Shown here: positions 1-64,000 of the stretch, in pieces | How the letters are laid out: the number at the start of each line of letters is the position of its first letter | Position numbering within the stretch: position 1 is the first letter of the stretch | DNA from: a bacterium | Lineage (GTDB): Bacteria; UBA8248 | Reading direction: 5' to 3' | Assembly: GCA_965203325.1 (NCBI GenBank) | Contig: OZ241875.1 | Span: 1,248,001-1,312,000 of the forward strand | DNA length: 64,000 bases | The notes under the pieces: model-generated | The model's input: only the letters and a program-made list of their open reading frames with translations | Databases searched by the model: none | Told to the model about the DNA's origin: nothing | Program-made: the position numbers and the translations under genes

Positions 1-1
1 A

Positions 2-1534
2 AACAGCTATCCAAGAATCTGGCTCCAGGCTCTGATGGCGGTTGCTTGTGAAGCTGATGATCCTGGTTGGGCTAGCAAGCTGACTGAGCAAGACGCCAAA
101 CTCGCCGCGCGCATTTCCATGCTGGAATTGAACGGTTTCGCTTCGTATTTCCCTGCCCTTGAAAAAGCAAAGCCGGACGCGGTTTGCGAGGTAATCATCG
201 AAGAACTCGCGGCGCAAATTTCACTGATGCCTGAAAGTAGCGAATGTCCGTTGCTGCACACTCTGAATTTTTACGGGACGGACAAAATCAAGAAAGAGGT
301 GGCTGATTTCCTTGGAAAGGCTCTCGCCGACTGGCCGTGCGAGATGACGAACCAAATCCGGGATGCGTTAGGATATTCCGCTGGGCTGATCGCCGATTTT
401 GGTTCAGTTGCCACCGTAAAAACTGCATCATCCCACGCGGCACATCACCTGAAAAAGGCAGACCTCACCATCGAAGACAAGGCGGCGTGGTTGCGGACCT
501 TGATGGCGCTCGATACTGCCGATGGGTGTCGCCATGTACTGCAGGCAACCACCGATCTCGAAGACGAAACCGACGCGGCAGATGCCGTTTTGATCTTCGG
601 CACAGTGTTCGGGGATCGGTACAATACCGGAAGCAGACCGAATTTCTCGTCAATACCAATCGAAGAGAGATCGGACATTCTTTTTCAACTCGTCATTCAC
701 GCTTTCGAAGTCGTTCACCCATCATCAGATATCCGACACGATGGCGTGTTCTCTCCTGGTGCTCGCGACCATGCCGAAGGAGCGCGGAGTTTCTTGTTTG
801 AACAACTCGTAGAATTGGGTGGACAACAGACCCATGATAAATTACTCCGACTCGCCGGCATGGATAATTTCGCGCACATGAAAGATCGCTTGCGTCAAAT
901 GGCCATAGAAGTTGCCGCGAAAGCAAGCGAACCGGAGCCAATGCCGCTTAATGTTTTCCGCTCTCTCGATGAAGAACAGAATTTGATCCCAACCGACAAT
1001 CAATCTATGCACAAAATGATGCTTAACCGGCTGGCCGATTTCCTAGACTTCGTCAAAGAAAGCGAGTTTTCCAACAAAAAAACTCTTCAACTCGTAAAAG
1101 AAGAACTAGAAATGCGCCGGAATATTGCCGGCTGGCTCGACAATAAAAGTCGTGGTGCCTATACAGTGACTCAGGAAGCTGTGAAAGTAGGAGAAAAGCG
1201 CACCGACATAAGGCTGACATCAACATATAAGTATAAAGTTATCGAAGCCGTAATTGAGCTTAAGCTGGATGATAATAGTAGTCGATGGAGTGGTTCACTA
1301 CTGGAAGAAGCCTTAAGAAACCAACTTGTGGGGAAGTATCTAAGCCACGAACGGTGTCGTTCCGGTTGCCTGCTGATCTGTATGCGAGAATATCGCAAAT
1401 GGACAAATCCTAATAGCGGCAAAAGGATGAGTCTGACCGAAACAGTTGATTGGCTACAAGGAATAGCAGACGAGATTATGGAAGAAAGGCCTGAACTCTT
1501 GATCGCAGTAAGAGGACTGGATCTGTCGCTTTAA
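2..1534 (+). CDS. 5'-truncated large protein with C-terminal PD-(D/E)XK-type nuclease domain (likely defence protein)
   Basis: Frame is open from position 2 (NSYPRIWLQALM...). Helical body followed by C-terminal motif QE...EKRTDIRL...VIELK. Lies in the low-GC island. Confidence 0.6.
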   Translation, partial: NSYPRIWLQALMAVACEADDPGWASKLTEQDAKLAARISMLELNGFASYFPALEKAKPDAVCEVIIEELAAQISLMPESSECPLLHTLNFYGTDKIKKEVADFLGKALADWPCEMTNQIRDALGYSAGLIADFGSVATVKTASSHAAHHLKKADLTIEDKAAWLRTLMALDTADGCRHVLQATTDLEDETDAADAVLIFGTVFGDRYNTGSRPNFSSIPIEERSDILFQLVIHAFEVVHPSSDIRHDGVFSPGARDHAEGARSFLFEQLVELGGQQTHDKLLRLAGMDNFAHMKDRLRQMAIEVAAKASEPEPMPLNVFRSLDEEQNLIPTDNQSMHKMMLNRLADFLDFVKESEFSNKKTLQLVKEELEMRRNIAGWLDNKSRGAYTVTQEAVKVGEKRTDIRLTSTYKYKVIEAVIELKLDDNSSRWSGSLLEEALRNQLVGKYLSHERCRSGCLLICMREYRKWTNPNSGKRMSLTETVDWLQGIADEIMEERPELLIAVRGLDLSL

Positions 1535-1700
1535 TATGCTCTTGTGGTCGATTACATCAACACTTGCGTTGTTCATCAGCGGCTCATAAACGTGTAATCC
1601 CCCGTATCGAGGTTACATATCTGGATGTGGTTAAAAACAATTTCCATAATGTTAAATTCACTGAAAAGGGGATTTTCTGCATATATAGTATACTTTGGGG

Positions 1701-1728
1701 TTGCCAGAAATTTCTGTGACAGTATAAT
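1701..1728 (+). promoter_or_regulatory. Sigma70-like promoter of abiE operon with palindromic operator candidate
   Basis: TTGCCA (1701-1706), 16 bp, TATAAT (1723-1728). Perfect palindrome CAGAAATTTCTG at 1705-1716. Confidence 0.55.
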
Positions 1729-1774
1729 ATATTAACGATAATTCACGTATTTCGCGATTAAATGTAGGTGTAAT

Positions 1775-2587
1775 ATGGGTGCGATTGAGACAACAATACC
1801 ACGGGGGAGGCTCAAACTCGTAGCCGTACTCCGGAATAGCGGTGATGTCATTCAGATTGATGATGTTGTTTCTACACTTTCCATCGGGCGGCCAGAGGCC
1901 GCTAAATTACTCTCACGCTGGACAAGTCAGGGCTGGCTAAGACGGGTCGGTCCGGGAGTTTACATCGCTGCCCAGTTGGATTCGCTCGCAAGCGAACATG
2001 TCTTAGTTGACCCTTGGGTGCTCGTCCCCGCTTTGTATGCGCCTGCTTATATCGGGGGGTGGAGCGCTGCGGAACATTGGGACCTCACCGAGCAGTTGTT
2101 TCGACAAATTCTCGTCATGACCACTCAGACAGTTCGCGAGAAGTGCCAGATACGCCACGGAGCGCATTTCATGTTGCGCCACGTACAGGAGCGAAAACTC
2201 TTTGGCACCAAATCGCTTTGGCGTGGCCGGTCGAAAGTGTTGATTTCCGACGCTCATCGCACGATTGTCGACATGCTCGACGAGCCCTCCGTCGGTGGCG
2301 GGATTCAGCACGTAAGCGATTGTTTGGGCGCCTATCTGCGGCGCGTTGATCGAAACGACGATATGCTGATCAGCTACGCTGAAAGGCTAGGCAACGGCGC
2401 GGTCTTCAAGCGCCTCGGATTTCTGGCCGAGAAACATACCGCCGCGGAGGCTCTGGCCGATTCTTGCCGGATCCGGTTGACGGAGGGGAACGCCAAGCTC
2501 GACCCTGCATTGGAATGCTCCCGCCTGCTCTCAAAATGGCGTCTGTGGGTTCCCAAAAACTGGGGAACAGGAGTGGCAGATGATTGA
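1775..2587 (+). CDS. abiEi: Type IV toxin-antitoxin antitoxin, AbiEi family transcriptional regulator
   Basis: N-terminal wHTH (L..W...GWL.RV..GVY), YIGGWSAAEHWDLTEQ, SD..RTIVD, KRLGFL. Overlaps the start of the toxin gene. Confidence 0.85.
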   Translation: MGAIETTIPRGRLKLVAVLRNSGDVIQIDDVVSTLSIGRPEAAKLLSRWTSQGWLRRVGPGVYIAAQLDSLASEHVLVDPWVLVPALYAPAYIGGWSAAEHWDLTEQLFRQILVMTTQTVREKCQIRHGAHFMLRHVQERKLFGTKSLWRGRSKVLISDAHRTIVDMLDEPSVGGGIQHVSDCLGAYLRRVDRNDDMLISYAERLGNGAVFKRLGFLAEKHTAAEALADSCRIRLTEGNAKLDPALECSRLLSKWRLWVPKNWGTGVADD

Positions 2588-4031
2588 CAGGCGCGAGATC
2601 ATCGATGCGGCGACTGCTCTTGGGCTCAATCCACACGTCGTCGAGAAGGACTACGTTCTCGGATGGCTGTTATGGGGCATTTATAACAACGAGACAATCG
2701 GCAAAAATTGGATATTCAAGGGCGGCACCTGCCTGAAAAAATGCTTTTTCGAGACCTATCGGTTTTCCGAAGACCTCGACTTCACGCTCACCGATTCCGC
2801 ACACATCAATGAAAATTTCCTGCAAACTGTATTTGCGGAGATCAGTGAACGTATTTACGAGCAAACCGGGATCGAACTGCCGCTGGATTTCCAACAATTC
2901 GATATTCACACAAACCCCCAAGGCGGAGAATCCTGTTCAGGCAGGATAGGGTATCAGGGCCCGGTGTCGCCGCGCGGCCAAAACATGCCGCGAGTAAAAC
3001 TCGATCTAACAGCCGACGAGCGCGTGGTGCTACCACCGGTGCAATTACAGGTCTTTCATCCTTACAGCGATGTCCCCGAAGATGGCATTTTCATCCAATC
3101 CTACGTGTACGAGGAGGCGTTTGGTGAGAAGGTCAGGGCGCTCGCCGACCGTGCGCGACCCCGGGATTTATATGATGTGATCAACTTGTTCCGTAATGCC
3201 GAAGCACGGCCCACCGCCGCCGTCCTCTTCGATGTCCTTCTCCAGAAGTGCGAGTTCAAGAACATGGACTTTCCGGTTCTTGCTCATCTGGAACCGCACC
3301 GCCCTCTTCTTGAAGGTGGCTGGGACCAGATGCTAGCGCACCAGTTGCCCGCCCTGCCACAATTCGACACATTCTGGGACGAATTGCCGACTTTTTTGCA
3401 ATGGCTTGAAAGCGGTGTGGCACCGAAAGTTCCTGCTGCCTACGTCGGAGCGGTGGACGAGGAGACTATCCGTGAGCACACATTGCGCCTGCCAGTTTCC
3501 AGCAAGGTTCAGTCTTACCTCGAAATCATCCGTTTTGCTGCTTCAAACCTGCTTTGTGTCGACCTTCGCTATCAAGGCTCAACAAGGCGCATTGAACCCT
3601 ATTCACTTCGACGTACCAAGGAAGGCAATATCATACTACATGCCCACAACTTGAATAAAAACGAGCACCGCAGCTACCGAATCGATCGTATTCAAGGAGC
3701 GCAAGTAACTAACCAAACCTTCAAACCCCGGTTTGCGATTGAACTGACTCCCACCGGTCCGCTCGCTATTACTCCCACAGTGCACCTGGGTATATCACGG
3801 TCAATACGGGGCAGTAGGAAACTCACAAGAGCACCACGACACAGGTCGCGTCATGTCCGCCGAATGGGCAAATCCAATCGCTCGAGTGGACCAACCTTTG
3901 TTTATGAGTGCAGCTATTGTGGCAAACGGTTTTCACGCAAGAAGCGAACTCACTCGCTCAACCCGCACAAAAACAAAAATGGCTATCCTTGTCCCGGTCG
4001 ATACGCATACTGGGTGGACACACGGTATTAG
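2580..4031 (+). CDS. abiEii: AbiEii/AbiGii nucleotidyltransferase toxin fused to WYL domain and C-terminal Cys/His Zn-finger-like tail
   Basis: VEKDY, FKGGTCLKK, YRFSEDLDFT, EKVRAL..R..PRDLYD. Then LRY...RRIEPYSL...RSYRIDRIQ (WYL) and ECSYCG...H...C. Confidence 0.85.
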   Translation: MIDRREIIDAATALGLNPHVVEKDYVLGWLLWGIYNNETIGKNWIFKGGTCLKKCFFETYRFSEDLDFTLTDSAHINENFLQTVFAEISERIYEQTGIELPLDFQQFDIHTNPQGGESCSGRIGYQGPVSPRGQNMPRVKLDLTADERVVLPPVQLQVFHPYSDVPEDGIFIQSYVYEEAFGEKVRALADRARPRDLYDVINLFRNAEARPTAAVLFDVLLQKCEFKNMDFPVLAHLEPHRPLLEGGWDQMLAHQLPALPQFDTFWDELPTFLQWLESGVAPKVPAAYVGAVDEETIREHTLRLPVSSKVQSYLEIIRFAASNLLCVDLRYQGSTRRIEPYSLRRTKEGNIILHAHNLNKNEHRSYRIDRIQGAQVTNQTFKPRFAIELTPTGPLAITPTVHLGISRSIRGSRKLTRAPRHRSRHVRRMGKSNRSSGPTFVYECSYCGKRFSRKKRTHSLNPHKNKNGYPCPGRYAYWVDTRY

Positions 4032-4043
4032 AAGGTAATAGAT

Positions 4044-5567
4044 GTGCGAATACTTCATATTTTTCCTGACACGAATCTGTTCATTCAGTGTCGCCCTTTA
4101 CATGAACTCGACTGGTCCAAATGGGCTGAGTTCGACGAGGTTCATCTGCTTGTCTGCCGCCCGGTTCAGCGTGAAATCGACAATCAGAAAGCTAGGGGAA
4201 ACGATCGTGTCGGCACAAAAGCACGCTCAACTTACAAATTGTTTCGAGAAATCATCCTCAGCGAGCAAGACTATAAGTTAATTCAGGAAGCAAAGCCTCG
4301 TATCAAGTTGCTTCTAGCAGTATCCTACTTGCCCAATCCCAAGCTTGCGGACAACCTCGATTACAATAAAGTCGATGATGAGATTGTCGGTTGTGTCCAT
4401 ACCTATAGGGAGCAGAACCCGGGTTTTGATGTGCAACTGCTCACCCACGACAGTGGGCCAATGACGAGTGCAAAAATGCTTTCTCTGCCATTTACTCCGA
4501 TTCCGGACGACTGGTTGCTTCAACCGGAAAACAGCCGTGCCGAGCGGGAAAATCAACAACTGAAAGAAGAGTTAGCGCGACTTAAAAAGACTGAGCCTCA
4601 TTTCACTATTTATTGTCTCAACGAAGAAAAGAATGAAACCGACTCTTTGGTATTTGAGTGGCCAGTTTATAAACCACTAGCTGAGGAGAAAATCTCCAGA
4701 TACATGGATTCGTTGAAAGCGCGGTTTCCGCTGGCCACGGATTTCGGGCCGAGAGAGTCGATGGAGCGTGCAGCCTCGGGAATGATGGATAGGTTTTTAG
4801 GTGTGAAAGAAGTGTTTACACCTGCATCAGATGAAAAAATAACTGCTTACACAGAAACGGATTACCCAGCATGGGTCGAACAATGTGAGAAGATTCTGCG
4901 CCATCTTCATATTTTGAAGCAAGAAGCCCATACGGAAATTTTTACATTTTCTGCATTGAATGAAGGGACCAGACCTGGAAAGGATGCTCTGATAACGATC
5001 TCGGCAAAAGGCAACTTTAAAATCAGACCACCCCAGGTGAAAGACACCGATGAAGATGAAAGCAGGCAAGATGATTCAGAGGAAATGCAATCACTTCCTC
5101 TGCCACCAAAACCGCCAGAAGGTACATGGGCCACATTAAAAAATTTTCTTCACCCGCACGGTCTAACCCGTTTTTCCGCTGGCCGTAGCGCGCTTGCTGG
5201 CTCAGAGTCGTTACATCATATTCCTCCTCTTGGCCATTCAAATTTTCGGCGTGATCCAAATAAGTTTTATTATAAGTCCGGTCGCTCCGTTATGCCTGTA
5301 GCATCGTTCAGCCTCGAATGTGAACAGTGGCGTCATGGTACAGACGCAGAATATTTTGAAGGCGAGTTCTATCTTGATCAGAACACTCACGAAATTAGTG
5401 GTGCTCTCGAATGTCAAATCCACGCAGAAAACCTTTCAGCTCCCGCCAAGAAAATAGTTCCAGTAAGAGGCACAGCCAGAACTGCAAGTATTTGTAAGCG
5501 TGCGAACACGCTGATTGAAGACCTGTTAAACCGTGCAGATCGACTCGGGTTCAAATCACTTCAATAA
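4044..5567 (+). CDS. PIN-domain protein with coiled coil and uncharacterised C-terminal domain
   Basis: FPDTNLF...VQREID...DDEIV...LLTHD acidic PIN tetrad. GTG start with AGAAGG upstream. Confidence 0.7.
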   Translation: MRILHIFPDTNLFIQCRPLHELDWSKWAEFDEVHLLVCRPVQREIDNQKARGNDRVGTKARSTYKLFREIILSEQDYKLIQEAKPRIKLLLAVSYLPNPKLADNLDYNKVDDEIVGCVHTYREQNPGFDVQLLTHDSGPMTSAKMLSLPFTPIPDDWLLQPENSRAERENQQLKEELARLKKTEPHFTIYCLNEEKNETDSLVFEWPVYKPLAEEKISRYMDSLKARFPLATDFGPRESMERAASGMMDRFLGVKEVFTPASDEKITAYTETDYPAWVEQCEKILRHLHILKQEAHTEIFTFSALNEGTRPGKDALITISAKGNFKIRPPQVKDTDEDESRQDDSEEMQSLPLPPKPPEGTWATLKNFLHPHGLTRFSAGRSALAGSESLHHIPPLGHSNFRRDPNKFYYKSGRSVMPVASFSLECEQWRHGTDAEYFEGEFYLDQNTHEISGALECQIHAENLSAPAKKIVPVRGTARTASICKRANTLIEDLLNRADRLGFKSLQ

Positions 5568-5745
5568 ACTGCCTCTTCAGTGCGCCACTAACTAGCCCCT
5601 ACTACCTATGCAACTATTTAGCTCATCTCAATCCGAGAATACGATACAAGCGAAGTATAGCTTTCGTATCAACGTCCTTTGGCTATTGACGCCAACTAAT
5701 TGTGCGTTAATATTTGAGTTTATCCAATAAGCGTGGAGTCTTCAT

Positions 5746-7947
5746 ATGCATCGTGAAAGACTACAACTTGCTTTGGAACGACTGCCTCCTGAGCAATGGA
5801 AACGATTCGAAGAGTTTGCGTCGGAGTTTTTGGCAATTCTCGATCCGAATCATAGGACTGTCGCTTCGCCTTCTGGAGATGGGGGCCGTGATGCACAACT
5901 CTTTTCACCGGATGGGCAAGTCAAAATAGTTTTTCAATATTCTGTCACGAAAAAATGGGAATCGAAAATCCGCGAGACGGCCAAAAGAATTTCTGAGACA
6001 TTTCCCAAAACTCGGATATTACGCTACGTCACTAACCAATCAATCTTATCTGCCGCTGATACACTCAAGACAGAGATATTAGACAATCATGATTTGGTTC
6101 TCGACATTTATGATCGTCATTGGTTTCTTGAACGATTAAATGTAGACGAAGGTCTGGAAGCGGCTGCTGAATCCCTTGCAAAACTGATCGTCGATCCATA
6201 TTTAGCAGGCAAAGAAGTTTTAAAGCATTCAGCTCCGACTCTGTCTACAACTGAGTATCAGGCTGCACTTACCTTTCTCCAACTCCAAAGGGAAGATGAC
6301 ATACGCGAAAAAGGCCTCACTCGGCTTTCGTTCGAAGCACTAGTCAGAGCAGTCTTGAGAAATAGCCACAGTGAAGCGAGAGTGTCAAGGACTGTGATTC
6401 ATGACCACATCCGCAAAATGCTCCCAAGCCATGATCGAGTGCGTGTCAGTGAATTAGTAGATTCTGCTCTCGGGAGGTTGACCAAAAGGTCTATTCGACA
6501 TTGGACTAAAGACGATGAATTCTGTCTTACAGCTACCGAGGCGGAGCGCGTCAGAGAGCGACTGGCGGAAATTGAGGTTGCCAATACAACTTTAGATTCC
6601 GAAATACTGTCAACGCTTCAAGGCTATGACTGTGGTCCAGTTGAAACCGAATTACTCTGTGAACTCACTCGCGCAGCAATAAACCGCTATTTATTTGATC
6701 GTGGTGAAGCGTTCGTTGATGCTATCACCAATAATAAATTAGAAACTCTCGGCCCTGATGAACTGCAGCATTCCATCGAATACGTCACCAACTCTGAATT
6801 AACGGATTGTACTCCAAAGGATAAGCAACATGCTGGCAAAGTCATATTGATGTCTATGATAGATTTATTCACGGAACCATCTAAAGAAGTTCAAAGTCAT
6901 CTCCGCTCGAAGGCTGACGCATATACCCTTTTGGCTTTCCTTGGGCAAACACCGGATGCCCAAGCTGCAGTATCCAAGATGTTCTCCCATGGTTCTATCT
7001 GGTTAGATACAACGATTGTGCTTCCCATATTTGCTGAGCAACTGATGGCAAATGGGTATGGCCGGTTCACACAAATGTTGAAGATAGCATCGTCGGCCGG
7101 GTTAAATCTTAGAATTACTTCTGGAGTTATCGAAGAAGTTGAGAGACATATGAATCGATGTTTGGCTTATGTCCATACGGGGCATGCTGAATGGGTTGGC
7201 AGGATACCTTTTTTGATTGACGCATACATGCGTTCGGGGCGGGACCCCATGTCGTTTGCTTCTTGGATAGAATATTTTAGGGGGCATGAACGCCCGGAGG
7301 ATGATCTCGCCGAATACCTCGCAGAGTTTTTCAGCATTGCACGTGAGGACCTTGAAGAAGATGAAAAGAAGGCGGCTGATCACGTAAGGTTTGCCGTTCA
7401 AGAAACATGGCATGAATTACACACTAAGCGGAGAAATACTCATCTATCAGACCTTGATGAAATCACCGTGCAAAGGTTAGTGAAACATGATGTTGAGAAC
7501 TATCTTGGCGTGGCAGAGCGAAGGCGCAATGAAGACGCGTCACCGTTTGGATATTCTGCTTGGTGGCTCACGTTGGACCGCGTTGCTTTTGAAGTTGACA
7601 AGAGAATTATGAAGACACTTAAGAATGACGCACCATCAACACCTGTTATGAGCGCAGATTTTCTAGTCAACTATCTTTCGATTGGACCTATTCGTTCTCA
7701 GATAACAAAGTCTACTGAGTCAATCCTCCCGGTAGTGCTGGATGTGGGAATGCTCAATGAATTACCCCCAGATTTGTTGGACGAGGCTGAGCGAATTCGC
7801 CGAGAAGCCAGTGACCTCCCTGAACATGTTGTTCGACGTCGAGTTCGGGACTATCTTGATGCTGCAAAACGTCAACGAGGTCGCATTGTAGATGAAGGAG
7901 TCCAACCGGTTTTGGACGATATAAGTCGCGACGCTAATTCAGATTAA
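5746..7947 (+). CDS. Hypothetical defence protein: N-terminal restriction-endonuclease-like domain plus PIN-like domain
   Basis: FEEF...GDGGRDA...FQYS at the N-terminus. IWLDTTIVLP...VIEEV...HD in the second half. Confidence 0.55.
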   Translation: MHRERLQLALERLPPEQWKRFEEFASEFLAILDPNHRTVASPSGDGGRDAQLFSPDGQVKIVFQYSVTKKWESKIRETAKRISETFPKTRILRYVTNQSILSAADTLKTEILDNHDLVLDIYDRHWFLERLNVDEGLEAAAESLAKLIVDPYLAGKEVLKHSAPTLSTTEYQAALTFLQLQREDDIREKGLTRLSFEALVRAVLRNSHSEARVSRTVIHDHIRKMLPSHDRVRVSELVDSALGRLTKRSIRHWTKDDEFCLTATEAERVRERLAEIEVANTTLDSEILSTLQGYDCGPVETELLCELTRAAINRYLFDRGEAFVDAITNNKLETLGPDELQHSIEYVTNSELTDCTPKDKQHAGKVILMSMIDLFTEPSKEVQSHLRSKADAYTLLAFLGQTPDAQAAVSKMFSHGSIWLDTTIVLPIFAEQLMANGYGRFTQMLKIASSAGLNLRITSGVIEEVERHMNRCLAYVHTGHAEWVGRIPFLIDAYMRSGRDPMSFASWIEYFRGHERPEDDLAEYLAEFFSIAREDLEEDEKKAADHVRFAVQETWHELHTKRRNTHLSDLDEITVQRLVKHDVENYLGVAERRRNEDASPFGYSAWWLTLDRVAFEVDKRIMKTLKNDAPSTPVMSADFLVNYLSIGPIRSQITKSTESILPVVLDVGMLNELPPDLLDEAERIRREASDLPEHVVRRRVRDYLDAAKRQRGRIVDEGVQPVLDDISRDANSD

Positions 7948-8112
7948 GGCCTATACATCGGAGAAAGCTGGGGCGGGTAGCGACCAAATATTTACTATAT
8001 TCTAACACTCCGCTTAAAACTATCTCCCCCCCTAAAAATCGGACTCCAGTATCCACTCGACTGTGCCCAGGCGTTCGCCGATGTAGGCCCCACCACCCGT
8101 CACCATATAAAG

Positions 8113-8276
8113 ATTACCCATGTGCCTAGACGACGCTAGAATACGAGTACACTGTCCGATGTTCGTCACGTACTCAGGCCAAGGTACACATGGCTCTCTT
8201 CGAGTTCATCGAAGACCACTACAACCTGAAACACCGATGTTCCGTCCTGAACTGTCTTGCCCCCAACGACTCCTAG
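8113..8276 (+). pseudogene. IS3-family transposase C-terminal remnant
   Basis: Translates as ...MALFEFIEDHYNLKHRCSVLNCLAPND*, matching the IS3 OrfB tail FEYIE.FYN..R.HS.L.Y.SP. Confidence 0.6.
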
Positions 8277-8710
8277 TGGACCGCGCCGCGAATGCCACCA
8301 AAGAGGCTGAGCACAAACTTACGTTTCACTGCACTGACGTATTACCCCAAGCAAATCGTTGCAGTCTGGACTTTGGAGGATACTTCTGACACGGGTAAAC
8401 ATTCAGTCGTGAGGGTATCGCGGTAAAGAAAGAAATGGCCCAAACCGACCACGCCGTGCAATAATAACAATCGCTCCGGCATCCGCGAAGTACTTCACCC
8501 CACGGTTTAACGCTTTCCGACAGAGATGCTCTAAGATACGTGGGAGTTATATTTCATCCGCATCCGTTTTGATTACGTACTGCAGAAACCGAGTCCCCAA
8601 CGAAACTCGCAAAATAGAAATACCTGCAATATTTTCAACAAACTCCAAGCATCCCACCGCCGCTGAAAATCCCCCACCCTCTCTATACACGCGGGAGAGC
8701 GGGATGCGCG

Positions 8711-8731
8711 CCCCCTCCCGCCGGGAGGGGG
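8711..8731. terminator. GC hairpin/palindrome downstream of autotransporter
   Basis: CCCCCTCCCG-C-CGGGAGGGGG. No clear U-tract. Confidence 0.3.
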
Positions 8732-8785
8732 ACCGCGATGAAGCGGGCCGGGAGGGACGGCCTGCGCTTCCCCGTGGGTCCGTCC

Positions 8786-11209
8786 CTACCACCGCTTCGA
8801 GCCGCGCAGCAGTAGGCCGCCTTCTGGTCTCCCGCCGCCCGCCTGTTCGGTGAGCCTCGCCTCGAGGCTCACCTCCGTGGCCGCCCCGGGCTTCCAGCGC
8901 GCGCCCGCGCGCCAGGTCTCCGCGTTCCCCGAGACCGCAACGCCCGTATAGGGCGTCAGCAGACCGCGCGGGGCGTCCAGGCCCCAGGCCGCCTCGGCCT
9001 CGAAGCCAGCGGCGCCCGGCTCGAACCCACCGCCCGGCGAGAGGCCCGCCGCCTGCGACCAGAGCCGCTCCGCACCGCCGGCGGAGGCGCCCCACGAGGA
9101 GCCCGCCCGAAGCGTGAGGCCGCGTCCCCCGGAGCCCGGAGCGTACGCCACCGAGGCGCTCACGCCCCATTCCTCATAACCGCCCTCGCCGTGGGAGAGC
9201 AGGCCGCGCGCGCGCACCTGCGTCGTCAGGGCACCCGAGGTCCAGCGGACAGAGCCGCCGGCCTCCACCCCGCCGCCCGTCTCCGCGTCGCCCGAATCGT
9301 TCCGGAACCCTATCTCCAGCGAGGGCGTCAGCACCGCATCGCCGAACCTGAGCGAGCGCGAACCCTCCAGCACGAGGCGCACGCGGCTCGTCTCCGCCTC
9401 GGTCTCCGCCAGGCCCGCCGCAGCGTCCGAGCGCGTGTTCGTCACCAGGACGTCCGCGCGGAGCGCGAGCTCGAACCCGCCCGCCTCGCGCGCGGGCAGA
9501 ACGACCCCGCGCGCCCCGGCCGCCGCCATGCCCATTGCCACGTCGGCCTCCACCGGGGACGACCCCCCGGGCGTGAGCGTCATCTCCCCCTGCCCATGGC
9601 CCACCGCGCCCCAGAGCGAGAACGTCCCGCTCACACGGTAGCGCGCGTAGGGGTAGACACCCGTAAGCGTGCTCTCCACCTCGCCCGCGCAGCCCGCCTC
9701 GCACGCGCCGCCCGCCTTGTACGAGCCGTCGCCCGCGCTTCGCGAGAGCGCCACGCCCACCAGCCAGCGCGCCCGCTCGTAGTCGAAGCCCACGGTCGCC
9801 GTCGTCACGTCGCCCTCGAGCGAGAGATCGCCCTCGGCGCCCTCGAACGAGGAGCGCGCGCCCCGGCCCCAAAGCGACCAGCGCCCCCCCGGCGCGTCCC
9901 CGCCGCCGGCCGAGGCCATGTGAAACGAACTCGCGAGCAGGAGCTCGGACATCGCGACCTCGCGCACCGAAGGCGCCTGCGCCTCCTCACCGCGCCCGAG
10001 CCGGGCCTCCCTCTCCTTGAGGAGGGCCTCGGCGAGGCGCGACTCGATGGCCTCGCGCTCCGCCCCGCCCGTGAGGCTGTGGCCGCCCAGCACGACGCCC
10101 GCGGCGCCGCCGCCCGACAGGCGTCCTTCAATCGCCCCGGCGACGTGGCCCGCCGCCGCGCGCCCGAAGCGCGCGAGCCACATCCTTTGCAGCGGGTCGT
10201 CGTTGCGAATCACCCCCTTCGCCTGGCGGTGAATCCCCCGCAGATACGCACCCCGGGGGTTCGACAGCTTGAGCTTGAACGTCTCCTTGCCCTCGTCGAT
10301 GGCGTCGTCGAGCAGCGGCACCGAGACCGTCTTCGCCGTCTCGCCCGCCGCGAAGGTCAGCGTGCCCGACGTGGCCGTGTAGTCCTCACCCGCCGCCGCC
10401 GTGCCGTCCTCGGTCGCGTAGTCCACCGAGACCGTGTGCGCCGCCGCGCGGTTGAGCGTCACCGCGAAGTCCAGCGATGCGTCCCTGCCTTCCTTCGCCC
10501 GCGCGTCCTTGACCCGGATGCGCACCGGGCCGCCTATGGTCATACTCGACGTGTTCGTGAGCGTCCTTCCGTCGGCCGTGCACACCGCGCCCGCCGCGCC
10601 GCAGGCGCGCCCGCCCGCAAGCGTCACCGTCATGTCCTTCCACGACTTCGGCGCGACGCGCACCCGCCACAGGCCGGACGCCACCCTGCGCACGTCCTTG
10701 ACCCTGCCGCCCTGCACGGCGAAAGAGGCTGCAGCCGGGGCGCTCGCGGTCTCGCCCAGCGCCTCGCTGAAGCGCACCTCCAGCGCGAACGCCGCCTTGC
10801 CGTCATGCTCTTCCGGCGCTCCCTCGAACGCCGCCGTCAGCGGCTCCGACGCCTGCTGCTGCGCCACCTGCTGCCGCGCCGGCTCCGGCGCCGCCTCGCG
10901 CGTCACCGTCACCGTGTAGGTGCGCGTGTAGCGCGCGTCCGGCGCCGTCACCACCACCACGATGGTATTCTTCCCCACGGCCAGCGCCACCGGCGTCGAC
11001 GGGTCGCCGCCGTTCACCGTCACCCGCGCATTCGGGTTCTCGGGGCTCGCGTTCACCGTGACCTCGGTCACGTCGTGGGCCACCGTCGCGCTGTAGGTCT
11101 CGCGGTCCGGGTCGAACGCACCGTCCAGGCTCACCTGCCCGGCCCCGGCGCCCGTCGCCATGCACAACGCCGCCGACAGCAGCACCGCAATCCGTACCAT
11201 CTTCTTCAT
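8786..11209 (-). CDS. Autotransporter-like adhesin: signal peptide, cadherin-like beta-sandwich, Calx-beta, C-terminal beta-barrel
   Basis: AFDPDRETYSATV...VGKNTIVVVVTA...YTVTVTR. VDYATEDGTAAAGEDY...GTLTF...DDAIDEGKETF (Calx-beta). WSLWGRG..., amphipathic strands, terminal W. Confidence 0.8.
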   Translation of the reverse strand: MKKMVRIAVLLSAALCMATGAGAGQVSLDGAFDPDRETYSATVAHDVTEVTVNASPENPNARVTVNGGDPSTPVALAVGKNTIVVVVTAPDARYTRTYTVTVTREAAPEPARQQVAQQQASEPLTAAFEGAPEEHDGKAAFALEVRFSEALGETASAPAAASFAVQGGRVKDVRRVASGLWRVRVAPKSWKDMTVTLAGGRACGAAGAVCTADGRTLTNTSSMTIGGPVRIRVKDARAKEGRDASLDFAVTLNRAAAHTVSVDYATEDGTAAAGEDYTATSGTLTFAAGETAKTVSVPLLDDAIDEGKETFKLKLSNPRGAYLRGIHRQAKGVIRNDDPLQRMWLARFGRAAAGHVAGAIEGRLSGGGAAGVVLGGHSLTGGAEREAIESRLAEALLKEREARLGRGEEAQAPSVREVAMSELLLASSFHMASAGGGDAPGGRWSLWGRGARSSFEGAEGDLSLEGDVTTATVGFDYERARWLVGVALSRSAGDGSYKAGGACEAGCAGEVESTLTGVYPYARYRVSGTFSLWGAVGHGQGEMTLTPGGSSPVEADVAMGMAAAGARGVVLPAREAGGFELALRADVLVTNTRSDAAAGLAETEAETSRVRLVLEGSRSLRFGDAVLTPSLEIGFRNDSGDAETGGGVEAGGSVRWTSGALTTQVRARGLLSHGEGGYEEWGVSASVAYAPGSGGRGLTLRAGSSWGASAGGAERLWSQAAGLSPGGGFEPGAAGFEAEAAWGLDAPRGLLTPYTGVAVSGNAETWRAGARWKPGAATEVSLEARLTEQAGGGRPEGGLLLRGSKRW

Positions 11210-11223
11210 CGGACATGCCCCCC

Positions 11224-13983
11224 TTAATTGCCGGAATTCAAGTCAAGCGCCCGCAGGCGGGCGTTCGCCGCGTCGACGATCACGATCCCGACCGTGGACG
11301 GTGAGCCCGGCGCCACGCCCGGCGGCAGGTCCGGCTGGATCACCGCCACCTGGAAGCGCTCGTCGTCCGTGTCGTCGTCCTCGTGGGTCCTGATCGTGCA
11401 CGTCCCGCTCGTCGCGCCGGCGGCGATCGTGATGCTCCTGACGAACCCGTGGTCGGCCGTCTCCGACGTGACCCACCTCACCCTGAGCGGGATCTCCACG
11501 TCGTTCGCCAGCGGCTTCGTCAGGGCCACCTGCAACTCCACCGGCGAGCCCTCGGCCACCGTGCGGCGCACCGCCCGCAGCGTCACCTCCGGCAAGTCGG
11601 TGAGGTCCTTGATCCTCACCTGCACCGAGGCCGGGCGGCCCGCCCGCACCCCCGGCGGCAGGCTGGTTGTGTCCAGCGCCACCGTGAAGGTCTCGTCGTC
11701 GAGGTCGCTGTCCGGGTGCGTCGGGATATTGACGACGCCGCAGCTGGTCTGGAGCCAGCCGCTGATGGCGATGGTGTACGCCGTGCTGATCGGCAGGCGG
11801 CCGTCCGTGTCGCCCGACAGCGACACCCCCCAGTCGCCGTCCTCCGAGGTCCCGTGGCTCAGCGTCACCGGAATGCGCACGGTGCCCTGCGGCACCGCCG
11901 ACAGGCACGCCTCCACGCTCGCCGACGCGCCCTCGTTCACCGGGTTCGGGCTGACGGAGAGCTTCACCGTGGAGGAAGTGAGCGTCCCCAGGCTCACCGG
12001 CACGGATTGGCCGACGGTCCAGCTCGGGGGCGTTTCGCCCTGGTTGGAATAGGCCCAGCTCGCGATGACACCCTCGTAGCCCGGGCCCGTGGACAGAACG
12101 GCGTCTGCGATACGGAACCGGCTGTCGCCAACGTTCAGCACAAGGCCCCACTTGCGGTCCAGGGCCTTGTCCAGGTGGAAGAGGAGAAAGCCGCCGATGT
12201 TCGTGAGCCGGAGACCGAGGATCCTGTAATCGACCCCGCCGTAGGTGAAGTCGGCGTCAGAAAGCGCTCCAACAGTTGGTGCGGCTCGAAAGCCCTTCCA
12301 TTTTCCTCCGTCTCCTACCGTCATGGTGCCGGAGACGGCGGTCGTCACCTTCGCCGGGAGCGCCTGCCGCGTGACGGTGACGGTGTAGTCCTTGGTCGTC
12401 GTCGTGTCCTCGGCCGTCACCCGCACCGTGATCGCGTTCACGCCCACGCCGAGCGCGATCGCCGAACTCGCCGAGCCGCTCGTCACCGCCGTGAAATTGC
12501 CCGACGTCCCCTTGCGCACCCCCACCGTCGCCTTGCCGGTGTCGGCCACCGTGGGCGTCAGCTTCACATGCGTCCGGTCGTTCGCCACCGTCGCCGTGTA
12601 GGTCGTCGTCGACGCCCCGAAGGTGCCGATGCTGAAATCCGTGTATTGGCCGCCCGAACTCGTGGCGCTGCCCGCCGTCAGGCCGCTCAGGTCCGCGTTC
12701 GTGGACAGGGTCTGCACCGCCGCCCGCCGCGTGACGGTGACCGTGTAGTCCTTGGTCGTCGTCGTGTCTTCGGCCGTCACCCGCACCACGAGCGTGTTCG
12801 CGCCCACGTCGAGCGCGATCGCCGAACTCGCCGAGCCGCTCGTCACCGGCGTGAAACTGCCCTGGCCCTTGCGCACCCCCACCGACGCCTTGCCGGTGTC
12901 CGCCACCGTCGGCGTCAGCTTCACATGCGTCTGGTCGTTCGCCACCGACGCCGTGTAGGTCGTCGTCGTCGCCCCGAAGGTGCCGATGCTGAAATTCGTG
13001 TATTGGCCCCCCGAACTCGTGCTGCTGCCCGCAGTGAGCGCGCTCAGGTCCGCGTTCGTGGACAGGGTCGGCGTGCTGCCCTGCCCGCAGGAGCTCTGGA
13101 TGCTGAGGGAGACCTCGTCGCCGGCGGACCACGTCAGCCCGGTACTGCTCCAATTGATGGTCCCAGACGTAGCGCCCGACAGCGCAAGCGCGGTCGAGCC
13201 GACGCAGAAATTGAGGGCCCTATGCGTAGTAGTGAGACCCGAATTGAGCGTAAGACGTGAGTTGCCGCTGCTGAAGACCTGGATGCCAACGATGCTGCGA
13301 GTATTACCGTCACCCCCGGGAAAGTCATCGTCCGAGAGCGTGGCGGCGGTCGAGCACTTTTGTGCGGCAGCGGTAGCGGCATTCAAGCAACCGAATCCAA
13401 ACCCGGTTGGAAGCTGCTTCACCGTCAGCGTCGCCGACCAGACGGCCGTGCTGGAGGGCGCGCTGGGCGTCGCCGTCACGAAAGAGGTCCAGGCGCTTGC
13501 CGTATGCCCTGAGTGAGGTCTCGCCTGGACCCGAAACCGGTAGGTCGTGTTGTTCGTGAGGCCCGTGATGGTGACGGTTCTGTTTGCGGTGACGGCAACG
13601 TTCTGCGTCGACAAGGTGCCGCTCGGATGCTCTCCGTAGGCCACTGTGTAACCGCCACGATGATTGGTGATACCTGACCAGGTCAGCGTCACTTGCGCGT
13701 CTCCGGCCTGCGCCTGGAGATTCGTTGGCGTAGCAAGCGAGTGCGTGGCCTCGGCCGGCGCGGGGGCGAACAGGCCGAGCGCGCCGAGCAGCAGCGCGAG
13801 GACGGGGAGGAGGAGGGAGAGGCGGCGGGCGCGGGCGCGCCCGGTGCGGGCGTCAGGCCGTCCGGAGTCCACCGATGTCGGGGAAGCCGGTTCGCGCGCC
13901 CCGGCCGGGCGCACTTCACGCCGCCGGGCCGCGCTGCAGAACGCCGCCGCGAGCAGCATCGAAATCCGTGCAATGTTCTTCAT
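11224..13983 (-). CDS. Large secreted adhesin-like protein: FN3, two cadherin-like beta-sandwich repeats, Calx-beta-like domains, no barrel
   Basis: Start placed at MKNIARIS (13983) after a GGGGG RBS. PTNLQA.AGD.QVTLTW...GLTNNTTYRFRV (FN3). Two STNADLS.L...DYTVTVTR repeats. Confidence 0.8.
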   Translation of the reverse strand: MKNIARISMLLAAAFCSAARRREVRPAGAREPASPTSVDSGRPDARTGRARARRLSLLLPVLALLLGALGLFAPAPAEATHSLATPTNLQAQAGDAQVTLTWSGITNHRGGYTVAYGEHPSGTLSTQNVAVTANRTVTITGLTNNTTYRFRVQARPHSGHTASAWTSFVTATPSAPSSTAVWSATLTVKQLPTGFGFGCLNAATAAAQKCSTAATLSDDDFPGGDGNTRSIVGIQVFSSGNSRLTLNSGLTTTHRALNFCVGSTALALSGATSGTINWSSTGLTWSAGDEVSLSIQSSCGQGSTPTLSTNADLSALTAGSSTSSGGQYTNFSIGTFGATTTTYTASVANDQTHVKLTPTVADTGKASVGVRKGQGSFTPVTSGSASSAIALDVGANTLVVRVTAEDTTTTKDYTVTVTRRAAVQTLSTNADLSGLTAGSATSSGGQYTDFSIGTFGASTTTYTATVANDRTHVKLTPTVADTGKATVGVRKGTSGNFTAVTSGSASSAIALGVGVNAITVRVTAEDTTTTKDYTVTVTRQALPAKVTTAVSGTMTVGDGGKWKGFRAAPTVGALSDADFTYGGVDYRILGLRLTNIGGFLLFHLDKALDRKWGLVLNVGDSRFRIADAVLSTGPGYEGVIASWAYSNQGETPPSWTVGQSVPVSLGTLTSSTVKLSVSPNPVNEGASASVEACLSAVPQGTVRIPVTLSHGTSEDGDWGVSLSGDTDGRLPISTAYTIAISGWLQTSCGVVNIPTHPDSDLDDETFTVALDTTSLPPGVRAGRPASVQVRIKDLTDLPEVTLRAVRRTVAEGSPVELQVALTKPLANDVEIPLRVRWVTSETADHGFVRSITIAAGATSGTCTIRTHEDDDTDDERFQVAVIQPDLPPGVAPGSPSTVGIVIVDAANARLRALDLNSGN
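12366..13070 (-). repeat. Intragenic tandem duplication (about 357-360 bp period) encoding two cadherin-like domains
   Basis: GTGACGGTGA at 12371 and 12731, with near-identical sequence throughout. Confidence 0.9.
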
Positions 13984-14088
13984 TTGGAATGCCCCCTGTT
14001 CCGTGATTTCGGGTTCAAGCTGACGCAACCGGTCTTTCCGCGAGAGGCGGATTCCTGCGGTATGCGCCGCCTCGAACCCGGGCTGGTG

Positions 14089-14110
14089 TCCGCTAATTGC
14101 CGTTATTGGC
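14089..14110. other. Lox-like recombination site A-left
   Basis: TCCGCTAA-TTGCCG-TTATTGGC. Spacer is the reverse complement of the A-right spacer. Confidence 0.75.
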
Positions 14111-14281
14111 CCCCAGAAGCCCCGTTTTCCACCGAAAAACCCGTTTCGGGGGGCATTCGGGCCGCAAATGAGCGAAAAATGAGCGAAAAAAGGCGCGAAA
14201 CGGCGCCCGAAACCCCTCCGGGGACCCCGGAATTGCGCTTGACATGGCCGTGAGAGGTGTTTAACTTTCCGATAACGGCAA
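14097..14281. promoter_or_regulatory. Putative 185-bp invertible promoter segment (locus A)
   Basis: Flanked by inverted sites. TTGACA 14239-14244, 17 bp, TAACTT 14262-14267, pointing away from the adhesin. Homologous to 60428-60612. Confidence 0.75.
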
Positions 14282-14289
14282 TTATCGGA
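14268..14289. other. Lox-like recombination site A-right
   Basis: TCCGATAA-CGGCAA-TTATCGGA: perfect 8-bp inverted arms around a 6-bp asymmetric spacer. Confidence 0.8.
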
Positions 14290-14443
14290 CTCCAGAAACC
14301 CGCCGTTTCGCCGGTATCCCCCTGCGAAACGGCTTTTTTTATTGGAAATCCCCCGTCGTCGTCCATACTTGGTAATCAAGGAGGCGCTTGAGTGGCCTCA
14401 AGCAATGGACACGGCCGCCGACCCGGAAGGTTGGCTTCTCGGC

Positions 14444-14606
14444 ATGACGACGGGGGCAAGACCATCCGACCCGACGCTCAGGGGATTCGAGCGTTGGGGC
14501 AACCCCGAGACCGACGCCGGGATAGCGGCGTAACTGGGGGAACTCTACGAGGGGGGGACACTCGGCGGCCGTGGCCGCGATGGCGAGGCTTCGCTACGGG
14601 CAGTGA
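14444..14606 (+). pseudogene. Internally deleted relic of the Cre-like recombinase at 60807-61730
   Basis: Keeps MTT start, LR.FER.G.PETDAG.AA(Y to stop)LG.LYEGG and terminal ARLRYG.*. The catalytic domain is missing. Confidence 0.85.
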
Positions 14607-14649
14607 GGTCCGCCGCGTGCAGGACGCCCGTCTTCTCCCGAATATCTCT

Positions 14650-15369
14650 CTACCGCCTCTTCTTTCTCCGGGCGGCTCTCTCCTCGGACGTGGAAGTCCA
14701 CCTCCGCGCGGAGGCCCACTTCTCGAGGTCTTCGAGCAGGTAGCGCACCCGGTATCCGATGCGAAGAAAATCCGGCCCCTCGCCGCTCACGCGGTAGCGC
14801 TCCAGCGTCTTGGGCGAGAGGCCGAGCCAGGCGGCCGCCTCCCGCGTGTTCAGGTGGTTCTCCTCCGCGCGCTCATCGACGTCTCCCGCGGCCCCGGGTT
14901 CCCCGGCGGCGTCCCACGTCCCGTCGAACGGATCGGGCAAGTCCGCGAGCCTCCCGCGTATGGCGCGGACCTCCTCTCGGGTCGCGTTGGCCGCCATCCA
15001 GGCGCGCACCCGGTCGAAGGTCTTGAGATACGGCGAGGCGCCCCGGCGCAGCCTTCCCACGAAAGAGGGGTTCCCCACGGTCTCCTCGCCCAGGATCGAG
15101 ACCTTGGTCCCGCTCACCGCGAGAAACGCCTCGACCTCGGCCCGCAGGAGCGGTCCCAGGGGCGGATACCCCATGAACGCGAGCACCCGGTCCGCCGTGT
15201 CGACCCGCAGGGGCCGCCCCCGGGCGTGCAGTCCCACGAAGCCGGGAATCCCCAGCGCGCCCACCCCGAAGCGCCTCGCGCTCATCCCGCGGCGCGCGCG
15301 CCAGAGCGCAATGCTCCGGCGCAGCCGCTCGTCCAGCGGGGCGCCGGTATCGTCGTCGAACGCGGTCAT
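14650..15369 (-). CDS. DNA-binding protein: two Cro-like HTH repeats plus C-terminal excisionase/AlpA-like HTH
   Basis: MSARRFG...T.DRV.AFM and ...GNPSFV.RLRRG.SP...T.DRVRAWM repeats. LNTREAAAWLGLSPKTLERYR..GEGPDF.RIG.RVRY..EDL..W. Confidence 0.75.
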   Translation of the reverse strand: MTAFDDDTGAPLDERLRRSIALWRARRGMSARRFGVGALGIPGFVGLHARGRPLRVDTADRVLAFMGYPPLGPLLRAEVEAFLAVSGTKVSILGEETVGNPSFVGRLRRGASPYLKTFDRVRAWMAANATREEVRAIRGRLADLPDPFDGTWDAAGEPGAAGDVDERAEENHLNTREAAAWLGLSPKTLERYRVSGEGPDFLRIGYRVRYLLEDLEKWASARRWTSTSEERAARRKKRR

Positions 15370-16169
15370 GGCGCGCGAACATAAGGAAAGGACGAGCGCC
15401 CGTTCAATCGTTGTCTCTAGCGCGGAAGGTACACCCGGGAAGAGTCCGCGACCGCTCCCGAGAGCGGGTCGCTCATCGGTTCAGCCTGAAATCACGGGGG
15501 TTTTCCGGAAAACGAGGGTCGCCGGAGAACGTGCGGCGAGGCGCTGCGGAAAAAAAGGAAGGACACCGCCCCCCGGGCGAGAGCTCGAAAGCCTCTTTCG
15601 TTCACGCCGCAGTGGGCTGTTTCGCGAGTCGTCCCTGCGAATGACCGGCGATTGGCGGCGCCCGGCGAGTTGCATCTCGACCGGAGAAGCCCCTGCCGCG
15701 GCAAGGCGCTGCGCGCTGCCCGTCCGCAGGTCGAAACGGCGCCGATTCCCTTGTTTCATTCGTTTTTATCGCATCGTATGCTGATGTTCCGGGTCGTCCG
15801 CCAAATACAATACGGCCAAGCCGAAATAGGCGGACATTCCTTCGTGGATTGTATGCCAACGGCCCGGATTCTGGAGGAAATAAAAAATATTCGGCCGGGC
15901 AGGCGGGGCGCAGCAATGCCTCCGCCTACCCGGCCTGCCACCCCGGTAATCATTCTCTCATGGGGTGATGAGCATCAAAAATTCGCCGACCCGAATCGGA
16001 TACGCCGTGCCATACGAACAACTGCCTCTGAGCCTTGTGGTATTATCACCCTGCCAACGAACGATTACCCGCTCTTCGACGACTCGCGCCCCCTGGGATG
16101 CTTTGGGGTTGTAATGAGTCCGCTTGCGTTTTGATTACATTTATTTCAAGGAATTTATAACTGGCTTAA

Positions 16170-16433
16170 AAACAATAATTTAATTTTCATATTCTGGATA
16201 ATACGATAAATTCACGGGGTTTTTCGATAAATTCCTGAAAAATGATGGTCAGATAAAGCATTGTAATAAAAAGGGTTATCATATAAATCTGAGCGTATCG
16301 CACTCAGATTCAGCGGCAAAAAAAGTTTTTCGGCTCCCGCGCATTTGCGCGCAATTGCCCGCATTCGGGCGCGGCCGCCTGGGGGAGTTCGGCCCGGAGC
16401 GGACGCGCCATGAGGCCGCGCACGGCGTCCCTG
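16170..16433 (+). repeat. Dispersed AT-rich repeat copy 1 plus duplicated gpsA 3' end
   Basis: Matches 48941-49113 (direct) and about 56660-56850 (inverted). Confidence 0.85.
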
Positions 16434-16888
16434 CCGGGCCGGTTGGATTGCTGTTCCTCATCGACCCAGCTGCCGGTGCCCATAATCCCGACCGACATCG
16501 CGGCCGGTCGGGAACGCGAACGGACGAGCGGAGGCGTTTAAGCGCAAAGACGAACTCTTCGCCCTGTTGCCCAAGGGCGGAATCGCGCTCCCGGGTTCGG
16601 GCATCACCGACAACTTCTTCGACGAAAGCAATCGAAGCGAAAGCGGTTTCATTAAATCTCCTGCGCATTCCAGCGCGTATTTTTCTTCAAAGTCTGGTTC
16701 CTGGCGGCTTGCCCCCACGAGGTTTTCCACGACGGTCTTTGAAATGGCCGGAACACACCACACCTTGCTCTATGACCTGCAACAAATCGACCCATTCCCA
16801 GGGGCGCAAATGGCTACACGCGTGGGTCGTGCGTATTCTCTCCGCGCTCTGCTTATGTTTCTATGCTCTCCTTTCTACTGAAAATCGC

Positions 16889-17800
16889 TTAGCGTTTGCC
16901 CCATTTTTTCTTCTCCACGGTCTCTTCTTCAATCTCGTAGAAACTCTCGAGGCCGATCAGGTTCTCAATCTCCTGGCGGGCGGCCGTGAAATCCTCATGC
17001 GTCATGCCCGTGTAATCGCCCGTCTTGCGCACTTCCTGCAAAGCTTTTTTCATGAAATGGTAACTGACGGTGAGATACAAAATGGCGTCGATACAGGCGA
17101 CGTAGCCCATCTCCGCCATCTGGCTCTCCGAGTAGAGCGGCCTCCCGTCCCTGTTGCCCCGGCTCTGGACGTACACCAGTGGAATCCTGGACTTTTGGGG
17201 AGCGGCGATGGCTTCCTTGTGGTTCCGGGGAAATACGAGGCCCATATCCGCGCCCACGTCCGCCGCCATGTTCACGCGCCTGACCGCCTCGCCGACCCCC
17301 CGGAAGCGCGCCGTATCAGAGCGCGCGATGATGACGAAATCCTTGTCCGTCTCGTCTCGCTGGCGGCACGCCATCCTGATCTTGTCGACGAATTCCTTCG
17401 CCGGAATCGCGTGCGCAACGTATTTATGGTAGTGCGCGCGCTTGGGGTAGAGCTGATCCTCGATGTGGATTCCCGCGATGCCTGCGCGAATGAACTCCCG
17501 CACGGCGCGCATGGTGTGCATCGGCTCGCCGAAGCCCGCGCCTCCGTCGGCGAGCGTGGGTATTTTCACCGCGTTCGCCACGTCACCGGCCACGTCCACC
17601 TGCTCGCGCATCGTCACCATCGGCTCGGTGATGCAGCGCGAACCACCCGTCACGAAACCGCCCGTATAGGTCGCCTTGAAGCCGAGGCTCTCAACGAGCC
17701 TGCCACCGATGGGGTCGTAGGCGACGGGCATGAAGATGAATTTTCCCCTTTTCAGCAGGGCGCGGAACCTGGTGGTATTGCGGCGAATGGCCATTTGCAT
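16889..17800 (-). CDS. Isocitrate lyase/PEP mutase superfamily protein
   Basis: AYD..GGR..E..GF, ADGGAGFG, GIHIEDQ, IIARSD. Confidence 0.85.
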   Translation of the reverse strand: MQMAIRRNTTRFRALLKRGKFIFMPVAYDPIGGRLVESLGFKATYTGGFVTGGSRCITEPMVTMREQVDVAGDVANAVKIPTLADGGAGFGEPMHTMRAVREFIRAGIAGIHIEDQLYPKRAHYHKYVAHAIPAKEFVDKIRMACRQRDETDKDFVIIARSDTARFRGVGEAVRRVNMAADVGADMGLVFPRNHKEAIAAPQKSRIPLVYVQSRGNRDGRPLYSESQMAEMGYVACIDAILYLTVSYHFMKKALQEVRKTGDYTGMTHEDFTAARQEIENLIGLESFYEIEEETVEKKKWGKR

Positions 17801-17856
17801 CTCCTATCGAGCGAAATATGAACCTCCTGGGTTTTCCTGTCCTTTGTTTTTTCGAT

Positions 17857-19239
17857 TTATGCCGTTCGGGTTTCCAGGGAAGCCACGAGTTCCCTGAACC
17901 GAGAGAGGTCGGGCTGCTCCTCGATACACATCACGAAATCGATGACCGCATCCTGCCTCTCCGGTCCGAGCACGGACGCCGTGAGGTCGCGGAATTTCTC
18001 GACGACCGCCTCCCCAGTGGGCCTGTTCTCCGGGTCGCCCCGACAGTAGTCGACGCGCTCGTGGATCCGCTCGCCATTTTTCAGGTGGAACGTCACGTCG
18101 CACGGTTTTTTCTCATGGTAGATGGCCGTGAGTTCGGGATCGGCCTCCACCCGGGTGGCTTTGGCGAACCGAACGAGTTCGGGGTCGTAAAGGGATTCAC
18201 CCTCGAGGTCAGAGGGCGAAACCCTGCCGCGCCTCAGCGCAACCGCCATGGCGTAACCCATGTGAAAGATCATCTTGGCGGGAGGGCCCGGCTCGTAATC
18301 CCAGCCGCACTGAATCTGCGTTATCTCACCGGCCCGAATCGAGATGCGCTCTACGTCTTCGAGCCTCACGCCGTGCTTTTCGCGGGCCAGCAGCGCGGCG
18401 TCGATGCCCGTCTGGCTGCTGTGGCATGTCGGATAGAGTTTGATGGAGGTGTCCATGAGCCAGTACTTCTCGCCCAGACCATCTGTGAGAATCTCCGGCT
18501 TGGGTTTCTTCGTGGTCATGGAGAAAAAACCGCCATCAGGCGCTTCCAGGGGATTGGCTGAGCCCCGAAAGCCTCCCTCGGCCAATAGTGCGGAAACGAC
18601 CCCGTTTCTCGCGGCCGTTCCCGCTGCGAGGTAAAGCTCCATGCCCGAGCCTTGCGTAAAGGAAAAATTGCCCGAAGCCTGCCCCGCCGCCGCTGAGATG
18701 GCGTGGTGCAGGGTTTCGGGCGAGTGGCCCATGGCGCGCGATGCGGCCGCAGCCGCCCCGAAGGAGCCGCAAGTTCCCGTGGCGCGCCATCCCTTCAGGC
18801 GATGCTCGGCCATGTTGACCGCCATCCCCAAGCGTGCCGCCGCTTCATACCCCGCTGATATCGCCTCAAGAAACGTCTTGCCGTCTGATCCCTTAAGCTC
18901 GCAGGCTGCCAGGGCCGCCGGAATCACGGCCACGCCGGGATGAAGCTTTGATTTGCGATGCAAGTCATCAAAGATAAGGACGTGGGAGAGGACGCCGTTG
19001 GTGAGAGCGGCTGTGGCCGGGTCGGCCCCGAATCCCCGGCCGATAATGGTGCAAGGTCCGCTCCTCGAAGCTGCTCCTGCGGCGCACAGTGGAACACCCG
19101 CCTCCTCGGTTCCCAGCGCCCCCAACGCACAGCCAAAATGATCCAGAAGGCAGAGCTTCAGGAAATCGGGAACACCCTTCGGCAAGCTCTCGAGGCGCAG
19201 CCCCGACATGAACCCGGCAAGTTGTTTCGAGCGATTCAT
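17857..19239 (-). CDS. MmgE/PrpD family protein
   Basis: LLDHFGCALG, SH.L.FDD.H...HPG, GW..TGTCG, IKLYPTC, GDPENR. Confidence 0.9.
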   Translation of the reverse strand: MNRSKQLAGFMSGLRLESLPKGVPDFLKLCLLDHFGCALGALGTEEAGVPLCAAGAASRSGPCTIIGRGFGADPATAALTNGVLSHVLIFDDLHRKSKLHPGVAVIPAALAACELKGSDGKTFLEAISAGYEAAARLGMAVNMAEHRLKGWRATGTCGSFGAAAAASRAMGHSPETLHHAISAAAGQASGNFSFTQGSGMELYLAAGTAARNGVVSALLAEGGFRGSANPLEAPDGGFFSMTTKKPKPEILTDGLGEKYWLMDTSIKLYPTCHSSQTGIDAALLAREKHGVRLEDVERISIRAGEITQIQCGWDYEPGPPAKMIFHMGYAMAVALRRGRVSPSDLEGESLYDPELVRFAKATRVEADPELTAIYHEKKPCDVTFHLKNGERIHERVDYCRGDPENRPTGEAVVEKFRDLTASVLGPERQDAVIDFVMCIEEQPDLSRFRELVASLETRTA

Positions 19240-19322
19240 CGTACTCCCAGGGCGCGATGAAAAAGCGCCGCCGCGCCCCCCACCAGGCGGACGCGGCGCG
19301 CCGTTTCATCCAGCAGGTGAAA

Positions 19323-20366
19323 TTAGTTGCCGGTCAGGATCTTGAGCGAGTCCTTGGTCCATTTATCCCGCATCTGATCCATCTCATTCGGGTCCCACCA
19401 GTGGTATTTGAAGTCGGAGAGTTTCGCGCCCTCTACGCTGGTGAAGTCTTTGCGCAGAGAGAACTTGCCCTTGTCGGAAACCACTTTCTGGCCTTCGAGA
19501 CTCGAGAGCCAATCGATCAGCACCTTCGCACCTGCGGGGTTGGGACCGCCCTTCGTGATCGCCATGGGAGCGACGAGCAGCGCGCCGCCTTCTTTGGGGA
19601 ACACTTCTTTAATCGGTGCGCCCTTGCCGCCCGGGTAGGGGCCATCGCGGCGAACGAGCATGGAGAGGTTCACGCCGAAGTGGCGCTCGCCTGATTTTAC
19701 CTTGTTGTTCGTGGTGCCGTGGCTGCGCACCATCATCGCGCCGTTGTCGCGCGTTTTGATGAACCAATCGCGCCCGAAAAGCTTGTACATCGTGAACACG
19801 AAGTAGTAGTGGCCGCCGCCGATTTTCGGATCGCCGAAGCTGATCTTGTTTTTCCATTTGGGCTTGTGGAAGTCGAGCCAGCTGTTCGGGATGTCGCCGC
19901 CCTTCACGAGTTCGGGGTTGTAGGAAATGTATTGCAGCCAGGAGGTGTGATAGAAGTAGCCGCAGTCCTTCGCCACGGCCCAGTCACGGTAGTCCTTGTA
20001 ATTCGGGCTGCAGTGACGGGTGAGCTGGTTTTTTCTATTGAAGCTCAGGAACATCCCCGGGTCGGCGGTGGAGATGACGTCCATGCGGACCTTCCCGGCT
20101 CTCAGCTCCTGCTTGTAGAGATTGGCGATTTTGCCGGACTGGCTCCGGATCATCTTCGCCTTGATACCGTACTTGCTGAATGCCTTGTTGAACGCCTTGT
20201 TCAGCTTCCGCTGGGCGGGCTTGAAGATGATGTTGTACACGATCACCTGCCCGCCCTTGGTGTCGGCCGCCATCTTGAGCGTTTCCTTGTCGGCGCCATG
20301 CGCGCCGCTCGCCACGAGGCCCATCGACAGCCCCAGGCATATGACGGGGATTATCCACTTCTTCAT
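19323..20366 (-). CDS. ABC transporter substrate-binding protein (Fe3+/thiamine/polyamine cluster)
   Basis: Signal peptide, AAGGAGG RBS, YNPELV...P.SW.D...PKWK.KI, PNPAGAK.LIDW.LS.EGQ. Confidence 0.85.
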   Translation of the reverse strand: MKKWIIPVICLGLSMGLVASGAHGADKETLKMAADTKGGQVIVYNIIFKPAQRKLNKAFNKAFSKYGIKAKMIRSQSGKIANLYKQELRAGKVRMDVISTADPGMFLSFNRKNQLTRHCSPNYKDYRDWAVAKDCGYFYHTSWLQYISYNPELVKGGDIPNSWLDFHKPKWKNKISFGDPKIGGGHYYFVFTMYKLFGRDWFIKTRDNGAMMVRSHGTTNNKVKSGERHFGVNLSMLVRRDGPYPGGKGAPIKEVFPKEGGALLVAPMAITKGGPNPAGAKVLIDWLSSLEGQKVVSDKGKFSLRKDFTSVEGAKLSDFKYHWWDPNEMDQMRDKWTKDSLKILTGN

Positions 20367-20396
20367 CTTGCACCTCCTTTGAGATTGAGAAAACAA

Positions 20397-21479
20397 CTAC
20401 GATTCCACGACAACGCATCGCTCCGGCTCGGCGGAGACGAGCACTTCCTGACCCGTTTCGAACATCTGCGTCGGTTCCGCATGTATCTCGAGCGCTTTTC
20501 CGGAAACTTCCACCGAAAAAATGGTCGACTCTCCCAGGAAAGTCGAATGAGCCACTTTGCCCTTCCATTGATTCGGGCGCTCGGCACCATCCTGGGGCGT
20601 GGACAACTCGAGCGCCTCGGGACGAATCGAGACGTATACCTTATCCTCATCGGGCATCACCTGCGCGCCGACGGCGATCTCGATTCCCTCATCCGAAAGA
20701 ACGAGCGCCTCGCCTCCCGCCCCCGCTTTCTTCGCACCCTCAAAGAGATTCGTGGTTCCCATGAAACTGGCGACGAAGCGGTTCTGCGGGCGATTGTAGA
20801 TTTCGCGCGGGTCGGCGATCTGCTGCAAGACCCCGTGATCCATGATGGCGATGCGGTCCGAGAGCGCCATGGCTTCGGTTTGATCGTGCGTGACGTAGAC
20901 GGCCGTGAAATTGAGCCTTTCTTGCAACTCCCGAATTTCGAGCCGCATCTGCACGCGCAGATTCGCGTCGAGGTTGCTCAGAGGTTCGTCGAACAAGAGC
21001 AGGGAAGGCTCTGAAACCAGACTACGCGCAAGGGCGACGCGCTGCTGCTGTCCGCCGCTTATCTGTGTGGAGTAGCGGTGCTCCATGCCGTCGAGTTGAA
21101 CGAGTTTGAGCGCGTTCATAACTTTTCCGGAAATTTCCCCACGCGGCATGCCACGCGCCCGGAGCGGATAGGCGACGTTCTCGAACAGCGTCATATGCGG
21201 CCAGATGGCGTAGGATTGAAACACCATGCCGATCGCGCGCTTCTCTGGCAGAACGAATACGCCGCCGTCGATATCGGTGACGACCGTCTCGCCGATGGTG
21301 ATACGCCCGTCGGTCGGTCTCTCGAGGCCCGCGAGGCATCTGAGCGTCGTGGTCTTCCCGCACCCGCTCGGGCCGAGCAGCGTGAGCATCTCCCCTTCTT
21401 CGACTTCCAGGTCGAGGACGTCCACCGCGCGCACTTCGTCGAAGTGTTTCGATAGATTCTCAATGGTCAGCGACGGCAA
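20397..21479 (-). CDS. ABC transporter ATP-binding protein (PotA/FbpC type, TOBE domain)
   Basis: GPSGCGKTT, ISGGQQQRVALAR, LLFDEPLSNLD, VTHDQ. Confidence 0.95.
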   Translation of the reverse strand: MPSLTIENLSKHFDEVRAVDVLDLEVEEGEMLTLLGPSGCGKTTTLRCLAGLERPTDGRITIGETVVTDIDGGVFVLPEKRAIGMVFQSYAIWPHMTLFENVAYPLRARGMPRGEISGKVMNALKLVQLDGMEHRYSTQISGGQQQRVALARSLVSEPSLLLFDEPLSNLDANLRVQMRLEIRELQERLNFTAVYVTHDQTEAMALSDRIAIMDHGVLQQIADPREIYNRPQNRFVASFMGTTNLFEGAKKAGAGGEALVLSDEGIEIAVGAQVMPDEDKVYVSIRPEALELSTPQDGAERPNQWKGKVAHSTFLGESTIFSVEVSGKALEIHAEPTQMFETGQEVLVSAEPERCVVVES

Positions 21480-21494
21480 CTAGCTTTTCCTCCA

Positions 21495-23225
21495 CTATCG
21501 GTAGACGGGGGTCACATCCACCTTGAAAACCCACTTGAACACAGAAATGACGACGAACATGATCGCCGTCAGAAGCAATGCGCCGGTACACATGATGTTC
21601 AACTCACCATCCGTCCACTGCTCGAAGATCAGAACGGGCAGAACGCGCGTTTCATGCGTGGTCAGAAGAACCGCCGTGGATATTTCGCGCAGGAATATGA
21701 TGAACAGCAATATCCAGGTGGAATAAATGCCCGGGCGCAACAAGGGGAAAATAATTCTCCGGAAGGTGAGGAACCAGCTCCCGCCGTGAACCCGGCTGCT
21801 TTCTTCGAGTTCTCCATGGACCTGCACCACGTTCGCCCCCAGGGCGCGGACGCCGTAGGGCATAAACAGGGTGAGGTATGCGACGACGAGAATCCAGATG
21901 GTCGCCCAGATTGGCCACTGGATATACGCCCATATCATCCCCAGACCCATGACGATTCCGGGAATTCCCACCGGCATGACGCTCACCTGCTCGAGAACAC
22001 CGCGGCCGGGCGTTTTGCTCTTGTGGATAATGTAGGCGATGACGGCCGTCATCAGCACGCTGATGGTCGCCCCGCCGGTGGAGAGATACATCGAGCGGAT
22101 GAAGGAATCGAGCAAATCGGGATTCGTGAAAAAGACCTCCCAGTTCTCAAGCGTCCACAACCCGAACTTGGGTGTGGCGTAAGGCTGCATGCTGACCTTG
22201 ATAAGTACCAGCCCGGGCAGGATGACGGCGAGCAGTGCGTAGAGCGCCGTGAACAAATAGGCAAAAGGCGTGAGGCGCCCGAGAGAATAGAGTTTGAGGC
22301 GGAAACCGCGTCCGCTTACCAGGGCGTATGAGCCTTTTCTGAGTATCCAACGCTGCAGGAGAATGCAGACTGCGGTAATGGCCATCAGGGTGAGGGCGGC
22401 GACGGTCGCCTCCCCGTAGAGTGGCGGGGCGAAGACCGATTTCGCAAAGATGTCCGTCGCCAATACCACGATGCGCGCCGGGAATCCCAAAATCGCCGCC
22501 ACACCGAAGATGCCCATCGTAATGACGAAGACGAGCGTCATGCCCGATAGAATGGCGGGAAGGATGACCGGAAACGTCACCCGCGTGAGGGTGCGGAACA
22601 ACCCCGCGCCCGACATGAACGAAGCCTCCTCATACGTCGTATCCACCGAGCGGAGCGCCGCCGAGGTGAACAGGTACATATAAGGGGCCATGTAGATACC
22701 CGAAACCCAGATGATCCCCCAGACGGAATAGACGTTGATGGGAAGCCCTGTCCAGAGCTTGATCATACCGTTGGTGGGGTTGCCCAGAAGAATCCAGGCG
22801 AGCGCGCCGACGAATGTGCTCGTGAAAAAAGGAAGTATGGCGGAGAGCTCCACCCAGCGCTTCCCGCGCATGTCTGTCTTCACGACCAGCCAGGCCAGTG
22901 GCGATCCGATGATCGTCGCCAGGAAGACCACGCCGAAGCCGACCAGCAGGGTTCTGCCCACTGTGCGCCAGTAGCCCGGATTGCCGAAAACGACGCGGAA
23001 ATGCTCGAGCGTCCACACGCCCCCCTCGCCCGGGGGCTCGGATTGAAACGCGCCGTAGAACAGATTGAGGACGGGCGCGAGAACAAACCAGAGAACTAAC
23101 AAGGTCATCACCACGACCGTGACGACCTCGAAGGGCGTAACGCCGGCTGCGCGTAACCTCCTGAGCGGCGCGCGGAAATAACGCTCGAACGCCCCTCCTG
23201 GATTCTGAACGACTGTTCCGGCCAT
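21495..23225 (-). CDS. ABC transporter permease (FbpB-like, two TM domains)
   Basis: Multiple TM helices with two EAA-like motifs (YEEASFMSGA; LEESSRVHGG). Confidence 0.9.
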   Translation of the reverse strand: MAGTVVQNPGGAFERYFRAPLRRLRAAGVTPFEVVTVVVMTLLVLWFVLAPVLNLFYGAFQSEPPGEGGVWTLEHFRVVFGNPGYWRTVGRTLLVGFGVVFLATIIGSPLAWLVVKTDMRGKRWVELSAILPFFTSTFVGALAWILLGNPTNGMIKLWTGLPINVYSVWGIIWVSGIYMAPYMYLFTSAALRSVDTTYEEASFMSGAGLFRTLTRVTFPVILPAILSGMTLVFVITMGIFGVAAILGFPARIVVLATDIFAKSVFAPPLYGEATVAALTLMAITAVCILLQRWILRKGSYALVSGRGFRLKLYSLGRLTPFAYLFTALYALLAVILPGLVLIKVSMQPYATPKFGLWTLENWEVFFTNPDLLDSFIRSMYLSTGGATISVLMTAVIAYIIHKSKTPGRGVLEQVSVMPVGIPGIVMGLGMIWAYIQWPIWATIWILVVAYLTLFMPYGVRALGANVVQVHGELEESSRVHGGSWFLTFRRIIFPLLRPGIYSTWILLFIIFLREISTAVLLTTHETRVLPVLIFEQWTDGELNIMCTGALLLTAIMFVVISVFKWVFKVDVTPVYR

Positions 23226-23280
23226 GAAACTTCGCCTCTCGCATTACCCTCGGGCTATGAGAGCTGCCGCGCCTTCTGCG

Positions 23281-24540
23281 CTACCCCATGACGCGGCTGA
23301 TTATCCGCTCCACTTCCTCATCGGTCGCCAAACTTTTCTCCTCGATCAGCGCTCGAACGCCCGAGATGATTCGATCCATCTGGGCTTCGTCCGCCTTTTT
23401 CCCCATCTGATTCACCTTGGCGTCCAAGGGACTGTCTGAACCTTTCTGAAGAGCCGTGGGTCCATACACGATGTGTCTGCCGCTGCCCACAGTCTCGGAG
23501 CGCAGGTTCTCCCACAAAAACCAGTCCCCGCGAAGGATGCCGGGGATGTGGAGTCCGCCGTAACTGAACATGTTGTGTCCCACCACCGGGGCGTTCTCGG
23601 CGACGGGAATCTCATAGAGTTCAGAGACGAGGCTGCTGAGTTCTGTGATCTTTTTCAGATCGATCCCGGTCTGATACCCGAAGAAATACTCCAGCCCTAC
23701 GGCGATCTGCTCGAAGCCCGCGTTGCCGCAGCGATGGCCCGTCCTGTTGATGCACACGTCGCACGCCATGGCGCCCGCCCGGATGCCCTCGAAGGTGATG
23801 GCCGTGGCGAGGCCGAAATCATCATGCGCATGAACGGACACCTCTATCTTGTCCTCACTTGCCGCGCGCACGGCATGAACCACCATCGCCATCGTCTGCG
23901 GCAGGAACCACCCGCGCGGGTCGTAGCAGACCCACCGGTCCACGCCGGCGGCGACGGCGCGCCGGATCGTCTCGGGAATAATATCCGCGCGTGGATGATC
24001 CGTGCCGAAACCCACCTTGAGGCCTTGTTCCTTGGCATAGGCGATGCACTCTTCTATCCGCACGAGAAACGACTCGCCCCGGAGCGTCGGGTGGAGCGCT
24101 TCGGTCATCGTATAGCCCTGCATGCCCACGAAATTCACCATGTCGGCCCCGCAACCGGCGATTCCGTCGATGTCTGATTTCCAGTTCGGGAGCCAGCAGC
24201 GCGCGTGCATGCCGCAAATGATTTTTGAACCGCGCTTTTTCAGTTCACTGACGAATCTCTGATCATCAGGCAGCGAGCCGTAACCCACCTCGGCTTCCTG
24301 CACGCCCGCCTCATCGAGCAACTCGGAGATCCGCAGCTTCTTCTCCACGCTCGCATAAACACCAGGCGTATTCGCGCCCGAGCGCAGCGTGTCGTCGCGC
24401 AAGACGATGTGCCGGGGCTGTGCGTTCACGGCATCGGGCACCGCCAGGGCGTTCATCGGGCTGGATATCCAGCGGCTCTGCTCATCCAGGCGCGCGTCCA
24501 GGTTCATGGCATCCTGATCTACCCAGGAGGGAACATCCAT
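23281..24540 (-). CDS. DRE-TIM metallolyase (homocitrate/isopropylmalate synthase-like), atypical motif
   Basis: DDTLRSG, GVQEAEVG, VHAHDDFGLATA, G.RCGNA, APVVG.N.F. Confidence 0.75.
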   Translation of the reverse strand: MDVPSWVDQDAMNLDARLDEQSRWISSPMNALAVPDAVNAQPRHIVLRDDTLRSGANTPGVYASVEKKLRISELLDEAGVQEAEVGYGSLPDDQRFVSELKKRGSKIICGMHARCWLPNWKSDIDGIAGCGADMVNFVGMQGYTMTEALHPTLRGESFLVRIEECIAYAKEQGLKVGFGTDHPRADIIPETIRRAVAAGVDRWVCYDPRGWFLPQTMAMVVHAVRAASEDKIEVSVHAHDDFGLATAITFEGIRAGAMACDVCINRTGHRCGNAGFEQIAVGLEYFFGYQTGIDLKKITELSSLVSELYEIPVAENAPVVGHNMFSYGGLHIPGILRGDWFLWENLRSETVGSGRHIVYGPTALQKGSDSPLDAKVNQMGKKADEAQMDRIISGVRALIEEKSLATDEEVERIISRVMG

Positions 24541-25045
24541 TATCGCGTCTCCAAATCCGGTTCAGTTGCGCAAACCTCTCCGAGGAAGCCTTCCGACACT
24601 GAATATCGGAGGGAGTGATAATTCCCCACGAAGTGAAGAAGTGAATTGTAATTGGCGGGAAGATTACAACACGATTCCCCCATCACGCGCAATCCAAACC
24701 GATGTCCTGGGTATCCATGGAAAACCACCCCCTCCATTCTCTTTCACGGAGCGGGAGCAACCATTCGAGTACGGAATCTGGCCCGAACAAGCGAGGTGGA
24801 ATCCTCCGGGGCCTTTGCCCAAAAGCTGGAAATTCGTGTAAAACTTCCTCTCTAAACCTACGGATCGACATATCCGCATCATCTTGACGCCACGCTCAGG
24901 AAGCGGAATGCTCCAGAAGGTTTTCCAAACAGTATTAGCGAAAAACTGTAGTCTCATATGAGTTGGTGCGTTCTGCTCAAATGAGCTTCGGCGGTTAAAC
25001 GCCCGCCCGCGAAACGCCTCATTTTGGTGAAGGAGAAAGAATTTC

Positions 25046-26830
25046 ATGTCGGCCGGACACACGAAAGCGAGTTTGAAAAAAGCGGCCTCGCGCCGAAAGA
25101 CCACGAAGCGGCGCGCATCGGCGGTACCCGATCCGGTCGCGCTCGAGGTCTTCTCGAACGCCTTGCTATCGGTGGCCGAGGAGATGGGCGCGGCGCTCAT
25201 ACGCACGGCCTATTCCACGAACATCAAGGAGCGCCAGGACGCCTCGACGGCCATATTCGACGCGGAAGGCCGCCTCATCGCACAGGCCGAGCACATTCCC
25301 ATGCACCTGGGCGCGATGCTGAGCATCATCCGGAACATTCTGAAGCGCTACCCGCTGGAAGAACTCAGGCCGGGCGACGCCTTCCTGGCGAACGACGCCT
25401 ACCACGGCGGCGGAACCCATCTCGCCGACGTCACGGTGGCCTCTCCGGTGTTCGACGGCAAAAGGCTCATCGGATTCGTCGCCAACATGGGCCACTGGCC
25501 GGACGTGGGCGGCATCAAGCCGGGCGCCGCGATGACCGAGGGCTGCAACGAGATATACCAAGAGGGCTTGAGGATACCGCCCATGAAAATTTTCAGGCAG
25601 GGCGTACTGCAGGAAGACCTCTTCTCCTTCATCCTCCTCAACATGCGCTTTTCAGAGGACAGGCCGGCCGACCTGCGCGCGCAGGCGGCGTGCAACCAAT
25701 TGGGCGTCCGGCGTCTTCAGGAACTGAGTGAAAAATACGGTGCCGAGCGTTTTCTCGAACTCGTGGAAGGCGTGCTCGACTACAACGAACGCACGATCCG
25801 CTCGAAGATCAAGGAACTGCCCGAGGGGACGTGGGATTTCGAGGATCAACTCGACGACGACGCCCACGTGCCCGGTCCGGTACCGCTCAAGGTGACGCTC
25901 ACCATCTCGCATAATCCTAAGCCTCACATGGTTTTCGATTTCACGGGTTCAAGCCATCAGAGAACGGGCGGCGTGAACGTCGTCTATGAAGCGCTGTTCG
26001 CCACTGTCGCCTACGCACTCAAGGCGACCATCGACCCCGAACTGTGGTCGAACGCGGCGTTCGAGCGTGTGGTGAGGCTCGTAGCACCCGAGGAAAGCGT
26101 CGTGAACCCGAGTCCGCCGGCACCCGTGGGCGGACGCGGCACCACCTGCCAGCGGCTGGCCGATCTGCTCATCGGCGTCATGTCGAAGGTGGCGCCCGAG
26201 CGCGTTTGCGCCTGCGGACACGGCACCACCTCCATCAACATCCACGGCTTCGACGCCATCCGGGACAGGCCGTTCATCTGCATCGACGGCATCGGCGGCG
26301 GCATGGGCGGTCGGGACACCAGCAATGGAATGGACGCCGTCCAGATCCACACGAACAACATACCGAACCTGCCCGTAGAGATCCTGGAGAGTGAATACCC
26401 CATCCGCGTGGAGCGCTTCGAACTCGTGCCCAACAGCGGCGGCGCGGGACGCCGCCGGGGCGGACTCGCCACGAGAAAAGACTTTCTGATGCTCAGCGAC
26501 ACGGGCTTCATCGCCCACGCCGACAGGCACGACTTTTCTCCCTGGCCTCTGTACGGCGGCAAAGAGGGGGCCCGCGGAGTCCATCTGAAAAATCCCGGGA
26601 AGCCGAATGAAACGAAACTGCCGAGCAAGGGCGGCCCTCATGAGGTGAGAAAGGGCGAGGTGCTCAGGTGCCAGTCGGCCGGAGCCGGCGGATACGGCGA
26701 CCCGGCCGGGCATTCCCCGGAAGAGTTGGCGACCGACCTCGCGGACGGGAAAATTACGCTCGAATATGCCAGGGCGTCTTATCCGAAAGCCCTTGTCGAT
26801 GAAGCGTTGAAACACAAGGAGACGCTCTAA
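25046..26830 (+). CDS. Hydantoinase B/5-oxoprolinase family protein
   Basis: DPV.LEV, EEMG..L.RTAYSTNIKER.D.S, NDAYHGGGTHL.D, GGGYGDP-like end. Confidence 0.92.
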   Translation: MSAGHTKASLKKAASRRKTTKRRASAVPDPVALEVFSNALLSVAEEMGAALIRTAYSTNIKERQDASTAIFDAEGRLIAQAEHIPMHLGAMLSIIRNILKRYPLEELRPGDAFLANDAYHGGGTHLADVTVASPVFDGKRLIGFVANMGHWPDVGGIKPGAAMTEGCNEIYQEGLRIPPMKIFRQGVLQEDLFSFILLNMRFSEDRPADLRAQAACNQLGVRRLQELSEKYGAERFLELVEGVLDYNERTIRSKIKELPEGTWDFEDQLDDDAHVPGPVPLKVTLTISHNPKPHMVFDFTGSSHQRTGGVNVVYEALFATVAYALKATIDPELWSNAAFERVVRLVAPEESVVNPSPPAPVGGRGTTCQRLADLLIGVMSKVAPERVCACGHGTTSINIHGFDAIRDRPFICIDGIGGGMGGRDTSNGMDAVQIHTNNIPNLPVEILESEYPIRVERFELVPNSGGAGRRRGGLATRKDFLMLSDTGFIAHADRHDFSPWPLYGGKEGARGVHLKNPGKPNETKLPSKGGPHEVRKGEVLRCQSAGAGGYGDPAGHSPEELATDLADGKITLEYARASYPKALVDEALKHKETL

Positions 26831-26831
26831 C

Positions 26832-28967
26832 ATGGCCGCGAGAAAGAAAGAAAAATACCGCGTCGGGGTCGACATCGGCGGCACGTTCACCGACGTCGTC
26901 CTCATGGGAGAGCAAGAGGGACTCATCGCCTCCTATAAGGTGGACACCACGCCGGTGAATCTGGAGGGTTGTTTCGTAAACGGACTCCTGAGGGCGACGC
27001 AAAACATATCCCCCGAAGAGGTGGGGCGCATCCTCCACGCCACCACCGTGGCCACCAACACCGTCTTGGAATCAAAAGGGGCGCGCACCGCCCTGGTCGC
27101 AACCAAGGGGTTCCGGGACATCCTCGAGATCGCCCGCCAGCGCAGGCCGAGCCTGTATAACTTACAGGAAGTAAAGGCCAGGCCCCTCATCCCCCGGCGG
27201 CTCTGTTTCGAGGTGAACGAGCGGCTGGGATGGGACGGAGACGTCGTCACCAAACCGACGAAAACGGAACTCGATCGGCTCGCGCATGCGCTCGATGCCT
27301 CGGGCGCCGAGTCTGTGGTGATCGCGCTGCTCTTCTCCCATGTAAATTCCGCCCACGAGCACCGGGTGAAAGAACATCTCATTCGCGCGCTCCCGGGCCG
27401 TCATATCGTTGCTTCTTCTGACATAACGCCCGAATTCCGCGAATTCGAACGAACCAGCACGGCCTCACTCGTCGGCTACCTGAAACCCATATTCGCGCGC
27501 TACACGGAAAATCTGCACGAGGAGGTATCCCGGCTCGGCCACCGCCCCGAGAAGCTCCTCATCATGAATTCCGCCGGCGGGCTGATGTCGCCGGCTTCTG
27601 CGCGCGAACGCCCCCACACGCTGATCGAATCGGGTCCCGCGGCGGGCGTCATCGCCGCCACCGTTCTCGCGCGGGAGATCGAAGAGGCCGACATCATCTC
27701 GTTCGACATGGGCGGTACCACGGCCAAGGCGAGCCTCATAGAAGGAGGAGCCTACAAGACCACCACCGAATACGAGATCGGGATGGGCATGCACCAGTCC
27801 CTGGCGGTGCGCTTCACGGGATATCCCGTCAAGACGCCCGTGATCGACCTGACCGAATGCGGCGCAGGCGGCGGCTCCATCGCTTCGGTGGACGGCGTGG
27901 GCGTTCTGAAAGTCGGCCCTCACAGCGCGGGTTCCGAACCCGGCCCGGTCTGCTACGGGCGCGGGGGCGAGGAGCCCACCGTCACGGACGCCAACCTCGT
28001 ACTGGGCCGCCTGAATCCGGATTATTTCGTCGGGGGAGAATCCCGCCTCAACCTCGAATTTGCGGAAAGAGCCATCGAGGAGAAGATAGCCGGGCCTCTC
28101 GGTCTGTCTACCATGCAAGCCGCTTCGGGAATCATCGAAGTCGTGAACGCGCACATGGTCCGCACCCTCCGTGTAGTTTCGGTCGCCAGAGGCTATGACC
28201 CGCGTAATTTTGCGCTCATCAGTTTCGGCGGGGCGGGTCCCCTGCACGCGGCCGATCTGGCGAACGAACTCGGGGTTCCACGCATCGTCATCCCCGAGGC
28301 GCCGGGCGTATTCTCCGCACTCGGCCTGCTCCGGGCGGACTTGAGAGCGGACTTCACGGCCACAACCCGCCTGAGCCTCGACGGGGAAAACGCAGGAGCC
28401 ATCGCAGCCCTCATGGCCGACCTCGAAGCTGAGGCGGACGAATGGCTCAAGGCCGAGAAGGCGCCCCGGACAAAGCGCACCCTCGCGCGCTCGGCCGATC
28501 TGCGCTACCCGCTTCAGAACTACGAGATCAACGTGCCGCTGCCCGGAGGCAAGGTGAACACCAGGTGGCTCGGAAAGGCGCGGAGGGCGTTTCACGACGC
28601 GCACTTGCGCCAGTACAGCTACTCCGATGAGGCGGAAAGGGTTCAGGCCGTGAACCTTCGCGTCTCGGCCATCGGTCTCACGGATCGCATTCGCCCGAAA
28701 AAAATCGCCTTAGGCTCGCGAAGCCCAAAAGCGGCGTTCAAATCTGAGCGGAAGGTGCATTTCCAGGAAACCGGAAACTTCATCCACTGTCCCATCTATG
28801 AACGCGAACTCCTCAAAGGCGGAAACCGGGTTCCAGGCCCTGCGGTTATCGAGCAACCCGATTCCACGGTGCTCATCCCCCCTTCGTTTCGCGTGGAGGT
28901 GGATTCACTCGGCCGGCTCGTGATGACGCGCAAGAAAACAGGCGATGCGAAACGAGAAATTCGCTAG
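26832..28967 (+). CDS. Hydantoinase A/5-oxoprolinase family protein
   Basis: GVDIGGTFTD, HATTVATN, ESGPAAG, DMGGTT, GAGGGS, FGGAGPLH. Confidence 0.92.
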   Translation: MAARKKEKYRVGVDIGGTFTDVVLMGEQEGLIASYKVDTTPVNLEGCFVNGLLRATQNISPEEVGRILHATTVATNTVLESKGARTALVATKGFRDILEIARQRRPSLYNLQEVKARPLIPRRLCFEVNERLGWDGDVVTKPTKTELDRLAHALDASGAESVVIALLFSHVNSAHEHRVKEHLIRALPGRHIVASSDITPEFREFERTSTASLVGYLKPIFARYTENLHEEVSRLGHRPEKLLIMNSAGGLMSPASARERPHTLIESGPAAGVIAATVLAREIEEADIISFDMGGTTAKASLIEGGAYKTTTEYEIGMGMHQSLAVRFTGYPVKTPVIDLTECGAGGGSIASVDGVGVLKVGPHSAGSEPGPVCYGRGGEEPTVTDANLVLGRLNPDYFVGGESRLNLEFAERAIEEKIAGPLGLSTMQAASGIIEVVNAHMVRTLRVVSVARGYDPRNFALISFGGAGPLHAADLANELGVPRIVIPEAPGVFSALGLLRADLRADFTATTRLSLDGENAGAIAALMADLEAEADEWLKAEKAPRTKRTLARSADLRYPLQNYEINVPLPGGKVNTRWLGKARRAFHDAHLRQYSYSDEAERVQAVNLRVSAIGLTDRIRPKKIALGSRSPKAAFKSERKVHFQETGNFIHCPIYERELLKGGNRVPGPAVIEQPDSTVLIPPSFRVEVDSLGRLVMTRKKTGDAKREIR

Positions 28968-28982
28968 CTGCGCTTCTTTGCC

Positions 28983-30701
28983 CTACGCTTCGCGCAACTT
29001 CTTCGTTGCGGCTTCATCGAGCACGCCCGATTCATCGACCACGACCCTGTAGATTTCCTTTGCTCGCTTAGCGGATATTTTTCCGTCGCGGACGTCGAGA
29101 GCCACCAGTGCGGATTCACGTTCCTGCGGCGGGCCGTATCCCCCCGCTCCAGGAGTGACATGGACATACACCGTCCCCTCAGGCACGTGAATCGTCTCGT
29201 TTCCCTTGAGGCGCTGCTCTTCGGGCGTATCGGGGTTCAGGACATTCTGACAAACGGTGCCGTTGAGACCGCCATGCAGCCCCCAGGGAGCATGTTCCGC
29301 CCTGCCTGAGCGAACCTGGAGCATTCCACCCTCGGGCGCGAGTATGCGAATTTTTCGCCGCACGCCAAGGCCGCCCCGGAACTTACCCGCGCCCTCGGAA
29401 TCAGGCTCATAGCAGTATTCCTCCACCAATACCGGATAGGTACTCTCCACCATCTCGACGGGGGAGTTCGCCATGTTGGCGGCGACGTTCGCCACGCCGT
29501 CGATGCCGTCCATCGAAGGATGACCGCCCCACGCGCCCACAAGCGCTTCACTGAGTATGCTGGGTACGCCGTTTTTCGTAGCGCCTACCGTATAACGCGT
29601 GGTGCCTCCCTCACTCGCCGCCCGCACCAGGTGCGGAGCCGCCTGCCCCAGGGCGCCGAATATGCAATCGGCCACCCGGTAACCCACAACACCCATCGCG
29701 CCCACGGCCGCGGGAAAACTGGGGTGTACGAGCGTTCCCTCCGGCGCCACGAGGCGAAGCGGCCGGAAAAAACCCGCCGTATTGGGAATTTCCTGGCTCA
29801 TGATGGAGCGCACAGCCAGATAGAACGCCGAACGCGAATATGCGAGAGGCGAGTTGATGGCGGTGGGCGCCTGTAGATCAGTGCCCGTGAAATCGGCGGT
29901 CAAATCGTCCCCGTCTATCGTGAGGGTGACGAAAAGACGCTGCGGTCCGCCATCCATTCCGTCATTGTCGAGCCAATCCTCAAAGGGGTAGACGCCATCG
30001 GGCATCGCGGCAATTTCGGCGCGCGCCATCTTCTCGCTGCGGTCGAGCAAGCCCGCCATGGCGGCGCGCATCACCTCGTTGCCGTAGCGCCGTGCCAGAG
30101 CGGAGAGACGCCTTTCGCCCAGACGGCAGGCCGTGAGCTGGGCTTCCAGATCGCCGAAAAAATCTCTCGGAAGGCGGGAGTTTTTCTCGATCAACGCCAT
30201 GAGCGTCTCATCGCGCTTTCCGTCGCGCTCCAGCAGGAGAGGCGGAATCCTCAATCCCTCGGCGAAAACCTCCCGGCTGTTCACCGGAACACTCCCCGGC
30301 ACGTGACCGCCTACATCCGTCATGTGAGCCATGGCGACAGCATGTCCCATCAATTCATCGCCGCAGAATATCGGCGTGACGAGCACGATGTTAGGCAGGT
30401 GCATGCCGCCTTCGTAGGGGTCGTTCATGATGAGAGCGTCGCCCGGGCGCAGGTTTCCCTCGAACCTGTTGAGCATGGCGGCCACCGCCGTCGGCAGCGC
30501 GCCCAGGTGAATCGCCATGCCCACACCCTGAACGACCATCTCCCCTCTGGGATTGCACAGTGCTACGGTGAAATCGAGCAGGTCGCGGACCAGCGGGGAA
30601 TAGGCCGTACGAACGATGACGGCGGCCATTTCATCGGCCACGCTGAACAATCCGCGCTCTACGACGGAGGTCGTCACAGGGTCCAGACGCTTTTCAAGCA
30701 T
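28983..30701 (-). CDS. Hydantoinase B/5-oxoprolinase family protein
   Basis: RTAYSP...DF, NDPYEGGMHLP, EGLRIPP, GAGKFRGG, GAGGYG. Confidence 0.92.
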   Translation of the reverse strand: MLEKRLDPVTTSVVERGLFSVADEMAAVIVRTAYSPLVRDLLDFTVALCNPRGEMVVQGVGMAIHLGALPTAVAAMLNRFEGNLRPGDALIMNDPYEGGMHLPNIVLVTPIFCGDELMGHAVAMAHMTDVGGHVPGSVPVNSREVFAEGLRIPPLLLERDGKRDETLMALIEKNSRLPRDFFGDLEAQLTACRLGERRLSALARRYGNEVMRAAMAGLLDRSEKMARAEIAAMPDGVYPFEDWLDNDGMDGGPQRLFVTLTIDGDDLTADFTGTDLQAPTAINSPLAYSRSAFYLAVRSIMSQEIPNTAGFFRPLRLVAPEGTLVHPSFPAAVGAMGVVGYRVADCIFGALGQAAPHLVRAASEGGTTRYTVGATKNGVPSILSEALVGAWGGHPSMDGIDGVANVAANMANSPVEMVESTYPVLVEEYCYEPDSEGAGKFRGGLGVRRKIRILAPEGGMLQVRSGRAEHAPWGLHGGLNGTVCQNVLNPDTPEEQRLKGNETIHVPEGTVYVHVTPGAGGYGPPQERESALVALDVRDGKISAKRAKEIYRVVVDESGVLDEAATKKLREA

Positions 30702-30809
30702 GCGTTCTCCGTGTCAAGATGGCTGCATCATGAAAGTGGAGTCGGAAGCTACCATAACATCACGGTGGGACGCCATTCCCGGGCGCTCCCACCTTCAGAA
30801 ACCGAGATC

Positions 30810-32903
30810 ATGAGCAAGCGAACTTTTCGAATCGGGGTGGACATCGGAGGTACGTTCACCGACATCGTCCTCATCGACGAGGAAGGATGCGTCCATACGG
30901 CGAAGGCCATCTCCACGACGGACGCCTATGAGCGCGGCATCCTGGAAACACTAGAAAACCTGCTTCGAGAAAACCATTTATCCGCCGCAGATTGCACCGA
31001 AGTGGCCCACGGGACCACCGTGGCCACCAACGCCATCATCGAACGCGAAGGCGCGCTCACCGGCCTCATCACTACTCGGGGCTTCCGGGATGTCCTCGAG
31101 CTGAGGCGAATACGCATACCCACCCAGTATGACCTGGGCTGGGCGAAGCCTCCCCCTTTGGTGGAGCGATTCCTCCGGATGGAAGTGCGCGAGCGAATGA
31201 GCCATACAGGCGAGACGCTCGAAGCCCTGGATGCGGAATCGGTGCGAAGCGCCATCGCCGAACTCACCGGGCAGGGTGTGGAATCCATAGCAGTCTGTCT
31301 TTTGAATTCCTATGCCAACCCCGGGCACGAGCGCGCCGTGTTGGACATCATCCGCGCTCAAAACCCGGGCGTCGACGTTTCCATCTCCTCGGATATCCTG
31401 CCCGAAATGAGGGAATACGAACGCACAAGCACGACCGTCATCAACGCTTTCGTGATGCCGGTCGTCAAGCGATATCTCGAATCGCTCGAAACAGGTCTGC
31501 GCGAGAGAGAGTTCACGGCCCCGCTCTTGATGATGCAGTCGAACGGCGGAATCATGACCGCGGAAGTGGCGCGCGCACAGCCCATACACATCATCGAGTC
31601 AGGACCCGCGGCAGGGGTCGTCGCTGCGCATCATCTCGCCAGGCGCATCGACGTGAACAACGCTATCACCATGGACATCGGAGGTACTACGGCGAAGGCG
31701 AGCCTCATCGAAAACGGCGAGACGACATTCTCTCCCGAATACGAAGTCGGTGGCGGATTCTCCCAGTCGAATCGCCTCGCGCGCGGTGGGGGCTACCTTC
31801 TACGCACTCCCACGCTCGACATCGCGGAGATCGGCGCGGGCGGCGGCAGCATCGTCTGGATAGACAAGGGTGGCGCTCTTCAGGTGGGGCCCAAGAGCGC
31901 GGGCGCGAACCCGGGTCCCGCATGCTACGGCCTCGGGGGTATAGAGCCCACCCTGACGGATAGCTGCCTGTTGCTGGGCTATCTCGATTCTGAGGGTATC
32001 GCAGGCGGTTCGGTGAAGCTAGATCTCTCCGCCGCAGAGCGCGCCCTGGGCGAGAAAGTGGCGAAGCCGCTGGGCCTCGACATCACGGCGCTCGCCCACG
32101 GCGTCGTTCAGATCGCAACCACGAACATGACGCGGGCGATTCGTTCGGTCTCCACCGAGCGAGGGAAGGACCCTCGGGATTTCAGCCTGTTCGCCTTCGG
32201 AGGAAACGGGGGACTCTTCGCGGCCTCCGTCGCACGAGAACTGGAACTCCCCCAGGTCGTCATCCCCCCATCTTCGGGTATTTTCTCCGCATTCGGGCTT
32301 CTCTATTCCGACCTGGAGCACCATTTCACCCAGACCCTATTGGGAAGAACCGACGAACTCGACCCCGGGTCGGTCGAGTCCCATTGGGAACGCCTTGAGG
32401 CTGAAGCGCGCGATTTGCTCTCGAGGGAGGGATATCCCGGCGAGAGGTGCCGTCTCCGCAGGCGCGGTGAGCTTCGCTACTACGGGCAAACGCATGAGTT
32501 ATCCATTCCCTGGCCGGAGAATTGCTCGGCCGACGAGGCGCTCGCACAGGCCTCCGCCGCATTCGAAGACGAACATGAACGCACTTACGGCCACCGCGGA
32601 GGCGACGGGCTCGTGGAGTTGGTTACTCTCCACCTCGTCGCCACGGGCGTACCCGAAACGGCACGTTTCCCCGACTCGCTCCTCTTCCCTGAAAACCTGA
32701 ATACCAGGACGGGTGAGCGGCGAGCCTATTTCGGCGCGGAGATAGGCTGGGCCTCCGCGCAACTCATCAACCGCGCCATGCTCGATGAATCCGTAAAAAA
32801 GGGACCTTTCATCCTCCAGGAGTTCGACGCCACCATTCTCGTTCCTCCCGATTTCACCATCGCCAGGGATGCGTTCAACAACATCATCATGCGGATTGAA
32901 TGA
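30810..32903 (+). CDS. Hydantoinase A/5-oxoprolinase family protein
   Basis: Start placed at MSKRTFRIGVDIGGTFTD (30810). HGTTVATN, ESGPAAG, DIGGTT. Confidence 0.92.
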   Translation: MSKRTFRIGVDIGGTFTDIVLIDEEGCVHTAKAISTTDAYERGILETLENLLRENHLSAADCTEVAHGTTVATNAIIEREGALTGLITTRGFRDVLELRRIRIPTQYDLGWAKPPPLVERFLRMEVRERMSHTGETLEALDAESVRSAIAELTGQGVESIAVCLLNSYANPGHERAVLDIIRAQNPGVDVSISSDILPEMREYERTSTTVINAFVMPVVKRYLESLETGLREREFTAPLLMMQSNGGIMTAEVARAQPIHIIESGPAAGVVAAHHLARRIDVNNAITMDIGGTTAKASLIENGETTFSPEYEVGGGFSQSNRLARGGGYLLRTPTLDIAEIGAGGGSIVWIDKGGALQVGPKSAGANPGPACYGLGGIEPTLTDSCLLLGYLDSEGIAGGSVKLDLSAAERALGEKVAKPLGLDITALAHGVVQIATTNMTRAIRSVSTERGKDPRDFSLFAFGGNGGLFAASVARELELPQVVIPPSSGIFSAFGLLYSDLEHHFTQTLLGRTDELDPGSVESHWERLEAEARDLLSREGYPGERCRLRRRGELRYYGQTHELSIPWPENCSADEALAQASAAFEDEHERTYGHRGGDGLVELVTLHLVATGVPETARFPDSLLFPENLNTRTGERRAYFGAEIGWASAQLINRAMLDESVKKGPFILQEFDATILVPPDFTIARDAFNNIIMRIE

Positions 32904-33109
32904 CGAATTACAGGATGCGGGGGAAGAAAACCCCTGTTTTCATGAATACGGGGACCAAGCGGAGCGTTGTCCTTGACACGAATAATGCCCCTCGCTAGGT
33001 TGCCGGGAATAGTCCCGAATGTGCCGCATCCCGCCGAGACGCCCGTCTTTACGGAGATGGAAATCCCGGGCGGCGGCGAAACCACCGGCCTTATTCCGAG
33101 AGGAGCGCC

Positions 33110-33490
33110 ATGCCCGTCTATCGCTTCGAGGATCTGCCCGAGGAGCAGCACAACCCGAACCTCTCCAGCAACCGGGGGGAGTCCATCAAGGGCGAGCGCA
33201 TGTATTTCTGCCACAGGAGGCGGCCCAGGGGCACGCGGGCGGAGCCGCACTATCACCCCTGCGAGCAGTTCATCTACGTGCTCCGAGGACGCCAGCGCAT
33301 CACGGTCGATGGAGAAGAACACACAGCAGGCCCCGGCGACGTCATCCACATACCGCCGAACGCCGTGCACTCGACGGTCGCTCTCGAAGACATGGAGACC
33401 ATCTACGTCAAGGACACCTCCTGGAGCCTGAAGGGCGTGCCTGCGGGCGATGAAGCTCCCGATGCGCCGCCCGAAGACGACCCCTTCTAA
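33110..33490 (+). CDS. Cupin-domain protein
   Basis: HYHPCEQFIYVLRG...GDVIHIPPNAVH. AGGAG RBS. Confidence 0.9.
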   Translation: MPVYRFEDLPEEQHNPNLSSNRGESIKGERMYFCHRRRPRGTRAEPHYHPCEQFIYVLRGRQRITVDGEEHTAGPGDVIHIPPNAVHSTVALEDMETIYVKDTSWSLKGVPAGDEAPDAPPEDDPF

Positions 33491-33507
33491 ATCAAGAGGA
33501 AGACCCC

Positions 33508-34641
33508 ATGCACGAATTTTTTCCGGGAAACTACATGCGCTCGTTCGTCACCTGCATCTCGCTGAGTTGCGGGGGGAGCGTGGACGAGATAGACCGCATC
33601 GCCAAAAACCTGGAGGGCACCGACCCTGCCGACAACGAGGCGTGGCACCGCGAATGGACGACCATGGCGGAGCGTGTGGAACGCATCGGCGCGGAAGCCC
33701 AGGAGAGAGGAAACCGCCTCACGGCCGCTCGCGCCTTTTTCCGCGCGTGCAACTACTATCTCTACGGGGAACGCTTCCTGCCGCCCACGAACAGGAAGAA
33801 GATACCGAGCTACAAGAAGGCGCTCGCGTGCTTCGATAAGGCAATCGCGAACGACAACGCCCTCAATCTGGAGAAGATCGAAGTTCCCTACGAGGGTCGG
33901 ACCCTGCCGGGGTTTTTCATGAAACCCGAGCGTGGCGGCAAGGACTATCCCGTCGTCATCTTCGTGGGCGGTCTCGACAGCACGAAGGAGAGCCAGTATT
34001 TCATGGCGGCGGCGGACATCATCGCGCGGGGGATGGCGTGCCTCATCGTCGATACGCCGGGCATCGGCGAGGCGCTTCGCTTGAGAAACATCCGCACCCG
34101 GCACGACTACGAGGTTCCAGGTGGCGCGCTTGTGGATTATCTGGAAACCAGAGACGACGTGGACGCAAGCCGCATCGGCCTGGTGGGCTTGAGCATGGGT
34201 GGGTACTACGCGCCCAGAATTGCCGTGTTCGAGAAGCGGATCAAAGCCTGCGCCGCTTGGGCGGGACACGGGGATTACTACCCCATCTGGTACGAGCGTC
34301 TGAGAGTCCCCACCGGCATCGGACAGTTCCGGCCCAGCCCCAAGTTCCAGATCCTCTGGGTGCTGGGGGTGGAGACGGCCGATGAAGTGCTGGAAGAGAT
34401 GAAGAAGTTCACCATCGAGAAAGAAGCGGCGCAGATTCAGTGCCCGTTCCTCATCACGCACGGGGAGGGCGACCGCCAGACGCCGGCGTCAGAAGCGCAA
34501 AAGCTCTACGACGCCGTGGGCGCTGAGGACAAGACCATCCGCATCTTCACGCACGAGGAGGGCGGGGCCGAGCACTGCCACTTCGACAACATCGAACTGG
34601 GCAGAAGTTTTATACTGGATTGGTTCGTGGAGAAACTCTAG
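33508..34641 (+). CDS. Alpha/beta hydrolase (FrsA / 2,6-dihydroxypseudooxynicotine hydrolase-like)
   Basis: GGLDSTKE, DTPGIGE, GLSMGGYYAPR, HGEGD, GGAEHC. Confidence 0.88.
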   Translation: MHEFFPGNYMRSFVTCISLSCGGSVDEIDRIAKNLEGTDPADNEAWHREWTTMAERVERIGAEAQERGNRLTAARAFFRACNYYLYGERFLPPTNRKKIPSYKKALACFDKAIANDNALNLEKIEVPYEGRTLPGFFMKPERGGKDYPVVIFVGGLDSTKESQYFMAAADIIARGMACLIVDTPGIGEALRLRNIRTRHDYEVPGGALVDYLETRDDVDASRIGLVGLSMGGYYAPRIAVFEKRIKACAAWAGHGDYYPIWYERLRVPTGIGQFRPSPKFQILWVLGVETADEVLEEMKKFTIEKEAAQIQCPFLITHGEGDRQTPASEAQKLYDAVGAEDKTIRIFTHEEGGAEHCHFDNIELGRSFILDWFVEKL

Positions 34642-34662
34642 GGAGAAGACAAGTCTTTCCCC

Positions 34663-35637
34663 TCAGGGCGTGAGGACGATTTTTCCCAGGAATTTTCCGC
34701 TGAGCATCAGTTCATGCGCCGCGTTGGCCTCGGCGAGCGGGAAGGCGGCCCCCACGTGCACCTTGAAACTCCCGTCCCGCAGCATGGGGAGGTAGCGCGG
34801 CACCACTTCGGGCATCTTCCGTGCGAGGTTGACGCCGGTGACGCCAAAGACCCGCGCGTCCTTGGTCATCACGGCGGGGACGCGAAAGCCCGCGCGCTGA
34901 TCCTTCCCCAGCCCCGCCCCCATCAGGACGATTCGCCCGTCCACGCAGACCGTGTCGAGGTCCTTGTCGAAATTATCGAAGCCGGCGCTCTCGATTATCA
35001 CGTCCACGCCGCGCCCGTCGGTCAGCGCGAGGCAGCGCTCGGCGAAATCCTCCCGGCGGTAGTTTATCGTTTCCTCCGCGCCCAGTTCCCGGCAGAACGC
35101 CGCCTTCTCCTCAGAACTCACCGTGGCGAACACGCGGCAGCCCATGCGCCGCGCGAGCTGTATCGCCGCAGAACCCACGCCGCCCGCGCCGCCTTGCACC
35201 AGTACGCTCTCCCCCGGCCCGGCTTTGGCTTTGATGACGAGCGCGTTCCAGGCCGTCCTGAGGCCGAGCGTGACGCCCGCCGCCTCTTCATGCGTCATGT
35301 TATCGGGAACCACCGCCGCCGCAGGTGCGCGCAGGCGCACCACCTCCGCGTAGGCCCCGCCCGCACAGGCGCCGAACGCGCGACAGCCGACCTCGAAGCC
35401 CTGGACACCCTCGCCGACCCCGATTACCTCGCCCGAGGCTTCGAGACCGGGAACGTAGGGCGGTGTGTGATGGCCTGAGTGATGGCTCTTTCCCGAACGG
35501 GTGGCGACGTCGCTCGGGTTCACGCCCGCGGCGCGCAGGCGCACCAGCAGTTCGTCCCGCCCGGGCGCAGGCTCATCCACCTCGTCCAGCCGCATCGAGG
35601 TCTCCAGACCGAACGCCTGCACACGCATCGCCTTCAT
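34663..35637 (-). CDS. NADPH:quinone oxidoreductase (MDR / zeta-crystallin family)
   Basis: AAGVNPSD, PG.EASG.V, GGAGGVGSAAIQLA, GKIVL. Start at MKAMRV. Confidence 0.9.
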   Translation of the reverse strand: MKAMRVQAFGLETSMRLDEVDEPAPGRDELLVRLRAAGVNPSDVATRSGKSHHSGHHTPPYVPGLEASGEVIGVGEGVQGFEVGCRAFGACAGGAYAEVVRLRAPAAAVVPDNMTHEEAAGVTLGLRTAWNALVIKAKAGPGESVLVQGGAGGVGSAAIQLARRMGCRVFATVSSEEKAAFCRELGAEETINYRREDFAERCLALTDGRGVDVIIESAGFDNFDKDLDTVCVDGRIVLMGAGLGKDQRAGFRVPAVMTKDARVFGVTGVNLARKMPEVVPRYLPMLRDGSFKVHVGAAFPLAEANAAHELMLSGKFLGKIVLTP

Positions 35638-35676
35638 GGGTTGTCTCCTGTGGGAGTCACCGCGAGCCAAACCCCC

Positions 35677-36666
35677 TCAACTCTCCAGAAAATTCTCCAC
35701 CTCGCGGTATAACTCCTCGCGGCGCTTCTCCCATTCCATGTAGTGCGTGCCGTCGCCGATGACGACGAAGCGCTTGCCCCGGCTGTTCACGAGCTTTTCG
35801 AACAGACCCCACGCCTCGGCCTCGTTCGCCGATCCGTCGTAATCCCCGAAAATCAAGAGCGCCGGGCAACGCAGCTTCGCCGCGTCATAAGCCGGAATCC
35901 CCCGCGCGCGGTCGAACAGGTCGGCATAAGAGCCGTTGGGCGATTTCACCGCCGAGGGCCGCCGCCCCGCCCCCTCGGGGCTGAAGTTTAGGCGCGTCTC
36001 CCATATTGCCCGCACCACGTGCTTCTCGCGCCAGCGGTGATGCCGCGTCCCCGGAATATGCCCCCACCAGCGCCTGTGGAGGTCGGCTTCGGTCGTCCAG
36101 AACCACGCGCCGAGTTTCTCGTTGAAGTGGCCGGGGCGATCCGGGTCCTCGAACTGCGCGGCGCGCTCGGGGTTCACGCCCGCGTAGTAGGGGGCGTAGA
36201 GCACCACCCTGCGCACCTGGGGGTTGTGGGCTGAGGCGAAGGTGGGCACCGTGGTCGAGCCCCACGAGCGCCCGAGGATGTTCACCCGCTCCACCTCCCG
36301 CAGGTTTCGGATGAAGCGCACCGCCGCCCCGATATCGCGAGCGGCTGTAAAGCCGCGTATGGCGGGCGGCTTGCCGACCGGGTCTTCGATCATTTCGGGC
36401 GGATAGCTCGACCAGCCGAACCCTCGCACCGAGAGGGCGAACACGTCGTAGCCGCGCCCGGCCAGCCTGTCCATCCACGAATACCCCGGCACAGGCAGGT
36501 CGAACACCACGGGGGCGGCCGGGCCGCGCCCGTGCACCATCAGGAGCGTCTCGGCGGGCGTGAAGCGGCGCTTGCCACGGGGCCTTTTTTCGCGAATGTG
36601 AAGGCGGATGCCCTTGTCGAAAGCGTCGATGTAGTGATCCTCACAGACTATCTTTCCAGATGCCAT
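35677..36666 (-). CDS. Alpha/beta fold hydrolase
   Basis: LLMVHG, RGFGWS, GRSWG, LIFGDYD, GTHY. Confidence 0.85.
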   Translation of the reverse strand: MASGKIVCEDHYIDAFDKGIRLHIREKRPRGKRRFTPAETLLMVHGRGPAAPVVFDLPVPGYSWMDRLAGRGYDVFALSVRGFGWSSYPPEMIEDPVGKPPAIRGFTAARDIGAAVRFIRNLREVERVNILGRSWGSTTVPTFASAHNPQVRRVVLYAPYYAGVNPERAAQFEDPDRPGHFNEKLGAWFWTTEADLHRRWWGHIPGTRHHRWREKHVVRAIWETRLNFSPEGAGRRPSAVKSPNGSYADLFDRARGIPAYDAAKLRCPALLIFGDYDGSANEAEAWGLFEKLVNSRGKRFVVIGDGTHYMEWEKRREELYREVENFLES

Positions 36667-37715
36667 TATCCCGTTTCCTTTTCGGTGGACTCACTCACCC
36701 CCACCTCTTGCCACACCTTCGGAAATACCTCCTCCGCCATGAGCCTCATGGTGTCGAGAGCCATGGCGTGGGGCATGCCGGGCCACTGGAGGCTGATGAT
36801 CAGGTGGTTCACGCCGAGTCGCTTTGCGAGATGGGCGATTTGCTCGGCCACGTCGTCGGGCGCGCCCAGGATGAAGCGGTTATCGAGCAGGCTATCGAGG
36901 GAAACGCCGAAATCGTTGTCCCCTTCCGGCATGGCCTTGTCCTGACCCCATTCGTGGTAGGAATCGTATTTTTTCTTGAGGTAAGGGCCGCACAGGCGGA
37001 GCGCTTCCTCGCGGCTTTCGGCCACGAACACCTCCCGCCGCATGGGAATTTCCTGAGGCGGCGGATTCCCCGCCTCATCAAGTGCCGTACGAAAGAGCTC
37101 CATCTGCCGCTCGATGGTGTCCATCCGGTTGTGGGGGTTGATGTACCAGGGAAGACCCAGACACCCCGCGCGCCTGATGCCCGCATCCGCGTTCGCGCCG
37201 ATCCAGATGGGGGGATGCGGCTTCTGGAGCGGCCTGGCCGAGCACGACGCGCCGTCGAGTCCGAAGTGCGAGCCCTGCATCCAGACCTTCTCTTCCGTCC
37301 AGAGGCGGCGGATGGCCTCTAAATTCTCGTTGAAACGCCGCAGGCTCTCTTTTTTGTCGGTCCCGAAGGCCTTGAACTCCACGTCGCGGTAGCCGAGTCC
37401 CACGCCGACGGTGAGCTTGCCGCCGGAGATGATGTCGATGGTCGCGAGTTGTTCGGCCAGATCGAGCGGCTTGTGCAGCGGGAGGAGAACAATGCCTGCC
37501 ACGATCCGCATCTCCGGCGCTTCGGCGGATACGCGCGTCAGGAAGGGAAGCTGCTGAAAACCCTGAAAGGGATGGGTGCTGTAGTGCGAACCCTTGGTGA
37601 TGGAGGCGAAGCCCAGATCGCGCGCGAGGCGCACCTGTTCCAAATGTTCCTCAAGGCGCGCGCGCATGTCGTCTTCCCGGGCGAAGTTGCCTCTCAGCAT
37701 GAGGCCGAATTGCAT
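36666..37715 (-). CDS. LLM-class flavin-dependent oxidoreductase
   Basis: MQFGL, H.P..LAEQ.AT.D..SGG...G.G.GYR..EF, PLQKPHPPIWIG. Confidence 0.9.
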   Translation of the reverse strand: MQFGLMLRGNFAREDDMRARLEEHLEQVRLARDLGFASITKGSHYSTHPFQGFQQLPFLTRVSAEAPEMRIVAGIVLLPLHKPLDLAEQLATIDIISGGKLTVGVGLGYRDVEFKAFGTDKKESLRRFNENLEAIRRLWTEEKVWMQGSHFGLDGASCSARPLQKPHPPIWIGANADAGIRRAGCLGLPWYINPHNRMDTIERQMELFRTALDEAGNPPPQEIPMRREVFVAESREEALRLCGPYLKKKYDSYHEWGQDKAMPEGDNDFGVSLDSLLDNRFILGAPDDVAEQIAHLAKRLGVNHLIISLQWPGMPHAMALDTMRLMAEEVFPKVWQEVGVSESTEKETG

Positions 37716-37792
37716 GGCGTGGCCCTCCGGTGTGCGTTCAAAAAAAACCGCGAGGGAGCATGCCGCTCCCCCGCGGTTTGAAGCCGCTCGCG

Positions 37793-39337
37793 CTAGTTCT
37801 TGAACTTCTTCATGTCGATTTCCCACGCGAGGAACGTCTCATCGTGCCTGGGGTTGAAGCCCAGCGCCTTCTTGTAGGCGAAGATGTCGTTCGTCTTGTA
37901 GAGAATCTTGAACATCGCCTTCTTCTTGATGAGCGCGGTCACCTTCTGGAACTCGAGGTGCTGCGCCTTGAGGTCGGCGGTGGATGCCGCCTTGTCCACG
38001 GCCGCATCCACGTCCTTCATGCAGTGAACGCTGGAGTGGCCACGGCAGGTGGACGTCGCCCGCGTGATGCCGCCCGGGTCGCCGCCCGCGTTTCCGTAGC
38101 CCTGCAGGAAGAGCGCCACGCCCTTTTTGTTCTTCTGGAACGCCTTGCGCGTCTTCTTCCAGAGCGGGAAAGGCATCGAACGGCAGGTGGTGTCGATCTT
38201 GATGCGCTTCAGGAAGCCGGCGATGGCCTCACAGGTCTTCACGTCACCCGGATACCGCCCGATGGTGCCGTAGATCGTCGCCTTGAAGCCTTTTTCGTGG
38301 CCCGCTTCCTTCATGAGGGCTTTCGCCTTCTCGAGGTCGAAGCCGTACCATTTGTCATTGGGGTTGTAGCCCGCGAAGTTCCACGGGTGGTAGAGCGAAC
38401 CCCAAATCTTGGCTTTTCCGGCCAGAAAGGTGGTGCGCAGAAGCTCGGCGTCGATGGCGTAGTTGACGGCGAGGCGCACCTTCTGGTTCGCGAAGGGGCC
38501 GCCCTGGCGCGTCACCATGGAGACGAACATCATCCGCACGGCGGGCACGTCGGCCACGGCCAGCTTCTTGTCTTTCATGAGCTGCGGAATGAACTGGGGC
38601 TTGACCTTCATGACCATGTCCACCTCGCCCTTCTGGAGCGCCTTCACGCGGGTGGTGGCCTCTTTAATGCCGCGCACGATGACGGTCTTCGCCCGGTTGG
38701 GATATTGCGAGTTGCCCCACCAGTTGGGGTTCGCCTCGAACACCATCTTGCGGCCCTTGGTCCATTCCTTGAGGATGTAGGGGCCCGAACCGAAGGTTTT
38801 TCTGGAAATAACGGACCATTCCAAGCCCTTCGCCTTAAGCGACATGATGTGGCCGAAGCGCCCCAGGCGGTTCAACAAGCCGTTGTCGGGCACCTTGCTG
38901 TGCCAGATGAAGCGGTGCGAGTCGATAATCTCGATGCGGTCGAACGCCTTGAAGAAGACCCGCTGACGGCTTTTCTTGTTCATGATGCGCGTCATCGAGA
39001 ACTTCACGTTCTCCGACGTGAGTTCGGAGCCGTCGGCGAACTTCACGCCCTTGCGCAGCCAGAACTCCACCTTCTTGGGGCTGTGGATCTTCCATTTCGT
39101 GGCGAGCCAGGGCTGGCGTTTGCCCGTGCCCGCTTCGGCGGAGACCAGCGTGTCATACGACCAGCGCCAGAGCATCGTGCCGATGAAGTTCGACTTGGGA
39201 TGCGGGTCCATCGTAGGCGTGACGCCCGGAAGCGCGATCACGAGTTTGCCCGAGGCCATCGAATGCGCCTTCGGCGCGTTCATGAGGCCTGCGCCGACGA
39301 TGAGAACCGCCAGCAGAACAACCAACCATTTACGCAT
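37793..39337 (-). CDS. Peptide/nickel ABC transporter substrate-binding protein (family 5)
   Basis: Signal peptide, YDTLV, PWLA..W, LRKGVKF.DG, GSGPY....W, VRLAVNYAID. Confidence 0.9.
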   Translation of the reverse strand: MRKWLVVLLAVLIVGAGLMNAPKAHSMASGKLVIALPGVTPTMDPHPKSNFIGTMLWRWSYDTLVSAEAGTGKRQPWLATKWKIHSPKKVEFWLRKGVKFADGSELTSENVKFSMTRIMNKKSRQRVFFKAFDRIEIIDSHRFIWHSKVPDNGLLNRLGRFGHIMSLKAKGLEWSVISRKTFGSGPYILKEWTKGRKMVFEANPNWWGNSQYPNRAKTVIVRGIKEATTRVKALQKGEVDMVMKVKPQFIPQLMKDKKLAVADVPAVRMMFVSMVTRQGGPFANQKVRLAVNYAIDAELLRTTFLAGKAKIWGSLYHPWNFAGYNPNDKWYGFDLEKAKALMKEAGHEKGFKATIYGTIGRYPGDVKTCEAIAGFLKRIKIDTTCRSMPFPLWKKTRKAFQKNKKGVALFLQGYGNAGGDPGGITRATSTCRGHSSVHCMKDVDAAVDKAASTADLKAQHLEFQKVTALIKKKAMFKILYKTNDIFAYKKALGFNPRHDETFLAWEIDMKKFKN

Positions 39338-39705
39338 GTGAATCATCCTCCCTTTCATATTGAAACGAAAACCCGGAAACAGATGACATCTACCTTGGAA
39401 CACTTGCAACAAAAACGGCTAACGCGGCGCATGATCCGCGCCCCGGTAATCGGCTCCGCCCGGGAACGCCTTCGCCGCTCGGACAAGCCCAAATCGAGCG
39501 GGACGGGCATTCAATTTGACAAGGGTCAATCCCTTCGACTTATAATGATTGAACGGCATTATAGAGAAATACGTCTTTATCGCACAAGCGGCGTCTTCCT
39601 CATTTTCCGCACCGGAGCAGAGCGCATCCAGGAAGATATTGGAGACCCCGCCTCGCGTGGTCGGTTGCCCGGCTCACGAGAGAGCGCGTCAGGAAAGGTC
39701 GAAAC

Positions 39706-40641
39706 ATGCGGGCATACGTTATCCGCAGGCTGCTCCAAAGCCTGATCGTCATCAAGGTGGTGCTGGTCGTCGTCTTCGTGATGCTGCACTTGACGGGCGA
39801 CCCCGCCGACGTGCTGATGCCCGAGGACTCCACCCTCGAGGACGTGGCCGAGTTCCGGAAGGCGATGGGCTTCGACAAGCCGCTCCACGTGCAGTACTAC
39901 AACTTCCTCTTCGGCTTCGGGAAGAGCAAGGGGGTCTTAAGGGCGGATTTCGGCTATTCGTTCCGCCATGAGCTGCCCGCCGTGGACCTGGTGCTGGAGC
40001 ATTTTCCGGCGACCATTGACTTGGCCATCGTCGCCGTCATCATCTCCATCGTGGTCGCCCTGCCCACCGGCATACTCTCGGCCACGTTCCGCAACACCTG
40101 GATCGACCACGTCAGTTCCGTCGGCTCGATGTTCGGCCAGTCGATGCCGAACTTCTGGCTCGGCCTCATGTTCATCCTCGTCTTCGCCGTCGCCCTCGAC
40201 CTGCTGCCCACATCGGGATACGAGGGATGGGAGTACATCATCCTCCCCGCGCTGACGGCGGGACTCTACCAGACGGCGCGCATCATGCGGGTGGTTCGCT
40301 CGGGCATGCTCGAGGTGCTGGGCAGCGACTACATCCAGACGGCGCGCTCGAAGGGCGTCTCGGAGTATCTGGTCGTCGTGCGCCACGCGCTCAAGAACGC
40401 CTCCATCCCCGTCGTCACGCTGATAGGGCTCGAACTCGGCGTGCTGCTCGGCGGCACCGTCGTGACCGAGGCCGTCTTCGCGTGGCCGGGCGTGGGCTTT
40501 CTGGTCATCGACGCCATCAACAACCAGGATTATCCCGTCGTTCAGGCGGCGGTGACGCTGCTCGCGCTCATTTTCGTCATCATCAACCTGATCGTGGACA
40601 TCATTTATGCGTGGCTCGACCCGCGCATCGTCTACAGCTAA
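39706..40641 (+). CDS. Peptide ABC transporter permease (DppB/OppB)
   Basis: Y.IRRL, GDPA, DYIQTARSKG, TEAVFAWPG.G, DYPVVQ, LDPRI. Confidence 0.92.
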   Translation: MRAYVIRRLLQSLIVIKVVLVVVFVMLHLTGDPADVLMPEDSTLEDVAEFRKAMGFDKPLHVQYYNFLFGFGKSKGVLRADFGYSFRHELPAVDLVLEHFPATIDLAIVAVIISIVVALPTGILSATFRNTWIDHVSSVGSMFGQSMPNFWLGLMFILVFAVALDLLPTSGYEGWEYIILPALTAGLYQTARIMRVVRSGMLEVLGSDYIQTARSKGVSEYLVVVRHALKNASIPVVTLIGLELGVLLGGTVVTEAVFAWPGVGFLVIDAINNQDYPVVQAAVTLLALIFVIINLIVDIIYAWLDPRIVYS

Positions 40642-40653
40642 GGGGAGAGGGTT

Positions 40654-41583
40654 TTGGCTCAGGAACAGCAAGCGACGATAGGCGAATTCGCGGAAGATAT
40701 CGAGGAACCGCGCGGGCCATCGAACTTCCAGTTGGCCATGCGGGACCTGAGGCGCCGCCCGCCCGCGCTGTTCGGTCTGATCACCCTCGTCATCGTGTTC
40801 CTCTGGGCCGTCGTGCCCGATTTCTTCGCGCCGCTCGACCCCTATGACCAGAACCTGAGAATCTTCCTGAAGCCCCCGGGATTCACCGACGCGGCGGGCA
40901 ACTATTACCTGCTCGGAACCGACCAGCAGGGCCGCGACATGCTGAGCCGCATCATCTGGGGCGCGCGCATATCGCTCATCGTGGGATTCGCCGCCGTCGT
41001 GGTGAGCGGCTTTATCGGCATCACGCTGGGCATCGTGGCCGGCTACTTCGGCGGAATTATCGACTCGATCATCAGCCGCATCATCGACTCGGCGCTCTCG
41101 ATACCCTTTATCCTCCTGGCCATGAGCATCGTCGCCATCCTGGGGCCGAGCCTGAGGAACGTCATCCTCGCCATCGCCATCAGAACGTGGATCGTCTACG
41201 CGCGCGTGATACGCGGCACCGTATTGTCGGTGAAGGAAGTCGAATACATCACGGGGGCGAAGGCCTCGGGGTGCTCGACCTTCCGGGTGCTGTTCATGCA
41301 CGTGCTGCCGAACGTGCTATCGCCCGCCATCGTCATCGCCACGCTCTATCTCGGGCGGATGATCATCATCGAGGCGGCGCTCTCTTTCCTCGGCGTGGGC
41401 GTTCCGCCGCCGACGCCCACCTGGGGCGGGATGCTATCGCGCGGTCGCGAATACATCGACACGGCGTGGTGGATAGCGTTTTTCCCGGGCATGATCCTCA
41501 TGCTGACGGTGCTGAGCGTGAACCTGCTGGGCGACTGGCTCCGGGATACGCTCGACCCTAAGATGAAGCGCCTGACGGAATAG
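40654..41583 (+). CDS. Peptide ABC transporter permease (DppC/OppC)
   Basis: LGTDQQGRD.LSR.IWGAR.SL, EAALSFLG.G, N.LGDWLRD.LDP. TTG start. Confidence 0.92.
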   Translation: MAQEQQATIGEFAEDIEEPRGPSNFQLAMRDLRRRPPALFGLITLVIVFLWAVVPDFFAPLDPYDQNLRIFLKPPGFTDAAGNYYLLGTDQQGRDMLSRIIWGARISLIVGFAAVVVSGFIGITLGIVAGYFGGIIDSIISRIIDSALSIPFILLAMSIVAILGPSLRNVILAIAIRTWIVYARVIRGTVLSVKEVEYITGAKASGCSTFRVLFMHVLPNVLSPAIVIATLYLGRMIIIEAALSFLGVGVPPPTPTWGGMLSRGREYIDTAWWIAFFPGMILMLTVLSVNLLGDWLRDTLDPKMKRLTE

Positions 41584-41586
41584 CCC

Positions 41587-42753
41587 TCAAGCCCCCAGTT
41601 TCTGTTGCAGCCAGTCGTAGATGTAGGTCGTCCCCAGCGTCATGTTGTCGCGCTGGCAGTGCTGCGCGCCGCCTTCTTTCGACGTGAACACCTTGAAAGT
41701 CTTGTCTTTGGAGCCCACGGCGTTAAAGAGCTTCCTGGCGTCGCGCATGGGTATCTGCTTGTCCTCCGATCCGTGGACCAGCAGGAAGGGACAGCGCATC
41801 TTCTGCACCACGCCGTCGAGGCGGAAACCCTCGAGTTTTTCGAGCGCCTCGTCGGGCGTCTTCGCGTCCATGATCCACAGGATGTGATGATCGGGCACCG
41901 CGTGCAGCGACGTCCCCCAAGCCGCGAGGCGCTTTTTCCAGGTGGCGTGGTAGTCCCAGATCGCCCCCCAGGCGACGCAGGCCTTGTAGCGATGGTCCAT
42001 GCTCGCCGCACGGGGCGCGTAGTATCCCCCCGCGCTTAACGCGATGATCCCCGCGCGCCTCGCGTTCACGTCCCCTCTCGTTTCGAGGTAATCGAGCGCA
42101 GCCGAGCCTGCGACCTCATAATCGTGGCGCAGGTAGAGGCCCCTGAAGCGCGCCGCCTCGCCCGAACCCGGCCCGTCCACGACGAGACAGCTCATCCCGC
42201 GCGCGACCAGGCTCTCCACCCCCCGGACGTAGACGAGTTCCTTGGTGTTGTCGAGACCGTCGAAAAAGACCACGACGGGCGGCTTTCTTCTTCGCGTGTT
42301 CTCGGCGTGGACGAGCCAGGCGGGCAGCGACGCGCCTCTCTCGTAGGGAATCTCGACGCGCTCGATTCGCGGCCTGTTCGTCAGGCCGGCGAAACGCTGA
42401 AAACAATCGAGCGATTTCCTGAAGACGGTGTGGCCACGCCTGTCCTTGGGCGTGCGAAAGCGCTCGCCCATCTGGTAGTAGACGCACGCCCGGAGATGAT
42501 GGGCTGCCGCGGTAAAGCTCGAAGCCTCATTCTCCGCCGCCAGACCGAGCCTGCGAACGCGGTCGCCCATGCGCACCCACTCGCGGAACCAGGCCTCGTC
42601 ATCCCCCGGCTCCCGGGCGAGCCGGCGCCCCACCCGGTCGATCTCGCCAATCTCCGAAGCGCCCCATCTGGCGCACGAAATCATGAAACAAACCGCCGAG
42701 GACCAGCGGTACTCTCCCGGAAAATACGTGAACCAGTTCGCCTCCACCGGCAT
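41587..42753 (-). CDS. Alpha/beta hydrolase, paralog of 33508-34641
   Basis: DGLDNTKE, DGPGSGE, ALSAGGYYAPR, GGAQHC. Confidence 0.88.
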   Translation of the reverse strand: MPVEANWFTYFPGEYRWSSAVCFMISCARWGASEIGEIDRVGRRLAREPGDDEAWFREWVRMGDRVRRLGLAAENEASSFTAAAHHLRACVYYQMGERFRTPKDRRGHTVFRKSLDCFQRFAGLTNRPRIERVEIPYERGASLPAWLVHAENTRRRKPPVVVFFDGLDNTKELVYVRGVESLVARGMSCLVVDGPGSGEAARFRGLYLRHDYEVAGSAALDYLETRGDVNARRAGIIALSAGGYYAPRAASMDHRYKACVAWGAIWDYHATWKKRLAAWGTSLHAVPDHHILWIMDAKTPDEALEKLEGFRLDGVVQKMRCPFLLVHGSEDKQIPMRDARKLFNAVGSKDKTFKVFTSKEGGAQHCQRDNMTLGTTYIYDWLQQKLGA

Positions 42754-42883
42754 ATCCGCCAAAATCCCGCCTCCCGCGCCAGATGGCCGCTTCGCTCCGG
42801 CCAAGTGAATGTTGATGAAGATTCAGGCTATGATATATCCACCTATAACATGAATCCACCCGATGACGCCGTGAGGAGGAACC

Positions 42884-44245
42884 ATGACGACTGGAGCGCT
42901 TTCCGACGTATTCGCCTATATTGACGCGCACGCAGAGCAGACGGTGGAGGATCTGTGCGAGCTCTGCCGCCAGCCAAGCATCTCCACCACCCACATCGGG
43001 ATAGAGGGCATGGCCGCGCTCACCCAGGAGCGCCTGGAAAGAACCGGCTTCAACGTCACCCGGCACGAAACCTCGCACAACCCCATCTTCACAGGCTTCC
43101 TGCCGGGGCGCTCCGACAAGACGCTCCTCTTCTACAACCACTACGACGTCCAGCCGCCCGATCCGGTGGATGAATGGATAAACCCGCCGTTTGAACCCGC
43201 GATTCGGGACGGCCATGTCTTCGCCCGGGGGGCGACGGACAACAAGGGCAACATCATGAGCCGCCTGGCCGCCTTCGAGGCCTTTCTGGCGGTGCGCGGG
43301 GAACTCCCCTGCAACGTAAAGTACCTGATCGAGGGCAACGAGGAGATGAGCAGCCCCTCGCTGCGCCACTTCGTGCCAGAGAACAAGGAACTCCTGGCCG
43401 CCGACGGCTGCATCTGGGAGGACACCTTCCGCGAGGACGCCCCCGTCCTCTCGCTCGGCAACAAGGGGATGTGCTACCTGGAGCTCAGTTGCCAGACGGC
43501 GAACGTGGATTTTCACAGCAGCCACGCCCAGATTTACGAGAACGCCGGCTGGCGGCTCACCTGGGCGCTGGGCACGATGAAGGACGAGAACGAGAACATC
43601 CTGATCGATGGATACTACGATGAGGTCGTCCCCCTGAACGAGACCGAAGAGGCCCTGATTGAGAAGATAAAATCCTATGACGCCGATGAGCGGATGGAAA
43701 AATTCGAACTCAGGCGTTTTCTCCTCGATCTGCCGGGAGAGGAGTTGCCGAGACGGCATCTGACGAATCCCACCTTCAACATCGCAGGCCTCAACGCGGG
43801 CTACACCGGCCAGGGGCGAAAGACCATCGTCGCCGGACGCGCGAGCGCAAAGATAGACTGCCGCCTCGTGGTGGCCCAGACGCCCGAGCACATCTACAAC
43901 TGCGTGCGCCGCCACCTGGAGGAGCACGGCTTTGCGGACATCGAGGTCGAAATGCTGGGGCCGGGCTCCTTCCCCGCCAAGAGCGACCCTGAAAGCGCGG
44001 TCGTCAAGGCGTGCCAGGCGGCCTCACAGGATGTCTATGGCAAGGAGGCGATCATCAATCCCTTTGGCAGCGGGAGCACGCCGACCTGGACGATCATCCG
44101 CCATCTGGGGATTCCGCTTTGCTCGACGGGCGTGGGCTACATCACCGCGCGCACGCACAGCGTGAACGAGAACCTCAAGATCGAGCACCTGATCGAGGGT
44201 GCGAAATACATGGCGGCCATCTGCGAGCGCTTCGCCGCCTCATGA
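42884..44245 (+). CDS. M20/M25/M40 family metallo-hydrolase (dipeptidase-like)
   Basis: YNHYDVQP, ARGATDNKG, EGNEE, THSVNE. Confidence 0.9.
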   Translation: MTTGALSDVFAYIDAHAEQTVEDLCELCRQPSISTTHIGIEGMAALTQERLERTGFNVTRHETSHNPIFTGFLPGRSDKTLLFYNHYDVQPPDPVDEWINPPFEPAIRDGHVFARGATDNKGNIMSRLAAFEAFLAVRGELPCNVKYLIEGNEEMSSPSLRHFVPENKELLAADGCIWEDTFREDAPVLSLGNKGMCYLELSCQTANVDFHSSHAQIYENAGWRLTWALGTMKDENENILIDGYYDEVVPLNETEEALIEKIKSYDADERMEKFELRRFLLDLPGEELPRRHLTNPTFNIAGLNAGYTGQGRKTIVAGRASAKIDCRLVVAQTPEHIYNCVRRHLEEHGFADIEVEMLGPGSFPAKSDPESAVVKACQAASQDVYGKEAIINPFGSGSTPTWTIIRHLGIPLCSTGVGYITARTHSVNENLKIEHLIEGAKYMAAICERFAAS

Positions 44246-44255
44246 TTCAGGGCGG

Positions 44256-45431
44256 TCAGGCCTTCAGCTTCTCCGCCAGCCAGTCGCACATGTAGGGAAC
44301 GGCGAGGGGCACGTTGTCCATCTGGCAGTGCTGCGCGCCGCCTTCCTCGTTCCTGAACACGCGCAGGGTCTTGTCCTTGGAACCCACCAAGCGGAACAGC
44401 GCGCGGGCCGCTTCCAAGGACACCTGCTGATCGTCCTCGCCGTGCACGAGAAGATAAGGGCAGCGCATCTTCTGCACCACGCCGTCGAGCCGGAAGTCCT
44501 CCAGTTTTTCGAGCGCCTCTTCCACCGTCTTGGCGTTCAGTATCCAGAGGATGTGATGCGGGGGCACCGAGAGAGCGCTCTTATACTGCGCTTCGATGCG
44601 CCGCTTCCAGCGCTCGTGATAATCGGGTTCCGCCCCCCAACCCACACACGCCTTGAAGCGTCTTTCCATGCTGGCGTTTCTGGGAGCGTAGTATCCGCCC
44701 AGGCTGATGCCCATCACGCCTGCGCGCTTCGCGTTCACGTCGTCGCGCGTTTCGAGATAATCGAGCGCTGCCCCGCCTGCCGCCTCGTGGTCGTAGCGGA
44801 GATATAGCTTTCGGAAGCGGATGGATTCGCCGTTGCCGGGCGCATCCACAATGAGAACGCTCATCCCCCGGCGGACGATATCCTCGACGCCCAACATGTA
44901 CTGAATCTCTTTCGTGACGTCGAGACCGTCGAAATACACCACGACGGGGGGCTTCGCCTTTTTCGTGTTCTCGGCGTGAACGAGCCAGGCGGGGAGCGCG
45001 GCATCTCCTTCGAAGGGAATCTCGACGCGCTCGATTCGCGGTGAATCCGTCAGGCGGGCGAAACGCTCGAAGCAATCAAGCGATTTCCTGTACGCCGCGA
45101 GCGCCTTCCTGTCCTTGGGCGTCCTGAAACGCTCGCCGATCTGGTAGTAGGTGCAGGCGCGCTTCAGGAGCGCTGCGGCGGTGAGGCCGTTTCCTTTTCG
45201 CTGCGCGGCCAGACCCAGCCTCCGCACCCGATCGCCCATGCCGGTCCACTCGCTGAACCAGGCCTCATCGTCTCCCACCTTGTCTTTTAAGCGCTTTCCG
45301 ACCTGATCGATCTCCCCCATCGCCGCCCCGCCCCAGTAGGAGACGGAACACGCCATGCTCACCGCCGCGGACCAGCGGTAGTCTTCCGGGAAATACGCGA
45401 ACCAATCGGCGCGTCCTATGGCTTTGGCCAC
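44256..45431 (-). CDS. Alpha/beta hydrolase, close paralog of 41587-42753
   Basis: GTG start after AAAGGAG. DGLDVTKE, GISLGGYYAPR, GGAQHC. Confidence 0.88.
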   Translation of the reverse strand: MAKAIGRADWFAYFPEDYRWSAAVSMACSVSYWGGAAMGEIDQVGKRLKDKVGDDEAWFSEWTGMGDRVRRLGLAAQRKGNGLTAAALLKRACTYYQIGERFRTPKDRKALAAYRKSLDCFERFARLTDSPRIERVEIPFEGDAALPAWLVHAENTKKAKPPVVVYFDGLDVTKEIQYMLGVEDIVRRGMSVLIVDAPGNGESIRFRKLYLRYDHEAAGGAALDYLETRDDVNAKRAGVMGISLGGYYAPRNASMERRFKACVGWGAEPDYHERWKRRIEAQYKSALSVPPHHILWILNAKTVEEALEKLEDFRLDGVVQKMRCPYLLVHGEDDQQVSLEAARALFRLVGSKDKTLRVFRNEEGGAQHCQMDNVPLAVPYMCDWLAEKLKA

Positions 45432-45489
45432 CTTCTTTCTCCTTTCGATAAAAAAAAGACCGCACTCCCTGAAGACGCGGCCCGGAACC

Positions 45490-45822
45490 CTACCCATCGT
45501 TCCCCGGAATGAGCGCCTCGCGCGGCGGACTGTAGATGCCGATGTAGCGGATGGGCGTGAGCGCATCCACCTGATGCACGAGGTCGGGCTCCACGTGTAT
45601 CGCCTGGCCCGCCTTTATCTCGCGCTCCTCATCGCCCAGGCGAAAGCGCGCCCGGCCTTCGAGGAGATAGATCATCTGCTCGTTGGGGTGGCTGTGCTCC
45701 GTGGTGGAGCCCGCCTCGCGCTCGACGTAGACGAGCATCAGGTTCTCGCCCACGATCACCCGGCGCTTGTAGCCCTCGAGTTGCTTGTAGTCCACTTCCT
45801 GCAGATCGTAAAAACCGCCCAT
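45490..45822 (-). CDS. Cupin-domain protein
   Basis: HSHPNEQMIYLLEG...H, SPPRE. Confidence 0.88.
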   Translation of the reverse strand: MGGFYDLQEVDYKQLEGYKRRVIVGENLMLVYVEREAGSTTEHSHPNEQMIYLLEGRARFRLGDEEREIKAGQAIHVEPDLVHQVDALTPIRYIGIYSPPREALIPGNDG

Positions 45823-45861
45823 TTCTTATCTCCTAAAAAACATAAACAAACAGACAACCTC

Positions 45862-46656
45862 TTAGCGCCCCGTGAAGTGGGGCGGTCTCTTCTCCATGAA
45901 GGCTCTTCTGCCCTCAATGTAATCTTCGCTCTCGAAACACGCCTGCACGGCCGCCTGAACCGCTTCCAGGTCGCGCTTCGCCTCGTCTTTCTGGGCTTCC
46001 GCGATGGCCGTCTTGTACGCCCGGACGGACAAGGGGGCGTTCGCCGCGATTTTAGCGACCAAGGCGCGGACACTTGCTTCGAGTTCTTCCGCGGGCGCCA
46101 CGCGGTTCACGAGGCCGAAATCGAGCGCCTCCTGGGCGGAAAACCGCTCTGCGGAAAAAGTCATCTCCTTGGCGCGCGCAGGTCCCACCAGCGCGATGAG
46201 TTCCCGCATGCTCTCGTGTCCGTAAGCCATGCCGAGCCGGGCCGCCGGAACCCCGAAGAGGGCGTCTTCGGAAGCGATGCGGATGTCCGCACTCAGGGCG
46301 AGCGTGAGGCCGCCGCCCAGACAGTAGCCGTGGATCATGGCGATAAGGGGCTTTCGCAGACCAGTCAGGCTGCGTTTGGCGCGCCACAACACGCTCGAAT
46401 AATGTTTCACCTTCCCGGGGTCGTTTCGCCTCTTCTCGAACTCGGAAATGTCGGCTCCCGAGACGAAGGCCTTCTCCCCCGCCCCGCGCATGACGACGAC
46501 GCGCACCGAATCGTCCGCCTCGAAGAATTCGATGATCCCCGGAATCGCCTCCCACATCTCGAGGCTCACGGCGTTTCGCTTATCTGGGTTGTTGAAGACC
46601 ATCCAGCCGATTCTGTCCTCAACCTTCGCGAGCATCTTCTCCGTGCCCGGCTTCAC
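45862..46656 (-). CDS. Enoyl-CoA hydratase/isomerase family protein
   Basis: NNPDKRNA, AFVSGADISEF, GYCLGGG, EGRRAFMEKR.P.F.GR. Confidence 0.92.
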   Translation of the reverse strand: MKPGTEKMLAKVEDRIGWMVFNNPDKRNAVSLEMWEAIPGIIEFFEADDSVRVVVMRGAGEKAFVSGADISEFEKRRNDPGKVKHYSSVLWRAKRSLTGLRKPLIAMIHGYCLGGGLTLALSADIRIASEDALFGVPAARLGMAYGHESMRELIALVGPARAKEMTFSAERFSAQEALDFGLVNRVAPAEELEASVRALVAKIAANAPLSVRAYKTAIAEAQKDEAKRDLEAVQAAVQACFESEDYIEGRRAFMEKRPPHFTGR

Positions 46657-47840
46657 ACCACGCCCTCCTCGCGCAATGCCTCGATTTGGGCCGCGTCATA
46701 GCCCAGCAATTCCTTCAGCAATTCTTCGGTGTGCTCGCCCGGCTCGGGTGCAGCGGAGCGCATGGGCTGGGGGCTATCGCCCATCTTGAGCGCCTGGCCG
46801 ACGACGCGCATCCGCCCGAGTGCGGGATGATGGACTTCAGGCGCCATGCCCAGCGTCTCGACCTGCGAGTCCGCCATCGTCTGATCCACCGAATAGATGG
46901 GGCCGCATGGAATCCCCGCCTCGTTGAGGAGCGCTACCCATTCTCCAGTCTTTCTCTGAGACGTCAGGGCGTTGATGCGCGCATTCAGGGCGTCTCGGTT
47001 TACGAGGCGGTTCTTCATGTCTGCGTAGTCGGGGTTTTCCGCCAACTCCGGTGCACCGAGCGCCACTGTCAAACGCTCCCACAAACGCTGCCCACCCGCC
47101 TGAATGTTGATGAGGCCGTCCGTCGTCTCGAACACGCCGGTGGGAATGAACGTGGGGTGATTGTTGCCCGCCTGGCCGGGGACCTCCCCCGCCATCAGGT
47201 AGCGCGCCATTTGGAAGTCCATCATCTGGATCTGCGCTTCAAGCAGGGAGGTGTGCACCCACCGCCCCTCGCCCGTCCTCTCGCGATCGAGCAGCGCCAT
47301 CAGTATCCCCTGGGCGAGGAGAATGCCGGCGGACAAATCAGAAACCGGAACGCCAGCGCGCATCGGCCCACCCCCCGGCGCGCCCGTGACCGACATCAGC
47401 CCGCTCATTCCCTGGGCTATCTGGTCCAACCCCGGCCGCTCGGCGTAGGGTCCCGCTTGCCCGAAACCCGATATGCTTCCGTAGACAATTCTGGGGTTCA
47501 CCCGCCGCACGGCCTCATAATCGACGCCCAAGCGCTTCTTCACGCGGGGGCGGTAGTTCTCGACGATGACGTCAGCGCTTTTCGCCAGTTCGAAGAAAAT
47601 CTCCTTGCCCTTTTCAGTCTTGAGGTTGAGCGTGAGACTTTTCTTGTTGCGGTGCAGATTCTGGAAATCGAACCCGTGGCGGCGCCCGTCCATCACGTCC
47701 ACTCCCATCAAGGCGGGGAGCTCGATCTTGACCACCTCCGCTCCCCAGTCGGCGAGTTGGCGCACCGCCGTTGGCCCCGAGCGGGCCTGCGTGAGGTCGA
47801 TAACCTTGAAACGAGCGAGCGGCCAGAATGGTTCGGACAC
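46653..47840 (-). CDS. CaiB/BaiF (class III) CoA transferase
   Basis: DLTQARSGP..LAD.GAEVVKIE, RNKKSLTLNLK, ENYRP, SGFGQ.GP. Confidence 0.93.
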   Translation of the reverse strand: MSEPFWPLARFKVIDLTQARSGPTAVRQLADWGAEVVKIELPALMGVDVMDGRRHGFDFQNLHRNKKSLTLNLKTEKGKEIFFELAKSADVIVENYRPRVKKRLGVDYEAVRRVNPRIVYGSISGFGQAGPYAERPGLDQIAQGMSGLMSVTGAPGGGPMRAGVPVSDLSAGILLAQGILMALLDRERTGEGRWVHTSLLEAQIQMMDFQMARYLMAGEVPGQAGNNHPTFIPTGVFETTDGLINIQAGGQRLWERLTVALGAPELAENPDYADMKNRLVNRDALNARINALTSQRKTGEWVALLNEAGIPCGPIYSVDQTMADSQVETLGMAPEVHHPALGRMRVVGQALKMGDSPQPMRSAAPEPGEHTEELLKELLGYDAAQIEALREEGVV

Positions 47841-48213
47841 TGCAAAGACTCCACCTGATTCGAGGGAGAATCCCGGGCTTTCGGCGATTCCCTTTTCTAT
47901 GAAGTGTTTGGCGTTATCTTAGCAGGTTTTGGGAGGGAGCCTAAGCCGGTCGAGGACTATATACATTTTCTATAAAGAAAACGTCGAGAACACTTTCCAG
48001 AAGCCCGGAGTCGCGGCAGCGGCACTTATTCCAATCAAGGAACAGGCAATTTCGAACCGATGTCTCGCCCGTTTAGAGAGGCCGGGGAATCTCCCGCGAG
48101 CGTGAAATGCTTGTAGTTTATTAAAAGTATTGCGGGTATTTGTATTTGGGAATTTCGATTGAGATTCGCTTTCTGTAATAAGTAAGCAAATCGAAAGGAG
48201 ACTGATTCAAACT

Positions 48214-48865
48214 TATATGAACACCTACCCGGTGACAAGGACCGATTCAATGCGTCTGACGATCAGGTTGCAGTTTTATATTCGGCCTGTCGTTGCAGGA
48301 CACCATGTCTGCCGACCCTGATGGAATCAGCCGACCCGCGCCCCATTTTCTGTCAAGGCTTTTCGCCTTCGTTGCCATACAGACTTTGCGGGCCGCGGTC
48401 TGACCTGTTCGCCATCACACTTCATCCTGCCTTGCGCAATCCTTCGGCGTGCCAACTCCGTTCATCGTTTCGTGTTATCTTTCGCCACCCGGACTTACGC
48501 AGGATGGCCGACAAAGTTTCGTTGGTACTCTCGGTCATGGGCCAGCAGGGCCCGGATCGTGCGCGCCACCTTGTACGCCAGAGCGACGACGACCACGTTC
48601 GGGGGCCGTCGCCCGGCCAGGCGCAATACCCATTCGCGCGGCGCCTTGCCGTGAACGATTGCGGCGCGTGCTCCGTGTATCAACATGGTGCGCAAATACC
48701 TGTCGCCCCGCTTGGAGATTCCAAGCACGCGCACCCTGCCACCGGTCCCGACGTGGCGGGTCGTCAGACCCAGCCAGGCGGCGAACTCCCGACTGGACCT
48801 GAATGCGGCGGGATCGCCCATCGCAGCCACCGAAGCGGTCGCGCCCAGTGCTGCGAGCCGCGGCT
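48214..48865 (-). mobile_element. IS110/IS1111-group relic: transposase C-terminal fragment, downstream non-coding region and right end
   Basis: F.SSREFAAWLGL...GISKRGDRYLRT.LIHGARA (48495-48865). End motif ATATGAACACCTACCC (48215-48230) resembles the IS1111 subterminal IR. Confidence 0.75.
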
Positions 48866-48940
48866 TAAGGTTTTCAGTGGTGGTTCGCAGGATAGGGTTG
48901 CCATTCAGTATATTCATGAAATTTATTTTCCGTTTAACTG

Positions 48941-49058
48941 ATTGTAATACAAAAGGTTACCATATAAACTTGAGCATCGCGCACTCAGATTCAGCGGCAA
49001 AAAAAATTTCCGGCTCCCCCGCATTTGCGCGCAATTGCCCGCATTTGCGAGCGGCCGC
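48941..49058 (+). repeat. Dispersed AT-rich repeat copy 2 (downstream of gpsA)
   Basis: Direct match to 16260-16378. Confidence 0.85.
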
Positions 49059-50078
49059 CTAGGGGAGTTCGGCTCGGAGCGGACGCGCCATGAGGTCGCG
49101 CACGGCGTCCCTGGGACTCCTGCCCTCGAACAGCACGGCGTGCACCTCGCGGCATATGGGCATCTCCACGCCGTACTCATCCGCGAGCCCCACGGCCGCC
49201 GGCGCGGTGGATACGCCCTCAGCCACCGCCGTCATGGATTCGAGTATCTTCTGCAGGGGCTCTCCCGCCCCCAGCCGCACGCCGACCGTCCTGTTCCGGC
49301 TCAGGTCGCCCGTGCACGTGAGCACCAGATCGCCCATGCCCGCCAGACCCGCGAAGGTCTCCGCCCGGCCGCCCATCGCGGCGCCCAGGCGGGCGATTTC
49401 GGCCAGCCCGCGCACGATGAGCGCCGCCCGCGCGTTGAGGCCGAGTTCCATGCCGTCCGCGACCCCCGCCGCCAGGGCGATGACGTTCTTGAGCGCGCCG
49501 CCGAGCTGGGCGCCGACCGGGTCTTCGCCCGTGTATATCCTGAAACTAGGCGCCGAGAGGGTTTCTTGAATCGCTTTCGCGGCGCCGGAATCGCCCGACG
49601 CCGCCGTGACGGCCGTGGGTTTTCTCTCCGCGAGTTCGCGGGCGAACGTCGGCCCCGAGAGACAGGCAAGGGCGCGTCCGGCGCCGCCCGCCTCGGCGAC
49701 GCACCCGGAGATAACCTGGGTCGGCAGGAGCAGCGTTTTCTCTTCCACGCCCTTCGTGGCGCTCGCGACGAGCGTTTCCTCGTGAACCGAAGGCGCGAGC
49801 TTCGTCCATACCGCCCGGACGACGTGGCTCGGCATCACGCTCACGAGGACGTCCTGGCCCGCCGAGGCGGCTTCGGCCAGATCGGGCGTGAAGCGCAGAT
49901 TCTCATGCAGGGCGACGCCGGGCAGGTACAAGTCGTTTTCACGGTGGGCGGCCATGCGGGCGCAAAGGTCGGCCTCGAACACCCAGAGCATCACCTCGTG
50001 GCCGGTTTCAGAGAACAAATCCGCCAGCGCCGTCCCCCAGGCGCCGGCGCCGATCACGGCGATTCGCTGCGGCGTCAT
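49059..50078 (-). CDS. gpsA: NAD(P)H-dependent glycerol-3-phosphate dehydrogenase
   Basis: IGAGAWGTALA, EN..YLPG, TKG.E, LSGPTFA, GGALKNVIA, GLAG.GDL..TC....SRN. Confidence 0.95.
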   Translation of the reverse strand: MTPQRIAVIGAGAWGTALADLFSETGHEVMLWVFEADLCARMAAHRENDLYLPGVALHENLRFTPDLAEAASAGQDVLVSVMPSHVVRAVWTKLAPSVHEETLVASATKGVEEKTLLLPTQVISGCVAEAGGAGRALACLSGPTFARELAERKPTAVTAASGDSGAAKAIQETLSAPSFRIYTGEDPVGAQLGGALKNVIALAAGVADGMELGLNARAALIVRGLAEIARLGAAMGGRAETFAGLAGMGDLVLTCTGDLSRNRTVGVRLGAGEPLQKILESMTAVAEGVSTAPAAVGLADEYGVEMPICREVHAVLFEGRSPRDAVRDLMARPLRAELP

Positions 50079-50082
50079 CACG

Positions 50083-50646
50083 TCATCCCGAGCGACGCGT
50101 CTTTCTCTTCGCCCCGGATTTCGCGGCCACTCTTTTCTCGGCCAACGTCTGTTTCCTGGCGGCATCGCCCTTGGCGACGGCTTTCTTGCCAGCGGCGCTT
50201 CTGGCTTCCCACTTCAGCTTGTGCTTGAGGTGCTTCTCTTCCTCCCAGACATGCTGCGTGCCGTCGCCCATGAAGACGACGAAAACCTCGCAGCCATCGG
50301 GATATTCATACGGGCCGTGCGGCAAATCCCAACCGAAAACGTAATCGCCCGGCCTTAAATCCTTGCCCGCCACGCACATCCTGCCCCGGGTCACCAAAAT
50401 GGAATGCCAGCTCTTGTGCGTATGGCGAGGCTCCACATAGCCTTTCGGGAACTTCACCTTCATGTCGATGCGCTTCATCACCGGGTCATGCGCGAAAATC
50501 TTCACCTTCACTCCCGGCGGCAGGGTCAGCAGTTCGTTGCTCACGTCTTCTTGCCACTCTACGTCCTTGTTATAGATGGCGCGGAAGCGGTGGTCAAAAT
50601 CCTGTTTGGCGGGCTTCTTTTTGGTTGCTTGTTTCCTGGGGGGCAT
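50083..50646 (-). CDS. Cupin/ChrR-like protein
   Basis: PKGYVEPRHTH...PGDYVF...PHGP. Confidence 0.7.
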   Translation of the reverse strand: MPPRKQATKKKPAKQDFDHRFRAIYNKDVEWQEDVSNELLTLPPGVKVKIFAHDPVMKRIDMKVKFPKGYVEPRHTHKSWHSILVTRGRMCVAGKDLRPGDYVFGWDLPHGPYEYPDGCEVFVVFMGDGTQHVWEEEKHLKHKLKWEARSAAGKKAVAKGDAARKQTLAEKRVAAKSGAKRKTRRSG

Positions 50647-50690
50647 GTCTTCTCCTCATGAAAATGATCGATAACCCAACGATGGCGGAT

Positions 50691-51362
50691 TTATTCGTTC
50701 AGGGCGAAAATTCGAGAGGCGATATCACGACCCAGCGTATGCCGGCTACCGTTGACCAACAGCGTTACCGTGCCGGCGAGAGGCGATTGCTCGATGACTT
50801 CTATCGGCATTTCGGGGAAAAACCCCAGCTCTCCCAGGTAGCGCAATATGTTCGGGTCGTCCTGCAATACGCGGGTAATCTTCGTGGCCCGCCCCGCCTC
50901 GAGCGAGAGGAGCCCGATTTCCTTGGTATCGACCATGGTGCCGTCTTTGGCGGGAATCGGGTCCCCGTGGGGATCCAGCGTGGGATAGCCGAGCTCCTTG
51001 TCCAAAACGGCTTCCAGCTCTTCGCTCAAGACGTGCTCCAATTCTTCCGCCTCGACATCCACCTTGTCCCACTCGATTCCCATCTTCTGGTTGAGATACA
51101 GTTCGAGCAACCGGTGATGCCGAATAATCTCCAAGGCGACCTTCTCGCCCTTGGCGCTCAAGACGACCCCCTTATACGGCGTATACGTGAGCAAGCCCTG
51201 GTGATCGAGTTTCTTGACCATGCTCGTCACCGACGCCGCCGATATTTCCATGCAATCGGCTATCGCGCTCGTGGTGACCGGAGATGCTTCTTGTTGAAGC
51301 TTGAAGATGTTCTTCAAATAATCTTCGATTTGCTTGCTCAAACGCGGCGATGATTCGGGCAA
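50691..51362 (-). CDS. Metal-dependent transcriptional regulator, DtxR/MntR family with FeoA domain
   Basis: EDYLK.I, SVT.M.KKL, RHHRLLELYL, AEELEH, DPHGDPIP. Confidence 0.93.
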   Translation of the reverse strand: MPESSPRLSKQIEDYLKNIFKLQQEASPVTTSAIADCMEISAASVTSMVKKLDHQGLLTYTPYKGVVLSAKGEKVALEIIRHHRLLELYLNQKMGIEWDKVDVEAEELEHVLSEELEAVLDKELGYPTLDPHGDPIPAKDGTMVDTKEIGLLSLEAGRATKITRVLQDDPNILRYLGELGFFPEMPIEVIEQSPLAGTVTLLVNGSRHTLGRDIASRIFALNE

Positions 51363-51471
51363 GGGGGAATCCTCTGATTAGCGGTGAATCGCCAAAAAAT
51401 CATCCTAAAATCAGCACCGGCGGGTGTCAACCGAATATATCGCCCCCAAAGGCGGGAGCGACGCTCCCGGC

Positions 51472-53157
51472 TTACTCATACACGAACGTGGCGGTGATCG
51501 CCTTGCGTTCGAGGCCTTCGGGAAACGGCTCGAACGGCGCCGCCTTGGCGACGGCGGCCATCGCCAAATCATCGAGAATCCGAACGCCCGCGGACCTGAT
51601 GAGACGCACATCCTCCAAAGTGCCGTTTTTCCGCAGCTTAAAGCGCAACAACAGCTCGCCCCTGTTTTTTTGCGCCTCCGCCGGCCATATCCAGGCGTTT
51701 TGGATCCTTCTCTTGATGTGAGCGAAATAAGAAGCGTATCGGAAATCACGGGTGTCAAGCGAAATGGTTTCGCCCTCTTCTCTTTCCAGCTCTTTATCCG
51801 ATGAGCTTTTTTTTGCGATTCTGTCCGCCGCCTCATCCGAGAGATCGAACTTCGGGAGCTCGGGCTTGCCTTTGGGCTGGGGCTTGACTCGAAACAACGC
51901 CAAAGGGTCTTTGGGTTGAGGCCGCTTGGGGGCTGGAGGCCGCGGTCGGACAGGTCGAGAAACCGGTTTCAACGCGGCCAGTTCAACCTTCTCCTTCGTC
52001 TGTTTCTTCGCCTCGACTTTCTTGTTCTCCTTTCGAGGCTTTTTCCGGACCACCTTTTTTTCCGCTTTCTTCCTGATCACCGGTTTGGGTTCGGGCTTCT
52101 TCTTGGGAAGCGCTTTGGCTTCTATTTTTTTCTTATCCGGCGTTTCATCTGCCGTTAGCTTTGGTTTTATCTTTTCTCCGAGAACAGGAGTTGAGACTTT
52201 TTGTGAAGGCTCAGGCGCCGGCGCAAGGCTCGCCGTCTCTGTCGGCTTTGGCGTTTCTGCTATCTCCAAAGTTTCAGGAGCTTTCCTTTCCTGTGGTTTT
52301 TCCACCTTCTTCGGTTCAGGTTTCGGCGTTACGACCGCCGGGGGCTTGGGGCTCACCGGCAGGGCGGCGGGAACTTGGGCCTTCGGTTTCGGGGCCGGGG
52401 AGGATGCGGCCATTTCCGGCTTTTTGGTATTTTCTCCCTTCGCCTCGATTTTCTGGTCCCCCTTACGAGGTTCTTTCTTGACGACCTGCTTTACCGGTTT
52501 CTGCTTGACCACCGGCTTGGGCTTGTTCTTGATCTTCGGAATCGCTTCGGCTTCTATTTTTCTCTTATCCGGCGTTTCATCTGCAGTTGGCTTTGGTTTT
52601 GCCTTTTCTTGAATCGCGGGCGGCGGGGTCTTGGGTGAAGGCTCAGGCGCCGGCGCAAGGCTCGCCATTTCCCTTGGCTTTGGCGTTTCTGCTATCTCCG
52701 AAGTTTCAGGAGCTCTCTTTTCCTGTGGTTTTTCCACCTTCTTCGGTTCAGGCTTCGGCGTTACGACCGCAGGGGGCTTGGGGCTCACCGGCAGGGCGGC
52801 GGGAGGTGGAACCTTCGGTTTTGGGGCCGGCGCCAAGGACGCTATCTCAGGGCTAACGACACCCCTGCGAGAAGGAAGCCGGTCTCTGTCTTCGCGCCTT
52901 AAGCGCGGTGTCTTGCCGGGTTTGCCGGCGCCACTTTCTTTCCGGTTGGCATTCGACAGATTTCGACTTTGGCGGTTCGGGGGAAGTTTTTCCTCGGGTT
53001 TCTCGACGGACACGACCCGAAACTTGATAGGCTGGCTTGGCTTGACGGGTTTGCTCCAAACGTATTCATGACTCGATGCCGCGAATACGATCAGGTGCAA
53101 CGATAACGATATCAGGAAAAGGGTGAAAGGAAGTTTGTTCGGTTTATCTTTCGCCAT
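51472..53157 (-). CDS. TonB family protein with very long Pro/Lys-rich spacer
   Basis: N-terminal TM with SLSLH. C-terminal Y...IK.RI...W.WP..., SAG...LDD.A..AV..AAPF.P.P. Confidence 0.85.
   Translation of the reverse strand: MAKDKPNKLPFTLFLISLSLHLIVFAASSHEYVWSKPVKPSQPIKFRVVSVEKPEEKLPPNRQSRNLSNANRKESGAGKPGKTPRLRREDRDRLPSRRGVVSPEIASLAPAPKPKVPPPAALPVSPKPPAVVTPKPEPKKVEKPQEKRAPETSEIAETPKPREMASLAPAPEPSPKTPPPAIQEKAKPKPTADETPDKRKIEAEAIPKIKNKPKPVVKQKPVKQVVKKEPRKGDQKIEAKGENTKKPEMAASSPAPKPKAQVPAALPVSPKPPAVVTPKPEPKKVEKPQERKAPETLEIAETPKPTETASLAPAPEPSQKVSTPVLGEKIKPKLTADETPDKKKIEAKALPKKKPEPKPVIRKKAEKKVVRKKPRKENKKVEAKKQTKEKVELAALKPVSRPVRPRPPAPKRPQPKDPLALFRVKPQPKGKPELPKFDLSDEAADRIAKKSSSDKELEREEGETISLDTRDFRYASYFAHIKRRIQNAWIWPAEAQKNRGELLLRFKLRKNGTLEDVRLIRSAGVRILDDLAMAAVAKAAPFEPFPEGLERKAITATFVYE
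51975..52840 (-). repeat. Intragenic duplication, 432-bp (144-aa) period, in TonB spacer
   Basis: GCTCACCGGCAGGGCGGC at 52351 and 52783. PAALPVSPKPPAVVTPKPEPKKVEKPQE occurs twice. Confidence 0.9.
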
Positions 53158-53236
53158 ACGTCCCTCTCTGCTCAATCTTCATCATCGCTTGAATACGTGA
53201 GAGAAGGCAAACCAGCGGATCAGAATAAATCTCCAC

Positions 53237-53267
53237 AAAAAAAGGGGGCCTCCGTGAGGCCCCCTTT
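53237..53267 (-). terminator. Rho-independent terminator of groESL
   Basis: AAAGGGGGCCTC-CGT-GAGGCCCCCTTT stem with a T-run on the minus strand. Confidence 0.85.
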
Positions 53268-53285
53268 GAACATCATGACGACAAC

Positions 53286-54959
<1,674 letters not shown>

Positions 54960-55262
54960 CTAGTTGATGACCGCCAGCACATCGTCTTCGCGCATGATCA
55001 GATACTCTTCGCCATCGGACTTCACCTCGGTGCCCGCATACTTGGCGAAAAGAATTTTGTCGCCCTCGCCCACTTCGGGCGCCTGCCGTTTCCCGTCATC
55101 GGTCACCTTGCCGGGGCCGACGGCGATGACTTCCCCCTCCTGGGGTTTTTCTTTCGCGGAATCGGGGATGATGATCCCGCCGATCTGTTCCTCTTCCTCA
55201 TCCAGACGCTTCACCAAAATGCGATCCTGAAGAGGCTGTATCCTGGTTTTGGTCTTTGCCAT
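54960..55262 (-). CDS. groS: Co-chaperonin GroES
   Basis: [39 protein letters not shown]. Confidence 0.99.
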
Positions 55263-55413
55263 CACTTCCTCCTTGTCAGTAGAAAAATGCTGCTTGTTTC
55301 ATTGAAACCGTTTGTCCCCTGGAGTCGTGTGCCGGGCGAAACACCACCCGACTTTTCGGCTCCTCGTTTCTGAGCGAGTGTATATGGAAAACGAGAATGT
55401 TTGTCAAGCGCTA

Positions 55414-55440
55414 TTAGCACTCAAGGCGCTCGGCTGCTAA
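55414..55440. promoter_or_regulatory. CIRCE element (HrcA operator) upstream of groES
   Basis: TTAGCACTC-N9-GGCTGCTAA versus consensus TTAGCACTC-N9-GAGTGCTAA. Minus-strand TTGACA at 55402-55407. Confidence 0.85.
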
Positions 55441-55675
55441 CAGCACGGATTCGCCTTCCAAATCGCTGATTCTTCTTTATTTAGGGATGCGCTATCGACC
55501 GGGCGGGGAACCCGGCGCGAGAAAATGTTCTGAAATCCCCGGCGATCATCCCGCCTGCCGCATCGCCGGATGACGAACGCCGCGCCATAGGCTATCTTCT
55601 CGCCGAACCAGGGCTTTCACGCTTCTCCCCGGGACGGGGAATCTCACATCCGCAACGCAAAAGGAGTTCGACCAA

Positions 55676-56452
<777 letters not shown>

Positions 56453-56659
56453 GCGGTTCCAACTCCTCATGGCGCCACACCCCGGAGCGGCGCGCCCGAA
56501 AGAGGGATGACGTTCCCTATCGACGGTCGTTCGCGCCTGCGCCCCCGGCGCATACCCGGAGCGAGTGCGCAACTGCGGGCGCTTGCGGGCAAATGCGGGG
56601 GTCAAAGCCGATGGATGAATGAGGCTTTGCCGGCGTGATGCGGTGCGGGAGGAAATGCA

Positions 56660-56850
56660 GGCGCTTGCGCGCAAATGCGGGGTTTCCAAAAAAACTTTTT
56701 TTTGCGCCATATCTGAGTGCGGGACGCTCAGGTTTCTATGGTAACTCCTTTTATTACAATCACTTGCATAGTCAGAAATTTTCAGGAATTTATCGAAAAA
56801 CCCCGTGAATTTATCGTATTTTACAGGAAATATCATTATTTTTATTTTCA
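56660..56850 (-). repeat. Dispersed AT-rich repeat copy 3 (inverted)
   Basis: Reverse complement matches about 16170-16355, including two CGATAAATTC boxes and the CTGAG...CTCAG hairpin. Confidence 0.8.
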
Positions 56851-57060
56851 TGCCGTCCCTGAACCCATTCTCATCACGCTTCCCCGCGCCATCACCCCAT
56901 CCCATGAGAAAGCCTCCTCCGCCTGCGCCTCAGTCCGCCGGGAAAAAACCCCCTCCCCGCGTCGCGCGCACGATAGCGCAGTCTGCGGTTTTGGGAATGA
57001 CGGCAATTGCGCGCAAATGCGCCCCCGGCCCGAAAACCAACCCCCCGGATGGAGGGTTCT

Positions 57061-57239
57061 GTAGGGGTCAGACATATATGTCTGACCCCTGCGGAGTACT
57101 CATTATTGGTGTAGGGGCGGTTCGCGAACCGCCCGCATTCGTGAACGGCCCTTGCCGGAGAAACGGGCGCTTCACGAAGCGCCCCTACGGGTCGTCTCGA
57201 TACGCGGGGTTTCGTAGGGACAACCCCCTGTGGTTGTCC
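57061..57239. repeat. GTAG-type REP palindrome cluster
   Basis: GTAGGGGTCAGACATATATGTCTGACCCCT; GTAGGGGCGGTTCGCGAACCGCCC...GGGCGCTTCACGAAGCGCCCCTAC; GTAGGGACAACC...GGTTGTCC. Confidence 0.75.
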
Positions 57240-57343
57240 GAGGCCCCCGCGCCTGTCCGGGGTCCGGCGTGTCCGCTCGATTGGCTGGAAAACCAACCCC
57301 CCCTACCCCCCCTTGAGGGTTTTGCCAATCAACGAGAGAAGGG

Positions 57344-57520
57344 ATCAACTCCCCCCTTGAGGGGGAGTCGACGAGGTAAGGGCGAAGCCCGCAAGCGAGT
57401 CGGTGGGGGGAGCTTTTATTTTAGAATCGTCCCCCCACCGAGTCAGCCTTCGCAAAAAACGCTCGGCTTCCTCGTCTGGCTTTCCCCTCGGGAAGCCAGA
57501 CCCTCAAGGGGGGAGTTGAT
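57344..57520. repeat. MITE-like palindromic element copy 1
   Basis: Terminal IRs ATCAACTCCCCCCTTGAGGG / CCCTCAAGGGGGGAGTTGAT with internal GGTGGGGGG...CCCCCCACC. Confidence 0.85.
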
Positions 57521-57920
57521 CCTTTTTTGCGGGGGTTGCCTTTACCCCCTGTTAAGGGGAGGTTGGGGGTCAAACCCGACCGATGAGGGAGGGTTTGCCT
57601 TTCAAGGAGAAAGGGCCGACACCCCTCAAAGGGCTGCTTTAAGGGGTTGAAAAAACCCCTGAAGATGGGAATTGCTGCGACACGATCCCCGAGGTGCAGG
57701 CCGAGTCGGGGTGTCGGCTACGTTCATGAAACGCGAAGTGGGGGCCGCCCGTTGTTCCCCCTCCCGGCTCGAGGACTCAAACTCATAACCGGGAGCGGTA
57801 CAATTTGCTCCATCACGAGGGAAGCAACCAACGGGCAACCCCCTTTTTCGCTCTCCTCATGCCGCCCCGGCCCCGGGGCCGTGAAGCCCCGGAAGCCTGA
57901 AGGCGTCCTGCTTCAAACTT

Positions 57921-60185
57921 CTAGTCGTCAAGCCGCGCGCCGTAAGCGCCGGCCGCCATACCGTTCACGAAGTTGGCGTTGAACTCGCCGACTACCGCTG
58001 CGGGAGCATCGGTATCTCCTTCTCCTGCCGCGCCATAGAATTGACCGGTAAGGGAGCCGTTATCGCCCTGCATTCCACTTGCGGAACCATTGGTTAAAGC
58101 ATAGTCGCTACCAACTATCCCCCTGATAGTGACATTCCAATTTTGCTCTTCTCCATGCTCGAGCTCAAAATTTGAGATACTTCCCCTCATTGAGTTGAGT
58201 ACACGGTTAGTTGTTCCATCGAAATGAACATGCATATACACATCAGCGGTAAAGCGGCCAGATGTGGAATAGTCATTGGAGCCATCAGCCTTCGATACCT
58301 CATGCACGTAAACGCCTGCAGCGCCGCCCGTATACTCCGCCGCTCCTGTTATAGCATCAAGTGTTCTAGTGGGGATGGTCAGGCCACTCCCGACACCGGC
58401 AAACGTCTGCACGGCGTCATAGGAAGTAACTTTGCCGTCCTTGGTGGTGGTGTCCAGCCAGAAGCCGTAGTACAGGTAATTGTCATCCGCAACGTCGACT
58501 GTAGCGCCTGCGTCAGGAGTGAACGTCCATGTTCCCGCCATTTCGGTTGCTTTGCCTTCATCATCAACTGTTACACTACAACCAGTTGAGGCACACAGAT
58601 ATGTTCCCATGGCGCCATCGAAGCGGCCTCTGTGCATACCCTCATTGACAGCTGGAGTTGTAGAATCGTCCTGATCGAATTCTTTTGTTGATTCGGCGCC
58701 TTCGTCAGGTGTCGTTACACCTAGGTCTATATGCGCCAAGTGATTTGGATCACCACTGGTAATTACGGTGAGTGATCTGAAATTATTGTCTCCAGTTCTA
58801 TCCGGGTCATCGTTTGCATTAAAAGGATAGACCTTGGTGAACGCAGTCGGGGTACCAGCATCTAGTCCATCCGTGTGCAGGACGATAATCTCCCGGCTGG
58901 TTCCACTATTATCCCTGGTAAGCATTTGACCATTGCCAAACCTCTCCGCCGTGGAAAACTTCGGGTCGCCTTTGAGAAGGTTCCTCCCGTCACGAACATC
59001 AACATTGGCTTCGCCGTCCTTATAGCTTACCGACAGTTTATATTTGGTAGCTGCATCTGGAGCTGAAGTAGCGTCATCGGCGACTTCAGCCTCAGTTCCA
59101 TCGAAAGGACGTTCTTGACCAGTAGTGGTATCTGCTTCTGCTGTGATAGCGGCCTTCTTGGTATTCGCAATCTTTGTGATCGCATCGCGGGTCTTCTTCG
59201 CAGCCGCAAGGCGCGCTGCTTCTGCATCCGCGTCCGCCTTCGCCTGATTCACCATGCCGGCATACCTCTCAGCGTTAGCGCTGGCGGTTTCCACATCCGC
59301 CTGAGCAGCTTCTGCTGCTTCTGAAGTGGTAGCAGCCTGGGCAGCCCTGTTCGCCTCTGCCGCAACACCCAGAGCCCGTTGAGCGGCATCGTAGGAATCA
59401 GGGTCGGAATCACGATTCGCCTTCGCGGCATCAACCGCGGCTTTCGCGTCCGTGTACGCCTGCATGGCGGCCTGCTTCGCGTCCGCGAGCGCGGTCGCTT
59501 CCGTGTGCGCGGCCGTCACCATGTCTGCGTATTGCATGGCATTGTCCCGCGCGGCCTCTGCATCGGCTTGCGCGGCTTCCGCGGCCTCAGACGTTTCCGC
59601 GGCCTGGGCCGCTTCGTTCGCCGCCGTCGCGGCGGCCAGTGCGGCCACGGCCCTATCGTATGAAGCGGAGTCGGCGTCACCCTGGCCGGCGATAGCATCG
59701 AGCGCGGCCTGCGCGGCATCAAGCGCGGCCTGCGCGGCCTCCTTGGCAGCATTGAGCGCCATCAATTCCATTCTGGCCGCTTCGATCGCATTGTGCGCGG
59801 TCGTCACCATGCCGGCGTATTTCTGCACGTCGGCACTCGCGGCTTCCGCATCGGCCTGCGCTGCCTCCGCGGCCGCCGGAGTCGTGGCGGCATTCGCGGC
59901 CTCCAGGGCGGCCTGTGCGTTATCGTTCGCGATTGACGCCCTGATGTATGAATCGAGATCGGCGGACTTGTTCGCTTCCACGGCCGCCAAGGCCGCAGCA
60001 GCCACTCCGGCGGCTGTCATGGCCGCCGTCTGCGCGGCCGCTATTCTCTCTTCGTCGGTCGGTCCGGTCATCGGCGGTTCTTCCGCAGTCCCGCCCCCGC
60101 CGCCGCAGCCGGCCAGCGTCAGCGCGAACACCGCCGCCAGCGCGAAAGCGTAAAGCTTGTTTATCGGTTTCTCTTTGAACGTCAT
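57921..60185 (-). CDS. Surface lipoprotein: three Ala-rich helical repeats plus TbpB/fHbp-like C-terminal barrel
   Basis: Lipobox LAGC-GGGGG. Three ...D.DSY..A...AAT/E.EAAEAAQAD.E.A...YA.MV repeats. YGFWL, A.Y.G.AAG.Y, GQFYG, GEFNANF..G..AGAYGA. Confidence 0.8.
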   Translation of the reverse strand: MTFKEKPINKLYAFALAAVFALTLAGCGGGGGTAEEPPMTGPTDEERIAAAQTAAMTAAGVAAAALAAVEANKSADLDSYIRASIANDNAQAALEAANAATTPAAAEAAQADAEAASADVQKYAGMVTTAHNAIEAARMELMALNAAKEAAQAALDAAQAALDAIAGQGDADSASYDRAVAALAAATAANEAAQAAETSEAAEAAQADAEAARDNAMQYADMVTAAHTEATALADAKQAAMQAYTDAKAAVDAAKANRDSDPDSYDAAQRALGVAAEANRAAQAATTSEAAEAAQADVETASANAERYAGMVNQAKADADAEAARLAAAKKTRDAITKIANTKKAAITAEADTTTGQERPFDGTEAEVADDATSAPDAATKYKLSVSYKDGEANVDVRDGRNLLKGDPKFSTAERFGNGQMLTRDNSGTSREIIVLHTDGLDAGTPTAFTKVYPFNANDDPDRTGDNNFRSLTVITSGDPNHLAHIDLGVTTPDEGAESTKEFDQDDSTTPAVNEGMHRGRFDGAMGTYLCASTGCSVTVDDEGKATEMAGTWTFTPDAGATVDVADDNYLYYGFWLDTTTKDGKVTSYDAVQTFAGVGSGLTIPTRTLDAITGAAEYTGGAAGVYVHEVSKADGSNDYSTSGRFTADVYMHVHFDGTTNRVLNSMRGSISNFELEHGEEQNWNVTIRGIVGSDYALTNGSASGMQGDNGSLTGQFYGAAGEGDTDAPAAVVGEFNANFVNGMAAGAYGARLDD

Positions 60186-60419
60186 TTAGTGAGTCCTCCT
60201 GAATACACAGTAGAAAAAGGGATTTTCCGTGAATTTCCGGCTTTCTCCGATTAACCTCCTTTCGTGAGCTTTTTTTTCGGGCCTTCACAAACTGGTGATT
60301 CGTATTTAGGGCCGCCTGGAATACGGCGGACTTGAACCCTTTCATGCTCCGGGCCGGTCGTGAGTCGTTCCGGGAGAGGCGGATTCCTTCGGTATGCGTC
60401 CCCCTTCCCCGGCCTGGGC

Positions 60420-60441
60420 GCCGGTAATTGATGTTATCGGC
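60420..60441. other. Lox-like recombination site B-left
   Basis: GCCGGTAA-TTGATG-TTATCGGC. Confidence 0.8.
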
Positions 60442-60612
60442 CCCCAGAAGCCCCGTTTTCCGCCGAAAAACCCGTTTCGGGGCGCATTCGGGCCGTATAT
60501 GAACGAAAAATAAGCGAAAAAAGGCGCAAAACGGCGCCCGAAACCCCTCCGGGGACCCCGGAATTGCGCTTGACATGGCCGTGAGAGGTGTTATATCTTC
60601 TGATAACATCAA
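60428..60612. promoter_or_regulatory. Putative 185-bp invertible promoter segment (locus B)
   Basis: 14-bp perfect IR TAATTGATGTTATC / GATAACATCAATTA. TTGACA 60570-60575 with AT-rich -10-like TTATATCTT, pointing at the recombinase. Confidence 0.78.
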
Positions 60613-60620
60613 TTATCGGA
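60599..60620. other. Lox-like recombination site B-right
   Basis: TCTGATAA-CATCAA-TTATCGGA. Spacer is the reverse complement of the B-left spacer. Confidence 0.8.
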
Positions 60621-60806
60621 CTCCAGAATACCCACTGCCTCGCCAGGAACTCCGCCTGCATTCGCTTGGAGGAACAGCTTTTTTTCTTGGAAATACGCCG
60701 TCGTCGTTTAAACTCCCCAATCGACGAGGCCCTTGAGCGAAACGAGGCGCTCGAACGGCTTTATGAATTGGAAACGGCCGCCGACCCGGAAGGTTCGCTT
60801 CTCTCC

Positions 60807-61730
60807 ATGACGACGGAGGCGACATCGCCCGTCCCGGCTTCAACGACGGCCCCGGTCCGCCCGGCCGCCGACCTGGCGAAGGCCTCGATGGCGAAGAACA
60901 CACGGCGGGCGTACGAGACGGCGCTCAGGGCGTTCGAGCGTTCGGGCCGCCCGGAGACCGACGCCGGGGTGGCGGCGTACCTGGGGGATCTCTACGAGGG
61001 AGGTCTGTCCGCGGCCGTAGCCTCCATGGCGGTCGCGGCGCTGCGCTTCCGGGCGAAGCTGGGCGGGTGGCCCTCCCCGGTGGGGGCGGCCGCCGAGCGG
61101 GTGCTGGCCGGCTTCCGGCGCCTGGCCGCGGAGCGCGGGAGCGGCCAGGTGACGGGGGTGCGCTGGGAGGAGGCGGACCGCGCGGCGACGCTGGCCGAGC
61201 GCTCGGGGACCCTGGGCGGCCTGCGCGACGCGGCGATCATCGCGGTGGCGAGCGACGCCCTGCTCCGGGTGTCGGAGGTCGAGGCGCTCGACGTCGCCGA
61301 CGTGGACCTGGGCGAGCAGACGGTGCTGGTCCGGCGCTCGAAGACGGACCAGGAGGGCGCGGGCGTCCTGCAGTTTCTGGGCGACCCGACCCTGGCGCGC
61401 GTCCGGGCCTGGCTCGAGGGGTCGGGTCTCGCAGAAGGAGCGCTCTTCCGGGCCGTCCACAGGTCGGGCCGGGTGCTGGCGGGGCGCCTGACGGAGAGGG
61501 GCATCCGGCGCATCATCGCCCACCGCGCGCGGGAGGCGGGCCTGGAGGGGCGCATCAGCGGGCACAGCCTCCGCGTGGGCAGCGCGCAGAGCCTCGCCAC
61601 GTCGGGGGCGTCGCTGGTCGAGATGCAAATCGCCGGCCGCTGGCGCTCGCCCGCCATGCCGGGGCGCTACGCGGAGGGCCAGCTCGCGAAACAGGGCGCG
61701 ACGGCGCGGCTGCGCTACGGCCCGCCGTGA
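60807..61730 (+). CDS. Tyrosine recombinase, Cre-like subfamily
   Basis: RDAAII...LLRVSE (R), RRSKTDQ.G.G (K), SGHSLRVG.A (HxxR), GRW.S..M..RY (W, Y). Start inferred from the ATG shared with the relic at 14444. Confidence 0.9.
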   Translation: MTTEATSPVPASTTAPVRPAADLAKASMAKNTRRAYETALRAFERSGRPETDAGVAAYLGDLYEGGLSAAVASMAVAALRFRAKLGGWPSPVGAAAERVLAGFRRLAAERGSGQVTGVRWEEADRAATLAERSGTLGGLRDAAIIAVASDALLRVSEVEALDVADVDLGEQTVLVRRSKTDQEGAGVLQFLGDPTLARVRAWLEGSGLAEGALFRAVHRSGRVLAGRLTERGIRRIIAHRAREAGLEGRISGHSLRVGSAQSLATSGASLVEMQIAGRWRSPAMPGRYAEGQLAKQGATARLRYGPP

Positions 61731-61740
61731 GGCAGCTCTC

Positions 61741-61877
61741 GGACAGGTACGGGGGCCTGTCCCTACGGGATCGGTGGCCGGAATGACGGGTGTTGTGATC
61801 TCTACAAAAGGGTGTCGTAGGGGCGCTTCGTGAAGCGCCCGTTTCTCCGGCAAGGGCCGTTCGCGAACGGCCCCTAC
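61741..61877. repeat. GTAG-type REP cluster, inverted counterpart of 57111-57239
   Basis: CGTAGGGGCGCTTCGTGAAGCGCCCGTTTCTCCGGCAAGGGCCGTTC (61816-61862) is the reverse complement of about 57143-57189. Confidence 0.8.
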
Positions 61878-62100
61878 AAAATCATGATTCCCTGGCCATG
61901 AACCCCTCAACCCCCCTTTCAGGGGATAAAGGCAACCCCCCTACCCCCCTTGTCGGGCCTGTTGAAAAACCCGGCGTTCGTCATCTATGGCGCGCTCTCC
62001 CCACCAAAGAGAATTTCAAATCAACTCCCCCCTTGAGGGTCTGTTGAGAAAGCCTGGAACTCTGGATTTGTCGTATGTGACCGACCGACGAGAGAGAAAA

Positions 62101-62255
62101 ATCAACTCCCCCCTTGAGGGGGAGTCGGCAAGACGAGGGCGAAGCCCGAAGTCGCGCCGGTGGGGGGAGTTTTTTCTGTGGCATGTCCCCCCACCGAATC
62201 GACCTTCGCAAAAAACGCTCGGCCTCTTCGACTCCCCCTCAAGGGGGGAGTTGAT
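62101..62255. repeat. MITE-like palindromic element copy 2, nested between partial TIRs at 62021-62039 and 62281-62299
   Basis: Same terminal IRs as 57344-57520. Confidence 0.85.
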
Positions 62256-62818
62256 TGCATATCTCGCGCGTGAAGGAATGCCCCTCAAGGGGGGAGTGAA
62301 TTTGAACCTCGTCTGGGGAAGAAAGCCCGACCTTCCAGGAGCCGCCCCAAAAACCTTTTTCAAAGGAGCACCCCCCCCCTACCCCCCCTTAACAGGGGTC
62401 AAACGCGAGTGATGAACGAGCGTTTGCATGAGCCATTGACGAGAAACACATCGTCTTGCAAAACCTCCCTCTTCGGTCGGTTTTGACCCCTGTCAAGGGG
62501 GGCAGGACAGCCCTGAGGAGGGGCTGTCCTTTCAGGCTGAGGAAAGAGGCGTCGGCGGTTTCCGGGGAACGCATACAGGGCTTCCCCAACACCCCGCTCA
62601 TCGGAGAAAAACCGCATTTCAATCCTGTTGCAACATTCAGGCGCAGTCCTTATATTAAAAGTAGGAACACGTTCATAAAGAGCATGGCCGAGGTGGAGAG
62701 GACGCTTCCTTTCCGCGCCGGCGCCTCACCCATAAGGAGGAGATAAAACGACTCGGAACAGTTGACGACAGGGTTGCCGTGAGCCAATGCAAGATTTCGT
62801 GGGGGAGTTACCGCAATC

Positions 62819-63559
62819 ATGAGTACATTTATCCTGCCATTCGTTTTGTCCCTGCTTATTCTTCTCCTCCCGGACGCTTCCCTGGCGAAGTACAAGGTCG
62901 CATCCGTCAAAGACGGCGGAACCATCACCGGCAAAGTCAGCTTCGAGGGAAAGGTTCCCGCCCCCGTCAAATACATCATCACCAAGGACCAGCACGCCTG
63001 CGGCAAGGGCCAGGTCACCCGCCAGGAGGTGGACGCGAAAGACGGCGCGCTTAGAGGCGTCATCGTCTATCTCGACAAGGTCAAAAAGGGCAAGGCGTAT
63101 CCCGAGAAAATCAAGAGCGCCGTGGTGGACCAGAAGAAGTGCGCCTACGTGCCCTACCTCCAGGTCGTCGCCGAGGGGGGCAAGGTCACCATCCTGAACA
63201 GCGACGCCGCCCACCACAACATCCACACCTACGAGATCATCGGCCGGGCGAAGCGCTCCATGTGGAACATCTCCCAGCCCAGGCAGCGGAAGAAGGTCGT
63301 CCGCCGGGCGAAGGTGCGGCGCAGCCCCATCGTCCGGGTCGAGTGCGACGTGCACAACTGGATGAAGGGATTCCTCTTCGTGGCCCGGAACCCCTACTAC
63401 GCGCTCGTGGGCGCGGACGGGCGCTTCGAGATCGCAGACGTCCCGCCGGGGAAATACTCGCTCAGGGCGTGGCACCCGGCCCTGGGGGTCAAGAAGAAAA
63501 GGATCAAAATTTCCACCGGAGGAAAGAAGACGGCCGACTTCACGTTTTCTGCGAAATAA
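62819..63559 (+). CDS. Secreted cupredoxin-like / carboxypeptidase-regulatory-like domain protein
   Basis: Signal peptide, GTITGKV, DQ..C.Y.P, N.D...HNIH, CDVHNWM, G.F.I.DVPPG.Y.L.AWH. Confidence 0.8.
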   Translation: MSTFILPFVLSLLILLLPDASLAKYKVASVKDGGTITGKVSFEGKVPAPVKYIITKDQHACGKGQVTRQEVDAKDGALRGVIVYLDKVKKGKAYPEKIKSAVVDQKKCAYVPYLQVVAEGGKVTILNSDAAHHNIHTYEIIGRAKRSMWNISQPRQRKKVVRRAKVRRSPIVRVECDVHNWMKGFLFVARNPYYALVGADGRFEIADVPPGKYSLRAWHPALGVKKKRIKISTGGKKTADFTFSAK

Positions 63560-63812
63560 GACCGGATTTTCAACACGAGGAAGACCCGGGAAGATGAGAA
63601 CCGACCCGCATGCAGTGAAAACACTCGAGAAGCGAACCGTTCGGTTCGCATCCGCGGGTTCACCCGTCTCGTTTCGGGCCGCCGCCGGAGAACACGCCGA
63701 ATACGGCCCGATGGGGGCCGCCCGAAAAGCTTCCTTGACGAAAACCAACCCCCCCTACCCCCCCTTAACAGGGGGGCAAGAAAGAGCAACCCCCCTTGTA
63801 GAGCGCTCAACA

Positions 63813-63989
63813 ATCAACTCCCCCCTTGAGGGGGTCGGGCTTTCCCCTCGGGAAGCCCGACAGAGGCCGAGCGGTTTGTGCGAAGGCCGATGTGGTGGGG
63901 GGAGTTTTTATCCGTGGCATGTCCCCCCACCGAATCGCTTGCGGGCTTCGCCCTTAGCTCTTCGACTCCCCCTCAAGGGGGGAGTTGAT
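63813..63989. repeat. MITE-like palindromic element copy 3 (opposite orientation)
   Basis: Same TIRs. Shares the GGCTTTCCCCTCGGGAAGCC insert with copy 1. Confidence 0.85.
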
Positions 63990-64000
63990 CCTTTTTTGCG

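Follow-up and report, generated by a model that had tools for sequence, protein, structure and literature searches.

Is a single small, immunoglobulin-like β-sandwich domain divided between two adjacent genes, and do its two parts hold two polypeptides together? The question arises at a locus on the reverse strand of the window (the whole 64,000-nucleotide stretch of DNA that we analysed), where one open reading frame ends in what resembles the first strand of a Cadherin-like domain (CLD), and the next begins, directly after its signal peptide, with the remainder of such a domain. A first-pass annotation had placed this split at 10905-11275, coordinates that are correct and that take in the junction and the acceptor domain. 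We refer to the upstream, barrel-less protein as the donor, and to the downstream protein as the anchor, whose first domain is the acceptor. The features of the two genes are as follows.

11224..13983, minus strand: donor gene, encoding a protein of 919 aa from MKNIARI, read as exported (ORF; Pfam fn3 and two Cadherin-like matches)
13023..13833, minus strand: hypervariable N-terminal 'tip' region of the donor (limits approximate, from 150-nt windows)
11269..11604, minus strand: last Calx-like domain of the donor (domain model), which together with the tail forms the donor chain of the complex prediction
11227..11268, minus strand: donor tail ANARLRALDLNSGN, assigned as strand A of a Cadherin-like domain (consensus, scoring of C-termini, predicted interface)
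11224..11226, minus strand: TAA stop of the donor (read from the sequence)
11210..11223, minus strand: spacer of 14 nt, with a GGGGGG ribosome-binding site at 11218-11223 (read from the sequence, other junctions compared)
8786..11209, minus strand: acceptor/anchor gene, 807 aa (ORF, Pfam, structure model)
11141..11209, minus strand: anchor signal peptide MKKMVRIAVLLSAALCMATGAGA, with probable cleavage after AGA, judged from the sequence (n-, h- and c-regions visible; homologous N-termini)
10892..11140, minus strand: acceptor Cadherin-like domain without strand A, residues 24-106 (Pfam, model, consensus, covariation)
10250..10480, minus strand: Calx-beta domain of the anchor, residues 244-320 (Pfam; PDB sequence search)
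8789..9883, minus strand: predicted outer-membrane β-barrel, residues ~443-807 (AlphaFold2 model, Foldseek, VIA-align)

The donor consists, in order, of a signal region, an fn3 domain, an unassigned domain, two complete Cadherin-like repeats, an unassigned region, two Calx-like domains and the tail, and it has neither a barrel nor a membrane anchor. Its signal region is long and in two parts (MKNIARISMLLAAAFCSAA ... RRLSLLLPVLALLLGALGLFAPAPAEA), and its internal repeats match the Pfam Cadherin-like profile (PF12733) with 87.9 bits. Loci of this kind differ mainly in the N-terminal part of the donor. The anchor is made up of a signal peptide, the CLD without strand A, a Q-rich linker, an unassigned domain, a Calx-beta domain, a helical linker and a C-terminal β-barrel that ends in KRW. 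The autotransporter β-domain profile (PF03797) had no match in the last 404 aa of the anchor at E-values up to 10, and precomputed PF03797 matches were present for 6/120 homologues among those listed. The AlphaFold2 model of this region is all-beta with ~18 strands (pLDDT 70). Foldseek related the barrel with a probability of 1.00 to the β-domains of BrkA, EspP and NalP, and equally to TonB-dependent receptors and LptD; VIA-align returned Z-scores of 14.7 for BrkA, 17.1 for CymA and ~15.7 for FadL, OmpG and TamA (14-/16-strand barrels). A PDB profile sequence search with the anchor found Calx-beta domains only, leaving the barrel unmatched, and a Foldseek search with the acceptor-domain model gave no match at E-values up to 0.001.

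The split-domain observation is real. The donor ORF ends in ...VGIVIVDAANARLRALDLNSGN (full ending NARLRALDLNSGN, then the stop), and the anchor begins at an ATG (11207-11209, minus strand) with MKKMVRIAVLLSAALCMATGAGAG, followed by QVSLDGAFDPDRETYSATV...YTVTVTR. The first-pass annotation had described a clean stop, a ribosome-binding site and a signal peptide between the two, and had argued against a simple frameshift; indeed, the TAA, the GGGGGG and the ATG are all present, and the first bases of the stop and the ATG are 17 nt from each other, which puts donor and anchor in different reading frames. Contigs from public runs span the junction, for instance a 151-nt contig covering 11166-11316 from a run labelled sponge metagenome; no RNA run was listed for the junction. 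An Rfam scan of window positions 8000-15500 gave 0 matches at E-values up to 0.1. An internal promoter at the invariant CTTGA was considered and rejected, since inspection by eye showed no plausible -10 at a suitable distance.

The CLD is not complete in the anchor chain. The PF12733 match covers anchor residues 30-105 with 71.3 bits (cut-off 24.2) and starts at profile position 8 of 89, which bears out the claim that this protein lacks the first strand; the chain begins with S-L-D-G-A-F directly after the signal peptide, and the strand is on the upstream protein. To describe strand A, we used 1266 contiguous CLD repeats from multi-repeat CLD proteins of a whole-library search, whose consensus is [DN]-A-x-L-x-x-L-x-[LVI]-S-x-G-x-L-x-P-x-F. 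The donor tail, N-A-R-L-R-A-L-D-L-N-S-G-N, matches consensus positions 1-13, and S-L-D-G-A-F of the anchor continues the consensus where the tail stops. The agreement at 6/6 conserved positions confirms that the upstream protein ends in the first strand of a CLD. As a test of chance, the strand-A position matrix was scored against the C-termini of all 10,332 stop-to-stop frames of at least 150 aa in this genome (mean -18.5 bits, SD 7.3). The three copies of the tail in the genome took ranks 1, 2 and 3 (17.3-17.8 bits), with the next best C-terminus at 13.6 bits. On this generic matrix, the tails of class II, L089 and L090 score weakly (5.2 to -7.3 bits).

The first-pass annotation had proposed looking for the same split in homologous operons, and the split is kept in 11/11 junctions examined: three in this genome, five in G041, one in a third genome and two in metagenome contigs. 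In each of them, the upstream ORF ends 11-20 nt before a signal peptide that is followed by a CLD without strand A. Likewise, a signal peptide and then a CLD without strand A were found in 10 of the 12 short homologues that were read, these being all that have a complete N-terminus; the 89-aa acceptor, used as a query among short proteins, had only three matches, too few for an alignment. Four tail variants occur (NARLRALDL(N.)GN, N[ED]RL[RG][QR]LELEIGQ, NDALERLYLRFRSSP and NTLLAVLEMRTSPQ, each ending at the stop), and all have in common N at column 4 and L-x-x-L-x-[LM] (N..L..L.[LM]), with the stop 3-6 residues on. Among the 14 codons of class I and class II tails, 3 are identical, 5 differ synonymously and 6 are non-synonymous (25/42 nt identity), and column 12 is encoded by TTG, CTC, CTG or ATG in the tails. 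From this codon pattern, the constraint on the tail looks to act at the peptide level.

At least two unrelated kinds of upstream protein bear the tail, with a Calx-like domain as the last domain in some and a different one (...YRFFIQHNTAWES-ANERLRQLELEIGQ, then the stop) in others. The N-terminal parts of the upstream proteins are completely different between loci, such that L036 (~880 aa, fn3-rich) and L037 (377 aa) have only the last ~150 aa and the tail in common. The three donor copies of this genome differ in the N-terminal block only, with nucleotide identity of ~50% in the tip region and ~95% in the remainder. Since the last donor domain and the tail are conserved and the N-terminal parts differ, several donors could share one anchor type. 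The earlier suggestion of exchangeable tips fits these sequences, in which one tail type appears on different upstream proteins with diverging N-terminal parts.

Acceptor-type proteins are confined to this genome among the 51 genomes of its class, and among 40 relatives the closest matches all lie within long single ORFs. G041 has five copies of the anchor, of which two are truncated (open frames 357 and 292 aa long). Both kinds of counter-evidence named in the first-pass annotation, a first domain that folds on its own and homologs that are fused, were found in part: the acceptor domain modelled alone folds without the tail (AlphaFold2, pLDDT 85.7), and single-ORF paralogues are encoded in this same genome. 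Neither is decisive, the former because predictors will fold a sandwich even with an edge strand missing, the latter because the CLD of these paralogues is generic and different from the acceptor type. In addition, a stretch like the tail-coding one lies in the leaders of seven long genes, where it does not end a protein, has Pro at column 12 and has lost the stop; these seven are not independent. We dropped the idea that the tail is a translated non-coding 5' leader of such paralogous genes, because other genomes end real, different ORFs with the tail, and the seven leaders are more readily explained as what is left of such a junction. An origin of the tail by microhomology with '...PLTARLRGA...' of a fused paralogue had no advantage over alternatives.

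We ran the prediction that the first-pass annotation had called for, of the tail (here with the last Calx-like domain) in complex with the first anchor domain. The donor-acceptor complex passed with an ipSAE of 0.68 (runs 0.67, 0.68 and 0.69), compared to 0.00 for the best of three controls; in a benchmark, the pass mark admits 116/157 solved complexes and 2/215 mismatched pairs, and it is rough here, where our own alignments were used. Contact agreement between runs was at least 91%, and partner pLDDT at least 74. The predicted interface is formed by residues 110-126 of the donor chain and acceptor residues 26-35 and 60-79. In the predicted pose, the tail lies antiparallel to acceptor strand 27-34, with 116-118 next to 34, 119 next to 32, 120-122 next to 30, and 122-123 next to 28 and 27. 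Such a pass speaks for compatibility only and may reflect the model's knowledge of contiguous CLDs, on account of which halves of split domains tend to pass.

A register for strand A was derived independently by mean-field covariation analysis of the 1266 contiguous repeats (Meff 1001). The two top-ranked of all pairs link strand-A columns 4 and 6 to acceptor residue 34; acceptor residue 32 covaries with column 9, 30 with columns 11 and 13, 28 with column 13, and 27 with column 14, and L10 covaries with residues 62 and 77. The register of the predicted complex is that of this native strand A. Opposite charges are found at covariation-supported pairs in 3/4 classes (R6-E34 in class I; E8-R32 and R13-D30 in L089; R13-D30 in L090), although this remains anecdotal. 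Thus, the proposed attachment by β-strand complementation is supported computationally, by the predicted complex and by the covariation register.

The pair is surrounded by AbiE, WYL, PIN and HTH_17 genes and by metabolic genes, a mobile/defence island in which no secretion genes adjoin the pair; a divergent ORF in the window (14392-15384) had no Pfam match. An ORF for a tyrosine recombinase (Phage_integrase) adjoins L037 only, and a recombinase-driven shufflon was rejected, as none adjoins the copy in the window. A secretin was found in G042 but neither in this genome (95% complete) nor in G041; with 2/3 module-carrying genomes lacking a secretin, a type II route is not general. PF03865 (ShlB) had no match in the genome, and control genomes likewise matched nothing. 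From gene content, no route for export of the donor over the outer membrane is evident.

We considered that the arrangement might be a relic of gene fission, in which a single ancestral autotransporter-like gene was cut in the loop between strands A and A', the six-strand anchor works alone, and the donor is a remnant, periplasmic or in decay, whose tail has no function. Such a relic would agree with solo folding of the acceptor in silico, with the want of an evident export route, with the placement of a multi-copy module in an island with AbiE, PIN and HTH_17 genes, and with the fused paralogues in the same genome. It would also agree with the donor dN/dS of 0.67-1.09 between the three copies in the genome (compare 0.30-0.37 for the anchor gene and 0.33 for the passenger of the fused paralogues), values that may reflect either relaxed constraint or diversifying selection. 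However, the cut, the adjacency and the hydrophobic pattern persist over four divergent classes, between which the identity of the acceptor CLD falls as low as 54-65%, the three donor ORFs of 919-999 codons are free of stops and frameshifts despite ~5% divergence, and unrelated N-terminal parts are joined to the same adaptor and tail. We consider this explanation unlikely. It is quite improbable, in our estimate, that the barrel protein exports the donor in trans, as a second passenger. The polarity would be right for this, in that a C-terminal donor strand and an N-terminal, last-exported acceptor would allow continued C-to-N threading through the predicted barrel, which at ~18 strands is unusually large; if true, it would define a new branch of type V secretion, with a split passenger joined by one shared β-sandwich.

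Conservation could instead act on DNA, with the ~100-nt junction (the tail-coding stretch, the ribosome site and the first 19 signal-peptide codons) maintained as a portable expression or recombination module and the strand-like tail as its by-product. Indeed, a 5'-leader profile of the seven long paralogues matches the junction from 55 nt before the ATG (E 3e-12 to 2e-14), and codons AAC (column 4) and CTT (column 10) are invariant in 11/11 junctions and 7/7 leaders, such that tail conservation may be partly at the DNA level or due to recent spread. Moreover, the 3-5 copies per genome, also outside the class of this genome, suggest transfer, and one locus (L037) has its adjoining recombinase. 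A by-product, however, is at odds with a 6/6 fit to strand A directly beside the one domain without strand A, and with synonymous and conservative changes at the patterned positions; the tails of L089 and L090 retain the pattern and the early stop in spite of their diverged DNA, 7/7 of the non-C-terminal leaders, non-independent as these are, disrupt the pattern (L to P, stop lost), and the window's copy has no recombinase beside it. We regard this DNA-level cassette as very improbable. Finally, for translation of the two genes into a single chain through frameshifting or bypass, nothing speaks but their adjacency. Between stop and start lie 11, 12, 13, 14 or 20 nt, giving all three relative frames, contigs from public runs carry spacer indels of 1-3 nt, and the signal peptide would fall inside the chain; the varying spacing rules out recoding, to which we attach practically no probability.

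On balance, we favor the reading that these genes form a conserved two-gene surface module, in which one CLD sandwich is split over two polypeptides and joined by donor-strand complementation, as the models suggest. The donor would be exported via its own signal peptide and remain unanchored, with strand A as its C-terminal end, and the anchor would be held in the outer membrane by its C-terminal barrel. Removal of the signal peptide would leave an anchor that starts with the CLD minus strand A, to which the tail would most likely add an edge strand that runs antiparallel to acceptor strand 27-34 and buries L117 and L120 in the acceptor core. The completed sandwich would then tie the donor, non-covalently and in trans, to the tip of an anchored stalk. 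That the pair binds in the cell is inferred, as are the place where the two would meet and the way in which the donor would cross the outer membrane. With the domain cut in this manner, one type of anchor can probably receive a variety of exchangeable adhesin tips.

If the pair binds, a large surface adhesin could be varied by swapping the upstream gene while the anchor is kept, a sharp question would be posed for type V secretion (how the partner crosses the outer membrane), and a 13-residue tag with an 83-residue socket would be available from nature for protein display. In the full-text literature, searches yielded reviews and studies on other subjects, but no description of split CLDs of autotransporters. 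Pili are known to use strand complementation; we found no account of it as a hanger for a separate protein without a barrel on an autotransporter-like anchor.

In chaperone-usher pili (Fim, Pap, Caf1), an Ig-like sandwich that is one strand short is completed by a strand of another polypeptide; the C-terminal G strand is missing, an N-terminal extension donates, and the subunits, which polymerise, depend on a periplasmic chaperone and an usher. The module proposed here would be similar in its modular, non-covalent but stable joint and its exchangeable tip adhesins. In contrast to these pili, it is the N-terminal A strand that appears to be missing and the C-terminal tail that is predicted to donate, the pairing is one-to-one onto a barrel-anchored protein, and no chaperone or usher genes lie beside the pair in its neighbourhood. 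In type V pili, a subunit places its C-terminal strand or strands in a groove of the following subunit, from which the N-terminal strand is absent; a protease opens the groove by cutting this strand off a lipoprotein precursor, and again the subunits polymerise. The polarity predicted in silico here, from the complex and from covariation, is the same as in these type V pili of Bacteroidota (FimA/Mfa1; see PMC13655056 and PMC5954841), with a C-terminal donor for a missing N-terminal strand. Unlike them, the acceptor is encoded without the strand and would be exposed by removal of the signal peptide, no polymer is implied, the acceptor is without a canonical lipobox (LSAALC, by eye), and the donors have complete internal domains.

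Within type V secretion, the pair resembles two-partner secretion (type Vb) in that passenger-like and barrel proteins come from separate, adjacent genes, but the donor carries no TPS domain, the barrel protein has a passenger of its own and no POTRA domains, and the link would be a shared split domain. The long, two-part signal regions of the donors are like those of large type V passengers. The anchor is like type Va autotransporters in its putative signal peptide, β-sandwich passenger, helical linker, C-terminal outer-membrane barrel (as predicted) and terminal aromatic residue. It differs from them in having no PF03797 match and a barrel modelled with ~18 strands (pLDDT 70) instead of 12, and in that part of the 'passenger' is a separate polypeptide.

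The two genes that share the split Cadherin-like domain (CLD, PF12733) encode an upstream barrel-less protein (the donor) and a downstream protein with a C-terminal barrel (the anchor, or acceptor):

11224-13983, minus strand: donor ORF, 919 aa from the MKNIARI start, TAA stop
8786-11209, minus strand: anchor gene, 807 aa

The donor consists of a long two-part signal region, fn3, an unassigned domain, two complete CLD repeats, an unassigned region and two Calx-like domains (Pfam), and ends in ...VIVDAANARLRALDLNSGN before the TAA. Fourteen bases including GGGGGG then lead to the start of the anchor gene, whose putative signal peptide, read from sequence (MKKMVRIAVLLSAALCMATGAGA), is followed directly by GQVSLDGAFDPDRETYSATV...YTVTVTR; the Pfam CLD match is entered here at profile position 8, in agreement with the first-pass annotation, which had the anchor start with a CLD lacking its first strand. 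Cys16 of this signal peptide (11162-11164) is in the hydrophobic core (..AALC.. or ..AAFC..), not within a canonical lipobox, and almost every homologue read retains it.

The donor end had been proposed to resemble the missing strand. We cut 1266 contiguous CLD repeats, each with its 14 preceding residues, from the proteins of the whole-library search and aligned them, which gave the consensus start [DN]-A-x-L-x-x-L-x-[LVI]-S-x-G-x-L-x-P-x-F. The donor tail, N-A-R-L-R-A-L-D-L-N-S-G-N, fills positions 1-13 with 6/6 conserved residues and the anchor resumes with S-L-D-G-A-F, so the break in the CLD falls at the A-A' turn, and inside it lie a stop codon, ribosome site, start codon and signal peptide. 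Moreover, when a strand-A matrix was scored on the C-termini of 10,332 open frames of at least 150 aa (whole genome), the three tail copies ranked 1, 2 and 3 (17.3-17.8 bits; next best 13.6; mean -18.5, SD 7.3), and the proposed resemblance thus held.

The stretch was covered by contigs of four public runs, none of RNA among those listed, from three studies, and single contigs bridged the junction; their junction variants were 1-3-nt indels, in the spacer and N-S codons, and none of them joined the donor and anchor frames. The separation of the genes by stop, ribosome site and signal peptide is thus borne out. An Rfam search of the junction region (window 8000-15500) gave no match.

The genome, one contig of 4.39 Mb, contains three donor/anchor pairs, and genome and metagenome scans yielded eight further junctions with context. 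At all 11 a gap of 11-20 nt separates the end of the upstream ORF from the start codon; thus the same split, sought in homologous operons, was found at every junction examined. Seven have the same Calx-like end with the class I tail, NARLRALDL(N.)GN and stop, while two have a different last domain, ending ...AWESANERLRQLELEIGQ or ...ANDRLGRLELEIGQ and stop (loci L037 and L036; class II), L037 sharing its genome with four Calx-like-end junctions and L036 lying in another. The remaining two, on metagenome contigs, have relatives of this last domain, ending NDALERLYLRFRSSP and NTLLAVLEMRTSPQ and stop. All 11 tails keep N, then L-x-x-L-x-[LM], and a stop 3-6 residues further. Single fused homologues, taken by the annotation to count against docking, do exist as long same-genome paralogues (1160-1864 aa) in which Calx continues without a break into an entire CLD (...ILNDEAHLDGLSVEG...KLDLGAFAAETTAYAVTV), of a generic and not the acceptor kind.

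The upstream proteins of L036 (~880 aa, fn3-rich) and L037 (377 aa) have only the last ~150 residues and the tail in common, and the three donor copies of this genome are ~95% identical in DNA save for an ~800-nt N-terminal block at ~50%; therefore, a conserved adaptor and tail carries variable front parts. This variability fits the suggested exchangeable tips, whose attachment is predicted.

The combination of signal peptide and strandless CLD was found in no second genome among 40 relatives or the full set of 51 genomes from its class. In the protein collection, proteins of 840-910 aa share the strandless-CLD N-terminus (10 of 12 inspected) and carry other barrels. Because in genome G041, which is outside those 51, the module has 85-87% protein identity to the window's copy and is multi-copy (5 junctions, two with truncated anchors; L033-L037, L085-L088, with L036 in genome G042), horizontal spread is suggested. 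A divergent Phage_integrase-family ORF (L037 1784-2794, minus) adjoins the class II pair; no counterpart was found adjoining the window's pair. A barrel-only copy of the anchor family (L009, G000:C1 ~2532711-2534408) is fused in frame behind a stretch resembling a transposase end.

There is also a resemblance between the junction DNA and seven long same-genome paralogues, in their 5' leader plus first 19 codons (nhmmer E 3e-12 to 2e-14). We rejected the idea that the tail is a translated leader, as other genomes place it at real upstream ORF ends. In frame, these leaders read DRLRQLEPEI[ST]EQGAFQ-M and look like what is left of a class II junction of tail and signal peptide that lost the stop and changed the third hydrophobic position to Pro, fused ahead of genes with their own complete signal region (RRREVRPAGAR...RRLSLLLPVLALLLGAL). 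At 13984-14200 (minus) and at six further genomic sites, a conserved leader of at least 140 nt precedes MKNIARISMLLAAAFCSAA, fused to the second signal region. In behaviour the junction is thus a portable 5' module, and the leaders show it to be recombinogenic.

On one side the pair is neighboured by AbiE, WYL and PIN genes and on the other by an HTH_17 gene; no secretion genes were found among the neighbours. The AbiEi/AbiEii toxin-antitoxin pair, its AbiEii protein also with a WYL domain, and then a PIN-domain protein (1775-5567, plus) look like an island of defence or mobile genes beside the adhesin pair. A near-identical repeat at ~20 loci on both strands of the genome (e.g. C1:1712311, C1:2364583; one frame ...GQDAAPPEGDGAGSLLCIEDARLRGLRAQGRLSVEVPHE...) is probably an insertion sequence or other dispersed repeat. 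A secretin-based route of the barrel-less donor to the surface would not be general: this genome and G041 have no secretins (G042 has three).

After its CLD, the anchor has a Q-rich linker, an unassigned domain, Calx-beta (a Pfam match and the sole PDB sequence match), a helical stretch and ~365 residues ending KRW. Its barrel (8789-9883, minus) was modelled by AlphaFold2 as closed and all-beta (pLDDT 70), with ~18 strands, a number not firm at this pLDDT, against 12 in classical autotransporters. The last 404 residues gave no PF03797 match (on record for 6 of 120 homologues among the matches listed); Foldseek related the barrel to outer-membrane barrels generally, including BrkA, EspP and NalP translocators, which VIA-align did not separate from 14- to 16-strand barrels. 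We therefore call the anchor autotransporter-like, not a proven type Va member.

Alone, with a 21-row alignment from the locus references, the acceptor domain folded in AlphaFold2 (pLDDT 85.7, six strands), which was to speak against docking but is not decisive. For the acceptor (residues 24-112) and the donor's last domain and tail (126 aa), the proposed complex prediction passed (ipSAE 0.68; runs 0.67, 0.68, 0.69; best of three controls 0.00; contact agreement at least 91%, partner pLDDT at least 74), the ipSAE mark (reached by 116/157 solved complexes and 2/215 mismatched pairs) being rough here, with our own alignments. Of the donor, only residues 110-126 (the tail), plus 15 and 17, contact the acceptor; the tail pairs antiparallel with strand 27-34, and its L117 and L120 face core residues 62, 64 and 75. 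Since each chain is one half of the same kind of domain, the pass may reflect what the model knows of complete CLDs; it shows fit of the tail, not binding.

As an independent check, we computed mean-field covariation over the 1266 contiguous repeats (Meff 1001). In the strongest two pairs of the entire CLD, acceptor residue 34 is linked to column 4 and to column 6 of strand A; others link column 9 with 32, columns 11 and 13 with 30, 13 with 28, 14 with 27, L10 with both 62 and 77, and L12 with both 18 and 29. This register is that of the predicted trans complex. Ordinary CLDs seldom have charged residues at these positions, yet opposite charges are enriched there; split modules show R6-E34 (class I), E8-R32 and R13-D30 (tail variant L089) and R13-D30 (variant L090), which, given just four classes, is no more than a hint.

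On balance, we consider it probable that the conserved split CLD serves to fasten an exchangeable protein lacking a barrel onto an outer-membrane anchor through donor-strand complementation, in which the donor tail would supply strand A to the acceptor CLD. That the split is a functionless relic of fission is unlikely: dN/dS between the three copies is indeed 0.67-1.09 for the donor, compared to 0.30-0.37 for the anchor (two fused paralogues have 0.33 in their passenger), but none of the three donor frames (919-999 codons) is broken. The lack of neighbouring secretion genes, the secretin-less genomes and the two truncated anchors of G041 also weigh against function.

Some junction conservation does appear to act on DNA, since tail codons AAC (column 4) and CTT (column 10) never vary, which along with recombination would suit a DNA-level cassette with the tail as by-product. 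However, class I and II tails share only 25/42 nucleotides, yet keep 8/14 codon positions (seven residues and the stop), five via synonymous changes, and the column 12 codon is TTG, CTC, CTG or ATG; we hold a cassette to be quite improbable. Recoding of both ORFs into one chain seems exceedingly remote.

In the part of the literature open to full-text search, we found no description of a split-CLD joint in autotransporters. Complementation as we favour it follows the same principle as chaperone-usher pili, although with opposite polarity, and those pili need a chaperone and usher; type V pili share the polarity of the split CLD, but open their groove by proteolysis and polymerise.

Follow-up and report, generated by a model that had tools for sequence, protein, structure and literature searches.

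A probable orphan member of a sixteen-copy family of invertible promoter cassettes with matched crossover spacers in an uncultured bacterium

Results

Organization of switch A and its neighboring genes

The window analyzed here is a 64,000-nucleotide stretch of a bacterial genome assembled as a single contig (4.39 Mb, 60.4% G+C). It contained two homologous segments, switch A and switch B, each located beside a large open reading frame (Table 1). Loci elsewhere in the genome are named by their position in kilobases, A being 1262k and B 1308k. Each site of a switch had by itself a palindromic 7-6-7 layout of arm, spacer, and arm, and one site of a switch was the inverted copy of the other. In the repeats bounding switch A, 18 of 20 positions were complementary. 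From spacer to spacer, the span was 185 bp in both A (14097-14281) and B (60428-60612). The spacers, sites, and 185-bp register given for A and B in the preliminary description were exact on direct reading. Alignment of the two loci with blastn (14032-14457 versus 60364-60820) gave 81% identity over 459 aligned columns (E ~1e-91), so the homology extended past the inverted repeats into both flanks.

Table 1. Features of the switch A and switch B loci, with positions in the window.
Feature	Position	Strand	Remarks
Second operon gene at A, 807 aa	8786-11209	-	Pfam: Calx-beta 9e-21, Cadherin-like 9.4e-20
First regulated gene at A, fn3/Cadherin-like surface protein, 919 aa	11224-13983	-	Pfam: Cadherin-like 2.4e-25, fn3 9.8e-9
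5' leader, left site to adhesin start	13984-14089	-	14032-14089 conserved with locus B (blastn)
Switch A	14090-14288	+	81% identical relative of switch B
Left recombination site, switch A	14090-14109	+	CCGCTAA-TTGCCG-TTATTGG; spacer 14097-14102
Invertible core, switch A	14110-14268	+	159 bp
Terminator-like hairpin within core of A	14191-14208	opposite	Behind the promoter; hairpin scan
-35 element of switch A, TTGACA	14239-14244	+	Faces right site; weak -10 (TTAACT/TAACTT) next to it
Right recombination site, switch A	14269-14288	+	CCGATAA-CGGCAA-TTATCGG; spacer 14276-14281, reverse complement of TTGCCG
Intrinsic-terminator-like hairpin plus T7	14302-14340	+	Just outside right site of A
N-terminal recombinase remnant at A	14459-14557	+	Aligns to residues 34-66 of B enzyme, 67% (tblastn); in-frame stop
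HTH_17 (excisionase-type helix-turn-helix) gene, 239 aa	14650-15369	-	PF12728 6.1e-8
C-terminal recombinase remnant at A, inverted	15640-15729	-	Aligns to residues 255-284 of B enzyme, 67% (tblastn)
Gene controlled by switch B, 754 aa	57921-60185	-	Without Pfam family
Switch B	60421-60619	+	Homologue of switch A
Left site, switch B	60421-60440	+	Spacer TTGATG
Predicted promoter, switch B	60570-60599	+	TTGACA-18-TATCTT; consensus score 10/12
Right site, switch B	60600-60619	+	Spacer CATCAA
Cre-like tyrosine recombinase of locus B, intact, 307 aa	60807-61730	+	PF00589 2.5e-17

The first regulated gene at A began with an ATG at 13983 and ran away from the left site. Pfam domains in the two operon reading frames were limited to fn3, Cadherin-like, and Calx-beta, and no autotransporter domain was found in either (11224-13983 and 8786-11209), even at E<=1. 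The switch had previously been placed upstream of an adhesin plus autotransporter operon; an fn3/cadherin adhesin operon does lie beside it, whereas the autotransporter could not be recognized. Moreover, the operon lies to the left of the switch on the minus strand, and the promoter of the switch now faces away from it. Inside the adhesin gene (window 12361-13069) we noted a tandem pair of ~350-bp copies, 91% identical, which are probably duplicated Cadherin-like domains.

In the core, the TTGACA is followed at a distance of ~16-18 nt by a -10-like hexamer that faces the right site. A sigma-70 promoter scan gave no match in switch A because its -10 element is the weak TTAACT/TAACTT, with the -35 TTGACA present. 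Folding of the leader between the left site and the adhesin gene gave -44.7 kcal/mol (z -2.15), and the structure just outside the right site, a 10-bp hairpin followed by T7, gave -24.6 kcal/mol (z -3.66). Since the promoter is directed away from the adhesin gene and into this terminator, we read switch A as OFF in the assembly. An Rfam search of 13000-17000 returned nothing above threshold; the single sub-threshold match was to sRNA-Xcc1 at 15788-15876 on the plus strand (28.8 bits versus a gathering score of 53, E 0.044).

At switch B, a stable hairpin before the T-run was absent outside the right site (window 60617-60690; z +1.19), unlike in most copies. In its present orientation the B promoter may therefore read into the adjoining recombinase gene, which would place the enzyme under orientation-dependent control.

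The switch belongs to a family of sixteen copies in which inversion occurs

The 159-bp core was found in 16 copies in the genome, with 91-100% identity. Sites were scanned genome-wide by requiring TAA-N6-TTA exactly and allowing up to 2 mismatches in the other 8 arm positions. This yielded 33 sites, of which 32 were both ends of the 16 switches and one was located elsewhere; the reversed genome, serving as the null, gave one. The preliminary description had proposed to scan relatives as well; a search there by core homology added 26 distinct elements to the 16 switches found here. At all 16 loci, a large open reading frame (316-1822 aa) was positioned beyond the left site and directed away from the switch. 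Fn3, Cadherin-like, or Calx-beta domains were detected in nine of these reading frames, including that of A, and seven had no Pfam family. The strong right-flank hairpin was present at 11 of the 16 loci and a T-run at 15.

In three of the 16 copies, with cores starting at 2078047, 2672555, and 3869533, the core had the opposite orientation with respect to both conserved flanks. The outer arms in these copies were kept by the flanks (left CCGCTAA or CCGTTAA, right CCGATAA) and the inner arms followed the core, which places the exchange within TAA-N6-TTAT. An element of a related genome (L039 in G012) was likewise inverted relative to its flanks. The family inverts in nature, since both orientations were found among its copies, and this holds at the level of the family, not for locus A itself. 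The earlier proposal that these are functional recombination sites was thus borne out by the inverted copies and by the position of their exchange point. The three inverted loci of this genome would be ON.

No strand-changing joint at locus A was found in Logan contigs from four of the 24 public runs listed; contigs of this length (60-260 nt) are silent on flipping. Variant letters in the public-run contigs, such as C>A at 14100, were considered and set aside, as they fit cross-mapping from paralogous switches. Two exact window stretches, one spanning the left flank plus arm and one the promoter region, were used to scan metagenomes, and neither had a match.

Spacers at the two ends of a switch change together

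The elements used to examine the spacers (16 from this genome and 26 from relatives) were gathered by core homology alone, and so were not selected for matching sites. Three loci of relatives with partial core matches (L046, L057, and L084), in which no site pair was found, were excluded from the counts. The spacers at both ends matched in 41 of the 42 elements, distributed over 20 spacer classes, and the TAA-N6-TTA frame was invariant in all 42. In a second set, composed of modules with an intact neighboring recombinase, all 25 pairs were matched across 15 classes. The closest relative of switch B, located in G012 and 90% identical over switch plus recombinase, carried TTGCTG at both ends versus the TTGATG of B. 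Covariation of the spacers is real and, on the sequences compared here, has arisen many times independently. It shows the 6 bp to be the likely exchange region and the switches to have been active. By itself, covariation is no demonstration of selection for spacers that differ.

The sole exception was the orphan switch at 3371k (genome 3371546; L035/L061), with TTGCCG on the left versus TTGCCA on the right. This switch may have been caught between mutation and conversion, or may be locked. Copies with non-complementary spacers had been named in the preliminary description as evidence against its reading, and this one copy was found beside the 41 matched ones.

In the explanation that we consider likely, switch A is one of the orphans in this 16-copy family of invertible promoter cassettes, carried by an uncultured and apparently sponge-associated bacterium; the cassettes are inverted by recombinase, and their spacers are kept equal by co-conversion. 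In each cassette, a sigma-70-type promoter backed by a terminator-like hairpin would occupy one end of the 159-bp core, and the core would be bordered by two inverted lox-like sites in which 7-bp arms surround an asymmetric 6-bp spacer. Promoter activity of the core is predicted from its motifs. A Cre-like tyrosine recombinase would pair both sites, cut at the edges of the 6-bp spacers, and invert the core. In the ON orientation, the promoter would read into the large surface-protein gene; in the OFF orientation, it would read into the hairpin plus T7 terminator. Six of the 16 switches have the recombinase encoded beside them, and it would serve the remaining ones in trans.

Tyrosine recombinases exchange one strand pair at each spacer edge, so the product sites would be heteroduplex across the spacer. 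The 6-bp spacer would be the strand-exchange region, whose two copies must be identical for the exchange to finish. After inversion, one continuous chromosomal strand would have, at both product sites, the spacer derived from one and the same parental site; replication would then yield one daughter with two old spacers and another with two new ones. A mutation in a single spacer copy would be either lost, or spread to both ends by one rare mismatch exchange plus replication, so that the ends match while the loci drift apart. The spacer pairs of A and B had been interpreted as compensatory change. The covariation itself stands, but tracing the strands through an inversion suggests that one mutation and one exchange followed by replication would be enough, and that two compensatory mutations would be unneeded.

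Spacer sharing and substitution rates

The 16 loci of this genome (G000) carried eight spacer classes, and the 16 loci of G012 carried 13. TTGACG was present at four loci (705k, 2078k, 3869k, and 4230k), TTGCCG at three (A, 1029k, and 1996k), TTGATG at two, one of them B, and TTGCTG also at two; TTACTG, TTGTCG, TTGCCA, and TTGCTA occurred at one locus each, and the remaining locus was the mismatched 3371k. Identical spacers were shared by 11 of 105 locus pairs in G000 (15 matched loci), 3 of 120 pairs in G012, and 10 of 240 pairs between G000 and G012. Among the 105 pairs of G000, spacers differed by one base in 45, by two in 36, and by three in 13. These numbers did not agree with the earlier view that spacers are specific to their locus, as the TTGCCG of A itself is reused at 1029k and 1996k.

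A rival reading, that of the preliminary description, is that spacer diversity is adaptive, with locus-specific orthogonal spacers allowing independent flipping and preventing deletion or inversion between loci. We regard this as possible, though rather less than even in probability. In its favor, 94 of 105 locus pairs differ in this genome and 117 of 120 in G012, and the same idea has been proposed for the RecV switches (PMC12282940). Against it, the classes are reused at several loci, 45 of the 105 pairs are a single base apart, and no within-genome avoidance of shared spacers was visible, sharing inside G000 (11/105) being not below that between G000 and G012 (10/240). There are also six recombinase paralogs rather than one.

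Substitution rates bear on the same question. Parsimony on a tree built from the 42 cores assigned 12, 17, 7, and 9 steps to spacer positions 3-6, which places them with the quickest columns of the element; core columns averaged 2.07 steps, with a maximum of 14. Ten cross-validated splits agreed, 0-4% of the held-out core columns being as fast as spacer positions 3, 4, and 6, and the per-site divergence of the spacer was ~3.5 times that of the core. On the recombinase tree, the six spacer positions took 2, 3, 8, 8, 5, and 6 steps (average 5.3) versus a mean of 2.72 at 87 four-fold degenerate sites, one of which reached 8. These excesses would favor adaptive spacers, but neighboring non-coding columns on the same recombinase tree were equally fast (means of 5.5 steps in the left flank, 4.5 in the core, and 3.4 in the right flank), with 9.8% of the other non-coding columns reaching at least 8 steps. 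The excess over core columns and four-fold sites was therefore removed by the non-coding control. The four central spacer positions appear to behave like unconstrained DNA, though each change needs fixing at two places. Such rates would fit efficient co-conversion; diversifying selection is allowed by them, not demonstrated. Positive selection in which both ends of a switch are driven to a new 6-bp spacer after each duplication, insulating the new copy from its parent, is likewise possible, though less than even in probability.

Tyrosine recombinases such as Cre, FLP, and lambda Int need spacer homology between partner sites. The spacers of A and B differ at two positions, so recombination between A and B should be hindered, and exchange between them is expected to be poor. 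Across the genome, spacer differences would be an obstacle to recombination for the majority of switch pairs, though not for every pair. Insulation between loci would be partial at best, and it may have been selected or may be a mere by-product.

Most switches, including A, lack an intact recombinase

The closest solved structure to the B enzyme was Cre (E 1.4e-14, residues 45-302). The catalytic Arg, His-x-x-Arg, Trp, and Tyr motifs of the two aligned, with LLRVSE, GHSLRVG, GRW, and GRY in the B enzyme corresponding to LLRIAE, GHSARVG, GGW, and NY in Cre. NCBIfam Xer and invertase models all scored well under their cut-offs against the B enzyme. Full-length recombinase paralogs were located beside six switches (705k, 1308k or B, 1412k, 1827k, 2078k, and 2585k). 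Seven loci, A among them, had recombinase fragments only, and three (1713k, 2672k, and 2765k) had no detectable trace of a recombinase, so that 10 of the 16 switches were orphans. The B enzyme was the outlier of the six, with 80-81% amino-acid identity to the other five, which were 90-97% identical among themselves. It had been suggested that one recombinase flips several switches; six intact paralogs adjoining their own switches, together with ten orphans, do not support this. The picture in this genome is not that of a single enzyme running an orthogonal code specific to each locus.

The reading frame at 14392-15384 was considered as a second recombinase at locus A and rejected, as it had neither similarity to the B enzyme nor a Pfam family; the true remnants are the short fragments listed in Table 1. 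Since A retains only such fragments, its flipping would depend on action in trans, and not necessarily by the B enzyme.

The remnants at A had an unusual layout, shared with 1029k, 1996k, and 4230k, in which an N-terminal recombinase fragment is followed by the HTH_17 gene and an inverted C-terminal fragment. Locus 2585k combined an intact recombinase with an inverted C-terminal fragment of the identical type. Taken together, these layouts suggest that a second, convergent recombinase gene was once present, and that the broken module was then duplicated with its adhesin operon.

The HTH_17 gene was present beside switches in ten full-length copies with 93-100% amino-acid identity, even where the recombinase had decayed. 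Its HTH_17 domain is C-terminal, and the gene is convergent to the recombinase gene. Possibly the protein serves the switch as an accessory or directionality factor. One further copy, the eleventh (82% identity), was noted at ~2383k, away from any switch.

The state of the recombinase raises the alternative that switch A is a dead relic, with its recombinase lost, its -10 degraded, and the adhesin operon permanently off or driven otherwise. Consistent with this, the recombinase at A is reduced to two fragments, one with a stop, the promoter scan had no match, and flipping at the locus was not seen in the short public contigs or in four relatives, which had no syntenic counterpart. We nevertheless find a relic improbable. 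The spacers of A are perfectly matched and its arms are those of 705k, which has an intact recombinase. Its -10 variant (TGTTTAACTTTCC) is also found at 705k and at 2078k, the latter inverted towards its gene and accompanied by an intact recombinase. Five mutually similar recombinase paralogs are available in trans, and the HTH_17 gene beside A is intact. Furthermore, the orphans 2672k and 3869k, which have no intact recombinase, are two of the three inverted copies, and this suggests that orphans are flippable now, or were so before their recombinase was lost.

Distribution of the family and flexibility of its genomic position

Among other genomes of the same genus, 12 of 22 contained core DNA, as did one of seven from a neighboring family. 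Relatives of the recombinase at 73-88% identity came from metagenome-assembled genomes titled Nitrospinota bacterium or just "bacterium", and those farther away (42-60%, one at 69%) from genomes titled Latescibacterota, Poribacteria, Binatia, Acidobacteriota, and others. The best-matching public runs were sponge metagenomes or coded organisms.

Between A and B, the backbone (window 16200-56830) was collinear with G012 at 95-97% identity, with 97% over 16200-23000. The A module was absent from the syntenic place in the four relatives searched (G012, G007, G010, and G016), and the B module was absent from the corresponding place in G012. With the backbone collinear, the absence of both modules from these places in G012 indicates that they belong to the flexible part of the genome.

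Occupation of variable regions, along with 16 copies bearing terminal inverted repeats, could also describe a miniature transposable element whose repeats are transposon ends rather than crossover sites, but this is highly improbable. Similarity among copies extends past the repeats, by ~60 bp on the left and by at least ~170 bp on the right. Every repeat also forms a 7-6-7 palindrome of its own, cores have been turned around in place with flanks unchanged, and the linked enzyme is a Cre-like recombinase and not a transposase.

A separate repeat of ~170 bp, matched 23 times by blastn in the genome and many times in relatives, was observed at 16190-16440, 48939-49113, and 56653-56820. It marks the exact start (16200) and end (56830) of the synteny with G012. 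With the repeat at both edges of synteny, the A and B modules are bordered by oppositely oriented copies of it.

Discussion

Invertible promoters flipped by tyrosine recombinases are well known. In fimS of E. coli and in the invertible promoters of Bacteroides, an adjacent tyrosine recombinase flips a promoter segment between inverted repeats and thereby controls a surface structure. The switches described here are similar to both in having a short segment with a predicted promoter, inverted repeats, a tyrosine recombinase, and a putative role in surface-structure control. The fimS switch with FimB/FimE is a single locus with 9-bp repeats that needs IHF and Lrp, whereas the present family is multi-copy and has lox-like palindromic sites, a built-in terminator-like hairpin, and an accompanying HTH_17 gene.

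The sites also resemble those of Cre/loxP, in which inverted arms surround an asymmetric spacer and spacer identity is required between partner sites, and Cre is the closest solved relative of the recombinase. The loxP site of phage P1 is 13-8-13 and serves plasmid dimer resolution and circularisation. In contrast, the present sites are 7-6-7 and would serve promoter inversion, and the sequence identity of the enzyme to Cre is low. Heterospecific lox sets are man-made, while the spacer variants found here are natural.

The nearest parallel is the RecV system of C. difficile (PMC12282940, Cell Rep 2025). As described in that paper, RecV acts on six switches, and each site places a 6-bp spacer between two binding motifs. 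Both ends of a switch have the identical spacer, as an inverted repeat, which is unique to that switch, and a "spacer code" model proposes that this blocks recombination between the ends of different switches. The idea of one spacer per switch is already in print as a model. Both systems combine a tyrosine recombinase with several switches and with 6-bp spacers that match within a switch and differ between switches. They differ in that RecV is one recombinase serving six unrelated switches, each with its own spacer, whereas here 16 homologous switches have arisen by duplication, with six recombinase paralogs and ten orphans, and one spacer is common to up to four loci. The binding arms also appear much shorter here, with 7 bp conserved versus ~13 bp for RecV. 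Our literature searches on a "spacer code" with recombinases found nothing beyond PMC12282940, and those on invertons or recombinase phase variation in sponge symbionts found nothing relevant.

As both the switch type and the spacer idea are already known, what is added here is a matter of degree. Mirrored spacer changes, dozens of them and independent of one another, provide comparative-genomic support for the rule that the 6-bp crossover region must match at both ends of one switch but need not match that of another switch. Until now, this rule has been argued chiefly from engineered lox/FRT sites and the RecV model. The family could control 16 surface-protein loci, which would be relevant to surface variation of such symbionts. 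Natural spacer variants of a short-site Cre-like enzyme are also candidate orthogonal recombination sites. If spacer diversification were selected, the genus would hold no fewer than 20 natural lox-like sites, all heterospecific to one another, with a few near-identical Cre-like enzymes, and this library would permit independent combinatorial control of the 16 surface-protein loci, with orthogonal sites ready for use.

Related arrangements were noted in more distant bacteria. In three Latescibacteria genomes (L114, L117, and L118), inverted repeats of another kind (TTTCCGATAAATCCAC-like) were located ~280 bp apart, upstream of recombinases 51-55% identical to the B enzyme. Judging from such sequences, the switch architecture seems to extend to other phyla with different sites.
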